This document shows, one piece after another, positions 1 through 64,000 of a stretch of DNA of 64,000 nt; position 1 is the stretch's first letter, and each line of letters begins with the position of its first letter. Under the pieces are notes generated by a model that did not search any database, was not told the origin of the DNA, and saw only the letters and a program-made list of their open reading frames with translations. A program made the translations under genes and the position numbers. The stretch spans positions 32,001-96,000 of the forward strand of contig CAJWHW010000002.1 of NCBI GenBank assembly GCA_913040915.1, read 5' to 3'. Source of the DNA: an uncultured Fidelibacterota bacterium. GTDB lineage: Bacteria; Fidelibacterota; Marinisomatia; Marinisomatales; UBA1611.

Positions 1-1712
1 TTGTCAACTTCCAGTGACAAAAATTTCACATCTCGCTCAAGTGCTTCAAGTCTCTGGTCCATCAGGCTAAATAATAATTCTTTGAATGGATCAATTTGAT
101 CTTTCTCAGGTGCAAAATAGATGTTAAGTGTTCCCCTATCAGTGTCTTCCCAGAATTGTGGACCAAAAATTGATAAAAGAAAACATTGTGTATTTACGTT
201 TGCCTTAAATGTTTTTTCATCAAAATATGCAAGATCGTCCAAATAATCTTCTGCTATGGCTGTGGCAAACTCCGATTTCTTAACAGAAAGATAAAATAAG
301 GCTAGGCCAATTTGAATTCTCCTTGTACCATTATTGCCACCAAGGATTCCCTTATCAACCTCATCCTTTGAATAGCCTGGGGGTTTATCAAGTTGCAAGA
401 TCATTTTTAGTAGGTCCATCTGATCTTCATCGCTCCATCCCTTTTCATGTATTAATACTTGGCATTTTCTCAACTCGAAAGTAAGAGTATCTACAACAAA
501 ATATAGCCCAGGATTTGCTTCTGCATTCTTATAGATGTCATTTGCATAAAATTTAAATTTATCATAGCAATATTTTGCCATGTCAACTCTATCTGCCTTG
601 ATGTATTCTTGTATCATATTGGAATAATGAAATGAGAGATTGTATAGATTCCGGGGCTCGTTATTCTTATATGCATGTTTAATTGCGAACCTAAAAAGGG
701 TGTTAAAACGTATGTTTACATGCCCAAGGATTATATCATCGTTGTTTTTTAGACAAGTCACTCCAATGTCCACCATTTCTGCAGGAATTAGTGATGCAAT
801 ATCAAATCGATCATTGGTGATCATTTTAATGTATGAACTTCCCAGAAGTCTAAAAGTTTTTACCTCGTAAAAGGTTTTTGAATCAGACATTTCTTGGTAT
901 TGAATGTCTGTATAGGTACGAAATGTTGCATTTGACCTAATGATGTCAGTTAGGTTAAAGAATTTTTCGTTAAAGTTAGATTTATGTTTTATATATAGTT
1001 GAATCACCTCACTGATCTCACGAATGATATCAGTCTGGGTTTCTTTAAATTCAGTAAAGGCCAGAAGATCATCCAATTGATCTAGAGAGCCCATAATTTC
1101 TTTTTGATATTCTTCTACTACTTCTATACTGTCATCCATTGCAGAATAAATCATTTGTTTTTCCATCTTTAGTACAAAGCCTTGAATAATCGATGAAATG
1201 GTTGATACCACATTACTTGTTTTGGAATACAATAGAATATAGAATATGTATGGTAATGTGAAAATAGACCCTATGAATAGATATATATATGTGTTCAATA
1301 CTGAACTTGAAACACGACCGAGGGGTTCAACATAAAACATGATCAAAACTGCATGAAGTGATGCAATAATTAAAAACCAAACATATATTAGGCTTAGCCA
1401 ATCTTTAACAAAAAGGTCCATCAATTTGGGTGATGATTCTGCTGCAATTGCAATTACAATGATAAGTGTTCCAAGCACCATTGCAAGTACCCCCCCCCAT
1501 ATTTCTGGGGCAAAGTCCAAGGCAATTGTTTCAGGATCAGACAGGTCAATGTTAAATGTGGTGTGAAAATATTCTGTTATTGATGGAAAATATATATGGA
1601 ATAAAACATCTGAAACTATCATCCCTAAGAGTACAATAATAAAAGAGATGATAGTCCGATATTTGAACTGGACACTGTTGAGCCTGATAAGTGTTGAATA
1701 TATTTTTTTCAT
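1..1712 (-). CDS. Membrane protein, DUF2254-like; partial, runs off the window start
   Basis: Not in the ORF track because it has no stop in the window. I translated the first ~235 codons from ATG 1712 (MKKIYSTLIRLNSVQFKYRTIISFIIVLLGMIV...WGGVLAMVLGTLIIVIAIAAESSPKLMDLF...) and the last codons at the window edge, and both are open in the same frame. Several N-terminal hydrophobic helices precede a soluble region. In-frame ATGs also occur at 1769 and 1772. Family call is tentative. Confidence 0.7.
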   Translation of the reverse strand, partial: MKKIYSTLIRLNSVQFKYRTIISFIIVLLGMIVSDVLFHIYFPSITEYFHTTFNIDLSDPETIALDFAPEIWGGVLAMVLGTLIIVIAIAAESSPKLMDLFVKDWLSLIYVWFLIIASLHAVLIMFYVEPLGRVSSSVLNTYIYLFIGSIFTLPYIFYILLYSKTSNVVSTISSIIQGFVLKMEKQMIYSAMDDSIEVVEEYQKEIMGSLDQLDDLLAFTEFKETQTDIIREISEVIQLYIKHKSNFNEKFFNLTDIIRSNATFRTYTDIQYQEMSDSKTFYEVKTFRLLGSSYIKMITNDRFDIASLIPAEMVDIGVTCLKNNDDIILGHVNIRFNTLFRFAIKHAYKNNEPRNLYNLSFHYSNMIQEYIKADRVDMAKYCYDKFKFYANDIYKNAEANPGLYFVVDTLTFELRKCQVLIHEKGWSDEDQMDLLKMILQLDKPPGYSKDEVDKGILGGNNGTRRIQIGLALFYLSVKKSEFATAIAEDYLDDLAYFDEKTFKANVNTQCFLLSIFGPQFWEDTDRGTLNIYFAPEKDQIDPFKELLFSLMDQRLEALERDVKFLSLEVD

Positions 1713-2003
1713 TACTATATTATTTTTTCGCCTTACCCAAGTTGGATAACATATTTTTAGAATATCCATCATGGGACTCGATTCTAGGGTTAGAATAGAA
1801 AAGAAAAACTACAATGAAGATATAATTGAAACAATAATCCATCTAAAAAATAAAGACAATGTTATTTTTGAGAAATCTTGACCTTGCCGGCTACAAATTA
1901 TAATTTTTCATGATGTCTAATCCTTCATAAACATATGTTTGTGCTTAAAGGCTGGACACTGAATATTAACCATTACCCAAAACAAAGAATATAAGGGGAT
2001 TTT

Positions 2004-2435
2004 ATGGCAAACTGGAGTCAACATCACGATTTAGTCTATGCTTTCGTCTGTGTATCATTTTTAGCAGATGGTCAAGTCGATGAATCTGAAAAAGAAGCCA
2101 TGCGTGGCAATGTCAAAGTGATGTTGCCGGATGTATCTGATGATGCATATAACGCAATGGAAGCTGAGGTCATTGATAAGTTTATTGATTTAGGTGATGA
2201 AGCATCACGTACAAATCAATATGGTGAATCTTTAACGGCACTCAAAGGATTATTTTCATCCGATGAAGACCGTTTTAAGGTAGTTAAAAACCTGGCTTAT
2301 ATCGCTAGAGCCGATGATTTTATTCATGAAAATGAAATGGCAATGGTGGAACAGGCTGTAAGTGTTTTAGAGATGACTGATAAAGTTAACCTTGTTAAAA
2401 CAGAATCAACACTTTTTGTCGATTACACAGGTTAA
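2004..2435 (+). CDS. TerB-family (tellurite resistance-like) protein
   Basis: ADGQVDESE and IARADDFIHENE motifs typical of the TerB fold; SD-like AAGGGG upstream. Confidence 0.75.
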   Translation: MANWSQHHDLVYAFVCVSFLADGQVDESEKEAMRGNVKVMLPDVSDDAYNAMEAEVIDKFIDLGDEASRTNQYGESLTALKGLFSSDEDRFKVVKNLAYIARADDFIHENEMAMVEQAVSVLEMTDKVNLVKTESTLFVDYTG

Positions 2436-2460
2436 ATAATATCCAACATAACTTCATGAT

Positions 2461-2485
2461 AACCCCGACTTTAAATGTCGGGGTT
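2461..2485 (+). terminator. Stem-loop, probable terminator after the TerB-family gene
   Basis: Perfect 9-bp stem AACCCCGAC-tttaaat-GTCGGGGTT; weak U-tail. Confidence 0.6.
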
Positions 2486-2512
2486 GTCGTTTAGTTGAAG
2501 GAGTATTAAAAC

Positions 2513-2698
2513 ATGGATGAACAAAGAGAAAAAGGTGCATCAAGGCGCAATAGTGATCGTAGAGATAATCATAGGAGAAATGAGCACAGAAGAAAAAGAA
2601 ATTCAGATGTAGATGTTGAACGAAGAACAAAAGTCGATCAAAGAAAAGACTATCAGCGTCAATCTAACAGAAGATCTGGTCAGGAGCGGAGGCATTAA
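2513..2698 (+). CDS. Small Arg-rich repeat protein (RR..DRR/ERR motifs)
   Basis: 61-aa ORF with strong SD GAAGGAG upstream and repeated RRxxDRR-like motifs. Confidence 0.65.
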   Translation: MDEQREKGASRRNSDRRDNHRRNEHRRKRNSDVDVERRTKVDQRKDYQRQSNRRSGQERRH

Positions 2699-2716
2699 TA
2701 AAAAGACAATTATTTT

Positions 2717-3145
2717 TTATATATAATTGATTAATGTTTTTAACGCCTCTAAGTATCCAGGTTTCCCTAAACCTGAAATTTGATCTATGCACTTTTCCTT
2801 TATTACTGATATTCTTCTGAATTCCTCTCTTTGATTTATGTCACTGATGTGGACTTCAACTACTGGAGTCTTTATAGAAGAAATTGCATCTCGAAGTGCA
2901 TATGAATAATGTGTTAATGCACCTGGGTTAATAATTATTCCATCAAATTTGTGTACAGAATTGTGAATTTGATCAATAAGATCTCCCTCGTGGTTAGATT
3001 GGAACCAAATTATTTCATGCTCAGCTGATTCTATTTGAGAGTCAAGCCAAGATTCAATATCATTTAATGAATCGGTTCCATAAATATCAGGTTCTCTTAA
3101 CCCTAATAGATTGAGATTAGGACCATTTAAGACTAAAAACTTCAT
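2717..3145 (-). CDS. aroQ: Type II 3-dehydroquinate dehydratase
   Basis: LNGPNLNLLGLREPDIYG, QSNHEG, INPGALTHYS, EVHIS motifs. Confidence 0.97.
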   Translation of the reverse strand: MKFLVLNGPNLNLLGLREPDIYGTDSLNDIESWLDSQIESAEHEIIWFQSNHEGDLIDQIHNSVHKFDGIIINPGALTHYSYALRDAISSIKTPVVEVHISDINQREEFRRISVIKEKCIDQISGLGKPGYLEALKTLINYI

Positions 3146-4212
3146 TGAATTACTCGAAGAGATTCTTTGATTAATTGCTCAGAAACTTCTTGAGACGTAT
3201 TTCCTTTGCCAAGCTTATCTAAAACCACAAAATGAAGGATTCCATTTCTAACTTTTTTATCCTTTTTAACAAAAGATAAAATCGTATTTGGGTCTAATTT
3301 TTTAACATTAGGCAGTTTAAGTTTATTAATTGTATTAAATAAGTGAATTTCATCATCTGCGTTGAGCCGTCCGATTTTTTTGGATATCCACGCTGCACAT
3401 TTCATTCCTAGAGCTACAGCTTCACCATGTCGTATTCGTCCATATCCAGAATACGCTTCCAAAGCATGACCAATGGTGTGACCAAAATTTAATAGTTTTC
3501 TCAATCCATCTTCCCGTTCATCTTTAGAAACAATTTCAGCTTTAATCTCACAAGATCTGAATATCGCTTTTTCAAAAGGAAAATTATTTAAATCATCAAG
3601 CCAAAATGATATGTCGTTAAAGAAATTACGATCCCATATAGCACCATATTTTATAATTTCACCCAAACCAGCGATAGTCTCTTCTTTGGGCAAAGAGTTC
3701 AATATTTTAGGATCCACCAAAACTCCTTTTGGTTGATAAATAGATCCAATAAGGTTTTTCCCTTCAGCAATATTAATTCCTGTTTTCCCTCCAATTGCAG
3801 AATCCACCATAGCCAAAAGCGTTGTGGGAATTTGATAATAATCAATACCACGCATGAAAGATGATGAAACAAACCCACCTACATCACCGACCACACCACC
3901 ACCCAATGCCAATACAACTGAAGATCTGTCACATTTGTATTCAATCATCTGGTTAATTAATTTGCTGAATTCATTTAAGCTTTTAGCAGTCTCTCCTATG
4001 GGAAGTGTTAAATAATCTATATCAAAGTCAGCATTTTTCAGTTCATTCATTAGTTGAAATCCAAATAATTCCATGAGCTTATGTTGAGATATAATTATCC
4101 ACTTTTGACCGTGATTATGTTCAGACAAAAGTGCAGGGGCGCTCTGAAGTAGCCCCGATTTTACCTGAATTGGGTAAGAGCGAGTGCCTAGCTTAACTTG
4201 GATATTTTTCAT
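3142..4212 (-). CDS. aroB: 3-dehydroquinate synthase
   Basis: ALGGGVVGD, PTTLLAMVDSAIGGKTGIN, LNFGHTIGHALE, HGEAVALG. Confidence 0.97.
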   Translation of the reverse strand: MKNIQVKLGTRSYPIQVKSGLLQSAPALLSEHNHGQKWIIISQHKLMELFGFQLMNELKNADFDIDYLTLPIGETAKSLNEFSKLINQMIEYKCDRSSVVLALGGGVVGDVGGFVSSSFMRGIDYYQIPTTLLAMVDSAIGGKTGINIAEGKNLIGSIYQPKGVLVDPKILNSLPKEETIAGLGEIIKYGAIWDRNFFNDISFWLDDLNNFPFEKAIFRSCEIKAEIVSKDEREDGLRKLLNFGHTIGHALEAYSGYGRIRHGEAVALGMKCAAWISKKIGRLNADDEIHLFNTINKLKLPNVKKLDPNTILSFVKKDKKVRNGILHFVVLDKLGKGNTSQEVSEQLIKESLRVIQ

Positions 4213-4706
4213 GATTTTAGATTAATTAAAATTTCATTTGTGATTATTTCAGGAGTTTTTCCATCAGTTTCTATAGTTATATCTGCCGTAGATGAATAAT
4301 GATCTTTTCGTTTTGACCACAATTCACTAAGTGAATCTTCTGGGGAATTTTGAGCCAATAGAGGCCTTTTATTTGAATACTTTAATCTATTTGTTAATTC
4401 TCTAATGGAAGCTGTTAATAAGATAGTAGTACCATTTCTTCTAATCAGGTTACGGTTTTCTTCTTTCAGTATAATTCCACCACCACAAGATATAACTGAA
4501 TCTGAAACTTTTTTAAGATGTTCTGTTTCTATTTTTCTGAAAATATTTTCTCCATCTATCCTAAATATATCAGAAATAGTCCTTTTTGTACTTTTTTCAA
4601 TCTCTTCATCTAGGTCAATAAATGGCTTTTTCACCTTATTTGCTAACAAGATACCTATGGTTGATTTACCTGTACCCATCATTCCAATTATGAAAATGTT
4701 CATCAA
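4209..4706 (-). CDS. aroK: Shikimate kinase
   Basis: P-loop GMMGTGKST; DLDEEIE, GENIFR, SCGGG and RPLL motifs. Confidence 0.95.
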   Translation of the reverse strand: MMNIFIIGMMGTGKSTIGILLANKVKKPFIDLDEEIEKSTKRTISDIFRIDGENIFRKIETEHLKKVSDSVISCGGGIILKEENRNLIRRNGTTILLTASIRELTNRLKYSNKRPLLAQNSPEDSLSELWSKRKDHYSSTADITIETDGKTPEIITNEILINLKS

Positions 4707-5863
4707 TATTTTGCAGTAGCATTTAAATGAGCTTTGAGTTGCTCCATGGAATCGCCTCCAAACTTTTCCAATAATGCATCAACAAGTACAAAACATAACA
4801 TACTTTCTGCAATGATTGAAGCTGCAGGTACAGCACATGAATCTGTTCTCTCTTTATGTGCGTTTTTCTTTTCTTTAGTATTAATATCAATAGATCGTAA
4901 TGGTTTGATAAGAGTTGGGATTGGTTTCATTGCAATTTTTAGAACTATAGGCTGGGCATTACTCATCCCACCTTCAATTCCGCCCGCATTATTTGAGTAT
5001 CGGGTAAATTTTTTCCCATCATAACCAATTTCATCATGAACTTCACTACCAAATATTTTTGCGCCTACAAAACCACTGCCAATTTCTATTGCTTTAAATG
5101 CATTCACACTCATCATCATTGCTGATAAGCGCGTTTGTAGTTTTCTATCCCATTGAGTATGTGCACCAAGTCCATAGGGAACCCCTGTTGCAATCACTTC
5201 AAAAATCCCTCCTACTGAATCACCTCTTTCTTTGGCACTTTTGATTTTGTTTATCATTTTTATTTCAGCATCATTATCTAGACAGCGAACATCCGATTCA
5301 TCTGCTTTTTCACTCAATTGATTTGGTGTAAGATTCTTGGGCAAAGGATGATCATCCCTTATATCATGAATCTCGATCACTCGGCTTCCAACTTCTATAT
5401 CCACATCTTCCAATAATTTTCGACAAATGGACCCAAGTGCTACACGCATGGCGGTTTCTCGTGCACTGGAACGTTCCAAAACATTACGAATATCATCGAA
5501 TCCATATTTTTGAACGCCAGCCAGATCTGCATGCCCGGGTCGTGGGAGAGTTACTTTCCGAATATCACCTTCTACTGGATTTATGGACATTTTCTTAGTC
5601 CAGTTTTTCCAATCCTTATTTTTAATAATAAGTCCGACAGGTGCACCTATAGTTTTACCATGGCGAATACCAGACCAAATTTCAGCATAATCACTTTCAA
5701 TTTTCATTCTTCCTCCACGGCCATATCCCATTTGGCGTCGCTGAAGATGTCTACCTATATATTTTTCAGAAATTTCTAATCCTGCAGGTATGCCATCTAA
5801 GATACCTAGCAAACCTTTTCCATGAGATTCCCCAGCTGTTAAAAATTTAATTTGTCTTAACAT
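4703..5863 (-). CDS. aroC: Chorismate synthase
   Basis: TAGESHG, PRPGHADL, ERSSARETA, GGIEGGMSN, MKPIPTL. Confidence 0.97.
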   Translation of the reverse strand: MLRQIKFLTAGESHGKGLLGILDGIPAGLEISEKYIGRHLQRRQMGYGRGGRMKIESDYAEIWSGIRHGKTIGAPVGLIIKNKDWKNWTKKMSINPVEGDIRKVTLPRPGHADLAGVQKYGFDDIRNVLERSSARETAMRVALGSICRKLLEDVDIEVGSRVIEIHDIRDDHPLPKNLTPNQLSEKADESDVRCLDNDAEIKMINKIKSAKERGDSVGGIFEVIATGVPYGLGAHTQWDRKLQTRLSAMMMSVNAFKAIEIGSGFVGAKIFGSEVHDEIGYDGKKFTRYSNNAGGIEGGMSNAQPIVLKIAMKPIPTLIKPLRSIDINTKEKKNAHKERTDSCAVPAASIIAESMLCFVLVDALLEKFGGDSMEQLKAHLNATAKY

Positions 5864-6663
5864 AATTTTAATTTTAATACCTTTTTAATTTTTCCTAAGT
5901 CAACTTGTTTAGAAATATTTTGTTTAAACCATATATCACAAGATGCCAAACCCTGGGCAATGAACATATCTAAACCAATTACGGTTTTAACTTTAACCTC
6001 AATACCTTTTTTAAGCCATTTTGTTTGAAGAGGGTTGTAAATAGTTTCAACCAGTATATTTTTTTTGCAAAAATTAACACTCGGAATTGATTTAATATCT
6101 GGCCACATACCAATTGGAGTGCAGTTTATGATTATTTGGTAATGATGCGGCTTGTTTAATTGTTGAACTTGTGTTGTATGTATAGTAGATATTTTTTTTA
6201 TCCATTTGACAAGGTTCTTTGCTCTTTCAATAGTACGGTTAACAATTGTTATTGATTTTACTTTTTCCATAATCAGGGCATAAGCTACTGCCCGTGCTGC
6301 ACCCCCAGCACCAAGGAGCACACAATTTTGTTCATTTAAATCAATACCATTGATTTCCATGGCTCTGGAAAATCCAATCCAATCAGTATTATAGCCCGTA
6401 GAGTTATCTACGCAATTGACAGCACCAATGATTTGGGCGGCATCATCCAATCTATCCAAGAAAGGAATAATGGATTCCTTGTGTGGCAGGGTGACATTGA
6501 AACCATTTAATTGGTTTGAATTTATAAATAAGTCCATTGAATTATCTTCTACCTGAATTTTTTCATATTCAGCTTTAATATTTAATTGTTTATATATTTC
6601 GTGATGTAACGTTGTACTCAAACTATGAGCGATAGGGTCACCAATAACTGCAAATCGTTTCAT
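5857..6663 (-). CDS. aroE: Shikimate dehydrogenase
   Basis: GDPIAHSLS, NVTLPHKE, GYNTD, LGAGGAARA, INCTPIGM. Confidence 0.95.
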   Translation of the reverse strand: MKRFAVIGDPIAHSLSTTLHHEIYKQLNIKAEYEKIQVEDNSMDLFINSNQLNGFNVTLPHKESIIPFLDRLDDAAQIIGAVNCVDNSTGYNTDWIGFSRAMEINGIDLNEQNCVLLGAGGAARAVAYALIMEKVKSITIVNRTIERAKNLVKWIKKISTIHTTQVQQLNKPHHYQIIINCTPIGMWPDIKSIPSVNFCKKNILVETIYNPLQTKWLKKGIEVKVKTVIGLDMFIAQGLASCDIWFKQNISKQVDLGKIKKVLKLKLC

Positions 6664-7907
6664 CGACGCAACCTTGCTAATCCATCATAGAACTCTGGAT
6701 AAGAAATAGAAGCACAGTCCGGATAGTCTAAAAGCAATTCACCATCACTAATAATTCCTGCAACAGTAAAGGCCATTGCTATCCTGTGATCCCGAAATGT
6801 TTCAATTTTTGCACCCTTTAATTGTGTTGGTCCATGAATAATAAACCCATCTTTAAATTCTTCGATTCTACCACCCATATTTTTCAAATTGCTACAGATG
6901 GCATGAATTCTATCACACTCTTTTACACGGAGTTCTTCTGCGCCTCTGACCACAGTTTTTCCAATTGCCTGGGTAGCCAAAATTGCAAGTATAGGTAATT
7001 CATCAATTATCCCAGGTACATCTTTTTTGGAAATTGATGTGCCCCTTAACTGTTGATAAACTACCCGTATATTACCTATTGGTTCTCCTGAATTGGTCCA
7101 TTGTTTGATGCAGGTTATCCTAGCACCCATTTTTTGGAGTATACTATAAAAACCAATTCGAGTGGGATTCCTTAAAATACTATTCAGAGTCAAATCCGAG
7201 TTTGGAACCATTGCTGCAGCTGCAGCAAAAAATGCAGCTGTGGATGGATCACCTGGGACCGTAAGTTGTATAGGAGCTAGGGGACGATTAGTTTTGGAAA
7301 TAATTGTCTTTAGTTTATTAGTTAAGATGTTAGCGCCCATACTCTTTAGCATTCGTTCAGTATGATCCCTAGAAAGAATCGGTTCAGTTATTGATGTTTC
7401 ATTTTTTGAGCCTAAGCCTGCCAGAAGTACAGCTGATTTTACTTGGGCACTTGCTATTGGTGAATTATAATGAATATTATTCAGATTACTCTTGTAAATG
7501 GTTATAGGCAATTTCCCATGATTACTTTTTGATTCCAATCCCATTTGTGATAATGGATCTAAAATACGATCCATAGGACGTGAAGAGAGAGAATCATCTC
7601 CAATTAAAGTTGCATTAATGCCCTTCATGTGTAAAAGTCCTAAAAGCAATCGTGCTGTAGTTCCCGAATTTCCACAGTCTAATGGTTTTGTTGGGTCTAA
7701 AAATTTTCCCCCAATCACGATCAAAACATCTCCATTATTTTCAAATTGAATACCACAGCTTTTTAGACAGGATATAGTAGTTTGTAAATCGGCACCAGTG
7801 GATAAATTAGAAATCCGAGACTCTCCATCAGAAATAGCTGCAAACATAAGAGCGCGATGAGAGATTGACTTATCTCCCGGCAATGAGATTTTACCCTGAA
7901 TGGCCAT
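6660..7907 (-). CDS. aroA: EPSP synthase
   Basis: PGDKSISHRA, DCGNSGTT, ASAQVKSA, ELRVKECDRI, DHRIAM. Confidence 0.97.
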   Translation of the reverse strand: MAIQGKISLPGDKSISHRALMFAAISDGESRISNLSTGADLQTTISCLKSCGIQFENNGDVLIVIGGKFLDPTKPLDCGNSGTTARLLLGLLHMKGINATLIGDDSLSSRPMDRILDPLSQMGLESKSNHGKLPITIYKSNLNNIHYNSPIASAQVKSAVLLAGLGSKNETSITEPILSRDHTERMLKSMGANILTNKLKTIISKTNRPLAPIQLTVPGDPSTAAFFAAAAAMVPNSDLTLNSILRNPTRIGFYSILQKMGARITCIKQWTNSGEPIGNIRVVYQQLRGTSISKKDVPGIIDELPILAILATQAIGKTVVRGAEELRVKECDRIHAICSNLKNMGGRIEEFKDGFIIHGPTQLKGAKIETFRDHRIAMAFTVAGIISDGELLLDYPDCASISYPEFYDGLARLRR

Positions 7908-9240
7908 TAGACTTTAATTCATCTGCAATCAAAAAAGCTAATTCTATAGCCTGATTTGCATTAAGGCGTGGATCACAGTGAGTATGGTAACGGTTTGATA
8001 AATCAGATTCAGATATATCATCTAATCCGCCAGTACATTCTGTCACATTTTGTCCAGTCATTTCTAAATGAATACCTCCTAAATGTGAATCATTATTTTT
8101 GTGTATTTTAATATTTTGTTTTACTTCTTCTAAAATATGATCAAATGGTCGTGTTTTAATTCCACCAGAACTCTTAATTGTATTACCATGCATTGGGTCG
8201 CAGGACCAAATAACAGTTCTGCCTTCAGACTGTACTTTTTCGACTAGCTTGGGTAAGTAGAATTCAACTTTTTTATGACCAAACCTTGTAATTAATGTAA
8301 TCCTACCAGCCTGATCATTGGGATTAAGAATATCGAGAAGCTTAATTAATTCGTCAGCATCTAAAGAAGGACCACACTTAATGCCAATTGGATTATTGAT
8401 TCCTCGGCAAAATTCTATATGAGCACTTTCTTCAAATCGCGTCCGATCTCCGATCCAGACAAAATGGGCTGATGTGTTATAAATATCACCAGATGTTGAA
8501 TCGATTCGAGTCATTGCCTCTTCATATGGAAGTAATAATGCTTCGTGACTTGTATAATAATGCACTTGCCGGAGTTGAGGTGTATTGCTAGAATTAATTC
8601 CTAGTGCATCCATAAAGTTCAAGCTTTCTTGAATCTGATGAGCTAAATGTCGGTACCTTTCACCCTGCGGACCGCTTTTCACAAAACCCATATTCCAGGA
8701 GTTAACATGGCGAAGATCAGCGTAGCCTCCATCGGCAAAAGCTCGTAGTAAGTTTAAAGTAGATGCGGCTTGAGAATAGGCCTTTAGCATTCGGTCTGGG
8801 TCTGGTTGTCGTTTATTTGCTTCAAAATGGATATCATTAATTATATCACCAGTGTAGCTTGGGAGTTCTATCCCATTTTTAGTTTCAGTAGGACTTGAAC
8901 GAGGTTTGGCAAATTGTCCTGCCATTCTGCCAACTTTAACGACAGGGAGATTGGCTCCAGATGTTAGGATTACTGCCATCTGTAAAATGACCCTAAATGT
9001 ATCCCGAATATTGTCAGCATTAAATTCTGTAAAACTTTCTGCGCAATCTCCACCTTGTAAGAGAAAGCCATTGCCTTCTGCCACTTCTGCCAGTGATCGC
9101 TTTAAAGAACGAACTTCACCCGCAAAAACTAAAGGCGGAAATCCTTTCAATATATTTTCAACTTCACTTAAATGATCTTGATTTGAATAATTTGGAATAT
9201 GTTTTGCTGTAAAATTCCGCCAACTATCAGGTTGCCACAT
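7891..9240 (-). CDS. Class II DAHP synthase
   Basis: PPLVFAGE, LQGGDCAESF, GRMAGQFAKPRS, WIGDRTR, CDPMHGNT, CDPRLN: class II family signatures. Confidence 0.95.
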   Translation of the reverse strand: MWQPDSWRNFTAKHIPNYSNQDHLSEVENILKGFPPLVFAGEVRSLKRSLAEVAEGNGFLLQGGDCAESFTEFNADNIRDTFRVILQMAVILTSGANLPVVKVGRMAGQFAKPRSSPTETKNGIELPSYTGDIINDIHFEANKRQPDPDRMLKAYSQAASTLNLLRAFADGGYADLRHVNSWNMGFVKSGPQGERYRHLAHQIQESLNFMDALGINSSNTPQLRQVHYYTSHEALLLPYEEAMTRIDSTSGDIYNTSAHFVWIGDRTRFEESAHIEFCRGINNPIGIKCGPSLDADELIKLLDILNPNDQAGRITLITRFGHKKVEFYLPKLVEKVQSEGRTVIWSCDPMHGNTIKSSGGIKTRPFDHILEEVKQNIKIHKNNDSHLGGIHLEMTGQNVTECTGGLDDISESDLSNRYHTHCDPRLNANQAIELAFLIADELKSNGHSG

Positions 9241-9964
9241 TTTTTAATTTCTCCATACGATTATCTAAAGATTCCATTGCCAGTTTGACATTTTTTATCA
9301 TGTCTTTTGTATAGGGGTTATAAAGTTGCAGATCTGTATATAATTCCCACGTATCGTTACAGGTTTGATCTACTAAGTCCAGTAGGTCGCGAAACCCTTG
9401 AGTGTCAATAACAGTTTTACTGATACCATATTCCTTTAGCATTCTACCAAGAAAATGTGTTACTCCCTGAGTTTTAGCGGCCAGTTTATCATGTTGATCT
9501 GGAGACATTTCCATAACTTGGATTCCTTGATCAGTGAAAAATTGTTTCCAGAAAGAAAATTGGTTATGGTGATCTCGAGTATTGTCCATCATCATTTTTA
9601 GGCGATTATTCGAAAAATATGAATCGGGTCCAAACATGGGGTGGGTAGCAATGATACTTACCTGTTCCGGAAGTATCTTTTTCATGACTTCAGTAGGATA
9701 TTTTTTCACTGAACATACATCAATTACTAAGGCTTGTTCAGAAAGCTTTGAAGCAATATTCTGGATCACGGATTCAAAGTGCCTTATCGGAACTGCAATG
9801 AAAATTACCTCTTCCTTTAAAACAGTGGTTAAGTCAGCAATTTCCACTCCGGTGAATGTATGAGGAGGGGTCAGGTCGTATGTTTTAATAGCGAACCCTT
9901 TTTGTAAAATATTGGCTAGAACTTTTCCAAATCTGCCAAAACCTATTAATCCTACACTTTTCAT
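9227..9964 (-). CDS. tyrA: Prephenate/arogenate dehydrogenase (no ACT domain)
   Basis: GLIGFGRFG, DVCSVK, THPMFGP, HDKLAA. Confidence 0.9.
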   Translation of the reverse strand: MKSVGLIGFGRFGKVLANILQKGFAIKTYDLTPPHTFTGVEIADLTTVLKEEVIFIAVPIRHFESVIQNIASKLSEQALVIDVCSVKKYPTEVMKKILPEQVSIIATHPMFGPDSYFSNNRLKMMMDNTRDHHNQFSFWKQFFTDQGIQVMEMSPDQHDKLAAKTQGVTHFLGRMLKEYGISKTVIDTQGFRDLLDLVDQTCNDTWELYTDLQLYNPYTKDMIKNVKLAMESLDNRMEKLKNVAT

Positions 9965-10534
9965 TTATTCTCCAAGGTGTTTAACCCCAAGAAATAAGGT
10001 CAAATTATGCTTTAGGTCATGAATACTTTCTTGGAGGATCTCAAGTCCATAAAGGTCTGCGCAAGCTTTATTGGCAATAACACCTGCAGTTGGTGGTAGT
10101 TTTCCTTCTGATAACCTTCTTGCTGCTTCTGCTGTATCATCTTCCTCGATAAGTGGACGTGTCCAAAAATGTTCACTCAGGTAATCTTTACACTGCCGCA
10201 GAGCTTGTTGGTGAGAATGGATTTCAGTCACATCTCCAATATTAGTACCGGTTAATCCTAAAAGATTTTGATTAACAGTGATGTGAAACATTTCTACAAT
10301 TTCACAGCGATATTTTGCTAAAGCTTCTACACTTTCGATCACGACTCCGCCTTGGGCATTTTCCATAGCAAAAACACCATACTCTGTAACACCATTTTCA
10401 ACACCATGCAGCACAGATTTTGATGAAATTTGATAAATAACTTTTGCATCTAAAATTCCGTGGTTTTTTGCAAATTCAGATGCAGCTTCTTCTGAAAAAC
10501 TTCCTTTTCCGCCTTGTATACCAATAGTACTCAT
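9965..10534 (-). CDS. pheA: Prephenate dehydratase, catalytic domain only
   Basis: IQGGKGSFSEEAA, MENAQGG, SHQQALRQC, DTAEAA, N-x-TLF in place of N-x-TRF; ends before an ACT domain. Confidence 0.85.
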   Translation of the reverse strand: MSTIGIQGGKGSFSEEAASEFAKNHGILDAKVIYQISSKSVLHGVENGVTEYGVFAMENAQGGVVIESVEALAKYRCEIVEMFHITVNQNLLGLTGTNIGDVTEIHSHQQALRQCKDYLSEHFWTRPLIEEDDTAEAARRLSEGKLPPTAGVIANKACADLYGLEILQESIHDLKHNLTLFLGVKHLGE

Positions 10535-11301
10535 AAAATTCCTTTCAGTTCTTTAATAAATTGGTTTGTTTTTGTAATAGGATCATCACAGTTATCCATA
10601 TTATTAATAATTGCTGATCCTACAACTGCACCATCCGAATAATTATTAAACCAAACAACATCATCTTTATTACTAATACCAAACCCTACTATAAATGGAG
10701 TCGTACTATTTTCACGAACTCTTGTTAAATAATTTTTTAAAGCATCCCTTGATATAAGATTATCTCCAGTAATACCTAATATGCTTACTGCATAAATGAG
10801 ATCTCCTGCTAATATTGAAATGTTTTTAATTCGTTCATTAGTTGTATTTGGTGCTACCAACAAGATAGGGGAGATGCCTTTTTCTTTGGCTAACTCACAA
10901 AATGACTCGGCCTCATCTAATGGTAAATCAGGAAGAATCAAACCATCCACACCTGAAGCAACACAACGATCTAGAAAAATCTCGTGCCCCATTTTTAAGA
11001 TCGGATTATAATATCCCATCAGGGCTAAAGGGATGGAAACTTTATTACGTATCTGCGTTGCTTGCTCAAAAATCAAATTTAATGTTATACCATTATCTAA
11101 GGCCTGCTGGCTAGATGCTTGAATTATAGGTCCATCTGCTTGTGGGTCAGAAAATGGAATTCCAATCTCAATCATATCTGCCCCTGCATCAGTGGCAGCA
11201 CAGACTAACTCTACAGTACTGTCTAAATTTGGATATCCTGCTGTTATGAAAGGAATGAGTTTTTTTCGAGGTTCTTTAAATAAAGCTTGAATACCGTTCA
11301 T
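10531..11301 (-). CDS. trpA: Tryptophan synthase alpha chain
   Basis: [39 protein letters not shown]. Confidence 0.97.
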
Positions 11302-12503
11302 AGTTTTTCTCCTAAGGTTTCAGCAACGGTATTAACGTCTTTATCACCACGACCAGAAAGGCAGACCAAGACATCTTCATTTGGTTTAATTCCATTATTT
11401 GATTGACGTAAATAAGCTATAGCATGAGCAGTCTCAAGTGCTGGTAGTATACCTTCTTTTTTTGATAACCATTGAAATGCGTCTAATGCTTCCTGGTCTG
11501 TGGCAGAGCGGTATTCTATTCTACCTACTTCGTTTAAATAACTATGTTCTGGGCCGATGCCAGGATAATCTAGGCCAGCGGAAATGGAATGGGGTAGAAT
11601 AACCTGCCCATCATTATTTTGAAGTAAAGTAGAAGCAGCGCCATGCAATACTCCAAATTCTCCTTTATTCATAGTGGCAGCATGTTCTCCAGATTCAAGC
11701 CCTTTACCAGCTGCTTCAACTCCAATAATCTTTACATCATCTTTCAGAAATGAATAAAATAATCCCATTGCATTTGATCCGCCTCCCACACAGGCAACTA
11801 AACGATCTGGTAAAATTTTATCAGATTGTTGAGAAAATTGTTTTTTTGTCTCCTTCCCAATTATTGATTGAAAGTCTCTTACAAGCATTGGATAAGGATG
11901 GGGGCCAACGGTTGAGCCAATTAAATAATAGGTGGATTCAACATTAGTTACCCAATCACGGATAGCTTCATTGGTGGCATCCTTTAAAGTCATGCTACCT
12001 GAAGACACTGGTCTGACTTCAGCATTAAGTAATTTCATCCGAAATACATTTAATTTTTGTCTTCGTATGTCTTCTTCGCCCATATAAATAATACATTCTA
12101 ACCCAAATCGTGCAGCAACCGTAGCGGTGGCAACGCCATGCTGCCCAGCACCAGTTTCAGCAATAATTCGTTTTTTCCCCATTTGCTTAGCCAATAAGAT
12201 CTGCCCCAAAGCATTGTTGATTTTATGAGCTCCGGTATGATTTAGATCTTCTCTCTTTAGCCATATATTAAATTCCAATTCTTTTGAAATACGTTCTGCG
12301 AAGTAGAGAGCTGTCTCACGTCCTGAATAATGATTAAGTAAATTATTTAACTCATCTTGAAAAAAGCGATCATTTGTTGCCCTAAGATATTGTTTCTCTA
12401 ATTCTTCTAGAGCTGGAATAAGTGTCTCGGGTACATACTTTCCACCAAACTTATCAAAATGTCCTCGTTCATCTGGAAGGTTATAATTATCAAATTTTCT
12501 CAT
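11298..12503 (-). CDS. trpB: Tryptophan synthase beta chain
   Basis: [15 protein letters not shown] (PLP lysine), [27 protein letters not shown]; likely start ATG 12503 ([16 protein letters not shown]). Confidence 0.97.
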
Positions 12504-12510
12504 TTTTTTA

Positions 12511-13158
12511 TCATGATTTAAGTAAACCAGAGAATACATTAAAATTTGTGACAGTATCTCTGATATTTTTAAAAAATAATTTAATTTTTAGGTGATCTTT
12601 TATGCCTGGTGATTTTTCTAAACCACTATTTAAGTCAATGGCATCAGGTTTCATTAATTTAATTGCCTTCAAAACATTTTCTGAATTAAGTCCGCCAGAA
12701 AGGATAATCGGTTTATCTGTTGGATTTATAAAAAGTGACCAGTCAAAAGTTTCTCCTGTGCCTCCATATTTATCCTTTGAAAAAGTATCAAATAAAAATG
12801 CATCTACATTATAATCATTCATAATTGAAAAGCTACCTGAATTTCTAATATGAAGTGCTTTTATTACAGGTAATTGAAACTGTTCACAGAATTCCGGTGA
12901 TTCATCTCCGTGTAATTGAATTATGTTCAAGGGCACATTTTGGACTGCTTCTAAAATGAATGGCATAGACTGATCAACAAAAACCCCCAGTTTTATTGTT
13001 TTATCAGGTAAATGATCTGAAATAAATTTTGCTTTTTTGATAGTGATAGCACGGGGACTCTTATCATAAAAAATAAATCCAATTGCTGCTGCACCAAATT
13101 CTAATGCGCATTGAGCATCTGCAATATTTGTAATCCCACATACCTTTGTTGCCATCAT
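12511..13158 (-). CDS. trpF: Phosphoribosylanthranilate isomerase
   Basis: [38 protein letters not shown]. Confidence 0.95.
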
Positions 13159-13916
13159 ACTAATTCTCCCACTAAATCGTCTAAAGCTTTGCCAGGATTT
13201 CCAGTTTTCATGAGTGAAGTTCCAACTAAAACCGCATCATACCCTAAATCATAAACATATTTAAGATCATCGGGAGACTTTATTCCGCTTTCTGCTACTT
13301 TTAGAGAAGATCTTGGTAAATAATTTACTATCTTTGAAAAATAGGATATATCAGTATTCATTGTTTTTAAATCTCGACAGTTAACACCCACAATTTCTGG
13401 TTTAATCTCTCCAATAATTTTTGCATTTTCATCACTGTGGAATTCTACCAATACATCTAGATTCATTTTATTCCCAATAGCTATTAATTCAGCAATTTTC
13501 CTATCATCTAAAGCTTCTGCAATAAGTAAAAAAGCATCCGCTTTGGCGAAACCTGATTGAATTATTTGACATGGATCAATAATAAAATCCTTACGAAGAA
13601 TAGGAATAGATACTTCATTCTTTATTGATTCTAAAACGTCAATATGTCCGCCGAAAAACTGTTGATCTGTTAATACTGAAATTGCTGAAGCACCTGCTGA
13701 CTCATAATCCTTAGCAATCTGAATTGGGTCAGCATTTGGCAGGATTAAGCCTTCACTGGGAGATTTCATTTTAATTTCAGCTATAATCGATAACCTTTGA
13801 TTTGTAAGAGCATCTTTCAGGCTTAATGTATGAAATGGTTCAACCCCATTAGCAAAAGGCGGCATGTGCTCTATCTCTTTCTGCTTGATATCTAAAATTT
13901 GTTCAAGGATATTCAT
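13155..13916 (-). CDS. trpC: Indole-3-glycerol phosphate synthase
   Basis: IIAEIKMKSPSEG, AISVLTD, PILRKDFIID, VAESGI. Confidence 0.96.
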   Translation of the reverse strand: MNILEQILDIKQKEIEHMPPFANGVEPFHTLSLKDALTNQRLSIIAEIKMKSPSEGLILPNADPIQIAKDYESAGASAISVLTDQQFFGGHIDVLESIKNEVSIPILRKDFIIDPCQIIQSGFAKADAFLLIAEALDDRKIAELIAIGNKMNLDVLVEFHSDENAKIIGEIKPEIVGVNCRDLKTMNTDISYFSKIVNYLPRSSLKVAESGIKSPDDLKYVYDLGYDAVLVGTSLMKTGNPGKALDDLVGELV

Positions 13917-14908
13917 TTTGTCATTTGTGATAACACATTTAGTGCCGCACCTGAATCAATAGACTCAGATGCTTTTAATAATCCTTCTTTTAGGGTTTTT
14001 GCCTTATTACCTACAACGATCCCAGCAGCTGCATTAATTAAAACAATATCACGTTTGGGCCCCATTTCACCATTTAAAATGTTTTTAATAATCTTCGCAT
14101 TTTCTTTTGGGTTGTAACCCATCAGATCATCTAAAGAAGCTTGATTTAAACCTAGCTTTCTAGAATCAAATTCGATTGTTGAAACATGCCCACCATTTTG
14201 CATTTGGCTGATTTTTGTGGTAGTTGTTGTAGAGATTTCATCTAAACCATCACGGCCGTGAAAAACCATTACATCTGTAGAACCTAATGCTTTTAATACG
14301 TTTGTTTGAACCTCAGTCAAATCAGGATGAAAGATGCCCATAGCTTGAGCTTTAACATTTGCAGGATTACACAGGGGACCAAGAATGTTGAAAACTGTTC
14401 GTGTGGCTAAAGCAGTTCTTGCTCCAATAGCATGTTTCATAGCTGGGTGGTATGCCGGTGCGAACATAAAACCCAATCTATAATTTTCTATATCCTCTAA
14501 AAATTTATCTACAGATTTGTCAATAATAATTCCTAATTCTTGAAGAACATCGGCCGATCCTGATTTAGATGTCATGGAACGGTTCCCATGTTTTGCAACA
14601 CGCACACCTGTCCCAGCTACAACAAATGTTGCTGCAGTGGAGATATTGAATGTACCCGATGCATCACCGCCAGTACCACACATATCAATGGCTGGTGTAC
14701 TTAGTGGAACTGTAACCATTTTTTCTCTCATGGCCTTTGCAAAGCCTGTGATTTCATCCACTGTTTCACCTTTAGCCCGAAGCGCTACTAAAAATCCAGA
14801 AATTTGTGCATCATTATATTCCCCTGACATAATGGATAGCATTACTCTAAAAGCTTCATCTTTAGAAAGATTTTGTTTATCTAATAATTGTTCTAATATT
14901 TGTTTCAT
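13913..14908 (-). CDS. trpD: Anthranilate phosphoribosyltransferase
   Basis: DMCGTGGD, FNISTA, KHGNRSMTSKSGSADVL, RTVFNILGPLCNP. Confidence 0.97.
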   Translation of the reverse strand: MKQILEQLLDKQNLSKDEAFRVMLSIMSGEYNDAQISGFLVALRAKGETVDEITGFAKAMREKMVTVPLSTPAIDMCGTGGDASGTFNISTAATFVVAGTGVRVAKHGNRSMTSKSGSADVLQELGIIIDKSVDKFLEDIENYRLGFMFAPAYHPAMKHAIGARTALATRTVFNILGPLCNPANVKAQAMGIFHPDLTEVQTNVLKALGSTDVMVFHGRDGLDEISTTTTTKISQMQNGGHVSTIEFDSRKLGLNQASLDDLMGYNPKENAKIIKNILNGEMGPKRDIVLINAAAGIVVGNKAKTLKEGLLKASESIDSGAALNVLSQMTK

Positions 14909-14962
14909 TGTAAGCTCAAAGACTCTAGTTATAACTGTAGTTATATTTTTGTTTTAACAAGA

Positions 14963-15532
14963 TCAACATTTTATTGTTAAGAAGTTTTTTATTATTTGTA
15001 AACCATTCTCAGTTGCTATGGATTCAGGATGAAATTGTAATCCATAGACTGGATCATTTTTGTGTTCTATGGCCATAATTAGGCCATTGTTTAATTCTGC
15101 TGTTATTATTAATTCTTTAGGGAGTAATTTTTTGTCAGCTACTAATGAATGATAGCGAGTGGCCATAAAAGATCCTGAAAATCCTTTGAATAGAGCAGAT
15201 CCATTATGTTGAATCTTTGCAGTCTTACCATGAACAATCTCCGATGAATGAACTACTGTGCCACCATAAGCAATTGTAATTGCTTGATGGCCAAGACAGA
15301 CTCCAAGTATAGGAATTTCTTTCCCATATTTTTTAATAATATTTACAGAATGACCCGCATTTTCAGGCCTCCCGGGTCCAGGAGAGATGACAATATGAGT
15401 TGGATCCCAATGAACAATATCATCCAATTCGAATTGATTATTTCGTATCACTTTCACATCTGGATTAAGAACACCGATGTATTGTACCAGATTAAATGTG
15501 AAAGAGTCGTAATTATCAATAACTAAGATCAT
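14963..15532 (-). CDS. trpG: Anthranilate synthase component II (glutamine amidotransferase)
   Basis: IDNYDSFTFNL, ISPGPGRP, LGVCLGHQ, RYHSL, QFHPES. Confidence 0.96.
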   Translation of the reverse strand: MILVIDNYDSFTFNLVQYIGVLNPDVKVIRNNQFELDDIVHWDPTHIVISPGPGRPENAGHSVNIIKKYGKEIPILGVCLGHQAITIAYGGTVVHSSEIVHGKTAKIQHNGSALFKGFSGSFMATRYHSLVADKKLLPKELIITAELNNGLIMAIEHKNDPVYGLQFHPESIATENGLQIIKNFLTIKC

Positions 15533-17013
15533 GCTGCTAATCCATCCTCTGCGAAGTCAATTGCTGACATGATAGCCTTGGCCTTACTTACCGTTTCCTC
15601 AAATTCTTTGGTGGGGTCTGAATCATAGACAATGCCTGCACCGGACTGAAAATGGACGGATCCATTTTTCATAATCATAGTCCTTATAGCTATACAAGTA
15701 TTTACATTGCCGGTAAAATCAAAAAACCCGACAGCACCTGAATAAATATTTCGTCGTTCAGGTTCTAGATCTTTGATTATTTCCATAGCTCGAATTTTGG
15801 GAGCACCTGTAACCGTACCAGCAGGGAAACCACTCATAAGCGCATCAAATGGATCTTTATGTTCGGCAAGCTTTCCTTTTACATCAGAAACAATATGCAT
15901 AACGTGGGAATAATTTTCGATTACCATATTCTCGGGAATGGTAATTGACCCAAATTCTGAGACACGGCCCACGTCATTTCTGCCCAGATCTAAAAGCATA
16001 AGGTGTTCTGCTCTTTCCTTTTCATCATTTAATAGTTCGTGCGCTAATTTTTTATCTTCATCAACTGAGTCCCCACGTTTACGCGTGCCTGCAATAGGGC
16101 GGATTTCCACATTGCCATCTTCTACTTTTACTAAGAGTTCAGGTGATGCACCAATAATATCAAAATCATTAATCTTTAAATGGAACATATATGGTGATGG
16201 ATTAATGTTTCTCAAAGCTCGGTAAAGGGTTGTAGCCTCTACATCGGTGGCCCTTTCGAACCGCTGACTGAGAACCAGTTGAAAAATATCACCGTTGACA
16301 ATATACTCTTTAGCTTTAGCCACTGCTTTCTCAAATTTATTTTGATCAAAATTTGAAATTACTTTACTTTTTTTTACTTGTATTGGCGTCTGATAATCCA
16401 CATTAGTATGTAGTGATTCGCCAATTATATCTATCTTTGAATGTGCTTTATTAAATTGGAATTCCAAATCTGCTGAATCATCAATATTAACATTTGAGAT
16501 TACTAATGCAGACCCTTTTAAGTGATCGAAAGCAATTATGTTTTCAAATAACATAAAGACTGAATCAGGTATATTTAATGCTGAATCTGTGTGAATTGGA
16601 ATATCTTCGAACCAGGTGATAGTCTCATAGCCAAGGTAACCAACTAGTCCACCGGTAAAAGATGGAATCCCGGGAAACTTCATCATTTTATATTGAGATT
16701 GAATATCGCGAAGTAAATCTAAAAATGGTGTTTCCACTTTATTTTTGTTACCATTTTTATAGATAATTGTTTGTCCATTTTTGTGTGTCAATATTTGTTT
16801 TGGATTAATTCCTACATAAGAATATCTGGTATATTGATTCCCTTTTTCTACAGATTCTAGTATGAAAGCATATTTAGCCTTTTGAGATAAATGTATCCAT
16901 GCTGCCACGGGCGTAAGAAGATCTGCCAGGATACGTTTATATACAGGTATAGTTCGGTTCCCTTGGGAAACCAAATCTTGAAATTCTTTGTAGGTCAGTT
17001 GAGTTTTATCCAT
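15529..17013 (-). CDS. trpE: Anthranilate synthase component I
   Basis: ILESVE, NPSPYM, RPIAGT, EHLMLLDLGRND, PAGTVTGAPKIRAM; likely start ATG 17013 because the TTG at 17022 lies in the terminator U-tract. Confidence 0.96.
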   Translation of the reverse strand: MDKTQLTYKEFQDLVSQGNRTIPVYKRILADLLTPVAAWIHLSQKAKYAFILESVEKGNQYTRYSYVGINPKQILTHKNGQTIIYKNGNKNKVETPFLDLLRDIQSQYKMMKFPGIPSFTGGLVGYLGYETITWFEDIPIHTDSALNIPDSVFMLFENIIAFDHLKGSALVISNVNIDDSADLEFQFNKAHSKIDIIGESLHTNVDYQTPIQVKKSKVISNFDQNKFEKAVAKAKEYIVNGDIFQLVLSQRFERATDVEATTLYRALRNINPSPYMFHLKINDFDIIGASPELLVKVEDGNVEIRPIAGTRKRGDSVDEDKKLAHELLNDEKERAEHLMLLDLGRNDVGRVSEFGSITIPENMVIENYSHVMHIVSDVKGKLAEHKDPFDALMSGFPAGTVTGAPKIRAMEIIKDLEPERRNIYSGAVGFFDFTGNVNTCIAIRTMIMKNGSVHFQSGAGIVYDSDPTKEFEETVSKAKAIMSAIDFAEDGLAA

Positions 17014-17020
17014 TTTGCGC

Positions 17021-17050
17021 AAAAAAAAACCCCGATCATTGCCGGGGTTA
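17021..17050 (-). terminator. Attenuator terminator of the aromatic operon
   Basis: mRNA UAACCCCGG-CAAUGA-UCGGGG-U9, ending 7 nt before the trpE ATG. Confidence 0.9.
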
Positions 17051-17083
17051 AAGTGCAGTCAATATATACAGGTATCCCTGGGA

Positions 17084-17152
17084 CTACGTAACCCCTTTAA
17101 GGCTAAAAAACCAATACCAGTTGTAATAATTTTCTATGTTTTTGTAATTCAT
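17084..17152 (-). CDS. Leader peptide MNYKNIENYYNWYWFFSLKGVT (Tyr/Trp/Phe attenuator)
   Basis: Manually translated 22-aa ORF with 4 Tyr, 2 Trp and 2 Phe, followed by antiterminator and terminator hairpins. Confidence 0.9.
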   Translation of the reverse strand: MNYKNIENYYNWYWFFSLKGVT

Positions 17153-17160
17153 AGCATCAA

Positions 17161-17190
17161 ATATTAAGGAAAAGTGAGAACTGTATCCAA
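17161..17190 (-). promoter_or_regulatory. Candidate sigma70 promoter of the aromatic leader
   Basis: TTGGAT-18 bp-TAATAT, ending 8 nt before the leader ATG. Confidence 0.45.
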
Positions 17191-17192
17191 CA

Positions 17193-17465
17193 TTATTTAT
17201 TTTTTTGAAATTTTTTTGAAATTTTATAAACAGGATCAAAAATTGAAGCAATATCTTCTTTATTTAGCTTTCCATCCAATTTATTGGCAAGATGCTCTAT
17301 AATTTCTTTTTCTCGATTTGGATCATGGATTTTAATATTATTGGATGCTTTGATTTCACCAATCTGTTTTGAAATAGAAAAACGCTTTAAAAGAAAATCT
17401 AATATTTGATTATCTAAATAATCAATTTTGTCTCGCAGTGAATCAATTTTCTCTTTTGGGTTCAT
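17193..17465 (-). CDS. Monofunctional chorismate mutase (CM_2 type)
   Basis: LRDKIDYLDNQIL...KRFSISKQIGEIK...IHDPNREKEI. Confidence 0.9.
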   Translation of the reverse strand: MNPKEKIDSLRDKIDYLDNQILDFLLKRFSISKQIGEIKASNNIKIHDPNREKEIIEHLANKLDGKLNKEDIASIFDPVYKISKKFQKNK

Positions 17466-17522
17466 GAATTAAACTACACAAATCATAAATTGGTTAGAAA
17501 GTGAAATAATCAAAATATTTAA

Positions 17523-18665
17523 TTAAGTTTGTTCCAATGCCTGTTTGAGGTCAGCAATAATATCTTTGTGGTTTTCTATCCCCACGGAAATTCGCACTAA
17601 ACCATCTGTGAGGCCTCGGGCATCTCGTTCTTTTTTCGGGACATCCGCATGGGTCATGGTAGCAGGGTGAGTGATCATGGTTTCCACAGAACCCAAACTT
17701 TCTGCTAACTTTGCCAATTGAACAGAATTCATCACAATTTTTGCTGCGGGGATGCCGCCAATTAATTCAAAAGAAATCATACCACTATATCCGGACATTT
17801 GTTTTTTGGCAATAGCGTGGCAAGGATGAGAAGGGAGTCCAGGATATGCTACCCGGAATACTTTAGGATGAGCCTCTAAATATTCCGCTACTGCTTGGGC
17901 ATTTGAAAAATGCTTTTTCATTCGTATATCCAATGTTTTAACACCGAGAATGGTGAGCCAGCAATCAAAGGGCCCGGGAACGGCGCCAATGGTTTTTTGG
18001 ATGAATTTCAGTTTTTCAAACAAGTCTTCCCTATTGGTAATTACTACGCCCCCAATCAATTGGTTATGGCCGCTTAAATATTTGGTAGTACTGTGCATCA
18101 CCAAATCTGCACCGAATTCCATTGGTCGGAGGAAAACAGGTGTAGCAAAGGTAGAATCCACTCCAAATAAGATATTATGTTTTTTAGCAATTTCACCAAC
18201 AGCTTCAAGATCTGTGATCTTTAATAATGGGTTTGTGGGTGTTTCTATCCAAATTAATTTTGTTTTGGGTTGAATTGCATTTTCAACATTTGTAGGAATG
18301 GAAGAATCTACATACGTGAAATGTAAATCATAATTCACTAAGATCTGGTTAAAATACCGGGACACGCCACCGTAAACATCATCGGAACAAATGATATGGT
18401 CGCCTGCTTTCAACAATTTTAAAACACCATCCACAGCGGACATACCACTAGCAAAGGCAATTCCAAATTGTCCTCCATCAAGCTCGGCTAAAATTTCTTC
18501 CATAACCTGTCTTGTGGGGTTGGATGAACGGGTATAGTCAAATCCTTTATCTTGGCCAACTTCTTCCAAAACGTAAGTGGCTGTTTGGTAGACAGGCGGT
18601 AGGATAGACCCAGTAGTAGGATCAGGTTCTGTACCTGCCTGGACAACTTTTGTATCAAATTTCAT
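17523..18665 (-). CDS. metB: Cystathionine gamma-synthase/lyase family PLP enzyme
   Basis: DYTRSSNPTR, FASGM, WIETPTNP, HSTTKYLSGH, AESLGSVE; exact activity (MetB, MetC or Cth) uncertain. Confidence 0.8.
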   Translation of the reverse strand: MKFDTKVVQAGTEPDPTTGSILPPVYQTATYVLEEVGQDKGFDYTRSSNPTRQVMEEILAELDGGQFGIAFASGMSAVDGVLKLLKAGDHIICSDDVYGGVSRYFNQILVNYDLHFTYVDSSIPTNVENAIQPKTKLIWIETPTNPLLKITDLEAVGEIAKKHNILFGVDSTFATPVFLRPMEFGADLVMHSTTKYLSGHNQLIGGVVITNREDLFEKLKFIQKTIGAVPGPFDCWLTILGVKTLDIRMKKHFSNAQAVAEYLEAHPKVFRVAYPGLPSHPCHAIAKKQMSGYSGMISFELIGGIPAAKIVMNSVQLAKLAESLGSVETMITHPATMTHADVPKKERDARGLTDGLVRISVGIENHKDIIADLKQALEQT

Positions 18666-18688
18666 AAAAGATCCTGTGTTCTAATTCA

Positions 18689-19981
18689 TTATTTTGCCAG
18701 TAAATATTCCTTTAGGTCAGAAAATTTTTTGGACATTTTTATGGATTTTTTTTCTTTTTTTATAGTAATCTGCAATGAATCTGGCAGGGATGTTTTAAAT
18801 CCAGTAATGGGTTCAATCACATCTGCAAATTTCCCCGGGTGGGCTGTGGATAAAACAACTCCCGTTGATATTGAATTTGTTTTCTCTCTATATTTTTTTA
18901 ATCCCAAGACACCAACTGAAGTGTGTGGATCAATCAAATAGCCAAATTCATCTTGAATACTTTTAATAGATTCTTTTGTCTCTTCATCAGGGAAGCTCCA
19001 ACTGGCAATATCCATTTTTACTTGCCTTATATTATCGTGAAATAAGTCTATTATTCGATCCAAATTACTGGGCACACCAACATCCATTGCATTAGATATT
19101 GTTTGTACAGCATCTTGATGTTGAATTATTCCACTGCTTAAAAAGTGTGGGAAAGTATCATTTGCATTTGTGGAAGCTATAAATTTCTCAACTGGAACTC
19201 CCATACGGTTTGCGAAAAGCCCCCCGGTTAAATTCCCAAAGTTTCCACTAGGAATGCTAAATATTATTGGCTTGTATTTACTGCAGTGTTTCCAAGCCCA
19301 GGCATAATAAACCGATTGAGGCAATAGTCTAGCTATATTAATTGAATTAGCAGAACTTAATGATAAACTACTACGCAAATCGATATCTTGAAAAGAAGCT
19401 TTAACTAATCGTTGGCAATCATCAAAGGAGCCATCTATTTCTAAAGCAGTAATATTGCCACCCAAAGTTGTAATTTGTTTTTCCTGAATGGCACTTACTC
19501 GATTGGAAGGATAAAGAATAATAACATCAATGCCATCTACATTAAAAAAACCGTTTGCAACGGCACTTCCAGTATCACCAGATGTAGCTACTAATATCTT
19601 TAACCTATCACCATTATTTTCAAGAAAATAAGACATCGTTTGAGCCATAAACCGTGCAGCAAAATCCTTGAAGGCGAGTGTCGGCCCGTGAAATAACTCC
19701 AATATAGAATCGGTTTTATTTAATTCTTTAATTTGCATGGGAAAATTAAATGCCAATTCACAAATATCAGTTAATTGAGCATGTGTTAAATCACCTTCTG
19801 TGAATGGATAAATCATACCAACAGCTAATTCGGGGTAACTAAAATCAGATTTAAAAAAGTCTATCCCTAATTGAGGAATAGTTGCAGGCATATAAAGTCC
19901 ACCATCCGGCGCTAATCCATGGAACAATGCTTCCTTGAATCCGACTGAAATAGCCTTATTATTTGTACTGTAAAAGCGCAA
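18689..19981 (-). CDS. thrC: Threonine synthase
   Basis: GLAPDGGLY, ELFHGPTLAFKDF, ATSGDTG, SANSINIAR, STAHPGKF. Confidence 0.96.
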   Translation of the reverse strand: MRFYSTNNKAISVGFKEALFHGLAPDGGLYMPATIPQLGIDFFKSDFSYPELAVGMIYPFTEGDLTHAQLTDICELAFNFPMQIKELNKTDSILELFHGPTLAFKDFAARFMAQTMSYFLENNGDRLKILVATSGDTGSAVANGFFNVDGIDVIILYPSNRVSAIQEKQITTLGGNITALEIDGSFDDCQRLVKASFQDIDLRSSLSLSSANSINIARLLPQSVYYAWAWKHCSKYKPIIFSIPSGNFGNLTGGLFANRMGVPVEKFIASTNANDTFPHFLSSGIIQHQDAVQTISNAMDVGVPSNLDRIIDLFHDNIRQVKMDIASWSFPDEETKESIKSIQDEFGYLIDPHTSVGVLGLKKYREKTNSISTGVVLSTAHPGKFADVIEPITGFKTSLPDSLQITIKKEKKSIKMSKKFSDLKEYLLAK

Positions 19982-19984
19982 GTA

Positions 19985-20920
19985 TCAGTCCAAAATTTCC
20001 GGTGGTTTTGTATGAATTGGTGTACTATAAGCAGTACTTTCAAGTCCAGCGTTTTTAAATGTATTCACCATTATTAGTCCTATTTTCTCCGCAGTCTCTA
20101 TTGAATCTGATAAAGCGAAAATAGCAGGCCCAGAGCCAGAAATACCGCAGCCGATTGCCCCGGCATCTATTGCGGATTGTCGAACAGATTTGTAACCGGG
20201 TATAAGTTCTGCTCGAACAGGTTCAGCAAAAAGATCCACCATTGAACGGCTCAAAAGATCAAAATCAGATTTATGAAGGCCTAAAGTAAAACCTGCCAAG
20301 TTTCCGGCCTGCTCAACTGCAGATTTTAAAGAAACTCGTTTAGGTAGCATACGCCGTGCGTCAAGAGTATTCACGCTAAAATCAGGTAATACTGCTGTAC
20401 TGAATAAATTTTTTGGAACTGGTAAATTCAGAACATCTAAAGGTTCATAACTGCGAATCAGGATGATTCCGCCGAAAAGAGCAGGTGCAATATTATCTGC
20501 ATGTAATCCACCCGATGCAACTGCTTCTCCTGCCATACCATGAGCTAACAATTCACTATTTTTGAATGGATTATTCAATAATTCATTTAAACCCACAACA
20601 GCTGCAGCTGCACTGGCAGAACTAGAACCCAACCCGCTTCCTGGTGGAATACCTTTTTCAATATGAACCTTAAATCCTTGATTACTACCCAAAGTATCAA
20701 GAAAAGATAATATAGCTTTACCTGCAGTATTATTTTCAGGATTAACAGGGATTGATTCATATTTTATACCCGAAATTGAAATTTCTATTACCGATTTTTC
20801 ATGTTTTTTAATTGTAACAATATCTCCCGGTTTTGTAATGGCGTAACCAATACAATCAAAACCGCAAGATACGTTAGCGACTGAAGCCGTTGCTTGGACT
20901 CGAATTGAATTATTGAACAT
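19985..20920 (-). CDS. thrB: Homoserine kinase
   Basis: ASVANVSCGFD, KGIPPGSGLGSSSAS (GHMP motif), HADNIAP, ISGSGP; likely start ATG 20920. Confidence 0.95.
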   Translation of the reverse strand: MFNNSIRVQATASVANVSCGFDCIGYAITKPGDIVTIKKHEKSVIEISISGIKYESIPVNPENNTAGKAILSFLDTLGSNQGFKVHIEKGIPPGSGLGSSSASAAAAVVGLNELLNNPFKNSELLAHGMAGEAVASGGLHADNIAPALFGGIILIRSYEPLDVLNLPVPKNLFSTAVLPDFSVNTLDARRMLPKRVSLKSAVEQAGNLAGFTLGLHKSDFDLLSRSMVDLFAEPVRAELIPGYKSVRQSAIDAGAIGCGISGSGPAIFALSDSIETAEKIGLIMVNTFKNAGLESTAYSTPIHTKPPEILD

Positions 20921-22016
20921 GGATATATCCTTTTTGAACAAGTAGTTCTGCCATAAGAATGGCACCACCAGCGGCACCTCGAACTGTATTGTGCGACAAT
21001 CCAATAAATCGAATATTAAAAAACATATCCTCTGTTATTCGCCCAACTGTTACAGTCATGCCATTTCCCAAATCTCGATCTAATTTAGGTTGGGGACGAT
21101 CTATTTCATCCAAAACAATAATAGGAATTTTTGGGGCTGATGGGAAATGCATAGCTTGTGGTTCTCCTATAAATGAAGATAAAATTAATTTGAACTCATC
21201 TATAGTAGGGGCAATATCAACAAATCCAATATGTACTACAGCAGTATGTCCATCTATTACTGGTACACGTGTACATACTGCATTTATAGCTAATCCCTTG
21301 AATTGCTCAATACCGCTTTCCGTTACTTCACCAAATATTTTTAATGGTTCTTTTTCTGTCTTTTCTTCTTCTCCACCAATATAGGGTACAACATTATCTT
21401 TTAAATCTGGATTGGTTAATGCTTTATAGCCAGCACCTGACAATGCTTGAAGGGTGGTCACTTGTACGCGATCCACCGGAAACCCTGCTTGTTTTAATGC
21501 TTCTAAAACAATAATATATGATTGAATTGAACAATTAGGTTTAACTGCTACAAAACCAGAGTTTGGTAAATTTCGAATCATCTGTTGGATAGGAATCACC
21601 TCTGCATGATGAGGATTTATTTCAGGAATGATCATAGGTACATCACGGGTTTGACGATTAGCAGAACTAGTGGAAATAACAGCGTATCCTTTTTTTGCAT
21701 ACCCAAATTCAAAATCACGTGTATCCTGTTTTTTTTGTAAGTCTAACGCAGAAAATACACAGACTACATCCTCAGGTATTGATTCAAAATCATTCACATC
21801 CCGAACAATCAAGTTAGCAATTGAATCAGGAATCTGTGTATCTATAGCCCATTTCTCACTAGTTGCTTCCCTGTAAGTTTTTCCGGAAGAATGCTTGGAT
21901 GCAGCAACGTCTATAACGTCAAACCATGGGTGGTTTTCCAATAATTTTAAGAAGTTTTGACCGACCATTCCAGTAGCACCTAAAACACTTACTTTAATAT
22001 TTTTTTTTAGTAACAT
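20910..22016 (-). CDS. asd: Aspartate-semialdehyde dehydrogenase
   Basis: LGATGMVGQ, HPWF, PEINPHH, KPNCS (catalytic Cys), RVPVIDGH, HNTVRGAAG. Confidence 0.96.
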   Translation of the reverse strand: MLLKKNIKVSVLGATGMVGQNFLKLLENHPWFDVIDVAASKHSSGKTYREATSEKWAIDTQIPDSIANLIVRDVNDFESIPEDVVCVFSALDLQKKQDTRDFEFGYAKKGYAVISTSSANRQTRDVPMIIPEINPHHAEVIPIQQMIRNLPNSGFVAVKPNCSIQSYIIVLEALKQAGFPVDRVQVTTLQALSGAGYKALTNPDLKDNVVPYIGGEEEKTEKEPLKIFGEVTESGIEQFKGLAINAVCTRVPVIDGHTAVVHIGFVDIAPTIDEFKLILSSFIGEPQAMHFPSAPKIPIIVLDEIDRPQPKLDRDLGNGMTVTVGRITEDMFFNIRFIGLSHNTVRGAAGGAILMAELLVQKGYIHVQ

Positions 22017-24391
22017 TTTAAAATATCTCCTAATACACCAGCAGCAGTGACTTCAGCTCCGGCACCATGTCCTTTTATAACCATGGGGGTATCTTTATAT
22101 CTTTTAGTCGTAAACATAATAAAGTTTTCACGTCCATTTTGATGATAAAAAGGGTTTTTAATTCCCACTGCTTTCAATTTCACTGTTACATTTTGCCCAT
22201 CCCAGGTGGCAATATATCGTAACGCCTTATCCTCTCTAGAAGCTGAAATATACATGTTTAAAAATTGGTCATCATATTTGGATAATTGCTCTAAAAACTC
22301 ATCAATGGAAAATGCCGGATCCATATTTTCTGGAATTAAGCTTTGAATAGATACATCATCAAACTCTAATTGTGCACCAGTCTCTCGGGCCAAAATGAGA
22401 ATTTTTCTTCCCACATCCACACCATTCAAGTCATCTCTTGGGTCTGGTTCTGTGTACCCGTTTTCCTGTGCATATTTTACCAACTTACTAAATGCAATTG
22501 AACCATCAAATCGACTGAATAAATAGCTTAGCGTCCCAGACATAATTCCTTCAATTTTTTCAACTGTATCACCTGTTGCCAATAAAGTTTGTAATGTTTC
22601 AACAATAGGGAGACCTGCGCCAACATTTGTTTCATATTTAAATTGAGAACCGGCAGCATTTGAATTTTCACGAATTAAATCATAATAATTCTGATTCATG
22701 GAATTGGCCAGTTTGCTAGCAGATACAACAGAAATTCCTTTTTTTAAAATGTTTGCTATTTTTTTTGCGATTATAGGTGATGATGTTACATCCACAAATA
22801 CGGGGTTAAGAGACTGAGCTGCATAAGAAATAAATGATTCTAAATCGACTGTATCACCACTTGCTAATTCTTCTACATAATTTTGGGAATCTAATCCATT
22901 TGGATTAATAATCATTTTTTGACTATTTATTATACCGCATATATTTATGGAATTATTATCCTGAATTAACTTTATTAAATCTGAGCCAACCAACCCAACC
23001 CCAGCAATAAATACATTTATAATAGCATTGTTTGAAAAAATATATTGATGCAAAGATCGAATGGCTGATTTGACTTCATCATTTTTAATAATAAAGGATA
23101 TATTTCTTTCCGAAGATCCTTGAGCAATAGCAACCACATTCACATTTTTTTCTCCAAGAACGGAAAATAGTTTCCCGGAAATTCCAGGTGTATGGCGCAT
23201 CCCCTCGCCTACAACAGCAATGAGAGAAAGATCATTTTCAATATTAATAGTATCTATAAAATGGTTTTTCAGTTCAAACAAAAATTCTTTCTTCAAAAGT
23301 GATTCAGCTAGATCAACTTCTTTAGGTTGGATAGCAAAACAAATGGAATGCTCGCTAAACACTTGAGATACAAGAATAATATTTATTTTCTTTTTGGCTA
23401 GTGCATCAAATACACGTCCAATAACTCCAAAACGTCCCACCATACCGGCTCCTTGGAATCGGATTAAGGAAACATTATACAAAGATGAGATACCCACGGC
23501 AAAATGGTCATCCCTTGCACGGTCCTGTGTAATAGCCGTTCCTGGATTATCCGGTTCAAATGTATTTTTAATACGGATCGGAATAGATTTATATAAAGCA
23601 GGAATCATAGTGGGTGGGAAAATAACTTTTGCCCCGGCATGAGCCAATTCCATGGCTTCTTCATAAGTAATATGAGAAATGGTTTTTGCATCAAAAACCA
23701 CATTGGGATCGGCAGACAAAATACCGTTTACATCAGTCCAGATTTCTATTTCATTTACATCTAAAGCAGCGCCAAAAATGGATGCGGTATAGTCTGAACC
23801 GCTCCTTCCAAAAGTTGTTGTTTCTCCTAATTCAGTGGCACCAATGAATCCAGTAATTATCCTTGTTTTTGATTCATCTTTCCATTCATTACGAATATTA
23901 TTGTAAGATTTTTGATAATGAACAAATGCATTTCCGAAATGATCATCTGTTAAAATAACCTTTCGCGCATCCAAATATGTTGCATTTATTCCTTTTTCGA
24001 TACATACTTCCGTAATAATTATTGCAGATAATTGCTCACCAATACTTAGTGCTGCATCTTTTAATTGCAGTGTACATTTTTTCTTTTTGGCAATTGTACT
24101 TAATATAAGACATAATTCATTTTCTATTTCTTGGATAGTATTAAACAATAGTTCTTTTTCAAGATGAAGATCATGAATAGTTTTCCGATGCCTATCAAAA
24201 AACAATTGTAAATCATTATTATAATCAGCGTCCCGTTCTGCACATGAGATTAATTGAATGAGTTGATCCGTAATGCCACCAAACGCAGATACAACTACAC
24301 CACATGGATGTTCAGATGAAATAAGCTGCACCACTTGCTCAATTCGTTGGGACGTTTTTACGGATGATCCGCCAAATTTGAGAATTTTCAT
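22007..24391 (-). CDS. thrA: Bifunctional aspartokinase/homoserine dehydrogenase
   Basis: KFGGSSV, GRSGSDYTA, WTDVNG, two ACT domains, GVGLVG, YETNVGAGLP, GYTEPDPRDDL. Confidence 0.96.
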   Translation of the reverse strand: MKILKFGGSSVKTSQRIEQVVQLISSEHPCGVVVSAFGGITDQLIQLISCAERDADYNNDLQLFFDRHRKTIHDLHLEKELLFNTIQEIENELCLILSTIAKKKKCTLQLKDAALSIGEQLSAIIITEVCIEKGINATYLDARKVILTDDHFGNAFVHYQKSYNNIRNEWKDESKTRIITGFIGATELGETTTFGRSGSDYTASIFGAALDVNEIEIWTDVNGILSADPNVVFDAKTISHITYEEAMELAHAGAKVIFPPTMIPALYKSIPIRIKNTFEPDNPGTAITQDRARDDHFAVGISSLYNVSLIRFQGAGMVGRFGVIGRVFDALAKKKINIILVSQVFSEHSICFAIQPKEVDLAESLLKKEFLFELKNHFIDTINIENDLSLIAVVGEGMRHTPGISGKLFSVLGEKNVNVVAIAQGSSERNISFIIKNDEVKSAIRSLHQYIFSNNAIINVFIAGVGLVGSDLIKLIQDNNSINICGIINSQKMIINPNGLDSQNYVEELASGDTVDLESFISYAAQSLNPVFVDVTSSPIIAKKIANILKKGISVVSASKLANSMNQNYYDLIRENSNAAGSQFKYETNVGAGLPIVETLQTLLATGDTVEKIEGIMSGTLSYLFSRFDGSIAFSKLVKYAQENGYTEPDPRDDLNGVDVGRKILILARETGAQLEFDDVSIQSLIPENMDPAFSIDEFLEQLSKYDDQFLNMYISASREDKALRYIATWDGQNVTVKLKAVGIKNPFYHQNGRENFIMFTTKRYKDTPMVIKGHGAGAEVTAAGVLGDILKCY

Positions 24392-24465
24392 TTTAATACT
24401 AATTAAATAGGTTTATCGTTAGTCGAAATATTACGGTTAATAAAAGTTTTACATGCTAAAAAGTG

Positions 24466-24645
24466 CTAATTGGAAATCAAAATATTACCAAATTCCTTTA
24501 ATGAGAATAGGTTCACAGCATGATCCGCATTGTTGAATATATATGATGTTGAAGAAAAAATTCGGACTGCTCTAGCGTTTGTGCCTGCCATCGGTTCCTG
24601 CCTGGTATGGAACTGTAATTTATCAAAATGATTATTATTGCACAT
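24466..24645 (-). pseudogene. metY: 5' stub of O-acetylhomoserine sulfhydrylase (MetY family)
   Basis: Manual translation MCNNNHFDKLQFHTRQEPMAGTNARAVRIFSSTSYIFNNADHAVNLFSLKEFGNILISN* matches the MetY N-terminal pattern FETLQLHAGQEP..TGARAVPIYQTTSYVF..ADHAANLFALKEFGNIY; SD TAAGGA upstream; stops after 59 aa. Confidence 0.8.
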
Positions 24646-24786
24646 AGATATTTTTCCTTATTTTGTGTTATTTATTGGTTTGTTACTAATATTTATGAAT
24701 TAGTTATTCATAATAAATACAAAACGTAATTGATAGCTTGTTGGGATAATATGTTAGAGGGCAAGAGACATTACAGCAGTATCTGT

Positions 24787-24897
24787 CTTATCAGTCTTCT
24801 AAAAAACTCGAAGCAGGAATTAGCACCTTGAACCGCATTGTACGGAGATGGTTGCTAAGGTATCTTAGGGCCTGATCCCTCCACCTTTCTGGATAAA
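24787..24897 (-). ncRNA. SAM-I (S-box) riboswitch
   Basis: Minus strand reads UUAUCCAGAAAGGUGGAGGGAUCAGGCCCUAAGAUACCUUAGCAACC...AAGGUGCUAAUUCCUGC...GAUAAG: AUC/GAU P1, GAGGGA..GGCCC, GCAACC and GGUGCUAAUUCC hallmarks. Confidence 0.93.
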
Positions 24898-24940
24898 ATC
24901 CGGTACTGATCTGTCAAAAAGCATAAAAAACTTCTTTTAA

Positions 24941-24969
24941 ATGTTAAATATGAAAATAAAATAATGCAA
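24941..24969 (-). promoter_or_regulatory. Candidate sigma70 promoter upstream of the SAM-I riboswitch
   Basis: TTGCAT-17 bp-TAACAT on the minus strand. Confidence 0.5.
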
Positions 24970-25092
24970 GATAACATTAATATATTTAACTATACTCCAT
25001 CATTTTCTATAATTTTTTTATAAATAAAAGGAATATGATTTATATTTGAATGTTGCCCTTTATAAGAATTTGTTATAAACTTTTAGCCAATT

Positions 25093-25176
25093 ATGAACAT
25101 ACGACGACGCCATAACCATCATCTTAACACTTTGATTAATAACAATAATAATATGAGTGGGGGCGAAGCTTTGTAA
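25093..25176 (+). CDS. Asn-rich leader peptide MNIRRRHNHHLNTLINNNNNMSGGEAL
   Basis: Manually translated 27-aa ORF with 8 Asn (5 consecutive), directly before a terminator and asnB. Confidence 0.8.
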   Translation: MNIRRRHNHHLNTLINNNNNMSGGEAL

Positions 25177-25196
25177 CCATAAGGTTAAGCTTTAAT

Positions 25197-25236
25197 AAAA
25201 ACCTCCAGGGATTTTAATTCATGGGGGTTTTTTTTT
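25197..25236 (+). terminator. Attenuator terminator upstream of asnB
   Basis: AAAACCTCCA...TGGGGGTTTT stem running into a T9 tract, 23 nt before the asnB ATG. Confidence 0.85.
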
Positions 25237-25259
25237 ATATCAAATAAAAGGAAAAAATT

Positions 25260-26849
25260 ATGTGTGGCATATTTTTATATAAAGGTAGAAAACAAGATTG
25301 GAATTCATTGGAACCTGATATTAAACGGATTGGTTATCGCGGCCCAGATAATACACACCATGAAATGATTGGCAATGATATATTATTAGCTTTCCATCGA
25401 TTAGCTATCATGGGCACAAGTGAAATGGGCGATCAACCGATGAAACATCCCAATGATGCTTCGCTCACTCTGATCTGTAATGGTGAAATTTATAATTATA
25501 AAAATTTAGCTAAAAAATATAGCTTTAATTTGAAGACAGGCTCTGATTGTGAAATTATTTTATTCATGTTTAAACAATTTGGTATTCAAAGAACTGTAAA
25601 GGAATTAGATGGCGTTTTCATGTTCGTATTATATGAAGCAAATACTGGTCTACTTTTTGCTGGCCGGGATCCCATGGGTGTTCGTCCGGGGTTTATCGGT
25701 CGAAATGGAGATGAGATTATGATTGCATCAGAAGCAAAATCCATGGTGAATCATTCTTCAAGTATTATTCCATTTCCCCCAGGGCATTGGTGGTGTTCGA
25801 ACCTTTCAGATATATTCAATCCTTATTTTCTTTATAATAAAATCAAAATTCAAGAAAACACCGAAGAAGATATTTGTAATAAAATCCAGTTATTATTAAC
25901 AGCTGCAGTTAAGAAACGGCTTATGACAGAACGTGATATTGGGTGTTTATTATCTGGTGGTTTGGATTCGAGTTTAATTTGTGCTCTTGTGAATAAGTAT
26001 TATGAAGGACCAAAACTAAATACATTTTCTATTGGACTTGTAGGGAGCATTGACCTTGAATATGCACAAGATGTGTCCTCTCATTTGAAATCAAAACACC
26101 ACCAGATAGAAGTATCTCAAAATGAGTTTTTAGATGCAATTGAAACTGTGATTTATAATATTGAATCTTATGATACTACTACAGTCAGAGCCAGTGTAGG
26201 CAATTACCTCGTTTCAAAATATATTTCAGATAATTCTGATTGCAAGGTGATTTTTAACGGTGATGGCAGTGATGAGGTATGTTGTGGATATGTATATTTA
26301 AGGAATGCACCATCACCAGTTGATTTGCAAAAAGAAAATGAAAGGCTGGTTGAAGAGATTCATTATTTTGATGTGCTGCGCTCAGACCGCAGTATTAGTT
26401 CTAATGGTTTGGAAGCACGGACGCCTTTTTTGGATAAAACATTTGTGAAGTATTATTTATCAATTCCTGCGGAATTAAAGTTATTTGATGGGGCACAAAG
26501 ATTAGAAAAATATTTATTAAGAAAAGCTTTTGATGATCAGGGACTTTTACCAGATAAAGTTTTATGGCGTCGGAAATGTGCTTTTTCAGATGGTGTAAGT
26601 TCGCAGAATAATTCCTGGCATCATATTATCCAATCATTTGTAGACCAAAAAATTAGTGATGAAGAATTTCAGCGAGAAAGCACTAAGATCACACATTGCA
26701 CTCCTCAATTAAAAGAGAGTTATTACTATCGTAAAGTATTCAATAGCTTCTTTGAGAATCATGAGAATTTAATTCCTCATTTCTGGATGCCTAAGTGGTC
26801 CAATACGATAGACCCTTCAGCTAGAGAATTAAGTGGGTACAAAGAATAA
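25260..26849 (+). CDS. asnB: Asparagine synthetase B (glutamine-hydrolysing)
   Basis: N-terminal MCGI (Ntn Cys), RGPD, HRLAI, CNGEIYN, LLSGGLDSSL, GDGSDE, RTPFLD. Confidence 0.96.
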   Translation: MCGIFLYKGRKQDWNSLEPDIKRIGYRGPDNTHHEMIGNDILLAFHRLAIMGTSEMGDQPMKHPNDASLTLICNGEIYNYKNLAKKYSFNLKTGSDCEIILFMFKQFGIQRTVKELDGVFMFVLYEANTGLLFAGRDPMGVRPGFIGRNGDEIMIASEAKSMVNHSSSIIPFPPGHWWCSNLSDIFNPYFLYNKIKIQENTEEDICNKIQLLLTAAVKKRLMTERDIGCLLSGGLDSSLICALVNKYYEGPKLNTFSIGLVGSIDLEYAQDVSSHLKSKHHQIEVSQNEFLDAIETVIYNIESYDTTTVRASVGNYLVSKYISDNSDCKVIFNGDGSDEVCCGYVYLRNAPSPVDLQKENERLVEEIHYFDVLRSDRSISSNGLEARTPFLDKTFVKYYLSIPAELKLFDGAQRLEKYLLRKAFDDQGLLPDKVLWRRKCAFSDGVSSQNNSWHHIIQSFVDQKISDEEFQRESTKITHCTPQLKESYYYRKVFNSFFENHENLIPHFWMPKWSNTIDPSARELSGYKE

Positions 26850-27025
26850 ATTATTTAATTATATTAATAATAAAATAAAATATATTTATTATTTGTTAAA
26901 TTAAATTAAATGAATAATATTATAGACAGGAAATAATTAAAATAATGTACGATACTGCAATAAATAAAATTAGCATTACGGGGATGAAGCCAATTGGGCT
27001 TTGTGACCGCGAAATTCTATGCCAA

Positions 27026-27112
27026 ATGGTTACTATATTGCAATCCATTATTCGGTACCTAAGTATATCAATTTTGGTACTTATTATTACCTTCGCCGTT
27101 TTGATCGCCTAG
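27026..27112 (+). CDS. Ile/Leu/Val-rich leader peptide MVTILQSIIRYLSISILVLIITFAVLIA
   Basis: 16 of 28 codons are Ile, Leu or Val; upstream of the ilv-leu operon; in-frame ATGs also at 26945 and 26984; 3' end is one arm of a long hairpin. Confidence 0.7.
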   Translation: MVTILQSIIRYLSISILVLIITFAVLIA

Positions 27113-27255
27113 TTAAAACAAATACATTCAGGTGATTCAAACGGTGAAAAAACTCTCCCCGATTAATTAGTCCATCCCTGAAGTATCTAATCTGGCAATT
27201 CGAACTGGTAAAATAGTTTGCGTAGTATTTATTGTTGCGTTGAAAAAGGGACTTG

Positions 27256-27338
27256 ATGAGTTTAGATCAAATAAAGTAGGATTTGAACATGCGTCCCACA
27301 GAAGCCCTTTGCGGGCTGCGAGCACAGTATTAAAGTAG
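27256..27338 (+). pseudogene. ilvD: Degenerate 5' stub of dihydroxy-acid dehydratase
   Basis: SD AAAGGGA plus ATG 27256, then in a shifted frame RSNKVGFEHASHRSPLRAASTVLK*, resembling the IlvD N-terminus RSDxxKxGFERAPHRSLLRA. Confidence 0.6.
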
Positions 27339-27345
27339 TGGAGAC

Positions 27346-29073
27346 ATGAAAATGGAAAAACGAACTCTAACAGGAGCAGAAATTATTTGGGAATGTGTGA
27401 CTAAAGAAGATGTGGGTGTGGTTTTTGGATATCCAGGAGGTGCAATCCTACCGGCATATGATGCTTTGAATAATTATCGGGATAAAATTCACCATGTGTT
27501 AGTGCGCCATGAACAGGGCGCGACACATATGGCTGATGGGTATGCACGTGCTAGTGGAAATGTGGGGGTAGCTATAGCGACATCAGGACCAGGAGCAACC
27601 AATATGGTCACAGGTTTGGCTACTGCAAAATTAGATTCTGTCCCCATTGTATGTATTACAGGTCAAGTTCCCCGGACTGCCATTGGATCAGATGCGTTTC
27701 AAGAAGTAGATATTTATGGTACAGTTTTTCCGGTGACAAAACATAGTTATTTAGTTATGGATATAAAAGACTTGGCCCCAACTATTAAGGAAGCATTTGC
27801 AGTGGCACGTTCCGGTAGGCCTGGTCCGGTTCTGATTGATATCCCTAAAGATATCCAAACTGAAACAATAGAATTTATTTATCCCAGTGAGCCTGTGAGA
27901 TTGCCGGGAAATAATAAACTACAAATCTCCACTGAAAAACAAATTAACGATGCAATCAACTTAATAAATAATGCAAAAAAACCAGTTATTCTTGCAGGAC
28001 ATGGTATTCTTCTATCTGGCGCTTCTCGAGAAGTGATAAAATTGGCAGAAACTGCATCAATTCCCATTGGCTGGACTTTATTGGGTTCAGGAAGTGTCCC
28101 TGCCAGCCACCCACTGAATATGGGTATGATGGGCATGCATGGCGAATTTGCAGTGAATAATGCGATCCAAGATGCGGATCTATTAATTGCCTGTGGAATG
28201 CGTTTTGATGATCGTGTTACAGGTAATGTAAAAACCTATTCACCCAATTCAAAAAAAATTCACATTGAAATTGATCCATCAGAAATCAATAAGAATGTCC
28301 CTGCCGATGTAGGTATTGCCGGAGATCTACGAACTATTTTACTTCAACTTCTTCCGTTGGTAAAACAACGGAAAAATGAAGACTGGCTTAAAATAATTTC
28401 TTCTTGGCAATCTGAATCTATGGAAAGAGATATCATCAATGTCCAAACAGATACCCTCTACGGGGCCCAAGTGATTCGTGATATCTGGAAAGAGACCAGG
28501 GGTGATGCGCTTATTGTAACAGATGTAGGCCAGCACCAAATGCTTGAAGCACAGTATTATGCTCATGAAGAGCCCAACACATTATTAACCTCTGGTGGTT
28601 TGGGGACGATGGGTTTCAGTTTACCGGCGGCAATAGGTGCTAGTTTCACAAATAGAAATAAAGATATTTGGGTTATTGTCGGAGATGGTAGTATCCAGAT
28701 GACAATTACTGAATTGGCTACTGCAGTACAAGAGAATGCTAATATAAAAATTGCCATAATTAATAATGGTTACTTGGGCATGGTTCGTCAGTGGCAGCAG
28801 CTATTTTATGATGCCCGTTATGCTGAAACACCCATTAGTAGCCCCGATTATTTAAAGATTTCAGAGGCGTATGGTCTGCCAGGCCATAGGGTACAAACCC
28901 GTGCTGAGATTCCTAATGTAATTAATATGGCAAAAAAAAATGAAGGCCCCGTCCTTATAGAGTTTGTAGTGGAGCAACATGATATGGTTTATCCTATGGT
29001 GCCAGCTGGCGCTGATTTGAATGCTATGATCAACAGGCCGAAAAATAAGCAATTTCAAGAAATAGAAGAATAA
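27346..29073 (+). CDS. ilvB: Acetolactate synthase large subunit
   Basis: FGYPGGAILP, RHEQGA, TSGPGATN, RFDDRVTG, TDVGQHQM, GDGS TPP motif. Confidence 0.97.
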   Translation: MKMEKRTLTGAEIIWECVTKEDVGVVFGYPGGAILPAYDALNNYRDKIHHVLVRHEQGATHMADGYARASGNVGVAIATSGPGATNMVTGLATAKLDSVPIVCITGQVPRTAIGSDAFQEVDIYGTVFPVTKHSYLVMDIKDLAPTIKEAFAVARSGRPGPVLIDIPKDIQTETIEFIYPSEPVRLPGNNKLQISTEKQINDAINLINNAKKPVILAGHGILLSGASREVIKLAETASIPIGWTLLGSGSVPASHPLNMGMMGMHGEFAVNNAIQDADLLIACGMRFDDRVTGNVKTYSPNSKKIHIEIDPSEINKNVPADVGIAGDLRTILLQLLPLVKQRKNEDWLKIISSWQSESMERDIINVQTDTLYGAQVIRDIWKETRGDALIVTDVGQHQMLEAQYYAHEEPNTLLTSGGLGTMGFSLPAAIGASFTNRNKDIWVIVGDGSIQMTITELATAVQENANIKIAIINNGYLGMVRQWQQLFYDARYAETPISSPDYLKISEAYGLPGHRVQTRAEIPNVINMAKKNEGPVLIEFVVEQHDMVYPMVPAGADLNAMINRPKNKQFQEIEE

Positions 29074-29088
29074 AGGAATTAATAAGTA

Positions 29089-29640
29089 ATGAAGCAAACC
29101 TTAATCGTATTTGTTCAGGATGAGCCTGGCGTATTAAATAGGATCTCCAGTCATATCCGACGGCGAAACTTTAATATTGAAAGTCTGGTGGCAGGCCGGA
29201 CCGAAAAGAAAGGTATTACCAGAATGACCGTTGTGTTAAATGAACCTGACCAAACCAAACAACGGATTGTAGTCAATAGTTTAAAACAACTTATTGATGT
29301 ATATGATGTAATTGATGCGACCAAAATTGAAAGCCATATACGAGAATATGCATTGGTTAAAGTTGCCATAAAGAAAAATGATTTGGCAGATGTGGAAAAA
29401 GTAGTTAAAAGTATTCATGGTAATATTATTGAAAGTAGTGATGATGCTACCATCTTTGAATTGACGGGTTATGAAGAAGAAGTAGAATTAGCAATTTCGC
29501 AACTTGAGCGATATAACGTATTAGAAATTGTTCGTTCAGGGAAAGTAGCCATGGCTTCCGGTAATTACGCGGAAAATCAGCCTGAGTTAAACAAGACAGA
29601 ACCAAATTGGTCAACCCGTAGAATTCTGGAATCCTTTTAA
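29089..29640 (+). CDS. ilvN: Acetolactate synthase small subunit
   Basis: DEPGVLNRI, RRNFNIESL, REYALVKV, EIVRSG. Confidence 0.95.
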   Translation: MKQTLIVFVQDEPGVLNRISSHIRRRNFNIESLVAGRTEKKGITRMTVVLNEPDQTKQRIVVNSLKQLIDVYDVIDATKIESHIREYALVKVAIKKNDLADVEKVVKSIHGNIIESSDDATIFELTGYEEEVELAISQLERYNVLEIVRSGKVAMASGNYAENQPELNKTEPNWSTRRILESF

Positions 29641-29672
29641 CAAAAGCTTTGAATTAAATCTTTGGAGACAAA

Positions 29673-30716
29673 ATGAAAGAATTAAATATTAATGGATATT
29701 CTGAAACCATTATTGAACGGTCAGATTTTCCACAAGAAAAATGTAAAGCTATATTAAAAGATGAAGTTACAGCCATCCTTGGATATGGCCCACAAGGTTA
29801 TGGTCAAGGAATGAATATGCGTGATCAGGGGTATAATGTCATCTTGGGGCTACGCCGCGGACTTAGTTGGGATAAGGCTTTAAGTGATGGATGGCTGGAA
29901 GGTGAAAATCTTTTTGAAATTTCTGATGCCGCAAAGCGAGGGACTATAATTCAATTTCTACTTTCTGATGCTGGACAAATTCAAGCATGGCCTACAGTTA
30001 AAGAGCACTTGAACGAAGGTGATGCTCTTTATTTTTCACACGGTTTCGGTGTTGTCTTTAATGATCACACTAATATTGTTACACCAGATAATATAGATGT
30101 AATGCTCGTAGCTCCCAAAGGTAGCGGTTTAACAGTGCGAACGCATTTTAAATCGGGACGCGGAATTAATGCTTCATTTGCAATCCATCAGGATTTTACA
30201 GGTAAGGCTAGAGACCGTTGTATTGCAACAGCATTTGCAATAGGCTCAGGGCATTTATTCGAAACGACTTTTGAAAAGGAAGTCCATAGTGATTTGACTG
30301 GTGAAAGATGTGTATTAATGGGACTTCTTCAAGGAGCCTTTTTAGCACAATATGAAGTCTTACGTGAAAATGGACATTCTCCATCTGAGGCTTATAATGA
30401 AACGATCGAAGAAGCATTACAAAGTCTTTATCCGCTGGTAGCAGAAAATGGTATGGATTGGATGTATGCAAATTGCTCTACAACAGCTCAGCGTGGAGCT
30501 TTGGATTGGGCACCCAAATTCAGAGATACCTTAAAACCAGTTATTGAAGAATGTTATCAAAAAGTATTGAGCGGCGAAGAAGCCAAACGTGCAATTGAAT
30601 CCAACTCAAAATTAGATTACAGGGAGACACTGGAAAAAGAATTAGCTGCAATTAATGATCAGGAAATGTGGGTTGCTGGAAAGGAATTACGGCAATTGCG
30701 CCCAGAGAATCTCTAA
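29673..30716 (+). CDS. ilvC: Ketol-acid reductoisomerase
   Basis: LGYGPQG, FSHGF, VAPKGSG, SDLTGER, CSTTAQRGA. Confidence 0.95.
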   Translation: MKELNINGYSETIIERSDFPQEKCKAILKDEVTAILGYGPQGYGQGMNMRDQGYNVILGLRRGLSWDKALSDGWLEGENLFEISDAAKRGTIIQFLLSDAGQIQAWPTVKEHLNEGDALYFSHGFGVVFNDHTNIVTPDNIDVMLVAPKGSGLTVRTHFKSGRGINASFAIHQDFTGKARDRCIATAFAIGSGHLFETTFEKEVHSDLTGERCVLMGLLQGAFLAQYEVLRENGHSPSEAYNETIEEALQSLYPLVAENGMDWMYANCSTTAQRGALDWAPKFRDTLKPVIEECYQKVLSGEEAKRAIESNSKLDYRETLEKELAAINDQEMWVAGKELRQLRPENL

Positions 30717-30723
30717 TCATATT

Positions 30724-31842
30724 ATGAAATCATTAAAATTAACAATTCTTCCAGGTGATGGTATAGGCCCAGAAGTAATGGATGCCGCCCTGGGTATCTT
30801 GGATGTTATAGGTGCTCACTATAACCTGAATTTTGAATTTCAGTCAGAATTAATGGGCGGGGCATCAATTGATCGATGTGGCGAGCCTATTACTGTAGAT
30901 GTTTTGGAAAAATGCAAGGCATCTGATGCTGTACTTTTAGGTGCTGTGGGAGGACTTAAGTGGGATGACTTACCTCCAGAAAAAAAACCTGAAAAAGGGT
31001 TGTTACGCCTTAGGGAAGAGTTAGGATTGTTTTGCAATCTTCGCCCTGCGAAGATTTATACCCCATTGGCAGATGCATCAACACTTAAAAGGGATGTAAT
31101 TGTAGGCTCGGATATAATGGTGGTCCGTGAATTAACAAGTGGAATTTATTTTGGTGAGCCTAGGGGCCTTAATCGAGATGAAGGTTATAATACACTTTAT
31201 TATAAAAGAAATGAGGTAGAGAGGATTGCCAAATCAGCCTTTAAGCTAGCGCAAAAACGTAATGGCCATGTTACATCAGTAGATAAGTCCAATGTATTAG
31301 ATAGTTCGCAGTTTTGGCGGAATATTGTTCATGAAGTTCATAAGGATTTTAAAGATGTTCCTTTAACAGACATGCTTGTTGATAATGCTGCTATGCAATT
31401 AGTACGTGATCCTAAGCAGTTTGATGTCGTAGTCACTCAAAATTTATTCGGGGATATATTAAGTGATATTACCGCTATACTTACCGGCAGTTTAGGTATG
31501 CTTCCATCGGCCAGTATTGGTGATACCCATGCCTTATATGAGCCTGTCCATGGGACAGCACCAGATATTGCCGGACAAAATAAAGCTAATCCGATTGCCA
31601 TGATTAGTTCCGTAGCCATGATGTTGGAAATCACTCTAAATCTGCCTCAGGCAGCATTGGAGTTAAATCAAGCGATTGAATCCGTATTAAATGAAGGATA
31701 TAGGACTTTGGATATTGCATCTGAAGGTTCGATCATTATTTCAACAACTGATATGAGGGATCAAATAATCCAAACCTTTGAAAAAAATGTAGTTCAAGTT
31801 ACTAATATGTCTTCTCAAGAATTTGTAAAGGAAAAAAGATGA
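30724..31842 (+). CDS. leuB: 3-isopropylmalate dehydrogenase
   Basis: LPGDGIGPEV, NLRP, VRELT, VDKSNVL, NLFGDILSD, EPVHGTAPDIAG; likely start ATG 30724. Confidence 0.96.
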   Translation: MKSLKLTILPGDGIGPEVMDAALGILDVIGAHYNLNFEFQSELMGGASIDRCGEPITVDVLEKCKASDAVLLGAVGGLKWDDLPPEKKPEKGLLRLREELGLFCNLRPAKIYTPLADASTLKRDVIVGSDIMVVRELTSGIYFGEPRGLNRDEGYNTLYYKRNEVERIAKSAFKLAQKRNGHVTSVDKSNVLDSSQFWRNIVHEVHKDFKDVPLTDMLVDNAAMQLVRDPKQFDVVVTQNLFGDILSDITAILTGSLGMLPSASIGDTHALYEPVHGTAPDIAGQNKANPIAMISSVAMMLEITLNLPQAALELNQAIESVLNEGYRTLDIASEGSIIISTTDMRDQIIQTFEKNVVQVTNMSSQEFVKEKR

Positions 31843-33416
31843 GTGAAAAAATTATAGTATTTGATACAACATTGCGGGATGGTGAACAAGCGCCAGGTGC
31901 ATCCCTCAACGTATATGAAAAGTTGGAAATTGCAAAACAAATGGAGCGACTTAATGTGGATGTTATTGAAGCAGGATTCCCAGTCTCATCGCAAGCACAG
32001 TTTGAAGCTGTCCAGCGGATTGCTGATTCTGTTGATGCAACCATCGCTGGTTTAGCTCGGACAATTGAAGCTGATATAGATGCTTGTAGGAAGGCGTTGC
32101 AAGGTGCTGATCTCTCTCGTATTCATACATTTATTGGCACATCTGATATCCATCTACAGGGAAAATTTGGAGCAGCTCGTTATGGGAAATCACTAAAAGA
32201 GAAAAGAAAGACCATAATGAAAATGGCTCATAATGCGGTTCGATATGCAAAAACATTTACAGATGATGTCGAATTTTCTCCTGAAGATGCAGGAAGAACA
32301 GATATTGGCTATTTATCAGAAGTGATAGAAACTGTTATTTCTGCCGGAGCGACCACTGTGAATATCCCTGACACAACCGGCTACACTATGCCGGAAGAAT
32401 TCGGTGCCAAGATTGCAGAAATAAAAAGTAGAGTGAGTAATATTAATAAAGCTGTGATAAGCGTCCATTGCCACAATGACCTTGGGCTTGCAGTAGCAAA
32501 TTCATTAAGTGCCATATCTAATGGTGCGCGGCAAGTAGAATGCACTATTAATGGCATAGGTGAACGAGCAGGAAATGCCAGTATGGAAGAAATTGTGATG
32601 GCACTTAATGTTCGTTCCAATTTTTGGGATTTTCATACAAATATCAACACCGAAGAAATATATAATACCAGCCGTATGGTTTCTGGGTTTACAGGAATGT
32701 TGGTTCAGCCTAATAAAGCTATCGTAGGAGAAAATGCATTTGCTCATGAATCGGGGATACACCAGGATGGTATGTTAAAGAATAGGCATACCTATGAGAT
32801 TATGACCCCAGAATCGGTAGGCATTGTTAAAAATAAAATTATTTTGGGACGTCACTCAGGCCGCCATGGACTTTCAGCACGTATGGAAGCACTTGGTTAT
32901 GAGATATCAGATGAAAACATGGATAATCTTTATGAGAGATTTTTAGAGTTGGCTGATAAAAAGAAAGAAATTTATGATGAAGATCTCCGGGTACTTATGG
33001 GAGATAAAGCTGAAAGTGATAATGGATTTTATCATCTTGATTATCTCCATGTTAACCTAGGGACTACAACGATTGCTACTGCTACAGTCAGGATTAAATC
33101 TAAAAACAAAATCTGTGAAGAATCAGCAACAGGTGATGGCCCTGTAGATGCTTGTTTTCGTGCGATCAGCCGAGCGATTAATTTCCAAGAGCAGGTAAAA
33201 CTGGAGCATTACCAGGTACGCTCTATTACAGCTGGGAAAGGTGCTCTTGGTGAAGTTACCACTCGTCTAAATATCCTTGGCACCGCATATACAGGAAAGG
33301 GAGTATCCACAGACACGATCCGTGCCAGTGCAAAATCTTACCTGCATGCTCTAAATCATTTTGAGTCCATGAAAGATATGGATAATCTTTTTGAAAAAAT
33401 TACTGAAACTATCTAA
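31839..33416 (+). CDS. leuA: 2-isopropylmalate synthase
   Basis: [39 protein letters not shown]-terminal regulatory domain. Confidence 0.96.
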
Positions 33417-33418
33417 TT

Positions 33419-34810
33419 ATGGCTGGTAGTACCTTATATGATAAACTTTGGGATATCCATACAGTACGTAACAATGAAGATGGAACAAGTCTTCTTTATA
33501 TTGATCGCCAGCTAATCCATGAAGTAACATCACCACAAGCCTTTGAAGGATTAAAGCTAACTGGTCGTAATCTTTGGCGATCTACTGCTAATGTGGCTGT
33601 TCCAGACCACAATATTCCTACCCAAAACAGGGATGAAGGAATTACTGATCCTGTATCCAAGTTGCAGGTAGATACTTTGGATAAAAATTGTGATACATTC
33701 AATATTATGGAATTTAAAATGTCAAATCCAAACCAAGGGATAGTACATGTTATAGGACCTGAACAAGGATTAACATTACCTGGGATGACTATTGTTTGTG
33801 GGGATTCCCATACATCTACCCATGGTGCCCTTGGTGCTCTAGCTTTTGGGATTGGTACATCAGAAGTGGAGCATGTGTTAGCTACTCAATGTCTTATCCA
33901 GAAAAAATCAAAAAATATGCTGGTTAAAGTAGATGGACAATTGCAATCAGGTGTAACAGCAAAAGATTTGATTCTAGCTATTATTGGGAATATTGGCACA
34001 TCAGGCGGGACAGGACATACCATTGAATTTTCCGGTGAGACAATCCGTTCTTTATCAATGGAAGGACGCATGACAATATGCAACATGGCAATTGAAGCGG
34101 GTGCACGTGCTGGATTGATAGCTGTCGATGAAAAAACTCTTAATTATGTGGAAGGGAAACCTTACGCCCCAAAAGGGAATATGTGGTTAAAGGCAGTTAA
34201 TTATTGGCAGACTCTTCAAAGTGACTCAGATGCTATTTTTGATAAAATAGTAGAAATGGATGCTAATAAAATCAAGCCCATGGTTACTTGGGGCACATCT
34301 CCAGAAATGGTAACAGATGTGGATGGGGTCATTCCTGTTTCTGCGAGGGGCTCGATGCCACAGGCCTTGTCTTATATGGGTCTTAAGGAAGGTACAGCCA
34401 TAAAAGATATCACATTGGATAAAGTTTTTATTGGTTCCTGCACAAATTCACGAATTGAAGATCTTCGTGAAGCAGCTAGGATTGTAATTGGTAAAAAAGT
34501 AGCGAACTCAATAAAATTAGCTATGGTTGTCCCCGGTTCGGGACCAGTCAAATATCAAGCAGAGAAGGAGGGGTTAGACAAGATATTTTTAGATGCAGGA
34601 TTTGAATGGCGTGAGCCAGGCTGTTCTATGTGTTTGGCTATGAATTCTGACCGTTTAAATCCGGGTGAGCGTTGTGCATCAACATCTAACCGAAACTTTG
34701 AAGGGCGTCAGGGGAGAGGTGGTCGGACCCATTTAGTAAGTCCAGCCATGGCAGCTGCAGCTGCTATAAATGGTCACTTTGTCAATGTAGCTAGAGATTG
34801 GAATAAATAA
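33419..34810 (+). CDS. leuC: 3-isopropylmalate dehydratase large subunit
   Basis: [37 protein letters not shown]. Confidence 0.97.
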
Positions 34811-34811
34811 A

Positions 34812-35456
34812 ATGGAAAAATTTCAAACTTTTACTGGAATAGTTGCTCCTCTAGATCGTGCTAATATTGATACGGATGCCATTATTCCAAAACAATTTTT
34901 AAAATCTATTAAACGAACTGGCTTTGGTCCAAACCTATTTGATGAATGGCGATATTTAGATACTGGCGAACCGGGCCAAGATTGTAGTAACCGGCCACTG
35001 AATAAGGATTTTGTTCTAAATAAAAAACGATTTATAGATGCTTCAATTTTATTAACAGGTGAAAATTTTGGATGTGGATCCAGTCGAGAACATGCACCCT
35101 GGGCCTTGTTGGATTATGGTATTAAAACAGTTATTGCAGAAAGTTTTGCAGATATTTTTTACAATAACTGTTTTAAAAATGGAATCCTTCCTATTACCTT
35201 GGGGAAAAATCTCATCCAGAGTCTTTTTAAAAAAACTGAAGCCGAAAAAGGGTTTTTTCTAATAGTAGATCTAGAAAAGCAGTTATTAACAGATCCCAAA
35301 GGTGAATCTTTAGGCTTTCAATTAGAAGCTTTCAGAAAGAGCATACTATTGAAAGGGCTTGATGAGATTGGATCAACGCTAACTTATAAGGAAGAGATAC
35401 AAAAATTTGAATTACACCATAAAAAAGGGCAGCCGTGGCTGTTTACAAACAGATGA
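34812..35456 (+). CDS. leuD: 3-isopropylmalate dehydratase small subunit
   Basis: [24 protein letters not shown]. Confidence 0.97.
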
Positions 35457-37072
35457 ATAAAAAATTAAAAAAAATCGAATTATTTGATACGACACTCAGA
35501 GATGGGACTCAAGGAGAAGGAGTTAATCTTTCCGTGGATGATAAATTACGGATTGCTGCTAAGCTAGATGAATTTGGCATTAATATTATTGAGGGTGGCT
35601 GGCCTGGGAGTAACCCAAAGGATCAGGAATTTTTTCAGCGTTCAAGCGAATTAAATTTGCAACAAGCACAAATATGTGCTTTTGGTTCAACAGCACGTTG
35701 GCCAGATAAAATTGAATCTGATCCTAATCTAAATGCACTGTTAGATGCTGAAACACCAGTGATTACACTTTTTGGAAAAACTTGGGAGCTTCATTCTGAA
35801 AAAGGCCTGGGATTAAATGAATATGAGAATGCCCAGCTTATTGAAAAATCAATCTCTTTTTTAGTAAAAGAGGGAAAACGAGTCATTTTTGATGCTGAGC
35901 ACTTTTTTGATGGATATAAGGCTTCTCCATCATTTGCATTATCGATGTTAGAAGCAGCACAAAGAGGTGGAGCAGATACTCTAGTATTATGTGATACAAA
36001 TGGCGGCTCCTTACCAGGGTTTATTAAAAATGCTACCGATAAAGTAGCTAGGAAATATAATACTCGTGTTGGAATTCATGTTCATAATGATGGAGGTCTC
36101 GCTACAGCAAATACATTAGCTGCTGTTGAGGCAGGAGTCACGCATGTCCAGGGGACGATTAATGGTGTTGGTGAACGATGTGGGAATGCGAATCTGGGTA
36201 TAATCATACCTAATCTAATTTTGAAAATGGATTATGAGACTCAATCAAAAATCAATTTAGAAAATTTGACACATTTAACCCATTTTGTGTATGGCAGCAT
36301 GAATCGTCATCCCGATGATCAAGCCCCTTATGTTGGAAAATCAGCCTTCGCACACAAGGGGGGTATTCATGTTAGTGCGGTAATGAAAGATAGTAGAATG
36401 TATGAACATATTGACCCTAAGGTTATTGGAAACCACCAAAGGGTACTCATATCAGACCTAGCTGGACAAAGTAATATTCGATTCAAGGCAGATGAACTTA
36501 ATGTGGCATTAAATGGAGATAATAAATTAACAAAGGATATAGTCCTTCATATTAAATCCTTGGAACACGAAGGTTACCAATTTGAAGGAGCTGAGGCTTC
36601 TTTCGAACTTATGCTTCTTGAAAGAAAGGGTGCTTTTACACCGTTTTTTGATGTAATGAGTTCCAGAGTTAATGTGAACTATGATCATTCTGGACATAAT
36701 AAAGCAGATGCCATGTTGAAAGTTGTTGTAGATGGTGAAGTTGAGCAAACAGCTGCAGATGGTGTAGGCCCAGTTGATGCTTTAAATAATGCATTAAAAA
36801 AAGCATTAATTCGATTTTATCCTCAATTGAATGAATTAAAACTTACTGATTATAAAGTTCGTGTATTAAATGAAGAGGACGGCACTAGTGCCAAAGTTCG
36901 TGTCTTGATTGAAAGTTCGGATGGCATAGCTAGTTGGACAACCATTGGTGTTTCAGAAAATATTATTGAAGCCACATGGCAGGCACTGAGGGATAGTTTT
37001 AATTATCGTTTATTAAAGACAGAAGTAAATCAGAAAATAAATATAAATAAAAAAGAAAAAACACATGCCTAA
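35453..37072 (+). CDS. cimA: Citramalate synthase
   Basis: [47 protein letters not shown] 35453 overlaps the leuD stop. Confidence 0.9.
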
Positions 37073-37129
37073 TCATTGGGAAAAATATGGCTTAATGGTG
37101 AAACACTCCATATAACTACCAGGTTTTAA
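37065..37129 (+). pseudogene. ilvE: Possible 5' stub of branched-chain aminotransferase
   Basis: ATG CCT overlapping the cimA end, then in a shifted frame SLGKIWLNGETLH, resembling the IlvE N-terminal IW.NGE motif; very short match. Confidence 0.4.
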
Positions 37130-37145
37130 TTTTTAATTATTAAAA

Positions 37146-40100
37146 ATGTATAAGGAAAAGAAAATTTATTCTTTATATAACCCACAGGTCTTTCACGATG
37201 CCTGTGGTATTGGATTCATTGTAACAAGATCTGGAAAACCAGAGAAAAGAATACTTCCTTTAGCTATAAAATCATTAAAACGACTATCTCACCGTGGAGC
37301 AAAGTCTTATGATCGGAAATCTGGTGATGGTTCAGGTATCCTTATAGACTTACCGAAAACATTTTTTAGAACTGTTCTTCGTAATGAGTTTAATAAGTCT
37401 ATTCCCGGAAGAGAAATTTTAGCAGTAGCTATGGTTTTCACAACTGCATATGAGCGGAAGTGGCTTGAAAAACTATTTGCAATACAATTAAAGGAATCGG
37501 GATTTCGCTTACATGCAGTCAGGTGTGTTCCTACAGAAAATAAATCTTTAGGTGAGCTTGCCTTTAAAACTAAACCTATAATATTACAGTTCATTGTTTC
37601 TGGAAAAAAAATCAGGAAAAAGAATTTTGAGACTAGTTTGTATCTTCTAAGAAAAATAATTGAGAAAAAGATATTAAATGAAAGAAAAAAATCATACATC
37701 TGTTCTTTTTCATCAAAAATAATTGTGTATAAGGGGCTGATGGCATCAGCACAGCTCGATCAGTTTTACCTTGATCTTCGCGATAAGGATTTTGTTGTAA
37801 AAATGGTTTTATTTCACGAACGCTTTTCTACTAATACAGGATCTGCTTGGGCCATGGCCCAGCCGTTTCAAATGGTTGCTCACAATGGTGAATTCAATAC
37901 CATAAAAGGAAACAGGTTATGGATGAAAGCTCGTGAAAAAGAAATTTCATCAAAATTTTGGGGATCAGATTTAGATAACTTAAAACCAATAATAGAACCT
38001 ACCGGAAGCGATTCAAAAAGTTTTGATAATGTATTGGAGTTTCTAGTAAGAAGTGGGCGGAATATTTTTGATAGTATTATGATTATGATTCCGGATACAT
38101 ATTCTCAAAAAAAGAAATACTACAGTAACAGAAATATGAATAGAAAAATGCGTGATTATTTTGTATATCATGAAAACTTTATAGAACCATGGGATGGCCC
38201 TGCTGCAGTTGTTTACACCGATGGTGACTTTATAGGTGCTAAAATGGATCGTAATGGTTTACGTCCTCTAAGATATACTATTACAAAGGATAATCTTGTC
38301 ATAATGGCATCAGAAGCGGGTATTCTTGAAGTGGATGATGATAACCTAATTCTTCACCACCATATGAAATCGGAAGAAATATTTGGCGTATCTCTATCTG
38401 ATGGCGCAATTATAAAAAATAAAGAATTGAAAATTAGGGAGGCATCAAAAAAACCCTATGGTCAGCTCTTAAAAAATAATTTGCACGTTTTAAATAGACA
38501 AAACACTTCCGATGAATTTGGAATATTTGGAATACCTCCAGATGGGTTTGATCAGCGTTTAAGAGTTGCGCTTGGATGGTCAAAGGAAGATCTCACTAAA
38601 TTTTTAATTCCAATGGCTACAAATAGAAGAGAACCATTGGGATCAATGGGGGATGATACTCCTTTGGCTGCAATTTCACAAATTGACCGCAGGTTTTATG
38701 ATTATTTTAAACAGTGGTTTGCACAGGTTACAAATCCACCAATTGATTCGATAAGAGAACGATCTGTCATGAGCTTATATAAATACCTCGGTAGTGAGGA
38801 TAATTTATTAAATACTCGACCGACATTTAATGGAGCTATAAGAATAACGAGCCCAGTATTATCACCAAATGAAATTTTAAAACTCCATGGCTATAAAGAT
38901 TGGTTTATGCATAAAAAATTTATTTGTCACTATAAAAAATCTGCGAACCTAGGTTTAAAACTGCAACGAATTAATTATAATTCTGCAAAATCTGTAGAAA
39001 ATGGGGCAAAGATTATTTTTTTAAGTGATGAGGGATTAAAATGTGGCGCCTTGCCTATACCAATGCCCCTGGTTGTTTCATCCGTACATAATTATTTAGT
39101 TAAGAAAAAGTTAAGAAGTAATGTTTCAATTATTTGCATTGCGGGTGATGTTGTTGAAGACCATCACATTGCAGTTTTAATAGCTTTAGGCGCTAGCGCG
39201 GTATATCCCTATATGGCTTATGAACTAATCAGAGAATATTTTAATGATGATGATTGGGCTGAAAAAATGAGTAACTATCGTTATGCACTTGAAAAAGGGT
39301 TACTCAAGATTATGTCCAAAATGGGAATATCTACTATAAGTAGCTATCATGGTAGTATGTTGCTACATTCTATAGGACTGGGTCCAAAAATTTCCAAATC
39401 TCATTTCCCTACTATTCCAAGCTATTTAGGTGGGGTTGAGATTGAAAATATTCATAATTCTTTATTGAAACGTCATGAGATTGCTTTTGATGTAAAAAAG
39501 AATGGAATGGTAGAAAAAGGATTATACAGGTATAGAAAAAAGGGCGAGGCTCATGGGTTTAGCCCTGTAAATTTTAAAAAAATACAATCTGTATCCGAAA
39601 ATAATAAGGTTACCAAATCCTCTGCTGAAATTGATATTGTTTATATTAGAGATTTTTTCAAGATAGTAAGTAAAAGAATTTCTATTAATATTGATATGGT
39701 AGAGTCATCAGAATCAATTCTTAAGCGAATTGGGTCAGGTGGAATCTCCTTTGGAGCAATTTCTGAAAAATCTCATCGGGAACTTGCTAGAGGCTTTACT
39801 TTAGTTGGCGCAAGAAGTAATACAGGAGAAGGAGGTGAGTTGGAAGACCGTTACAGTGTATCTAATCCTGATAAAAATGTGAATTCTTATGTAAAACAGA
39901 TTGCGAGTGGAAGATTTGGAGTCAATGTTGAGTACCTTACGGCAGCACGCGAAATACAAATAAAAATGGCACAGGGTGCGAAACCAGGTGAAGGAGGGCA
40001 ACTTCCTGGGTTCAAAGTTTCAAATCTAATTGCTTCAGCCAGATCATCAACACCTGGCATGCCATTAATTAGTCCACCACCTCACCATGATATATATAGT

Positions 40101-41639
40101 ATTGAAGACATCAAACAATTAATTTATGATTTAAAAGTAGTAAACCCGCGTGCAAAAGTATCTGTAAAGCTAGTGGCTCAACCAGGTATTGGTACAATTG
40201 CATCTGGAGTTGTAAAGGCAGGCGCCGATATTATTTTGATTTCTGGTGCAGATGGAGGGACAGGAGCAAGTCCATTAGGTTCTTTAAAACATGCAGGTTT
40301 CCCTTGGGAATATGGGTTAGCAGAATCTCACCAGGTTCTTCATGCAAATGGGCTTCGTGACAGAGTTATACTTAGGGTAGATGGTGGAATTAAATGGGCA
40401 AGAGACATTATCATTGCGGCTATTCTTGGTGCGGAGGAATACGATTTTGGTACTGCTGCTTTAGTTTCTTTAGGGTGCATTATGGCTAGACAATGTCATT
40501 TAAATACTTGTCCTGCAGGCATTGCTACAAATGATGAAAAATATATGAAAAAATTTAAGGGCAAAGCTGAGAATATTAGTTATTATTTAGAAAATATTAC
40601 CCAGGAAATAAGATTAGAATTATCTGAAATGGGGTATATGCATTTGCAGTCGATTATAGGGCGTACAGATTTATTAAGTATCAATAGAAAGTATAATGGA
40701 TATATGAAAAGTCGCGGACTCAATTTTGATATCCTGTTAAATAAAGGTGCAAAAAATGGATTGCCATTACAATCTGATATGAAAGTACAATATACCGATG
40801 TAAGGCAGAAAAAAACCATTGATGAAGAAATTATCAATGAAATACGATCGGAAATGTTAACTCATGGTCATGCTGTTATTTATAAAAATATAAAAAACAC
40901 TGATAGAGCAATTGGTGCGCGTATATCAGGTGAAATTTCTTTTCTTTATGGAAGAAATAATTTTAAAGGGAGTATTCAGTGCCGTTTATTTGGTACAGCC
41001 GGACAAAGTTTTGGCGCATTTTTAAGTAAAGGCATAGAATTACGTTTAAAAGGGATTGCCAATGATTATGTCGGCAAAGGCATGTCATCAGGTTTGATTA
41101 CTATTCGTATGCCCGAAAAAATTCGTAGACAGGATAAAGACCATACCGTTATTGGAAATGTGGCCCTCTATGGAGCGACGGGAGGTCAAATATTTGTTGC
41201 AGGTAGAGGAGGTGAAAGATTTGCCGTTAGGAATAGCGGCGCATCTGGTGTTATTGAAGGGATAGGTAACCATGGATGTGAATACATGACACAGGGAACA
41301 ATCATTATTCTTGGGCAAATAGGGAAAAATTTCGGCGCAGGCATGACAGGCGGTGTTGCTTATGTTTATTCCAAGAAAAAAAAGCTAGAAAACTATATAA
41401 ATAAAGATTTTATTAATGAAGTTAATTTGGATAAAAAGGATCAAAGCTTGGTTTTAAGGCTACTAAGGAACCACAATTTTCACACTGATTCATCTATAGG
41501 TAAAAAGATTATAAATAACTGGGATAATGAAATAATATTTTTTAAGAAATTAATACCAACTGCCATGGATATTGTGGATTTGGACAATATTTATAATTTA
41601 CATGTGGCGGATCGAATCAATGTGGTTTTAAATGAGTAG
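37146..41639 (+). CDS. gltB: Glutamate synthase large subunit
   Basis: DACGIGF (Ntn Cys), HERFSTNT, EPWDGPA, KMAQGAKPGEGGQLPG, CIMARQCHLNTC [3Fe-4S] motif, GXGXG domain. Confidence 0.97.
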   Translation: MYKEKKIYSLYNPQVFHDACGIGFIVTRSGKPEKRILPLAIKSLKRLSHRGAKSYDRKSGDGSGILIDLPKTFFRTVLRNEFNKSIPGREILAVAMVFTTAYERKWLEKLFAIQLKESGFRLHAVRCVPTENKSLGELAFKTKPIILQFIVSGKKIRKKNFETSLYLLRKIIEKKILNERKKSYICSFSSKIIVYKGLMASAQLDQFYLDLRDKDFVVKMVLFHERFSTNTGSAWAMAQPFQMVAHNGEFNTIKGNRLWMKAREKEISSKFWGSDLDNLKPIIEPTGSDSKSFDNVLEFLVRSGRNIFDSIMIMIPDTYSQKKKYYSNRNMNRKMRDYFVYHENFIEPWDGPAAVVYTDGDFIGAKMDRNGLRPLRYTITKDNLVIMASEAGILEVDDDNLILHHHMKSEEIFGVSLSDGAIIKNKELKIREASKKPYGQLLKNNLHVLNRQNTSDEFGIFGIPPDGFDQRLRVALGWSKEDLTKFLIPMATNRREPLGSMGDDTPLAAISQIDRRFYDYFKQWFAQVTNPPIDSIRERSVMSLYKYLGSEDNLLNTRPTFNGAIRITSPVLSPNEILKLHGYKDWFMHKKFICHYKKSANLGLKLQRINYNSAKSVENGAKIIFLSDEGLKCGALPIPMPLVVSSVHNYLVKKKLRSNVSIICIAGDVVEDHHIAVLIALGASAVYPYMAYELIREYFNDDDWAEKMSNYRYALEKGLLKIMSKMGISTISSYHGSMLLHSIGLGPKISKSHFPTIPSYLGGVEIENIHNSLLKRHEIAFDVKKNGMVEKGLYRYRKKGEAHGFSPVNFKKIQSVSENNKVTKSSAEIDIVYIRDFFKIVSKRISINIDMVESSESILKRIGSGGISFGAISEKSHRELARGFTLVGARSNTGEGGELEDRYSVSNPDKNVNSYVKQIASGRFGVNVEYLTAAREIQIKMAQGAKPGEGGQLPGFKVSNLIASARSSTPGMPLISPPPHHDIYSIEDIKQLIYDLKVVNPRAKVSVKLVAQPGIGTIASGVVKAGADIILISGADGGTGASPLGSLKHAGFPWEYGLAESHQVLHANGLRDRVILRVDGGIKWARDIIIAAILGAEEYDFGTAALVSLGCIMARQCHLNTCPAGIATNDEKYMKKFKGKAENISYYLENITQEIRLELSEMGYMHLQSIIGRTDLLSINRKYNGYMKSRGLNFDILLNKGAKNGLPLQSDMKVQYTDVRQKKTIDEEIINEIRSEMLTHGHAVIYKNIKNTDRAIGARISGEISFLYGRNNFKGSIQCRLFGTAGQSFGAFLSKGIELRLKGIANDYVGKGMSSGLITIRMPEKIRRQDKDHTVIGNVALYGATGGQIFVAGRGGERFAVRNSGASGVIEGIGNHGCEYMTQGTIIILGQIGKNFGAGMTGGVAYVYSKKKKLENYINKDFINEVNLDKKDQSLVLRLLRNHNFHTDSSIGKKIINNWDNEIIFFKKLIPTAMDIVDLDNIYNLHVADRINVVLNE

Positions 41640-41771
41640 TTATTTAAGGATCAATAATGCCATTATTTCATATATTTATAATATATAGTTAAAATACATT
41701 ATATATTAATTATTATAAAGTTATTAATTATATAATAATAATATATTTATACATATTACTTTATAATTTTA

Positions 41772-41871
41772 TAATATTCTTGATTATTATTCTTATTAAA
41801 ATTAATATTATATGTTAATATCATTAATATAATAATATTATAATGATATTATATAAATATATTTAATATTA
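41772..41871. promoter_or_regulatory. Array of TAATATT(A/C) sites with 30-31 bp spacing in an extremely AT-rich spacer
   Basis: Sites start at 41772, 41803, 41833 and 41864; candidate Lrp/AsnC operator array. Confidence 0.35.
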
Positions 41872-41885
41872 TAAGGGATGAGGCT

Positions 41886-42521
41886 ATGTCAAAAAAAATA
41901 ATCTTACACTTCTTAGTAATTATTTCAGGGTTCACAACTATTTATGGAGAATGGGGAGTTTCATGTGATATATATAGTCGATATGTGTGGAGAGGTACTG
42001 ATTTTGGAAATAGCCCATCGATTCAGCCCGGTATTTCATATACTACAGGTCCCTTAACTTTGGGTGCGTGGAGTGCATGGCAATATAGCGGAAGTGGAAA
42101 TGAGAATGACTTATATGTGACTTACACAATCGGCGATTATTCATTAACCTTTACAGATTATTATTTCCCAGGACCCTCTTCTAGTGGTGATTTCACCGTA
42201 TTTGCACCAGATACAGGAGCTCACAATATAGAAATATCTCTTGGCGGTTCCTTTAGTGGGGTAGGGTTAACAGCAGCAATGTTTATTATTGAGCCAGGTT
42301 TTTATGGTGCATTCGAAGATGAAAAAGCTCCAATGTCAAAATACATTAATCTTTCTTATGGCTCTTTCATGATTGGTTTAGGAAATGGAGGCTATACATC
42401 TGATGGTGGGTTTACGGCGATTGAATTAGGGGTATCCGCGAGCAATGATAAATTTAAATGCTCATGGATTTTAAATCCTGATTCTGGTTTGGCCTTTCTT
42501 ATTATCGGTATGAGTCTATAA
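41886..42521 (+). CDS. Putative outer-membrane beta-barrel protein (TorF-like putative porin)
   Basis: Signal peptide; SRYVWRG, PSIQPG, ENDLY and TDYYFP motifs; directly upstream of amtB. Confidence 0.7.
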   Translation: MSKKIILHFLVIISGFTTIYGEWGVSCDIYSRYVWRGTDFGNSPSIQPGISYTTGPLTLGAWSAWQYSGSGNENDLYVTYTIGDYSLTFTDYYFPGPSSSGDFTVFAPDTGAHNIEISLGGSFSGVGLTAAMFIIEPGFYGAFEDEKAPMSKYINLSYGSFMIGLGNGGYTSDGGFTAIELGVSASNDKFKCSWILNPDSGLAFLIIGMSL

Positions 42522-42542
42522 AATAATATAGGAATCAAAAAA

Positions 42543-43847
42543 ATGAAAAAAATTAGAATTTTATTTATTTGTTTATTTTGCACGAATTTTTCATTATTAC
42601 TTGCTAATAGTGATCCAACAACTTCAGATGCCATATTTACTGTTAATAATACCTGGATGCTCGTTGCAACAATTTTAGTATTTATAATGCATTTAGGATT
42701 TGCAAGTTTAGAGGCAGGACTTACTCGATCAAAAAATACAGTAAACATTCTTTTTAAAAATGTTTCTATCATTGCCATTGGTATTTTGAGTTATGCTATT
42801 TGTGGATTTAACTTAATGTATCCAGGTGATTTCAATAGCTACTTTGGATTTGCCGGTTTTGGTATAAATAATCCAGTAGGTTCGGCAGGGTTGATTGATT
42901 ATGCTGGTGGAGCTTATACTTATTTCACAGATTTTATATTTCAAGCTATGTTCGCTGCAACAGCTGCAACTATTGTTTCTGGAGCTGTGGCAGAAAGAAT
43001 AAAGCTATCATCATTCCTGATATTCTCAGCTGTATATGTAGCAATAATATATCCCATAGCAGGTTCTTGGAAGTGGGGTGGAGGCTGGTTAGATCAACTT
43101 GGTTTTTATGATTTTGCAGGATCTACTTTGGTACATGGTGTTGGAGGTTGGGCTGCACTTGTAGGCGCAATTATACTAGGACCTAGAATTGGTAAATATG
43201 GGAAAAATGGAAAAATGAAACCAATTTTAGGCCATAATATGCCACTTGCAACTATTGGTGTTTTTCTTTTATGGTTTGGTTGGTATGGATTTAATGGAGG
43301 GTCAGTACTTTCTGCAGATCCTGGTGCTGTATCTTTAGTGTTTGTTACTACCACTTTAGCAGCAGCAGCGGGTGTGATTGGAGCAATGGCTACGTCTTGG
43401 TTTATAAGTCAAAAACCAGATTTATCAATGATATTAAATGGTTCATTATCTGGGTTGGTTGGTATCACAGCTGGTGCAGACGTTATCAGTCCAATGAACT
43501 CTGTATTAGTTGGTTTTATTTCGGGTATCATTGTGGTTTTATTTGTAATACAATTAGATAAATTAAAAATTGATGATCCTGTTGGCGCTATATCTGTCCA
43601 CCTTGTTTGCGGTATCTGGGGAACTCTTGCTGTCGGTATTTTTAGTCCCCTACACAGTTTATATGTTCAAGCGTTGGGTATTTTAGCATATGGATTTATC
43701 AGTCTTATTGGTTCAATTCTGATCTTTTTAGCATTGAAACATACCATTGGCCTAAGAGTCTCAGAAGATGAAGAAATTATAGGACTTGATATTGGAGAAC
43801 ATGATATGGAGTCATATGCTGGCTTTGAAATTTTCACTGTAGAATAG
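42543..43847 (+). CDS. amtB: Ammonium transporter
   Basis: FQAMFAAT, SGAVAER, DFAGSTLVH, LWFGWYGFNGGS, DDPVGAISVH. Confidence 0.97.
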   Translation: MKKIRILFICLFCTNFSLLLANSDPTTSDAIFTVNNTWMLVATILVFIMHLGFASLEAGLTRSKNTVNILFKNVSIIAIGILSYAICGFNLMYPGDFNSYFGFAGFGINNPVGSAGLIDYAGGAYTYFTDFIFQAMFAATAATIVSGAVAERIKLSSFLIFSAVYVAIIYPIAGSWKWGGGWLDQLGFYDFAGSTLVHGVGGWAALVGAIILGPRIGKYGKNGKMKPILGHNMPLATIGVFLLWFGWYGFNGGSVLSADPGAVSLVFVTTTLAAAAGVIGAMATSWFISQKPDLSMILNGSLSGLVGITAGADVISPMNSVLVGFISGIIVVLFVIQLDKLKIDDPVGAISVHLVCGIWGTLAVGIFSPLHSLYVQALGILAYGFISLIGSILIFLALKHTIGLRVSEDEEIIGLDIGEHDMESYAGFEIFTVE

Positions 43848-43859
43848 GAGAATTTATTA

Positions 43860-44204
43860 ATGAAACTAATTATTGCAATTATTCAGCCGGAAGAATTACC
43901 GGCAATTAAAGAAGAACTTCTCAAAAGGAAAATTTACAAGTTTACCATTTCCAATGTTAGAGGTCAGGGAAAAGAAATTCCGGTAAAGGAGGTCTATCGA
44001 GGCATATCTCATGAAATTAGTCTATTAAAAAAAGTTAGGCTTGAGATTGCAGTCAATGATGATTTTGTAGAAGCTGCTATAGAAGCTATTACTACAGTAG
44101 CCAAAAAGGATAAGGATAAAGGCCGAGGTAAGATATTTATTCTTGCTATTGAAGAGTGTATCCGTATACGAACTGGTGAAAAAGGTAAGGAAGCAATTGG
44201 GTGA
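43860..44204 (+). CDS. glnK: P-II family nitrogen regulator (GlnK-like)
   Basis: YRG T-loop, K58, GKIF and IRIRTGE motifs; adjacent to amtB. Confidence 0.9.
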   Translation: MKLIIAIIQPEELPAIKEELLKRKIYKFTISNVRGQGKEIPVKEVYRGISHEISLLKKVRLEIAVNDDFVEAAIEAITTVAKKDKDKGRGKIFILAIEECIRIRTGEKGKEAIG

Positions 44205-44488
44205 AAATTAATTATGGATAATCTATATTATTTTTCGTAAACCAGAGTTGGCAAGTAAATCTCATCAAAAATTTATTTCTTCACCCAGAGATTTGTCAAT
44301 TTACTAATCAGATTTGATCGCGGTTCCCAAACTTTAATAATATTTAATATAAATTGTGATTTAATTCTTGTAAATAAACACTGGTAACTATATTAAATTA
44401 CTAAATATATATTATTATATTGAACAAATACTTAATATTACTATATAATTAACAATATTATTTTAATAATTTAAATAAAGAATAGAAA

Positions 44489-45508
44489 ATTAATATTCCT
44501 ATAAATATAGCACTTTTTGGATTTGGTCGTATTGGAAGAAATCTATTCCGATTAGCAAGTAAAGATCCCCGTTTTAACATAGTTGCTATTAGCGAACACA
44601 GTCATGTGGAAGCATTGCACTACCTGTTGGTTCGTGATTCCGTGCATGGCGCACTAGATGATAATGATATCCAGTTAGATGGAGACTCCTTCATTGTTCA
44701 TGGGAAAAAAATACGTATTCTGCCAGGGAAAAAACCAGGAGAAGTTCCTTGGATTACGTTGGGCGTGGATGTCGTTGTTGATGCTACAGGTAAATATTTA
44801 AAACGTGATGAATTAAATAAACACATTAAAGCCGGAGCAAAACGTGTTATTGTTTCCCGTATGCCCGAAGATGAAATTGATCGAATTATTATTCATGGTG
44901 TAAATGAGGATACCATATCAAAATCAGATAAAATTATTTCTGCTACATCCTCTACAACCCAGGTATTAGCTCTTATGTTGAAAATTCTCAATCAGCACTA
45001 TTCTGTAAAGCGAGCAATGATGACTACCGTACATGCGTTTACATCGGATCAGCCTTTGGTGGACGCAATAGGACTGGATTTACGTAGATGCCGATCAGCA
45101 GTTAAAAATATTATTCCCAATACTACTTCTGCTCCGGAGATAGTTGAGAAATTGATGCCAGAATTCACTGGGAAAATTGATGGAATAGCATTCAATGTTC
45201 CAGTTCCAAATGGATCTTGTGTTGACTTGACTACAGAACTGGAATTGATGCCTACTGTAGATGAAATAAACCAGACATTGAAAGAAGAATCAGAAAATAC
45301 ATATAAAGGTATTATGGGCTACACAGATGATCCTATTGTTTCCTGCGATGTAATTGGCCGTGATGAGACTATGGTTTTTGATGCTCAGGCTACCATGATT
45401 AACTCAAAATCCTTATTGAAAACAATTTGCTGGTATGATAATGGTTGGGGATTCTCAAAAAGAATTTTGGATACGATCGAACTTTATGCCAAGGAAAATA
45501 TTCGCTAA
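44489..45508 (+). CDS. GAPDH-like protein lacking the catalytic Cys (pseudo-enzyme); non-canonical or mutated start
   Basis: Frame is open upstream of the track's GTG (44606) back to TAG 44483-44485 and encodes INIPINIALFGFGRIGRNLF; active-site loop is SATSSTTQVL versus SNASCTTNCL. Confidence 0.8.
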   Translation: MNIPINIALFGFGRIGRNLFRLASKDPRFNIVAISEHSHVEALHYLLVRDSVHGALDDNDIQLDGDSFIVHGKKIRILPGKKPGEVPWITLGVDVVVDATGKYLKRDELNKHIKAGAKRVIVSRMPEDEIDRIIIHGVNEDTISKSDKIISATSSTTQVLALMLKILNQHYSVKRAMMTTVHAFTSDQPLVDAIGLDLRRCRSAVKNIIPNTTSAPEIVEKLMPEFTGKIDGIAFNVPVPNGSCVDLTTELELMPTVDEINQTLKEESENTYKGIMGYTDDPIVSCDVIGRDETMVFDAQATMINSKSLLKTICWYDNGWGFSKRILDTIELYAKENIR

Positions 45509-46509
45509 TGAAAATTGCAATAAATGGATTTGGAAGAATTGGAAGGTCTGTATTCAGAGTTCTTAATAATAATAAAGAAATTGAAATCGTAGCCATCAAC
45601 GATATTTTCGATAAAGGTTCCCTCGTATATTTACTGAAATATGATACCGTCATGGGTCGGTTCCCTGGAGATGTCTCCTTAAATGGGGATCTGTTGATTA
45701 CAGCTAATCAAAGGGTAAAATTATTGGCAGAACGAATTCCTAGGCAATTACCCTGGCATGAATTAGGAGTAGATATTGTTATAGAATCTACAGGAATATT
45801 CCGGCAAAGATCCCAATTGGAGGATCACATTTCTGCTGGAGCAAAAAGGGTAATTTTAACTGTTCCTGCGAAAGATGAAATTGATTATACTGTTGTATTG
45901 GGTGTAAATGATAATGGTTTAACAAAAAATCATCGTATCGTATCCAATGCCAGTTGCACTACAAATTGTTTAGCACCTATGGCGAAAGTACTCCATGAAG
46001 CATTTGGAATTGAGTTAGGTATAATCAATACGATTCATGCATATACCAATGACCAGCGTTTGGCTGATGTTCCTCATTCAGACTGGAGAAGGAGTCGTGC
46101 TGCGGCTGAAAATGTAATTCCTACAACAACGGGTGCTGCACGTGCTGTGGGTAAAGTATTACCGGAGCTTAATGGTAAACTAGATGGAATAGCTATGCGA
46201 GTACCGGTTCCAGATGGCTCGGTCGTAGATTTCAATGTACGTTTACAACATGAAGTCACAGTTGAAACAATTAATGATGCTGTACGATCGGCTGCAGATG
46301 ATGGTCCCATTTCAAAAGTATTACAATATTCTAATTTACCAGTTGTATCAACAGACATTATTGGGAATAAGTATTCTTCCATTTTTGATGCACCATTTAC
46401 AAGGGTAATTAAGGGAAATTTTGTAAAAACACTGAATTGGTATGATAATGAATGGGGATATGCCAGCAGAGTAGTGGATCTTATAGGATTGCTAGGAAAA
46501 TTGATCTAA
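45508..46509 (+). CDS. gap: Glyceraldehyde-3-phosphate dehydrogenase, type I
   Basis: INGFGRIGR, ESTG, SNASCTTNCLAP, HAYTNDQ, TGAA, WYDNEWGY; ATG overlaps the upstream TAA (TAATG). Confidence 0.97.
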   Translation: MKIAINGFGRIGRSVFRVLNNNKEIEIVAINDIFDKGSLVYLLKYDTVMGRFPGDVSLNGDLLITANQRVKLLAERIPRQLPWHELGVDIVIESTGIFRQRSQLEDHISAGAKRVILTVPAKDEIDYTVVLGVNDNGLTKNHRIVSNASCTTNCLAPMAKVLHEAFGIELGIINTIHAYTNDQRLADVPHSDWRRSRAAAENVIPTTTGAARAVGKVLPELNGKLDGIAMRVPVPDGSVVDFNVRLQHEVTVETINDAVRSAADDGPISKVLQYSNLPVVSTDIIGNKYSSIFDAPFTRVIKGNFVKTLNWYDNEWGYASRVVDLIGLLGKLI

Positions 46510-46751
46510 TTCAAGCAAACAGCAATATAGCTTACTGGCATTTTTTAGCATTGTAGGTATATGTTTTTAACAAATAAATTTATTGCCTGCTCGTTCTATG
46601 GTTTTGTATCAGACCATATTTATTAAGGCTAGAATTCTCCTATATCATTATCAACAATTACAGTCAATTCTGTGGTATAGTTTTTTCATCAATCTTTTAA
46701 AATGACTTGTTCAAATACTTATAATACTGGAATAATAATTATATAACTAAG

Positions 46752-49520
46752 ATGTTAGTAAAGGATAAATTATTTACTTTTGCACAGCAATGCGGTATAT
46801 CGGATCAAATGCAATCTAGATCAGTATTGATATTTGAATTACTGGAAACAGTTTTTTATAGGTTAGATAACTCTAAAGAACTTGAATTTAAGACTATATT
46901 AAATTCTCTTCTATCTATAGGAGATCATACTTCTTTGAATAATTCCATATTATCAACTCTGGAAACATGGTCAAATGAAGATCTATATCAAGTATTGAAA
47001 TTTATGGGAACCTACTTTCACTTACTTAACCAAGCAGAGCTAAGTGAAATTATATCAATAAATAGAAATCGATCAAATAATGCTACATTCGATATTCCCA
47101 AAGCTGATTCTATTTTTGCTAGCATTAAAATGTTAAAACAGAAAAACATAAATTTTGATGAAGCAATGTCAATTCTTAAAAGTATTAAGATACACCCTAC
47201 ATTTACAGCCCATCCTACGGAATCTAGAAGGCAATCCTCCATAGATAAACAAAAATATATTATTAAAAAGATTAATCAAATTTTATTTGATCCAATTGGC
47301 GAAAAAGAAAAAGAAAACCTTATGAATGAGGTAAAGCGACTATGTACATTGCTTATGATGACAGATGATATCCGTTCGCACAGAATATCCATAAGAGATG
47401 AAATAAATAATACAATAAATAATACCTTAGATGCGCTTTGGAATGCGGTACCCAGACTTTCACATGATATTGCATCAGCATTTGAAATCTATTATAACAA
47501 AAAAATCACTATTCCTAATTTCATTAGATTCCATAATTGGGTAGGGGGGGATAGAGACGGCAATCCTGAAGTAACTCATGATATTACTGAATATGCAATC
47601 CAAACTCAAAAAATACATATAGCGGGGAAATATATCGATGCGTTGAATATGCTATACGATGACCTAAGCATAACAGTAAAAGACCAAACAAAGCTTATAA
47701 AGTTACAGAATTCTATTGAAGCTGATATAATCAATTTGGATATAGATGAAAAAATTCAAAAACAGCTCAAACTAGAACCATTCCGACTAAAGATATTGTG
47801 TCTGAAACAAAAATTAGAGCGTCATAAAGAAAAATTAACCATCCATTACAAAAACCCAGATTATATATCTAAAGAATTCATATCTGAACTGAAGATTATC
47901 CAATCATCTCTCAAATTATTATCAACTAAAAATAAAATTGATATTGGACCTATCAGCGATTTAATAATTCAAGCAGAAATATTTGGTTTTAACATGATGA
48001 GCTTGGATATACGTGAACATTCAGATGTACACGAAGAAGTGATCCATGAAATATTAAAAAAAATAAATTGTAAAGTGAATTATAAAGCTTTGGATGAATC
48101 CAATAAAAATGAAATTTTGATTGAAAGTATCAAATTTCAACAGGAGTTGAACCAAACATTTATAAATAACTTATCTGAAAAATCCAAAGAGACTCTCCAT
48201 ACTTTTCTAGTTATCAAAAATGAGTTATTGATTGACCCAGATTCAATATCATCATATATCGTAAGTATGACTCATGCAAAAAGTGATATTCTTGAAGTGC
48301 TTTTTTTAGCCAAACTTACAGGGGTTCTGCATTATCAAGATGGTAAAATGAACTGTGGACTCCATATTGTGCCCCTATATGAAACTATTAATGATCTTAA
48401 ATCAGCACCTAAGCAATTTGCTGAGTTATTAGATGATAACATTTATAAAAACTATATACAAAGTCAGGGTTTATTTCAAGAAATTATGCTCGGTTATTCA
48501 GATAGCAACAAGGATGGAGGTATGGGTACTGCCCAATATTCTCTGTACAAATGTCAAGAAAGACTGGCTAAAATTTGTAAAGAAAATTGTATTGATTATA
48601 GATTATTCCATGGACGTGGCGGATCAATAAGTAGAGGTGGAGGAAAATCAAATAAAGCAATAATTAGTTTACCTCCTAATTGTCATAATGGGAAAATACG
48701 GATGACAGAACAAGGTGAAGTGATTTCTTATCGGTATGGATCTTCTCGAATTGCAAAAAGGCATCTAGAACAAATTATCCATGCCCAAATGATTGGATTG
48801 GTTGGTATTATAAATGATGAAATAGAATTTGAAAATCCGCTCAACTTAGACATTTCAATTAGAGCCTATGATTCCTATAAGAAAAATATAATGAATCAAC
48901 AGTGTTGGAATTATTTTGTAAATGCAACTCCCATTAATCATATTAGTAATTTACCAATTGCTTCAAGACCTGCAGCAAGAAAAACTTTTTCAGATGAATC
49001 AACAGGGTTTTATGATTTAAGGGCAATCCCCTGGGTATTTTCTTGGACACAGTTAAGATATAATCTTACCGGTTGGTTTGGTTTAGGAACAGCATTATCC
49101 CATTTGATTGAAAAATCGTCAAAATTAAATGAATTAAAAACGTTATATAAAAAATCAAAATTTTTAAAACAACTTATGGATAATATGTCTTTTGAAATGG
49201 CTCGTTCCAGATTACACATATCAGAATTATATTCGAAGACTAAAAGTGAAAAAGCATTCCATGCTATTTTAATGAGTGAATATAAACTTTGTTTGAATGC
49301 CTATAAGGATATAAGCGACTATGAAAATTTACTAGATAGAAATCCTGTTATTTCAAATTCTATTGCATTCCGAAATCCGTTTACTGATCTATTAAACATC
49401 ATTCAAGTTATCCTGTTAAGACGTCAAATGGAAAATAAAGATCTTACAGATCATGATTTGGACAAATCAATTTTTATGTCAATCAATGCAATTGCAGCAG
49501 CAATGCAAACCACAGGTTAA
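46752..49520 (+). CDS. ppc: Phosphoenolpyruvate carboxylase
   Basis: FTAHPTE, WVGGDRDGNP, QEIMLGYSDSNKDGG, FHGRGGSISRGG, LRAIPWVF, C-terminal MQTTG. Confidence 0.96.
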   Translation: MLVKDKLFTFAQQCGISDQMQSRSVLIFELLETVFYRLDNSKELEFKTILNSLLSIGDHTSLNNSILSTLETWSNEDLYQVLKFMGTYFHLLNQAELSEIISINRNRSNNATFDIPKADSIFASIKMLKQKNINFDEAMSILKSIKIHPTFTAHPTESRRQSSIDKQKYIIKKINQILFDPIGEKEKENLMNEVKRLCTLLMMTDDIRSHRISIRDEINNTINNTLDALWNAVPRLSHDIASAFEIYYNKKITIPNFIRFHNWVGGDRDGNPEVTHDITEYAIQTQKIHIAGKYIDALNMLYDDLSITVKDQTKLIKLQNSIEADIINLDIDEKIQKQLKLEPFRLKILCLKQKLERHKEKLTIHYKNPDYISKEFISELKIIQSSLKLLSTKNKIDIGPISDLIIQAEIFGFNMMSLDIREHSDVHEEVIHEILKKINCKVNYKALDESNKNEILIESIKFQQELNQTFINNLSEKSKETLHTFLVIKNELLIDPDSISSYIVSMTHAKSDILEVLFLAKLTGVLHYQDGKMNCGLHIVPLYETINDLKSAPKQFAELLDDNIYKNYIQSQGLFQEIMLGYSDSNKDGGMGTAQYSLYKCQERLAKICKENCIDYRLFHGRGGSISRGGGKSNKAIISLPPNCHNGKIRMTEQGEVISYRYGSSRIAKRHLEQIIHAQMIGLVGIINDEIEFENPLNLDISIRAYDSYKKNIMNQQCWNYFVNATPINHISNLPIASRPAARKTFSDESTGFYDLRAIPWVFSWTQLRYNLTGWFGLGTALSHLIEKSSKLNELKTLYKKSKFLKQLMDNMSFEMARSRLHISELYSKTKSEKAFHAILMSEYKLCLNAYKDISDYENLLDRNPVISNSIAFRNPFTDLLNIIQVILLRRQMENKDLTDHDLDKSIFMSINAIAAAMQTTG

Positions 49521-49655
49521 TTCATTAAAATTATATATTGTCATTAGAGATAATTATAAAACATAAAAAAAGTCTGTATAGAGTTGATATATACATCCCT
49601 TGCTGTAAATCTTTTAGGGAAGTCTTTGGTTCAATAAATTGCTAATTTATCTTTT

Positions 49656-49689
49656 AATAAAAAAGGCGTTAAATAACGCCTTTTTTATT
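49656..49689. terminator. Bidirectional intrinsic terminator between ppc and glnII
   Basis: AATAAAAAAGGCGTT-aaat-AACGCCTTTTTTATT. Confidence 0.9.
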
Positions 49690-49702
49690 TTTTGAGATTA
49701 AT

Positions 49703-50713
49703 CTAACTACATGTGGTTTCAATTAATGCAGCACATACTTTATAGGGATCCATATTTGCAGAAGGTCTGCGATCTTCAAGATATCCATAACCATCATTAG
49801 CAGTACCCATAGGAATACGAATAGATGCTCCACGGTCACTTACACCATATCTAAATTCTTTGATAGAGCAAGTTTCATGTAATCCTGTGAGCCGTTCTTC
49901 ATTATGAGCTCCATAAATAGCTATGTGTTGATCATGCTTTTTACCTAATGCATCACAGGCGGCTTCAATTACCTTTAAACCTCCTTCTGTTCGCATGGAC
50001 TTAGTACTGAAATTGGTATGTGCACCGGCACCATTCCAATCTCCTTTAACCGGCTTGGGGTGTAATGTAGCGCTCACTCCATAATCTTCAGCAATCCGGT
50101 ACAATAGCCAGCGGGATAGCCACAACTGATCTGCAACATCAAGTGGTCCTAAAGGTCCTACTTGATATTCCCACTGCCCCGGCATGACTTCTGCATTGAT
50201 TCCAGAAATTTCTAACCCAGCATCAATACATAACTCTAAGTGATCCTCAACAATATCACGGCCATATACTTCATCTGCGCCAACTCCACAGTAAAAAGGG
50301 CCCTGTGGTGCAGGGTAACCACCTTCAGGCCAACCAAGAGGTACACGTCCCTGGAAAAAGGTATATTCCTGTTCTATACCAAACCAAGGCTCATGCTCAG
50401 CATATTTTTCAGTTACAACTCGTAAATGAGCTCGCGTATTTGATTCATGAATAGAACCATCTGCATTCATAACTTCACACATGACCAATAGATTCTCTCC
50501 TCCACGAATTGGATCCTGTATAAAGTAGACTGGTTTCAGCATACAGTCACTATCTTCTCCTGCAGCCTGCATGGTGCTTGATCCATCAAAACCCCAGTCT
50601 GGCAAATCAGAAAGAGAATTTACTTTCCCAGAAATTATTTTAGTTTTGGATCTGAGTTTCTGGGTTGGTTCATGCCCATCCATCCATATATATTCAACTT
50701 TTACTTTACTCAA
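49703..50713 (-). CDS. glnII: Glutamine synthetase type II
   Basis: 336 aa; EYIWMDG, LRSKT, WGFDGSST, PQGPFYCGVG, NAEVMPGQWEYQ, GDWNGAGAH, EDRRPSANMDPY. Confidence 0.95.
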   Translation of the reverse strand: MSKVKVEYIWMDGHEPTQKLRSKTKIISGKVNSLSDLPDWGFDGSSTMQAAGEDSDCMLKPVYFIQDPIRGGENLLVMCEVMNADGSIHESNTRAHLRVVTEKYAEHEPWFGIEQEYTFFQGRVPLGWPEGGYPAPQGPFYCGVGADEVYGRDIVEDHLELCIDAGLEISGINAEVMPGQWEYQVGPLGPLDVADQLWLSRWLLYRIAEDYGVSATLHPKPVKGDWNGAGAHTNFSTKSMRTEGGLKVIEAACDALGKKHDQHIAIYGAHNEERLTGLHETCSIKEFRYGVSDRGASIRIPMGTANDGYGYLEDRRPSANMDPYKVCAALIETTCS

Positions 50714-50746
50714 TTTTGTTTCTCCTTATTTATACTATGGTGTTGA

Positions 50747-51202
50747 TTAATTAAAAACGGGAATATTCTGTATCAATTTATATGATGATAGAATTAACTG
50801 TGTTTCTGTACGTATGACTCCGGGCCAACTTTGAATATTACGTAATAGTTCTTCAAGGCTATGGGAATTCCGAGTTACCACTAAAAGACTATGAGATCCA
50901 TTCCCTGTTGTACTGAAGCACTGAATTACTTCTGGTGTTTTTTCGACAGATTGTATGAATTTTTTGTAATGAATTGACGATTCAGATATAACAGTAATAA
51001 GGGCGGATACATCCAAATTTAGCTTTTTAGGATCCAAAACAGCATGGATACCCTGAATAATACCTGAATCCTGCAATTTTTTTATTCGTTCTGTAACAGT
51101 GGGAATTGAAATATTTAATTTATCTGCTATATGACTTGCAGCAATACGACCATCTTCCTGCAGTAATTCTAAAATTTTCCGATCTATATTATCTATTTTC
51201 AT
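50747..51202 (-). CDS. Lrp/AsnC family transcriptional regulator
   Basis: DNIDRKILELLQEDGR HTH followed by a RAM domain; likely start ATG 51202. Confidence 0.95.
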   Translation of the reverse strand: MKIDNIDRKILELLQEDGRIAASHIADKLNISIPTVTERIKKLQDSGIIQGIHAVLDPKKLNLDVSALITVISESSIHYKKFIQSVEKTPEVIQCFSTTGNGSHSLLVVTRNSHSLEELLRNIQSWPGVIRTETQLILSSYKLIQNIPVFN

Positions 51203-51260
51203 TAAGTAATTCAATTTGCCCCTTCTTAATATTATTAATATTTAGTATAAAACAATAATA

Positions 51261-51292
51261 AATATTTATTTAATATTTATTTAATATTTATT
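51261..51292. repeat. Three tandem copies of an 11-bp AT-rich unit (AATATTTATTT)
   Basis: aatatttattt aatatttattt aatatttatt, between the two Lrp genes. Confidence 0.5.
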
Positions 51293-51419
51293 ATTATTAA
51301 TGTATAAACGCAATTATATTGATAATATTTATTATAAATCTTACCAATAAATGAAAACTAGATTATTTAATTTTTTTAATACAAAAGTGTTTAAATCAAA
51401 TAAGTATTTAAAATAATAA

Positions 51420-51875
51420 TTATGATTTTATAGGCAATTTTTGTCGGATGTTATATTTTGATAATATGACTTGGGTTTCTGTACGTGTAACATTTGGCCA
51501 ACTCTGTATATTTCGTAATAATTCTTCAAGTGTTTTTGAGTTTTCCGTTGCCACCCATAGCATTAGTGATCCTAACCCGGTAGTACTGAAACATTGAATT
51601 ATTTCGGGGGTCTTTTTGGCGTTTTCAATAACTTTTTTATAGTTTGTTGATGATGATGAAATTACCGTTATCATAGCTGTCACATCCAGCCCTACTGATC
51701 TAGGATCAATTACTGCCTGAAAGGCTTGAATAACAGATCCTTCCTGCAGTTTGCGTATTCTTTCTGTGATTGTAGGGACAGTTAAATTTAATTCTTTAGC
51801 AATTTCGCTAGCTGTTTTTCGACCATCTTCCTGTAAGCTTATCAGAATCTGACGATCAATACGATCAATTTTCAT
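51420..51875 (-). CDS. Lrp/AsnC family transcriptional regulator (paralogue)
   Basis: DRIDRQILISLQEDGR HTH; shares QCFSTTG and LEELLRNIQSWP with its neighbour. Confidence 0.95.
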   Translation of the reverse strand: MKIDRIDRQILISLQEDGRKTASEIAKELNLTVPTITERIRKLQEGSVIQAFQAVIDPRSVGLDVTAMITVISSSSTNYKKVIENAKKTPEIIQCFSTTGLGSLMLWVATENSKTLEELLRNIQSWPNVTRTETQVILSKYNIRQKLPIKS

Positions 51876-52236
51876 TTATAATTAATATTATTATTACACT
51901 AACTAGTTTAATCTGGATTATTAAATGAATCAAGTTAATAAGGTTTGCATAGAATATTAATAAAAATTTTATTTAGCAAAAAGTTATTCATCTATATAAC
52001 CTGTTTATAATGAAACCTATTATTACAACATAATTGAGTTGAAAAAAGATTGTTAAAATATAATAAATACCATACTCAGTCCTAAAATCTATTTTTGATA
52101 AGGGAGAAAAATCAAATTTTATTTCGGCATTAAAGAAAATAGTATTTGAATTTTTTATGTAATTCTGCTGTATTCTAATAATAAACCCTCTCATATATAT
52201 TTATTAATTTCTTTATCAATATTTACGTTAGCAATA

Positions 52237-53529
52237 ATGAGTACTCCAACGAAACGTATCGCATTCCATACTTTGGGATGTAAACTGAATTTTTCTGAAA
52301 CTGCAACTATTTCCAGAGATTTTACTCGCCATGGATTTGAGCAGGTTGACTATAGAGATCAAGCTGATGTATATGTTCTGAATACTTGCTCTGTTACTGA
52401 AAATGCAGATAAGGAAGCCCGAAAACTCATTCGTCAGGCAAAGCGACGAAATCCTAATTCATCTATTGCTGTCATTGGTTGCTATGCCCAACTCAATCCC
52501 AATGAGATAGCTAATATCGATGGAGTAGATCTTATCTTGGGAGCTGAAGAAAAGTTTAATTTAATTAAATATTTAGATCAATTTGAATTCAATGATAGTG
52601 CTACGATTATTCAATCGAATATTGATTATGTCCATAAATTTAAACCATCTTATTCTTCTGGTGAACGGACGCGTGCTTTTCTTAAAGTGCAGGATGGCTG
52701 TGATTACACCTGTTCTTTTTGTACTATACCTTTGGCCCGGGGTAAGAGCCGCAGTGGTACTATAGAAAAGACAATGGAGATGGCGAATCAAGTTGCAGCC
52801 ACCAAAACCAAAGAGATCGTACTAACTGGTGTGAATATCGGCGATTTTGGTAAAGGAACAGATGAGACATTTTTTGATCTCATTCAACAATTAGATGATT
52901 TAAAGGGCATTGATAGAATACGCCTTTCTTCTATTGAACCTAATTTACTGACAGATGATATCATTGAGTTTTGTGCAGGTTCAAAGAAGTTTATGCATCA
53001 TTTCCATATTCCGCTCCAATCTGGATCAAATAAAATTTTGAGTACCATGCGTCGACGCTATAAATCAGAATTATATAAAAATAGAGTTGAAAAAATCAAA
53101 CAAATGATTCCAGATGCGTGCATTGGCGTAGATGTGATCGTTGGCTTTCCAGGTGAAACAAATGATGATTTTCTAGACACGTATAATTTTTTAAATGAAT
53201 TGGATATTGCTTATCTCCATGTATTCACTTACTCAGAACGCCTTAATACCGATGCTATGAAAATACGTAAAAGTGTACCCAAAGAAATACGGGTGCAAAG
53301 AAGTAAAATGTTGCACATATTATCTGATAAAAAACAACGGTATTTTAATAATCAATTTATAGATACAACACGTCTAGTTTTGTTTGAGAATAGTAAGAAT
53401 GGAGAACTTTATGGCTACACTGATAATTATATTCAAGTCCGGATAAATGGTGACATTAAGTTAATTAACTCTATTCTTCCAGTAAAGTTATTATCAAATC
53501 ATGGCAACATGGTTGATGGAAATATATAA
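52237..53529 (+). CDS. mtaB: tRNA t6A37 methylthiotransferase
   Basis: TLGCKLNFSE, NTCSVT, CDYTCSFC radical-SAM motif, RLSSIEP. Confidence 0.92.
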   Translation: MSTPTKRIAFHTLGCKLNFSETATISRDFTRHGFEQVDYRDQADVYVLNTCSVTENADKEARKLIRQAKRRNPNSSIAVIGCYAQLNPNEIANIDGVDLILGAEEKFNLIKYLDQFEFNDSATIIQSNIDYVHKFKPSYSSGERTRAFLKVQDGCDYTCSFCTIPLARGKSRSGTIEKTMEMANQVAATKTKEIVLTGVNIGDFGKGTDETFFDLIQQLDDLKGIDRIRLSSIEPNLLTDDIIEFCAGSKKFMHHFHIPLQSGSNKILSTMRRRYKSELYKNRVEKIKQMIPDACIGVDVIVGFPGETNDDFLDTYNFLNELDIAYLHVFTYSERLNTDAMKIRKSVPKEIRVQRSKMLHILSDKKQRYFNNQFIDTTRLVLFENSKNGELYGYTDNYIQVRINGDIKLINSILPVKLLSNHGNMVDGNI

Positions 53530-53571
53530 TATCTTTTTTCATTTTATTATAAGTTTGTATTTAAATAAATA

Positions 53572-55437
53572 ATGATACGATTAGAAAGTCTTTCTAAATC
53601 TTATCCGGAAGGTAATTTATTCTCAAATGTAAATATTTTTATAAAAAAAGGCATGCGGACAGGTCTTGTGGGCCCAAACGGATCAGGTAAGACTACTTTA
53701 CTTCGATTAATGCTTGAAAAAGAATCCCCTGACTCTGGAATTGTTCAAAAAGATAAATCTATTACTATCGGTTATCTGGCACAGGATATTGTAACTGGAA
53801 CAAATCTCTCTATTTTGGAAGAAGTCTTAAGAGCTTTCCCTGAAATGCAGGAGATTGAAGTAAAAATGCTGACATTATCTAATGCACTAACAAATGATCC
53901 TGACAATATAGAATTAGTAAATCAACTTGGGGAAACCCAGAATCGATTTGAAGCTTTAGGTGGTTGGAAAATTGAAGAAAGAGCAAAAAAAATTCTAAGT
54001 GGTTTAGGATTCTCAGATAACAAATTCAATGAACCCATGGATGTTTTTTCCGGTGGATGGCGGATGCGTGTAGCTTTAGCATCCATTCTATTAAAAGAAC
54101 CGGACATTTTATTTTTGGATGAGCCGACCAATCACTTAGATCTTGAAGCCACCATTTGGCTGGAATCTTTTTTATCGGATTGGAAGGGTGCCATGGTTAT
54201 GATCAGTCACGACCGTGCCTTTTTGGATCGATCGGTTAATCACATCCTTGAAATTGATTTGAAAAAAATCACTCTTTATCAGGGGAATTATTCAAAGTAT
54301 AAAAAAGAGAAATCTTTACGGATGGAGCAGCATCTAAATGCCTACCAAAATCAACAAAAACAGATCAAGGCCACAGAACGATTCATTGAACGCTTTCGAT
54401 ATAAAAATACGAAGGCTACCCAAGTACAGAGCAGGGTAAAGATGCTTGAAAAAATGGAAAAGATTGAGGAGCCTACCGAATATAATCGAACCATCAATCT
54501 AATGTTGCCTCAACCAAGTCGTTCTCCGTTAAATTTGGTATCTTGCCAAAATGTGACCAAGCATTATGGTGATATAGAAGTATTCAATAAGATGTTTTTG
54601 GCGATAGAACGGAATCAAAAAATTGGATTAGTTGGATATAATGGTGCTGGTAAATCCACTTTACTCAAAATATTAGCAGGCATAGAACCAGTCACATCAG
54701 GTGAAGTTACGATTAGTAGTCATGTGGATCGTGCCTATTATGCCCAGCATCAATTGGAAACACTAGATCCAGATGATACGGTATTTGAATCTATCCAAAA
54801 AGTTAGTTCCGGTTGGAGCGAAACAGAAATTAGAACTTATTTGGGCAGTTTCATGTTCACAGGAGATGAGATTGAAAAATATGTTAAAGTTTTATCAGGG
54901 GGAGAAAAAGCTAGGATAGCCATGGCACGTATTTTGGTAAAGCCATCACATTTATTGTTATTAGATGAGCCAACCAATCATTTGGATATCATGACACGTA
55001 ATATAGTAGAAACAGCCTTGAAGCAATTCACTGGTTCTATTGTATGTATTTCTCACGACCGCCATTTTCTGAACGAAGTGACTGATCTTACCTGTGAAAT
55101 AGGGGGCGGTAAAATTAGGGTTTTTAATGGAAATTATGATTATTATACATGGAAAAAAGACTCAGAATCATCAGACAAATCTAAATTAATAAAACAGAAA
55201 ACATTTAGAAAGGGTAAGGAAAATTATCAGGAGCGAAAGAAAACCCGCAATAGACTTGCATGGATTGAAAAAAGGTTTAAGATTATTGAATTAGAAATAG
55301 AATCGCAACGAGAGATCACCCGGAATTCTGCAAATGGAGATAATTATGAATTGCTTCAAAAGGCTTTGGAAAAAATGAATAAATTGGAATTGGAGTATTT
55401 AGATTTAATGGAAGAACAGGAAAAGTTATTAGAGTAG
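53572..55437 (+). CDS. ABC-F family ATPase
   Basis: Two ABC domains (GPNGSGKT, SGGWRMR, GYNGAGKST, LSGGEK, DEPTNHLD); no TM segments. Confidence 0.95.
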   Translation: MIRLESLSKSYPEGNLFSNVNIFIKKGMRTGLVGPNGSGKTTLLRLMLEKESPDSGIVQKDKSITIGYLAQDIVTGTNLSILEEVLRAFPEMQEIEVKMLTLSNALTNDPDNIELVNQLGETQNRFEALGGWKIEERAKKILSGLGFSDNKFNEPMDVFSGGWRMRVALASILLKEPDILFLDEPTNHLDLEATIWLESFLSDWKGAMVMISHDRAFLDRSVNHILEIDLKKITLYQGNYSKYKKEKSLRMEQHLNAYQNQQKQIKATERFIERFRYKNTKATQVQSRVKMLEKMEKIEEPTEYNRTINLMLPQPSRSPLNLVSCQNVTKHYGDIEVFNKMFLAIERNQKIGLVGYNGAGKSTLLKILAGIEPVTSGEVTISSHVDRAYYAQHQLETLDPDDTVFESIQKVSSGWSETEIRTYLGSFMFTGDEIEKYVKVLSGGEKARIAMARILVKPSHLLLLDEPTNHLDIMTRNIVETALKQFTGSIVCISHDRHFLNEVTDLTCEIGGGKIRVFNGNYDYYTWKKDSESSDKSKLIKQKTFRKGKENYQERKKTRNRLAWIEKRFKIIELEIESQREITRNSANGDNYELLQKALEKMNKLELEYLDLMEEQEKLLE

Positions 55438-55460
55438 AAGTAAAACTTTAATTATTTCAA

Positions 55461-56243
55461 TTATTTTATTACAATTTTTTGAAGAATCCCATCCCAAAGA
55501 TTAATCCGAGCCTGCATTGCTGTGCGAGCTGCTTCTGTTGCTTCATTCCATTTTTGTTGATCATCTCCGCATAATTCTTTCACCATTTTCAGAGCTGCTG
55601 GTGTATGCTCATCTTCATCCAGTCCAATATGTCGATCTAGATAATAAATAAATGATTTTAGTCTACCTTTTAAATCTTTATCTATTTTGTTCACTATTGA
55701 TCTGAACATATCAGGGATAACTTCTTCTCTTCCAAAAGTAAAAATGGCAGCTACCACGTGGGCAGGAGCCTTGTCCAGAATATTAAACGTTGAAATTACA
55801 AATTCCTTTGCCGGTTCAGGACTCTGGGCCATATCCAATGCTTTAGTAACAGAGTAATGCTCTAAATTAGAGATAAATATATTGATTATATCTGTATTCG
55901 CTCCGGCTTGCTGCATCGCATGACAATACATTTCAAAATGGCTAATATACTGTCCGTAGCGATCTAAGTCTGATTCTTCTTCCGTGACTATTTCATTTAC
56001 TAGACGAGATGGAGTCCCTTTTCCAGCTGGTATCCAAGGTACGTTAATACAGGTTAGCTGAGATTGTAGTGATTTTAAAATAGACATGAAATCCCATACA
56101 GCAAATACATGGTTTTCCATAAATACATGGAGCTCATCTAATGTTTTTATTTTGCTGTAAATGAGATGGTTTTGAAGTTGATCGCGCTCTTTTTGAGTTT
56201 CATCTAAAATATTTAGAATATCATTTTTTAGAAACCAAAACAC
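55461..56243 (-). CDS. DUF3050 family protein (heme-oxygenase-like fold)
   Basis: FMENHVFAVWDFMS, EIVTEEESD, SHFEMY, FTFGRE, YLDRHIGLDEDEH. Confidence 0.85.
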   Translation of the reverse strand: MFWFLKNDILNILDETQKERDQLQNHLIYSKIKTLDELHVFMENHVFAVWDFMSILKSLQSQLTCINVPWIPAGKGTPSRLVNEIVTEEESDLDRYGQYISHFEMYCHAMQQAGANTDIINIFISNLEHYSVTKALDMAQSPEPAKEFVISTFNILDKAPAHVVAAIFTFGREEVIPDMFRSIVNKIDKDLKGRLKSFIYYLDRHIGLDEDEHTPAALKMVKELCGDDQQKWNEATEAARTAMQARINLWDGILQKIVIK

Positions 56244-56258
56244 AAGAAATAGATAAAA

Positions 56259-59075
56259 TTAATCTTCAAAATTTTCGATCTGCGGACAAGTACAGATCAA
56301 ATTACGATCACCATATGCATTATCCACACGACCAACAGTTGGCCAATATTTATGTTTTTTTAGCCAAGGTATAGGATAAGCTGCTTCTTCACGTGAGTAA
56401 TTATGATCCCATTTTTCTGTAATAATTCTTTCTGCAGTGTGGGGTGCATTCTTTAGAGGATTATCAATTTTATCATATTTACAATCGATTACATTTTGGA
56501 TTTCATTTTTAATAGAAATCATAGCATCACAAAATCGGTCTAATTCTTCTCTAGCTTCACTTTCAGTTGGCTCAATCATGAGAGTTCCAGGAACAGGAAA
56601 GGACATGGTTGGTGCATGAAACCCATAATCCATAAGACGTTTTGCTATATCTTCATCAGAAATACCGGATTTTTTCCGAATATCTCTCAAGTCAATTATG
56701 AACTCATGGGCATTGTAACCACTAATCCCCTTATAAAGAATAGGAAAATGATTTTCTAATTTCATTGCCATATAATTTGCGTTTAAAATAGCTACTTGTG
56801 TTGCCTGTTTTAGGCCATCTGGCCCCATCATTCTTATATATGACCAAGAAATAGGTAGGATGCTAGTGCTGCCAAATGGAGCTGCTGATACTGCATGAAT
56901 AGCTTTCTCCCCTCCCGTTTTAATTTGGGAATGTCCCGGTAAAAATGGAGTTAAGTGATTTTTACAAACGATTGGACCCATCCCAGGTCCACCACCACCA
57001 TGAGGAATGCAAAAAGTTTTATGGAGATTAATATGCATCACATCTCCGCCAAATTTACCGGGTTTACACAAACCCACCATCGCATTCAAATTAGCACCAT
57101 CCAAATACACTTGCCCACCATGAGAATGAATAATATCACATATTTCGTGGATTGTATGTTCAAAAACACCATGAGTAGAAGGATAGGTTATCATAACTGC
57201 CGCCAAATTTTCACTATGCTTCTGAGCTTTGCTTTCCAAATCATCTTTGGCAATATTGCCGTGTTTATCACAAGCGACTACAATCACTTTCATTCCAGCT
57301 AGTACAGCTGATGCAGGATTAGTCCCATGGGCAGACGCAGGGATTAAACAAATATTCCGGTGGTGATCACTATTCGCCTGGTGAAAGGCGCGAATAACTA
57401 ATAATCCTGAATATTCGCCCTGTGCTCCTGAATTTGGTTGCATTGAAATGCCGTCAAACCCTGTTAATTTGATTAACCAGTCCCCCAACTTAGATACGAT
57501 TTCTTCGTAGCCTTTAGTTTGTTCTCTTGGTGCAAAGGGATGAATGTTCCCAAATTCAGGCCAACTCACTGCTTCCATTTCAGTACTGGCATTAAGTTTC
57601 ATGGTACAGGACCCCAACGGAATCATACTTGTATTTAGTGATAAATCTTTTAATTCCAAGCGATGGATATAACGCATCATCTTTGTTTCAGATTGATATG
57701 CCTGGAAAACTGGATGGGTCAAAAAGGATGAAGACCTTAATAATTCTTTTGGTATAGTGGGAGTAAATATTTCTTTTTTTTGGGCGTTAAATATAGATAG
57801 CAATTGATCTAAGTTAGTTTCTGTTGTGGTTTCATCAATGGAGATACCAACATGCCCATCTCCATAATCTCTTAAATTAAATTTTAATAATTTCGCTTTC
57901 TCTAACCAGCCCTTCTCCACTTTTAACTTTACCGTATCAAAAAAATTGTCATGAATACATTCAATACCAGCTTGCGCCATCGAACTTGCAAGTTTTCCTG
58001 TCAAATGGTTCACCCGTTTAGCAATCAATTTCAGTCCATCATGCCCATGATATACCGCATACATTCCAGACATTATTGCCAGCAAAACCTGTGCTGTACA
58101 TATGTTAGATGTAGCTTTTTCCCGTCTTATATGTTGTTCTCGGGTTTGGAGCGCCATACGAAGCGCCGGATTGCCTTGTGCATCTTTAGATAAACCAATT
58201 ATTCTGCCGGGAATTTTTCGTTTGAATTCATCTGTAGTTGCAAAAAAAGCAGCATGTGGTCCACCATAGCCCATTGGTACGCCGAACCGCTGGGAATTGC
58301 CAACCGCTGCATCAGCACCCATTTCACCTGGTGTTTTGAGTAAGGTCAATGCTAGCAAATCAGTTGCTACGCAAATAAAAGATTGGTTTGAGTGAGCTAA
58401 TCCACACAAACTTGAAAAATCCCTTATATGACCTTCGGTATCTGGATATTGAACTAAGCCACCAAAGACTTTTTCATGAAAATCAAATTGGTCATGGTTT
58501 TTGATATCAAGTTTAATTCCTAAAGGGCCGGATCGTGTTTTTAAAATGTCAATTGTTTGGGGATGACAACTTTCAGATACAATAAATGTATTTTTATTTG
58601 GATCTCGAGTTATATTATAGAACATAATCATTGCTTCCGCAGCTGCGGTGCCTTCATCTAAAAGTGAAGCGTTTGCAAGCGAAAGCCCGGTTAAATCTGA
58701 GACCATAGTTTGAAAATTTAATAATGCCTCAAGTCGCCCTTGACTAATCTCAGGTTGGTAAGGTGTATATTGCGTATACCAACCCGGATTTTCCAAAATA
58801 TTGCGTTTAATAACACTCGGAACAAAAGTACCATAGTATCCCATCCCAATAAAAGATCGAAATACCGAATTTGACTTTGCTAATTTCTGAAGATATTTTA
58901 TTGTATCAGCTTCAGATATTTTTTGGGGTAAATCCAATTCAGACTGTATTAAAATATTCTTAGGGACTACAGCTTCGGATAATTCGCTAAGAGAAGAAAA
59001 CCCTAATTCTCTTAACATCTCCTTTATGTGAGATGTTTTGGAGCCTATGTGACGAGTAACGAAAGAACTAAACAT
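56259..59075 (-). CDS. gcvP: Glycine dehydrogenase (decarboxylating), P protein
   Basis: [51 protein letters not shown]. Confidence 0.97.
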
Positions 59076-59354
59076 TAAAAAGATAAATTTTTGTTTAAAA
59101 TAATACCACGAGATTAAAAAGAAACCTGATCAGAGTCTAATCTGTTTTTTAGAAGCAATGGTTGCAATATTCCTTTTTTAAACCAAACTTTTATCGGAAA
59201 ATCTAAGATTTATTAATTATTTTTATTAAATAAAATAAATAAATTGAAGTTCTGAAAATGAATAGAATAGTTAAAATAGAATACATGGGGTCATTTCCTT
59301 CAAAGATTTGTAATTACTCTAAAAGGGAAACCGGATTAAAATATAATAAGATAT

Positions 59355-59384
59355 AAAATGCACCTTGGTGGTGCATTTTTTTTT
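59355..59384 (+). terminator. Intrinsic terminator-like hairpin
   Basis: AAAATGCACC-ttggt-GGTGCATTTT running into T9. Confidence 0.75.
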
Positions 59385-59398
59385 ACAATGAGGTGAAT

Positions 59399-60109
59399 AT
59401 GTCTATGGAAAAACTTATTACTTTACAAGGTATTGATACCAAATTGAAAGATCTTAATGATCTATTGGGCGACCTACCTTCAAAAGTAAATGAATTAAAT
59501 AATCAAGAAAAATTAATGAAAACTACATTGGTTGAAAAGAAAGAACGCCTAAAAGAGTTAGAAGTTGAATCTAATAAAAGGGATGTCTTAATTGCAGAAA
59601 TCAATAATAAAGTCAATAAATTAAAGGACCAACTATTCCTGGTAACTAGTAATAAACAATACGATGCTATTATGCATGAGATTGATCATGTAAAAGAAAA
59701 ACGCACATCTTATGAATCAGAAGCTCTATCTTTCATGGAAGAAAAAGATTCATTGAATGAAGCCACTGAATCAATGGAATCAGAACTAGGATCTTTATCG
59801 GAAAATTTAGTTATTCGTAGAGAAAAATTAGAATCCGCCATTTCTGAATCGGCAGATGAAAAATTAGTTTTGGAACAAAAAAGGTCTCAACAAATTGATA
59901 AAATTGATGTAAATATAATTTCGATTTATAAACGTGTTTCGGAAGCACGTGATGGTCTTGCTGTGGTGAATTTATCAGGTAATGCTTGTGGTGGCTGTGG
60001 AGCTCATGTTCCAATGCAAAAAGTAACAGAAGTTCGGGCAAATTCTGCAATACACCGATGTGATGTTTGCGGAAGATTTCTCTTTAGTGAAAATAATTCT
60101 GTAAATTAA
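59399..60109 (+). CDS. Coiled-coil protein with C4-type zinc ribbon (HP0958/CT398 family)
   Basis: Long coiled coil plus CGGC...CDVCGRFL; start GTG 59393 or ATG 59399 (GAGG upstream of the latter). Confidence 0.9.
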   Translation: MSMEKLITLQGIDTKLKDLNDLLGDLPSKVNELNNQEKLMKTTLVEKKERLKELEVESNKRDVLIAEINNKVNKLKDQLFLVTSNKQYDAIMHEIDHVKEKRTSYESEALSFMEEKDSLNEATESMESELGSLSENLVIRREKLESAISESADEKLVLEQKRSQQIDKIDVNIISIYKRVSEARDGLAVVNLSGNACGGCGAHVPMQKVTEVRANSAIHRCDVCGRFLFSENNSVN

Positions 60110-60126
60110 GTCACTTATTTTAAATT

Positions 60127-60506
60127 GAGTCGGTTGGATGGTTACTCCTGGCTTACATTAGTAATCTGGGAGAGGAAAGTCCGGGCACTGCAGGACAGGA
60201 TGCTTCTTAATGAGAAGAGGTGTGCTGATGTACATTATGGAAAGTGCAACAGAAAGTAAACCGTCTGCCAACTGGCGGATAAGGGTGAAAAGGTGGTGTA
60301 AGAGACCACCAGATTTTGAGGAAACTCAGAATGCTTGTAAACCCCATCCAGTGCAAGATCATATAGGCTCTAAGATGTTGTTCGCATCGATTTAAGAGCG
60401 GGTAGATTGCTAGATCTTATTGGCGACAATTAGACTAGATGAATGACCATCCAATCAGGTTTGATACGTCAACCTGATGGACAAAACTCGGCTTATAGAC
60501 CGGCTC
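60127..60506 (+). ncRNA. rnpB: RNase P RNA, class A
   Basis: GAGGAAAGTCCGGGCA, GAAAGTGCAACAGAAA, AAGGGTGAAAAGGTGGTGTAAGAGACCACC, GTAAACCCC and ACAAAACTCGGCTTA; P1 formed by GAGTCGGT and ACCGGCTC. Confidence 0.96.
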
Positions 60507-60517
60507 AATTTTTTTAT

Positions 60518-62227
60518 ATGAAGTGGAAATTTCCCCAAAAAGATAAGTTATTAGTTCAGCAAATTATTGAACAGTACAATGTCCCAAAAGTATTTGCGGA
60601 AATAATGGTATCAAGAGGCTTTAAAGAGTCAGATAAAATATCACCTTTTTTTACTCCGGACATTTTGCAGCTACATAATCCATTCTTGATGAAAGGGATG
60701 GAAAAGGCAGTTGATCGTGTTATTAAAAATATTTTTGAAAAAAAACCAATTTTTGTTTTTGGGGATTACGATGTTGATGGAACAACAGGAGTATCTCTTC
60801 TTTATATCGGTTTAACCAAACTAGGTGGGAATGTCACAACCTATATTCCAAACCGACAAAGTGAAGGCTATGACTTATCCCAATTTGGTATAGACAAAGC
60901 ATCAACAATTGGTGCTGATTTATTAATTACTTGTGACTGCGGAATCAATGCTATAAACTGTGTTAATTATGCCAATGAAAAAGGAATCGATATCGTCATC
61001 ACTGATCATCATATTCCAGGGAATATTTTGCCTAATGCCTTTGCTATTTTAAATCCAAAACAATCTGAGTGTGAATACCCTTTCAAAGAGCTCTCTGGAG
61101 TGGGTGTTGCTCTTAAATTTTTAACAGCTATTGTTAAGAAAATGAAAAAATCATCTGATTGGTTAATAGGTCTTATGGATCTAGCTGCATTGGGAACTGC
61201 TGCAGATCTAGTACAATTAAAAGATGAAAATAGGATAATAGTCCATTATGGATTAAAAACACTTAAAACCACTCAACGTCCGGGATTAAGAGAATTATTA
61301 AAGTCAGCTAAAATAGATTTAGAGAGAGACCTTTCTGTCACAAAAATTATTTTTCATGTAGCACCTAAAATCAATGCTGCTGGGCGACTGGGGAATGCAA
61401 ACAGAGCTGTGGAATTATTTACAACAACTAATTCACATAAAGCTAGAGAATTAGTAATTGATTTGGATAAAGAAAATAAAAAGCGTCAAATTATTCAACA
61501 AAATATTTTTGATGAAGCAATTCGAATGGTAAAGAGAAAAATAGACTTAGAAAATGATAAGGCAATTATACTTGGAGAAAAAGGATGGCATTATGGTGTA
61601 GTTGGGATTGTGGCATCCAAGTTGAAGGAAAAATTCAATCGACCAGCCATAGTTATCTCTTTTGATGAGGAAGGAAAAGGAATAGGATCTGCAAGGAGTT
61701 TGAAAGGATTAGATTTGCATGAAGCATTAAGTGAAACAAGTAATTATCTTGAAAACTACGGTGGCCATGCAATGGCAGCAGGGCTCAAAATAGATAGATC
61801 CAATTTTACTAACTTCAAAAAAAAGTTTTTAGAATATGTCAATTCAAAATTGAATCAGGATGATTTAGAACCACCCATCTTTTTGGATGCAAAATTAGGA
61901 CTAATTCATATCAATCAACGCCTAATAAAATTCATGAAAAGGTTAGGACCTTATGGCCCCGGAAATATGCCGCCTAAATTTGCTATTATTAACGCAAATG
62001 TTGTAGGTAACCCTAAGGTAATTAGTAATGGAGATCATGTTCGATTTCAAATTAAACAGGACCATTCTGTTATTGAAGTTATAGGGTTTGGTCTTGCCAA
62101 AAATTATGAAATGTTAATCCTTGGTGAGCCTATTGACATTGCGTGTGTTATTGAAACCAATGTTTGGAAAGGAAAAGAAACTATACAATTGAATGCTATA
62201 GATATTAGATTATCTGAAAGTGTCTGA
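60518..62227 (+). CDS. recJ: Single-stranded DNA exonuclease RecJ
   Basis: GDYDVDG, TCDCG, TDHH, GTAAD, INAAGRL, GGHAMAAG; likely start ATG 60518, after rnpB. Confidence 0.96.
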   Translation: MKWKFPQKDKLLVQQIIEQYNVPKVFAEIMVSRGFKESDKISPFFTPDILQLHNPFLMKGMEKAVDRVIKNIFEKKPIFVFGDYDVDGTTGVSLLYIGLTKLGGNVTTYIPNRQSEGYDLSQFGIDKASTIGADLLITCDCGINAINCVNYANEKGIDIVITDHHIPGNILPNAFAILNPKQSECEYPFKELSGVGVALKFLTAIVKKMKKSSDWLIGLMDLAALGTAADLVQLKDENRIIVHYGLKTLKTTQRPGLRELLKSAKIDLERDLSVTKIIFHVAPKINAAGRLGNANRAVELFTTTNSHKARELVIDLDKENKKRQIIQQNIFDEAIRMVKRKIDLENDKAIILGEKGWHYGVVGIVASKLKEKFNRPAIVISFDEEGKGIGSARSLKGLDLHEALSETSNYLENYGGHAMAAGLKIDRSNFTNFKKKFLEYVNSKLNQDDLEPPIFLDAKLGLIHINQRLIKFMKRLGPYGPGNMPPKFAIINANVVGNPKVISNGDHVRFQIKQDHSVIEVIGFGLAKNYEMLILGEPIDIACVIETNVWKGKETIQLNAIDIRLSESV

Positions 62228-62277
62228 CTGCTGTTGTAAATTCAGGCTCTTTCCTTCAAAACAAGACTATAATTTTA

Positions 62278-63432
62278 ATGGATAGTTTATTTTTTAACGA
62301 TGACCATTTAATGATTCGTGATATGGTGCGAGATTTCGCTGAATCAGAGATTATGCCAGTTGCGCCAAAATTAGATGAAAAGGAAAAGTTTCCATCAGAT
62401 CTTGTAGAGAAAATGGCCGAACTTGGATTAATGGGAATCATTATTCCTGAAGAGTATGGTGGAGCAGGACAGGATATGGTTGCATTTGTAACTGCAATTA
62501 TTGAATTGGGTCGTGCTGATGCGTCTGTTGCAATTACAATGGCTGCTCATACTTCTTTGGGCACATTGCCTGTTCTATTATATGGAAATGATGAACAAAA
62601 GAATACATATTTACCTAAACTTGCTTCTGGGGAAACATTAGGTGCCTTTGGCTTAACAGAGCCAGATGCCGGTAGTGATGCCGGTGCAACTAAAACAAAA
62701 GCTGTAAAAGATGGTGATGAATATATTGTGAACGGTGGTAAGATTTTTATTACAAATGCTGGTGAGGCTGGAATATTATCTTTCACATCACAAGTTGAAG
62801 AAAATGGAGAAAATCTTGGCATCGCTTCATTTATTATTCCAACTACCACACTAGGTCTTGAAATTGGTCCAAAAGAAAAAAAAATGGGTTGGAGGGCTAG
62901 TGATACACGGCAACTCTTTTTTAAAGATATGCGAATCCCTACATCATCAATGCTGGGCTCACCAACTCAAGGATTTAAAACATTTCTAAAAACCCTTACA
63001 TCAGGGCGAGTCTCAATTGGTGCATTATCTGTCGGGACAGCCGTTGGTGCATATGAACGAGCTCTAAATTATTCCAATCAACGCAATGCATTTGGTAAAC
63101 CAATTAACAGGTTTCAATCTATTGGGTTTAAATTAGCAGATATGGCTACAAAGATTGAGGCATCTAAATTGTTAGTTTATCATGCAGCATGGCTTAAAGA
63201 CCAAGGACATTATATCACGAAGGAAGCTGCAATGGCGAAACTGTTTGCCAGTGAAACAGCCATGGAAGTGACCACTGAAGCAATTCAAATCCATGGAGGG
63301 TATGGGTACGTAAAGGAATATGATGTGGAACGGTTTTTTCGTGATGCCAAAATTTTAGAGATAGGCGAAGGAACGTCTGAAATTCAACGCCTAATAATTT
63401 CGAGAGAATTACTAAAGGGCATTCAGATATAG
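62278..63432 (+). CDS. Acyl-CoA dehydrogenase (short/branched-chain type)
   Basis: FGLTEPDAGSDA, NGGKIFITN, QIHGGYGY, EIGEGTSEIQR. Confidence 0.93.
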   Translation: MDSLFFNDDHLMIRDMVRDFAESEIMPVAPKLDEKEKFPSDLVEKMAELGLMGIIIPEEYGGAGQDMVAFVTAIIELGRADASVAITMAAHTSLGTLPVLLYGNDEQKNTYLPKLASGETLGAFGLTEPDAGSDAGATKTKAVKDGDEYIVNGGKIFITNAGEAGILSFTSQVEENGENLGIASFIIPTTTLGLEIGPKEKKMGWRASDTRQLFFKDMRIPTSSMLGSPTQGFKTFLKTLTSGRVSIGALSVGTAVGAYERALNYSNQRNAFGKPINRFQSIGFKLADMATKIEASKLLVYHAAWLKDQGHYITKEAAMAKLFASETAMEVTTEAIQIHGGYGYVKEYDVERFFRDAKILEIGEGTSEIQRLIISRELLKGIQI

Positions 63433-64000
63433 TGACTGAAACAAACAATAAAAACCCATTTATTCAATACTTTTTATTGAACAAATTTTGGCCTCAATAT
63501 CTAATTATTATCGGACTGATTTTTTTGATTTCAATATTGTTCCCCTTAGGTAAATCTTTGAAATACTCATATCAATTGAACGATATCACGCAAGAACCAA
63601 TTATTGCACCATTTACGTTTCCAATTCTAAAATCTGAACAAAAGCTTCAAAAAGATTTAGAAGATCAAAAAAAATCTGTACCATTTATATTTAATCGTGT
63701 TGGAAAAGTAGTAAGCAACCAGTCTGCAGAAATAAATGAATTCTTTGCTATGGTAAATGAACTACGATTTGCAAGTTGGCGGTTAGATGAGTCTAGGAGA
63801 TTAGTTTACGAACGTCGCTATCATAGACAATATGAAAAAGCACGATCAGTATTTTTTTCTGATAGTGCAAATCTGGCTATTCTAACAAATGAATTTTATC
63901 GACTTTACTCCTTTACTTTAGATAAACCTAATTGGTCCAAATATATTACCCCTGAGCAGGATCCGAAGAATATGAAAGATCTTGACAAAAATAAAAATCA
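63432..64000 (+). CDS. 7TM-HD (PgpH/HDIG-type) phosphohydrolase, N-terminal part; partial
   Basis: GTG overlaps the upstream TAG; MTETNNKNPFIQYFLLNKFWPQYLIIIGLIFLISILFPLGKSLKYSYQLNDITQEPIIAPFTFPILKS shows a TM helix followed by the IAPF.FPI.KS pattern of the extracellular domain; HD domain not in the window. Confidence 0.65.
   Translation, partial: MTETNNKNPFIQYFLLNKFWPQYLIIIGLIFLISILFPLGKSLKYSYQLNDITQEPIIAPFTFPILKSEQKLQKDLEDQKKSVPFIFNRVGKVVSNQSAEINEFFAMVNELRFASWRLDESRRLVYERRYHRQYEKARSVFFSDSANLAILTNEFYRLYSFTLDKPNWSKYITPEQDPKNMKDLDKNKN

Follow-up and report, generated by a model that had tools for sequence, protein, structure and literature searches.

A predicted attenuator with Trp, Tyr and Phe control codons ahead of a 16-gene aromatic operon in Marinimicrobia, and the match between leader codons and operon content across the phylum

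The leaders of the E. coli thr (Thr and Ile) and ilv (Ile, Leu and Val) operons carry codons for several amino acids in one peptide, and shortage of any one of these amino acids should relieve termination. The locus described here, which lies in a 64,000-nucleotide stretch of DNA (the window) from a MAG of Marinimicrobia (SAR406), raises the question whether such multivalent attenuation extends to three aromatic amino acids, as a short ORF with Trp, Tyr and Phe codons stands directly ahead of genes for the synthesis of all three. We consider it probable that this ORF is the leader of a ribosome-mediated, trpL-type attenuator with Trp, Tyr and Phe control codons ahead of a 16-gene aromatic operon, and that the control codons have widened from Trp alone to Trp, Tyr and Phe because the operon behind them makes all three. 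The mechanism is that of classical (Yanofsky) attenuation; what is new is the three-amino-acid codon set.

The assembly that contains the window (71 contigs, 1.86 Mb) has a completeness of 85%; its nearest TrpE relatives (74-81% identity) belong to Candidatus Marinimicrobia / Neomarinimicrobiota and are all MAGs or single-cell assemblies. All 16 genes downstream of the leader were named by NCBIfam, over an operon length of 14.3 kb, and they overlap or abut one another, the sole intergenic gap being the 54 nt between trpG and trpD. The ATG of trpE (at 17013) lies 8 nt 3' of the end of the terminator, and the same gene string is present in relatives. PheA (189 aa) consists of a PDT domain only (Pfam) and TyrA is short, so that allosteric control of the aromatic pathway may be reduced. 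Directly upstream, a chorismate mutase gene ends 40 nt 5' of the leader ATG, in a position equivalent to that found in most relatives of the order; a cystathionine-synthase-like gene, thrC and thrB lie further upstream. Four RNA runs yielded short contigs only, located in metB and at the thrC-metB junction, as well as one chimeric piece, and one metatranscriptome contained 6% of the stretch's words. The coordinates of all features are given in Table 1.

Table 1. Features of the leader region, the operon that it precedes and the adjacent upstream gene (positions in the window)
Feature	Position	Strand	Details and basis
Controlled operon: trpE-G-D-C-F-B-A, pheA, tyrA, class II DAHP synthase, aroA-E-C-K-B-Q	2717..17013	-	NCBIfam
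Intrinsic terminator, regions 3:4 (AACCCCGG/UCGGGGUU, loop of 6) + T9	17021..17049	-	Hairpin search, fold, pair counts
Middle hairpin nested in the antiterminator (GUAGUC/GACUGC, inner CAGG/CCUG)	17055..17087	-	Folds, pair counts
Region 2, 5' strand of the antiterminator (GGGGUUA, then GUAGUC)	17082..17095	-	Extends over the end of the leader ORF, stop codon included
Leader peptide ORF	17084..17152	-	22 codons + stop: 2 Trp, 4 Tyr, 2 Phe
Control-codon block, codons 9-16 (YYNWYWFF)	17105..17128	-	Block composition tracks operon content in relatives
Predicted -10 hexamer TAATAT	17161..17166	-	Ends 8 nt before the leader ATG
Predicted -35 hexamer TTGGAT	17185..17190	-	Directly 3' of the chorismate mutase stop codon; sequence-based inference
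Chorismate mutase gene (90 aa, CM_2)	17193..17465	-	Directly upstream, outside the attenuator's control

The leader ORF runs on the minus strand from an ATG at 17152 to a UAG stop at 17086-17084 and encodes MNYKNIENYYNWYWFFSLKGVT, with aromatic codons at 8 of its 22 positions; codons 9 to 16 read Tyr-Tyr-Asn-Trp-Tyr-Trp-Phe-Phe. The distance from the last Trp codon to region 2 is 18 nt, and the corresponding spacing in E. coli trpL is much the same. A 22-codon ORF with 8 aromatic codons and a position conserved throughout the phylum is far beyond chance. The predicted -35 and -10 hexamers ahead of this ORF are separated by 18 nt. Among the 86 leaders found in the phylum (see below), 31 have the exact TAATAT at the place of the -10 box and 64 have a TAnnnT that starts 16 to 9 nt ahead of the start codon; a TTGg/TTGC element 17-18 nt 5' of the -10 box is also seen again in relatives. 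The leader thus probably has a promoter of its own, and the conserved -10 box, only 8 nt before the ATG, suggests that the leader mRNA is leaderless or nearly so. An interpretation of the leader as the mere tail of the chorismate mutase transcript was dropped, given these conserved promoter-like boxes.

The terminator hairpin (17049-17028, T9 at 17029-21) starts 34 bases after the leader stop, has 8 pairs (5 of them GC) and folds with -11.6 kcal/mol. It is the top terminator-like site on both strands within positions 2000-21500; as a class, such sites are no commoner there (12 found) than in shuffles (11.8 expected), and support for the terminator therefore comes from its position and conservation and not from the scan. 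In a 37-sequence alignment of relatives, 89.6% of the cells that form the terminator are paired. Region 3 (17050-17044) is common to terminator and antiterminator, and when the RNA was cut before arm 4 the antiterminator fold, GGGGUUA (17095-17089) with UAACCCC (17050-17044), was obtained at -20.4 kcal/mol. Equilibrium folds of the full leader give the terminator and the middle hairpin every time; as the question is a kinetic one, we folded the transcript cut before terminator arm 4 and masked the part covered by the ribosome. Among these masked folds, the antiterminator has the lowest energy (-20.4 to -23.3 kcal/mol) for all ribosomal A-site positions from codon 9 to codon 15, i.e., stalls with Tyr9, Tyr10, Trp12, Tyr13, Trp14 or Phe15 in the A site leave region 2 free in these models. 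Once the A site has reached the stop codon, region 2 is covered, and the antiterminator cannot form and leaves the terminator without a competitor. Phe16 is borderline, as the ribosome mask then reaches the first bases of region 2 (the G-run); this last Phe codon may thus work poorly as a control codon, since a ribosome stalled there would already cover the start of region 2.

Both alternative structures are supported by folding and by covariation among relatives. For the antiterminator, 68.3% of the cells in the 37-sequence alignment are paired, as compared to 28-51% when the partner is slid, and none of 500 shuffles reached its covariation score. In the middle-hairpin helices (helices 3 and 4 of the alignment), both partners have changed in 8 of 10 pairs. 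Among 83 distinct sequences of relatives, 54 have at least 5 bases of the terminator 5' arm that can pair upstream, just after the leader, and this pairing has a mean z of -2.06 against dinucleotide shuffles (z < -2 in 44 sequences). Between families, regions 2, 3 and 4 vary in concert (e.g., GGGGUU/AACCCC, GAGGUU/AACCUC and GUGGGC/GCCCAC). The 1:2 hairpin, on the other hand, has only -4.6 kcal/mol, is absent from the ribosome-free minimum-energy fold, which shows the antiterminator, and is poorly conserved (52.9% of cells paired, as compared to 40-48% when slid). We thus find no convincing anti-antiterminator in the leader; since the 1:2 hairpin appears too weak for termination to be enforced by it, read-through is predicted when the leader is not translated, unlike in E. 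coli trp. The stability of the whole 186-nt region is unremarkable as compared to shuffles (z = -0.96). At gathering level, a scan of the window with Rfam found no leader family, and a permissive scan gave sub-threshold hits only, with Trp_leader (RF00513) at 20.7 bits (E = 0.078) against a threshold of 41 bits; the element is therefore not a sequence-level member of that family.

These results bear out most of what the sequence-only reading had described. A nearly contiguous 16-gene aromatic operon of about 14.3 kb stands, with all names confirmed and a single gap, and the leader ORF with its YYNWYWFF core was recovered exactly as claimed in coordinates, strand and peptide. The 3:4 terminator with U9 before trpE is agreed upon by hairpin search, folding and pair counts, and folding of the cut transcript reproduced the 2:3 antiterminator with GUAGUC/GACUGC and the inner CAGG/CCUG exactly. 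The proposal of a full classical set of hairpins holds for 2:3 and 3:4 and has to be weakened for 1:2, which is real but weak and poorly conserved.

We then compared the leaders and operons of relatives. Among 401 Marinimicrobia genomes searched, 105 had trpE at E <= 1e-100; the trpE loci of 95 relatives plus that of the window (96 loci) were analyzed, together with 52 aro/phe/tyr units. Leaders were called by position only, i.e., as an ORF of 10-45 codons whose end lies 15-45 nt ahead of the top-ranking hairpin-plus-T-run 5' of trpE. By this rule, 86 of the 96 trpE loci have a leader and a terminator. Of the 10 loci missed, three have too little upstream DNA (L045, L165, L221), and one (L179) has a leader with a GTG start that is visible by eye; no leader was found by the position rule at the remaining six (L160, L163, L166, L167, L222, L223), among which L222 and L223 have a DAHP synthase gene preceding trpE. 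For L037 and L195 the leader frame was assigned by eye, as the rule had picked another frame, and in f24 two overlapping frames are both open in the leader region. The peptides of the trpE leaders are conserved only in aromatic class and in a C-terminal G-G/G-V/G-L patch that overlaps region 2; genera differ in the order of Trp, Tyr and Phe but retain the aromatic class. In an informal outgroup of 80 TrpE-matched loci from unrelated phyla, few leaders were seen, and these were of the WW, WWW or WWWW types.

Operon content around trpE varies widely across the phylum, and the codon mix of the leader follows the genes under its control, as judged by counts of Trp, Tyr and Phe codons within the 8-residue window richest in aromatic residues. 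Operons with trp genes only, where the genes further downstream are unrelated (12 loci in 7 genera and 4 families), have leaders with a mean of 2.75 Trp and 0.67 Tyr+Phe codons, and 8 of the 12 contain WWW. Loci with extra aromatic genes (56 loci in 39 genera and 16 families) have means of 1.86 Trp and 3.79 Tyr+Phe codons; WWW occurs in a single one of these leaders, and 34 of the 56 have no adjacent Trp pair. The difference in Tyr+Phe between trp-only and extra-gene loci gave P = 8.6e-5 at genus level and P = 0.0066 at family level (Mann-Whitney test), values that overstate the case because kin are not independent. Among the residues next to Trp that are not Trp themselves, Tyr and Phe made up a fraction of 0.08 in trp-only leaders as compared to 0.72 in the other leaders. 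Fused trp+phe+tyr+aro operons are preceded by mixed W/Y/F leaders, including three full operons (L036, L039, L158) whose leader has a single Trp and 5-6 Tyr/Phe codons.

The correspondence extends to individual genes. A previously unassigned gene of the f22 operons proved to be a prephenate dehydrogenase, which makes f22, L041 and L195 three lineages with tyrA and without pheA; their leader cores contain 3-5 Tyr and 0-1 Phe codons. In L127 and L145 (78% TrpE identity, close relatives), pheA-tyrA has been lost and the DAHP synthase gene directly follows trpA; each of these leaders has one Tyr and one Phe codon fewer, at different positions, and the two loci stand apart on the TrpE tree, where L127 is sister to L031 (support 97). 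Units with trp genes and pheA but without tyrA (L155, L174, L178, L185) have one Phe and one Tyr codon and are not Phe-rich. One locus with the full gene string (L199) has a WWW-type first leader, which can be explained by the presence of a second attenuator. The sequence-only reading had expected the composition of the leader to follow operon content, with Trp alone at operons that lack phe/tyr/aro genes, and this expectation was borne out in every direction across the 96 trpE loci and the 52 units.

Independent-pairs tests were also applied. For the trait "full operon", 9 pairs were available; with a threshold of Tyr+Phe >= 4, 5.3 pairs changed the same way, 0.3 changed in the opposite way and 3.3 were tied, a result that is directional but not significant (median P = 0.0625; sign test) in a test of low power. 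The threshold of 3 gave a median P of 0.25, and the contrast of trp-only operons with the rest provided 3 pairs only.

Units that lack trp genes provide the converse comparison. Using aroA as anchor, 60 further loci were taken, 44 of which are phe/tyr/aro units without trp genes. A leader with terminator was found at 31 of these 44, usually just 3' of the chorismate mutase gene, and a second set of 8 loci added 3 further leaders, for a total of 34; no leader was found at the other 13 of the 44 units or at 5 of the 8 loci of the second set. Counted by hand, the 34 trp-less leaders contain at most one Trp codon (14 leaders) and in 20 cases lack it altogether, as compared to at least one Trp codon in 86 of 86 leaders before trpE. 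Homologues of the window's leader from the same family that stand before units without trp genes (L278, L282/L283, L291) have both Trp positions changed, with Ser, Phe or Gly in place of Trp in L278, L282 and L291. Units that begin with tyrA (L284, L285, L287) have Tyr-rich leaders, and the f24 leaders mostly retain one Trp near a Tyr/Phe run. In G001 (of the window's genus) and G012, only a stump of trpE follows the leader and both Trp codons are still there, as expected for a recent deletion.

Some genomes contain more than one type of leader. In G178, a leader of the WWW type precedes trpE, and the 275-nt gap between trpA and pheA contains another one (3 Phe, 4 Tyr and 1 Trp codons), with its own terminator (-17.1 kcal/mol), ahead of pheA-tyrA-DAHPS-aroAECKBQ. 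G050 has a WWW leader at a trp-only operon and a Tyr/Phe-only leader at a separate DAHPS-aroB-E-K-A-C-pheA-tyrA operon. In G075, tyrA-aroE-aroC-aroK follows a leader with Tyr and Phe only, and the gene for a TrpB-like paralogue follows a WWW leader. Overall, codon classes are retained where the matching genes sit under the leader and lost where they do not, which suggests that each codon class works as a sensor.

The window's locus combines end-product codons in a short ORF, a terminator before the first gene and an antiterminator that shares an arm with this terminator, as in trpL-type attenuators, and, as in multivalent leaders, control codons for more than one amino acid lie within reach of the stall window. 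On this basis, transcription would start at, or a couple of bases from, the leader ATG. With charged tRNA-Trp, tRNA-Tyr and tRNA-Phe all plentiful, the ribosome would reach the UAG stop inside region 2 and occlude GGGGUUA/GUAGUC, the terminator (AACCCCGG/UCGGGGUU + U9) would form, and transcription would stop before trpE. With any one of the three scarce, the ribosome would stall in codons 9-15 and leave region 2 exposed; ahead of the synthesis of arm 4, region 2 would then pair with the 5' arm of the terminator (UAACCCC), and the polymerase would continue into the 14.3-kb operon. We infer that the attenuator would respond to each of the three amino acids singly, i.e., behave as an OR gate.

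An alternative is that the element is an ordinary Trp attenuator in which only the two Trp codons are sensed, while the Tyr and Phe codons are merely carried along, through descent or a nucleotide constraint (e.g., an A/U-rich 5' hairpin), and the link between codons and operon content reflects shared ancestry. The non-significant independent-pairs test and the concentration of most trp-only leaders in one deep clade (f26+f28) agree with this explanation, as does the slightly higher pairing of a 5' hairpin that includes the aromatic codons (59.8%, as compared to 37-52% when slid). In addition, the Tyr codon of the aroR leader of C. glutamicum is reportedly without effect while Phe limitation acted (PMC11802643), and the presence of a codon is therefore no proof of sensing. 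We nevertheless regard Trp-only sensing as unlikely. The full-operon leaders with a single Trp and 5-6 Tyr/Phe codons (L036, L039, L158) speak against it, and the shuffling of Trp, Tyr and Phe with retention of the aromatic class is unlike a nucleotide constraint. Trp-less units retain Tyr/Phe-rich leaders and lose Trp, G178 and G050 each hold both leader types, each ahead of the matching genes, and Tyr and Phe codons have gone in L127 and L145 after the loss of pheA-tyrA.

Two further explanations were weighed. Aromatic-rich nascent chains are able to slow ribosomes, and the leader could act through its nascent peptide and not through the supply of charged tRNA; the peptide might arrest the ribosome, or, being small and hydrophobic, have a separate function. 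Trans-acting roles are reported for peTrpL, the trpL peptide of Sinorhizobium. The leader peptide is, however, unconserved beyond its aromatic class and the G-G/G-V/G-L patch, its aromatic residues are free to vary in order and number, and its composition shifts with operon content, the last of which is not expected of an arrest motif. We consider an action of the peptide itself very improbable. Even less credible is that there is no attenuator at all, such that the hairpin and T-run merely end the thr/met/chorismate-mutase transcript and the ORF is incidental. Such a role would fit with the short distance (40 nt) from the end of the chorismate mutase gene to the leader ATG and with the lack of another terminator after this gene. 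However, the ORF, aromatic block, region 2 and -10 box are conserved across families, also at loci without an upstream chorismate mutase gene; antiterminator and terminator covary; and the same module recurs within a gene string in G178 and ahead of other operons. The attenuator with Trp, Tyr and Phe control codons thus remains our preferred reading.

Among known systems, the E. coli/Salmonella trpL leader resembles this attenuator in its short ORF with control codons at a fixed distance before region 2, in a stop codon placed such that the finishing ribosome covers region 2, and in 2:3 and 3:4 hairpins that exclude each other, with a U-run directly ahead of trpE. The leader described here differs in having Tyr and Phe besides Trp control codons, in controlling 16 genes and not trp genes alone, and in its weak 1:2 hairpin and probably leaderless mRNA. 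With the thr and ilv leaders it shares codons for several amino acids in one peptide; here these are the three aromatic ones, and relatives differ in their codon set as genes have entered or left the operon, a behavior of which we know of no documentation for thr or ilv.

By description, the closest printed case is the aroR leader of C. glutamicum, a Phe-Tyr-Phe leader before aroF (Neshat et al. 2014, as described in PMC11802643 and PMC4046766), which mixes aromatic codons before a shikimate-pathway gene; of the leaders found here, the Tyr/Phe-only ones of trp-less units resemble it most. According to the same descriptions, Trp codons are absent from aroR, and the trp genes of C. glutamicum are outside its control and follow a WWW leader of their own; aroR also belongs to another phylum. 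Song et al. 2005 (PMC1173090, Table 7) list database-predicted attenuators before aromatic supraoperons, including a phe-tyr-trp supraoperon of Desulfovibrio, i.e., terminator/antiterminator pairs before one operon for Phe, Tyr and Trp synthesis; these are database predictions only, and the word "leader" does not occur in that paper. The word "Bacteroidetes" does not occur in Naville & Gautheret 2010. The sequence-only reading had known of no described example; in the openly accessible full-text literature searched, we found no Trp/Tyr/Phe leader and no Marinimicrobia attenuator, and the claim needs to be qualified by the related aroR leader and the predicted supraoperon attenuators of 2005.

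A broader reading, which we put forward tentatively and with less confidence than the attenuator itself, is that the Marinimicrobia leader is a modular, quickly rewritten address label that tracks gene gain and loss, on a leaderless mRNA without a 1:2 hairpin. With each fusion of trp, tyrA, pheA or shikimate genes into the operon, or their departure from it, the Trp, Tyr and Phe codon classes would be gained, given up or divided between two attenuators in tandem, and the codon mix of a leader would therefore predict the products of its operon, down to the case of tyrA without pheA. The first codon would be the 5' end of the mRNA, and termination would need a ribosome that has completed the leader.

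The locus would thus extend multivalent attenuation to three aromatic amino acids, and the phylum offers a natural experiment, in which the same RNA switch carries a Trp-only, Tyr/Phe-only, Tyr-rich or mixed leader according to the genes downstream. We see the main value of these data in the phylum-wide showing that leader codon classes come and go with the controlled genes, which provides culture-free, comparative evidence suggesting that each codon class is a working sensor. Leader codon content could serve the annotation of operon function and auxotrophy in MAGs, and synthetic biology could make use of the element as a small sensor with three inputs. For SAR406, a marine lineage that is streamlined and uncultured, it would mean that a 14-kb pathway operon can be regulated without a dedicated regulator protein.

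The trp genes had been lost behind a retained leader at two loci, one of them (L290) in a genome of the same genus as the window genome. At both L289 (G012:C236) and L290 (G001:C216), the trp genes were cut down to a trpE stump of 40-57 codons, with an in-frame stop in one of the two stumps; both Trp codons are still present in each leader, which now lies immediately 5' of pheA-tyrA-DAHPS-aro. Across the phylum, trpE was found at E <= 1e-100 in only 105 of the 401 Marinimicrobia genomes (61 of the 190 high-quality ones), and aroA is present in 299 of the 401; many Marinimicrobia lineages may be Trp auxotrophs that retain Phe and Tyr synthesis.

Two of the loci carry two modules each. In L254 (G178:C1), a second complete leader and terminator lies in the trpA-pheA gap, within the trp-phe-tyr-aro gene string, which it would divide into a unit predicted to sense Trp and one predicted to sense Tyr/Phe. 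In L252 (G075:C4), a module whose leader has three adjacent Trp codons (WWW) adjoins one with a Tyr/Phe leader; the TrpB-like paralogue behind the WWW leader shows 31% identity to TrpB, and the trp operon is located elsewhere in this genome. In L278 and L288 (G197 and G143), the Tyr/Phe leader is well removed from the chorismate mutase gene, from which it is separated by TrpG-like and partial TrpE-like genes, possibly pabA and pabB, and about 1 kb of further DNA.

Coordinates of features in the window and at surveyed loci
Feature	Location	Strand	Remarks
PheA	window 9965-10534	-	189 aa, bare PDT domain
TyrA	window 9227-9964	-	short, 245 aa
SAM-I riboswitch	window 24785-24899	-	73.8 bits
Bacterial RNase P RNA class A	window 60126-60511	+	full length, 272 bits
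Hairpin AACCCCGAC...GTCGGGGTT	window 2455-2480		similar to terminator stem of attenuator
trpA-pheA gap, L254	locus 7513-7788	trpE orientation	holds second leader and terminator
WWW leader and terminator, L252	about 2700-3090		before TrpB-like paralogue
Tyr/Phe-only leader and terminator, L252	about 4450-4930		before tyrA-aroE-aroC-aroK
DAHPS-aroA-aroE, L294	G000:C63:187-1410		2.5-kb contig

The window's own assembly also contains a second DAHPS-aroA-aroE fragment (L294), whose AroA shows only 56% identity to the window AroA; this fragment probably comes from another strain or from contaminating DNA in the bin, for which contamination is estimated at 2.3%. Convergent genes flank the hairpin, which lies some 240 nt beyond aroQ in the downstream direction. 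It lacks a minus-strand T-run and could be the terminator of the plus-strand gene at 2004-2435. The SAM-I riboswitch lies upstream of a thr/met gene block that itself precedes the chorismate mutase gene.

No ACT domain was found in the window PheA, and TyrA is short; the allosteric modules typical of these enzymes may be absent. If so, more weight would fall on the attenuator.

Follow-up and report, generated by a model that had tools for sequence, protein, structure and literature searches.

Attenuation by leader peptides belongs to the founding examples of gene regulation, and to our knowledge it has been described for a limited number of amino acids. The genes of asparagine supply are thought to be under AsnC-type proteins or T-boxes. 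In an uncultured bacterium of the Marinimicrobia, an uncultured and globally abundant marine phylum, the asparagine synthetase gene asnB is preceded by a short open reading frame (sORF) rich in asparagine codons and by a terminator-like hairpin. Does this leader sense the charging of tRNA-Asn through a translating ribosome? We analyzed a stretch of 64,000 nucleotides around the locus (hereafter the window; the leader elements and asnB are on its forward strand) and compared the leader with its relatives. Very probably, the leader controls asnB by ribosome-mediated transcription attenuation in response to charged tRNA-Asn, a reading that rests on comparative sequence data and folding models.

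Leader ORF, asparagine codons and asnB

The leader ORF (25093-25176, stop codon 25174-25176) has 27 codons, of which 8 encode Asn, as the initial annotation had described. Their positions are 25096, 25114, 25126 and then 25138-25152, where five Asn codons follow each other without interruption and form the putative sensor, 108 nt upstream of asnB. Homologous Asn-rich sORFs support this ORF reading. In the genome of 1,864,068 bases (1.86 Mb, 35.6% GC), both strands together hold 26 runs of at least four AAY codons and a single run of at least five, which is the leader run. Two other short ORFs of the same genome with 4-codon AAY runs were found without comparable context. The initial annotation had conceded that the run could be AT-rich noise; given this genome-wide count, the codons of the relatives and the conservation of the run before asnB, it is more than a product of chance composition. 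No Shine-Dalgarno sequence was evident before the sORF, and a sigma-70 scan gave seven sites with 7.1 expected, which is chance level. No RNA data set was listed for 24400-27300, and comparing three metatranscriptome contig sets with 24700-26000 gave no match, results that count neither for nor against the element.

Profile searches identified the putative regulated gene (25260-26849) as asnB, encoding a glutamine-hydrolysing asparagine synthetase with Asn_synthase and GATase_7 domains (TIGR01536, 354.8 bits with a cut-off of 267.1; PRK09431, 496.8 bits with a cut-off of 499). It is the only AsnB above the cut-off in this 85% complete genome. Whether the organism carries asnS or only gatCAB had been raised as a check: the genome encodes an AsnRS (486 bits, cut-off 342.6), and searches of the 85% complete genome found neither AsnA nor GatB. 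With AsnRS and one AsnB found, and AsnA and GatB not, the charging of Asn-tRNA would report on the product of the regulated gene. The asnS gene of the same genome has no such leader upstream, and no tRNA genes lie within the window.

Predicted terminator, antiterminator and hairpins

Upstream of asnB, folding confirmed the intrinsic terminator previously proposed at 25197-25236, with a stem-loop at 25197-25232 and a T-run at 25228-25236. It comprises a lower stem of 11 bp, one mismatch, an upper stem of 4 bp, a loop of 4 nt and nine T; its fold of -15.4 kcal/mol (z -3.45) was equalled by 1 of 200 shuffles, and pair conservation and covariation, described below, also support it. A simple terminator scanner called no site in 24300-25400, presumably because the interior mismatch made it overlook the hairpin. 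The gene upstream of the leader is divergent and lies behind a minus-strand SAM riboswitch; because of this orientation, the terminator cannot be attributed to that gene. Of the Rfam 15 families, SAM and RNase P alone exceeded the gathering threshold anywhere in the window, and the 13 Rfam matches obtained for 24300-25400 at E up to 10 included no T-box.

The 5' arm of the terminator has a second possible partner. In the predicted antiterminator fold (-15.7 kcal/mol), UGGGGG at 25158-25163 (region 2, the G-run) pairs with CCUCCA at 25202-25207 (region 3, the C-run, common to antiterminator and terminator) around a nested hairpin, H, at 25165-25193, which contains the stop codon. This agrees with the pairing drawn in the initial annotation. 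Hairpin H is stable in the window (-9.5 kcal/mol, z -3.8), and the antiterminator fold is unexceptional by itself (z -1.38, with 18 of 200 shuffles equally good). The window duplexes are in fact the weakest among the 22 loci folded (antiterminator -9.6 kcal/mol, terminator -15.0 kcal/mol). Minimum-free-energy folds further predicted that region 1 (25108-25118), a lineage-specific anti-antiterminator, pairs with 25158-25165 and thereby with the G-run when the leader is untranslated.

Occurrence of the leader in relatives

An Asn-rich sORF followed by a terminator was found upstream of asnB in 22 of 29 loci examined, and the element was missing at six of these 29 asnB-orthologue loci. A covariance model of the leader (R1), run on 151 genomes of the order, had matches in 33. 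Every one of the 30 matches scoring at least 53 bits adjoins an asnB orthologue. Nine matches scored 45 bits or less; among the seven of these that were inspected, three lie ahead of lysW and the other four are ordinary terminators behind genes. Distant asnB-like genes from other classes of the phylum (36-42% identity) had the element in none of 20 upstream regions. The comparison below is based on 35 distinct leaders from 51 loci, which are related to one another, so that counts over leaders or loci are not independent.

Conservation of codons, frame and structure

The comparison of asnB upstream regions suggested in the initial annotation bore out its expectations, with an Asn-rich sORF, AAT/AAC variation, and a covarying stop-codon hairpin and terminator across the order. 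AAT or AAC account for 287 of the 1023 codons in the 35 leaders, compared with 36 for AAA or AAG, while in long ORFs genome-wide Asn and Lys make up 5.7% and 6.3% of codons, respectively. The Asn codons are a mixture of 204 AAT and 83 AAC, and third-position changes within the Asn run are synonymous. AAT or AAC accounts for 225 of the 420 codons at the 12 positions preceding the G-run in the relatives, and Asn runs persist despite heavy sequence turnover among leaders. An ATG with an in-frame stop is present in 35/35 leaders, although their sequences differ.

The G-run is likewise kept in all 35 leaders; its first base falls on codon position 1 in 17 of them and on position 3 in the other 18. 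Retention in two reading frames suggests a constraint at the RNA level. Its end lies 8-11 nt from the stop codon in every leader. For the terminator, canonical pairs fill 391 of 420 cells (93%, 35 leaders), compared with fractions of 0.37-0.72 when the partner is slid; both sides have changed in 9 of 16 pairs, and none of 500 shuffles reached the observed values. Hairpin H holds the stop codon in each of the 35 leaders with 18 distinct 5'-arm sequences (mean z -2.5), and changes on both sides were seen in its helices 1 and 2.

The core pairs of the antiterminator are canonical in 191 of 210 cells, compared with 0.30-0.78 with a slid partner, the upper value coming from the +1 control, in which 78% of cells still pair. 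Covariation is thin here because the G:C helix hardly varies; in one lineage, a U-A pair has become C-G. The antiterminator was predicted in 22/22 folds of shortened leaders, with duplexes of -9.6 to -19.5 kcal/mol at these 22 loci, and pairings within a locus were stronger than those across loci (-14.0 vs -13.0 kcal/mol, permutation p 0.005). In MAFFT and covariance-model alignments, the G-run, hairpin H and part of the C-run were column-inconsistent between two leader clades. Antiterminator pairs were therefore counted by an anchor-based script, and alignment-based pair counts with shuffles were restricted to the terminator and outer H. RNAalifold recovered six terminator pairs and no more.

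Ribosome geometry and proposed switch

We modelled the ribosome with a footprint of -15/+12 nt, an assumption taken over from E. coli. The geometry fits the earlier proposal that stalling frees the G-run and completion of the leader peptide masks it. With a ribosome on the first Asn codon of the run, the modelled probability of the antiterminator exceeded 0.5 in 35/35 leaders; with the ribosome on the stop codon, it did so in 0/35 and the G-run was always covered. As the G-run lies so close ahead of the stop codon (8-11 nt), a terminating ribosome would mask it. Permissive positions in the model amounted to 261 of 286 Asn codons overall and to 4 of 8 in the window. In the clade of the window, a ribosome on the last Asn codon of the run is already predicted to mask the G-run, so only early stalls would be productive.

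Translation of the sORF, stalling, the kinetics and the regulatory outcome are the parts of the attenuator reading that we infer, and the switch would operate as follows. Transcription would begin upstream of 25093 and a ribosome would translate the leader ORF. With an ample supply of Asn-tRNA, this ribosome would reach the stop codon at 25174, within hairpin H and 10 nt beyond the G-run, melt H and cover UGGGGG (25158-25163). The freed C-run (25202-25207) could then pair with 25222-25227, forming the terminator, and the polymerase would halt at the T-run without reaching asnB. Under a shortage of Asn-tRNA, the ribosome would stall early in the Asn run (25138 onward) with its front short of the G-run; H would form and the UGGGGG:CCUCCA pairing would occupy the 5' arm of the terminator, allowing read-through into asnB.

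An untranslated leader may behave differently between lineages. In the window, sequestration of the G-run by 25108-25118 is predicted to bring about termination. Such sequestration was predicted in 11 of 35 leaders including that of the window and not in the other 24, and in 24 of 35 leaders the antiterminator was the modelled default without a ribosome. A termination safeguard for the untranslated leader is thus not predicted in most relatives. Region 1 also bears on the suggestion that His and Arg codons add further inputs. No relative has this 5' half of the peptide, which is confined to the genome of the window, and we rejected these codons as sensors because they are not conserved. The 5' half of this leader more likely acts as RNA, given the predicted pairing of 25108-25118 with the G-run in the untranslated fold.

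Alternative explanations

The most serious competitor, although an improbable one, is a real attenuator whose switch responds to the general rate or coupling of translation, to a protein or to a small molecule that binds the leader RNA, with the Asn codons as a by-product. The scarce covariation in the antiterminator helix is compatible with it, and so is the antiterminator being the default without a ribosome in 24/35 leaders, since any slowed translation of the leader would then give read-through. However, such a switch does not explain why AAT/AAC outnumber AAA/AAG (287 vs 36), why Asn runs outlast heavy sequence turnover, or why Lys/Arg codons have taken over from the Asn run in a homologous leader before lysW; the region also matches neither an Rfam riboswitch nor a T-box. 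An untranslated sORF, in an RNA that acts independently of translation as a tRNA- or ligand-binding switch, would fit the lack of a visible Shine-Dalgarno sequence. We consider this less likely still, in view of the ATG and in-frame stop shared by 35/35 differing leaders, the fixed distance between stop codon and G-run, the synonymous third-position changes in the run, and the failure of a T-box or any other family to match at E up to 10.

Two further explanations appear extremely improbable. Lasso-peptide cyclases are asparagine synthetase homologues, and the lasso-cyclase model NF033535 matches the AsnB-like protein weakly (136.3 bits), so the sORF could be imagined as a RiPP precursor of the lasso type with that protein as its cyclase. 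This score is, however, far under the cut-off of 525, whereas TIGR01536 passes (354.8 vs 267.1 bits); moreover, a terminator stands between sORF and asnB, and the peptides are conserved only in the Asn run and in nucleotides of the RNA helices. As for a chance AT-rich ORF beside an unrelated terminator, the low GC content of the genome (35.6%) and the frequent short ORFs of the region would make one easy to find, but the Asn run is unique in the genome, the element precedes asnB in 30/30 strong model matches and the upstream gene is divergent. As far as the comparative data reach, this last explanation is already refuted.

Relation to known systems

The proposed asparagine-sensing attenuator resembles the classical enterobacterial leader-peptide attenuators (trpL, pheL, leuL, thrL, ilvL/ivbL and hisL-his with its consecutive His codons). 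Like these, and hisL-his above all, it has a short leader ORF packed with codons for the end product and a mutually exclusive antiterminator and terminator ahead of a biosynthetic gene, and the same logic is proposed for it, with a stalled ribosome leading to read-through and a finished leader to termination. In contrast to the classical set, it would be specific for Asn, occurs in Marinimicrobia and has no sequence or structure homology to these leaders; His_leader (RF00514, 24.4 bits) and Phe_leader (RF01859, 20.7 bits) remained below their gathering thresholds of 49 and 55 bits. Another difference is that its stop codon lies in a conserved hairpin nested within the antiterminator. With the anti-antiterminator formed by regions 1 and 2 predicted in only 11/35 leaders, most asnB leaders look simpler than the classical ones, defaulting to read-through.

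Asparagine-supply genes that answer to asparagine or to uncharged tRNA-Asn are known from T-box leaders with an Asn specifier (Firmicutes asnS/asnA) and from E. coli asnA, which is controlled by AsnC. Unlike the asnB leader, T-boxes rely on direct binding of the tRNA by the leader RNA, and AsnC is a protein regulator. Comparative genomics has also brought up attenuators beyond the classical amino acids and phyla, such as the Cys-codon attenuator uORFC-8-2 before cysS in Rhodobacterales (PMC8632094) and the 14 predicted leader peptides of Deinococcus deserti (PMC4007540). As presented in those main texts, they have other specificities and precede other genes, and neither 'Asn' nor 'asparagine' occurs in the main text of either article. 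Rfam 15 and a full-text literature search yielded no example of an Asn-specific leader-peptide attenuator.

lysW leaders and a possible common scaffold

Ahead of some lysW-lysX operons stands a homologous leader in which Lys/Arg codons replace the Asn run. It aligns codon by codon with the asnB leader, and the hairpins, the G-run and the terminator are common to both. We give about even chances to a broader reading, in which these leaders share a homologous Marinimicrobia attenuator chassis, mostly two-state with read-through as the default, whose specificity is reprogrammed by exchange of the codon run. The chassis would consist of a small hairpin, the G-run, the stop-codon hairpin and the C-run terminator, with Asn codons before asnB and Lys/Arg codons before lysW-lysX. 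In most lineages it would lack the anti-antiterminator and read through when untranslated. If true, it would be the leader-peptide counterpart of specifier-codon switching in T-boxes; the lysW leader suggests that an unchanging RNA scaffold may take on another specificity through replacement of its codons.

The asnB attenuator would also provide an independent functional annotation, namely that AsnB supplies asparagine for translation, and may offer a compact, portable Asn-responsive switch for reporters. A conserved Asn version would extend leader-peptide attenuation to a new amino acid and a new lineage.

Architecture and genomic setting of the asnB leader

The initial annotation had placed a 27-codon ORF, an Asn codon run and a terminator in front of asnB, and all of these elements were present. 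The leader ORF (25093-25176, + strand; stop codon 25174-25176) carries single Asn codons at 25096, 25114 and 25126 and five consecutive ones at 25138-25152. A G-run (25159-25163, +) lies between the Asn run and the stop codon, which is itself contained in a hairpin, named H (25165-25193, +). A terminator hairpin (25197-25232, +), with nine T ending at 25236, precedes the asnB start at 25260 (+). The terminator fold reached -15.4 kcal/mol (z -3.45), with 1 of 200 shuffles equally good, and was not called by a simple terminator scanner. When its 3' arm was left out, folding predicted the proposed antiterminator (-15.7 kcal/mol), a duplex of UGGGGG (25158-25163) and CCUCCA (25202-25207) that encloses the nested hairpin. 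Taken alone, this antiterminator fold was no better than shuffles in the window (z -1.38). A promoter scan around the leader gave no excess of sites (7 vs 7.1 by chance).

The gene upstream, coding for a bifunctional aspartokinase/homoserine dehydrogenase (22007-24391, -), is divergent, so the terminator (25197-25236) ends no upstream gene and belongs to the asnB 5' leader. This neighbor has a SAM riboswitch in its own leader (24785-24899, -; 73.8 bits, gathering 44.4) and is followed by asd (20910-22016, -). TIGR01536 identifies the product of the downstream gene as asparagine synthase B (354.8 bits, cut-off 267.1); the PRK09431 score of this protein was 496.8, with a cut-off of 499. Regarding the question whether the organism has asnS or only gatCAB, the genome (85% complete) encodes AsnRS (486.1 bits, cut-off 342.6) and one AsnB, while neither AsnA nor GatB was found in it. 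The charging level of tRNA-Asn should therefore follow the pool of free asparagine, which is the product of the gene proposed to be under leader control.

Farther downstream, a 55-codon sORF (26945-27112, +) lies between asnB and ilvB (27346-29073) and ends in a tail highly enriched in Ile, Leu and Val. Similar tails were observed in sORFs of about 50 codons 3' of asnB at eight other loci (L001-L003, L006, L008-L011). The sORF in the window is a candidate leader peptide for branched-chain amino acids; no canonical T-run terminator was seen after it in the window.

Distribution among relatives and codon content

We compared 29 asnB upstream regions, namely that of the window and those of 28 loci with an asnB start. 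An Asn-rich sORF followed by G-run, hairpin and terminator was found in 22 of them and was absent from six (L009, L021, L023, L026, L027, L031); locus L020, with only 39 bases upstream, cannot be judged. Loci L021, L023, L026 and L027 share another conserved AT-rich block 5' of asnB, which may be a different control region. A covariance model of the leader (R1), built from 20 of the leaders, matched at 64 bits or more in 22 of 31 sources. Across the order, 33 of 151 genomes were matched, and all 30 places scoring at least 53 bits were directly 5' of an asnB orthologue. Removal of duplicates left 35 distinct leaders among 51 loci, every one Asn-rich. The organism is a member of Marinimicrobia (synonyms Neomarinimicrobiota and Fidelibacterota). 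Among asnB-like genes of other classes of this phylum (36-42% identity), none of 20 had such a leader.

Several loci showed peculiarities of their own. The closest clade (L001-L012) has a longer leader peptide of 33-35 codons, whose conserved first half forms, as read by eye, a small hairpin with arms changing together. The window leader is without this hairpin and its 5' half is unrelated to that of its relatives, which leaves the suggestion that its His and Arg codons add further inputs without support. Compared by eye with the near-identical L018, L013 is longer by about 170 bases between terminator and asnB (~1310-1480). This additional segment has inverted repeats at its ends and resembles a miniature transposable element that entered the leader by insertion. 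One genome (G285) has two asnB copies on different contigs (L078, L089), each with its own, differing Asn leader, which may reflect either a true gene duplication or a bin of mixed origin. Another asnB match (G184:C1:33545-34972; 56% identity) has eight in-frame stops (2 TGA, 1 TAG, 5 TAA) and is probably a pseudogene.

The Asn run could have been AT-rich noise in a genome of 35.6% GC. Runs of at least four AAY codons indeed occur 26 times on both strands of its 1,864,068 bases; that of the leader is the sole run of five or more, and the Asn-rich sORF is kept among relatives. Over the 35 leaders, Asn accounted for 287 of 1023 codons (204 AAT, 83 AAC) and for 225 of the 420 within the 12 codons preceding the G-run. 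Lys AAA/AAG, one third-position change away, accounted for 36 codons; the long ORFs of the genome contain 5.7% Asn and 6.3% Lys.

Conservation of the RNA structure

The G-run was kept in all 35 leaders; its first base falls on codon position 1 in 17 of them and on position 3 in 18. Conservation in two codon frames indicates a constraint on the RNA and not on the peptide. From the end of the G-run to the stop codon there were always 8-11 nt, and H enclosed the stop codon in 35/35 leaders with 18 different 5'-arm sequences (mean z -2.5). Terminator pairs were canonical in 391 of 420 cells, compared to 37-72% for slid-partner controls. On A3, a leader alignment fitted to the structure itself, 87.2% of cells were paired vs 77.0% in shuffles, and both sides had changed at 9 of 16 pairs; none of 500 shuffles equalled either value.

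The antiterminator core was canonical in 191 of 210 cells, yet it is nearly invariant G:C and slid controls reached up to 78%. Compensation consisted of one clear U-A to C-G change and a few G-U changes. Duplex energies ranged from -9.6 to -19.5 kcal/mol in the 22 loci, the antiterminator and terminator of the window being the weakest of the set. Pairing within a locus was stronger than across loci (-14.0 vs -13.0), with a permutation p of 0.005 that overstates the support because the loci are related. In a second leader clade, folds and codons suggest an extra small hairpin immediately 5' of the G-run, pairing an Asn-Ala with a Gly/Ser-Val codon pair, both sides of which change together.

Ribosome model and known attenuators

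Leaders were folded to the point before the terminator 3' arm emerges, assuming a ribosome footprint that extends from the A-site codon 15 nt in the 5' and 12 nt in the 3' direction, and the antiterminator was scored at a probability above 0.5. In this model, it formed in 35/35 leaders when the ribosome stood at the first codon of the main Asn run, in 23/35 at the last codon of that run and in 0/35 at the stop codon. Permissive Asn codons numbered 261 of 286 overall and 4 of 8 in the window. With no ribosome, the antiterminator formed in 24/35 leaders; in the other 11, including the window, upstream sequence sequestered the G-run. The pairing predicted in the window (25108-25118 with 25158-25165) thus corresponds to a classical region 1:2.

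The logic is that of the trp, his, phe, leu, thr and ilv attenuators. Unlike them, most asnB leaders are without a predicted 1:2 element, and the asnB leader belongs to none of their Rfam families. With Rfam 15, no family reached threshold on the leader, the best score being that of His_leader (24.4 bits vs 49), and there was no T-box match. The only two families above threshold anywhere in the window were SAM and RNase P, the latter a bacterial class A RNA (60126-60511, +; 272.3 bits). Full-text searches outside subscription journals found no asparagine-specific leader-peptide attenuator. Passages searched in PMC2965389, PMC8632094 and PMC4007540 gave no relevant mention of "asparagine" or "Asn". 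The retention of the leader 5' of asnB, the AAT/AAC variation and the modelled contrast between first Asn codon and stop codon support the reading initially proposed. The asnB leader is very probably an asparagine-sensing, ribosome-mediated transcription attenuator, as judged from sequence comparison and modelling.

Related leaders upstream of lysW

Three weak R1 matches (38-45 bits) precede lysW-lysX operons, identified by LysW (65.1 bits, cut-off 53.2) and LysX (329.7, cut-off 275.6). In two genomes (L092 547-697, L095 468-618), the lysW leader can be aligned to asnB leaders codon for codon. It shares with them the small hairpin, the G-run, the hairpin around the stop codon and the terminator, but has Lys/Arg codons at the positions of the Asn codons. 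Two further lineages have an Arg/Lys-rich or Lys-rich sORF 5' of lysW. The lysW-lysX leaders with the shared scaffold and a Lys/Arg-rich sORF are those of L092, L095, L096, L097, L088 and L093 (near 1500 in both of the last two); in L088, argH is located just upstream. On sequence grounds, these leaders are candidate Lys/Arg attenuators. Coming from few genomes, they would support codon sensing and fit a common scaffold whose specificity may be set by the codon run.
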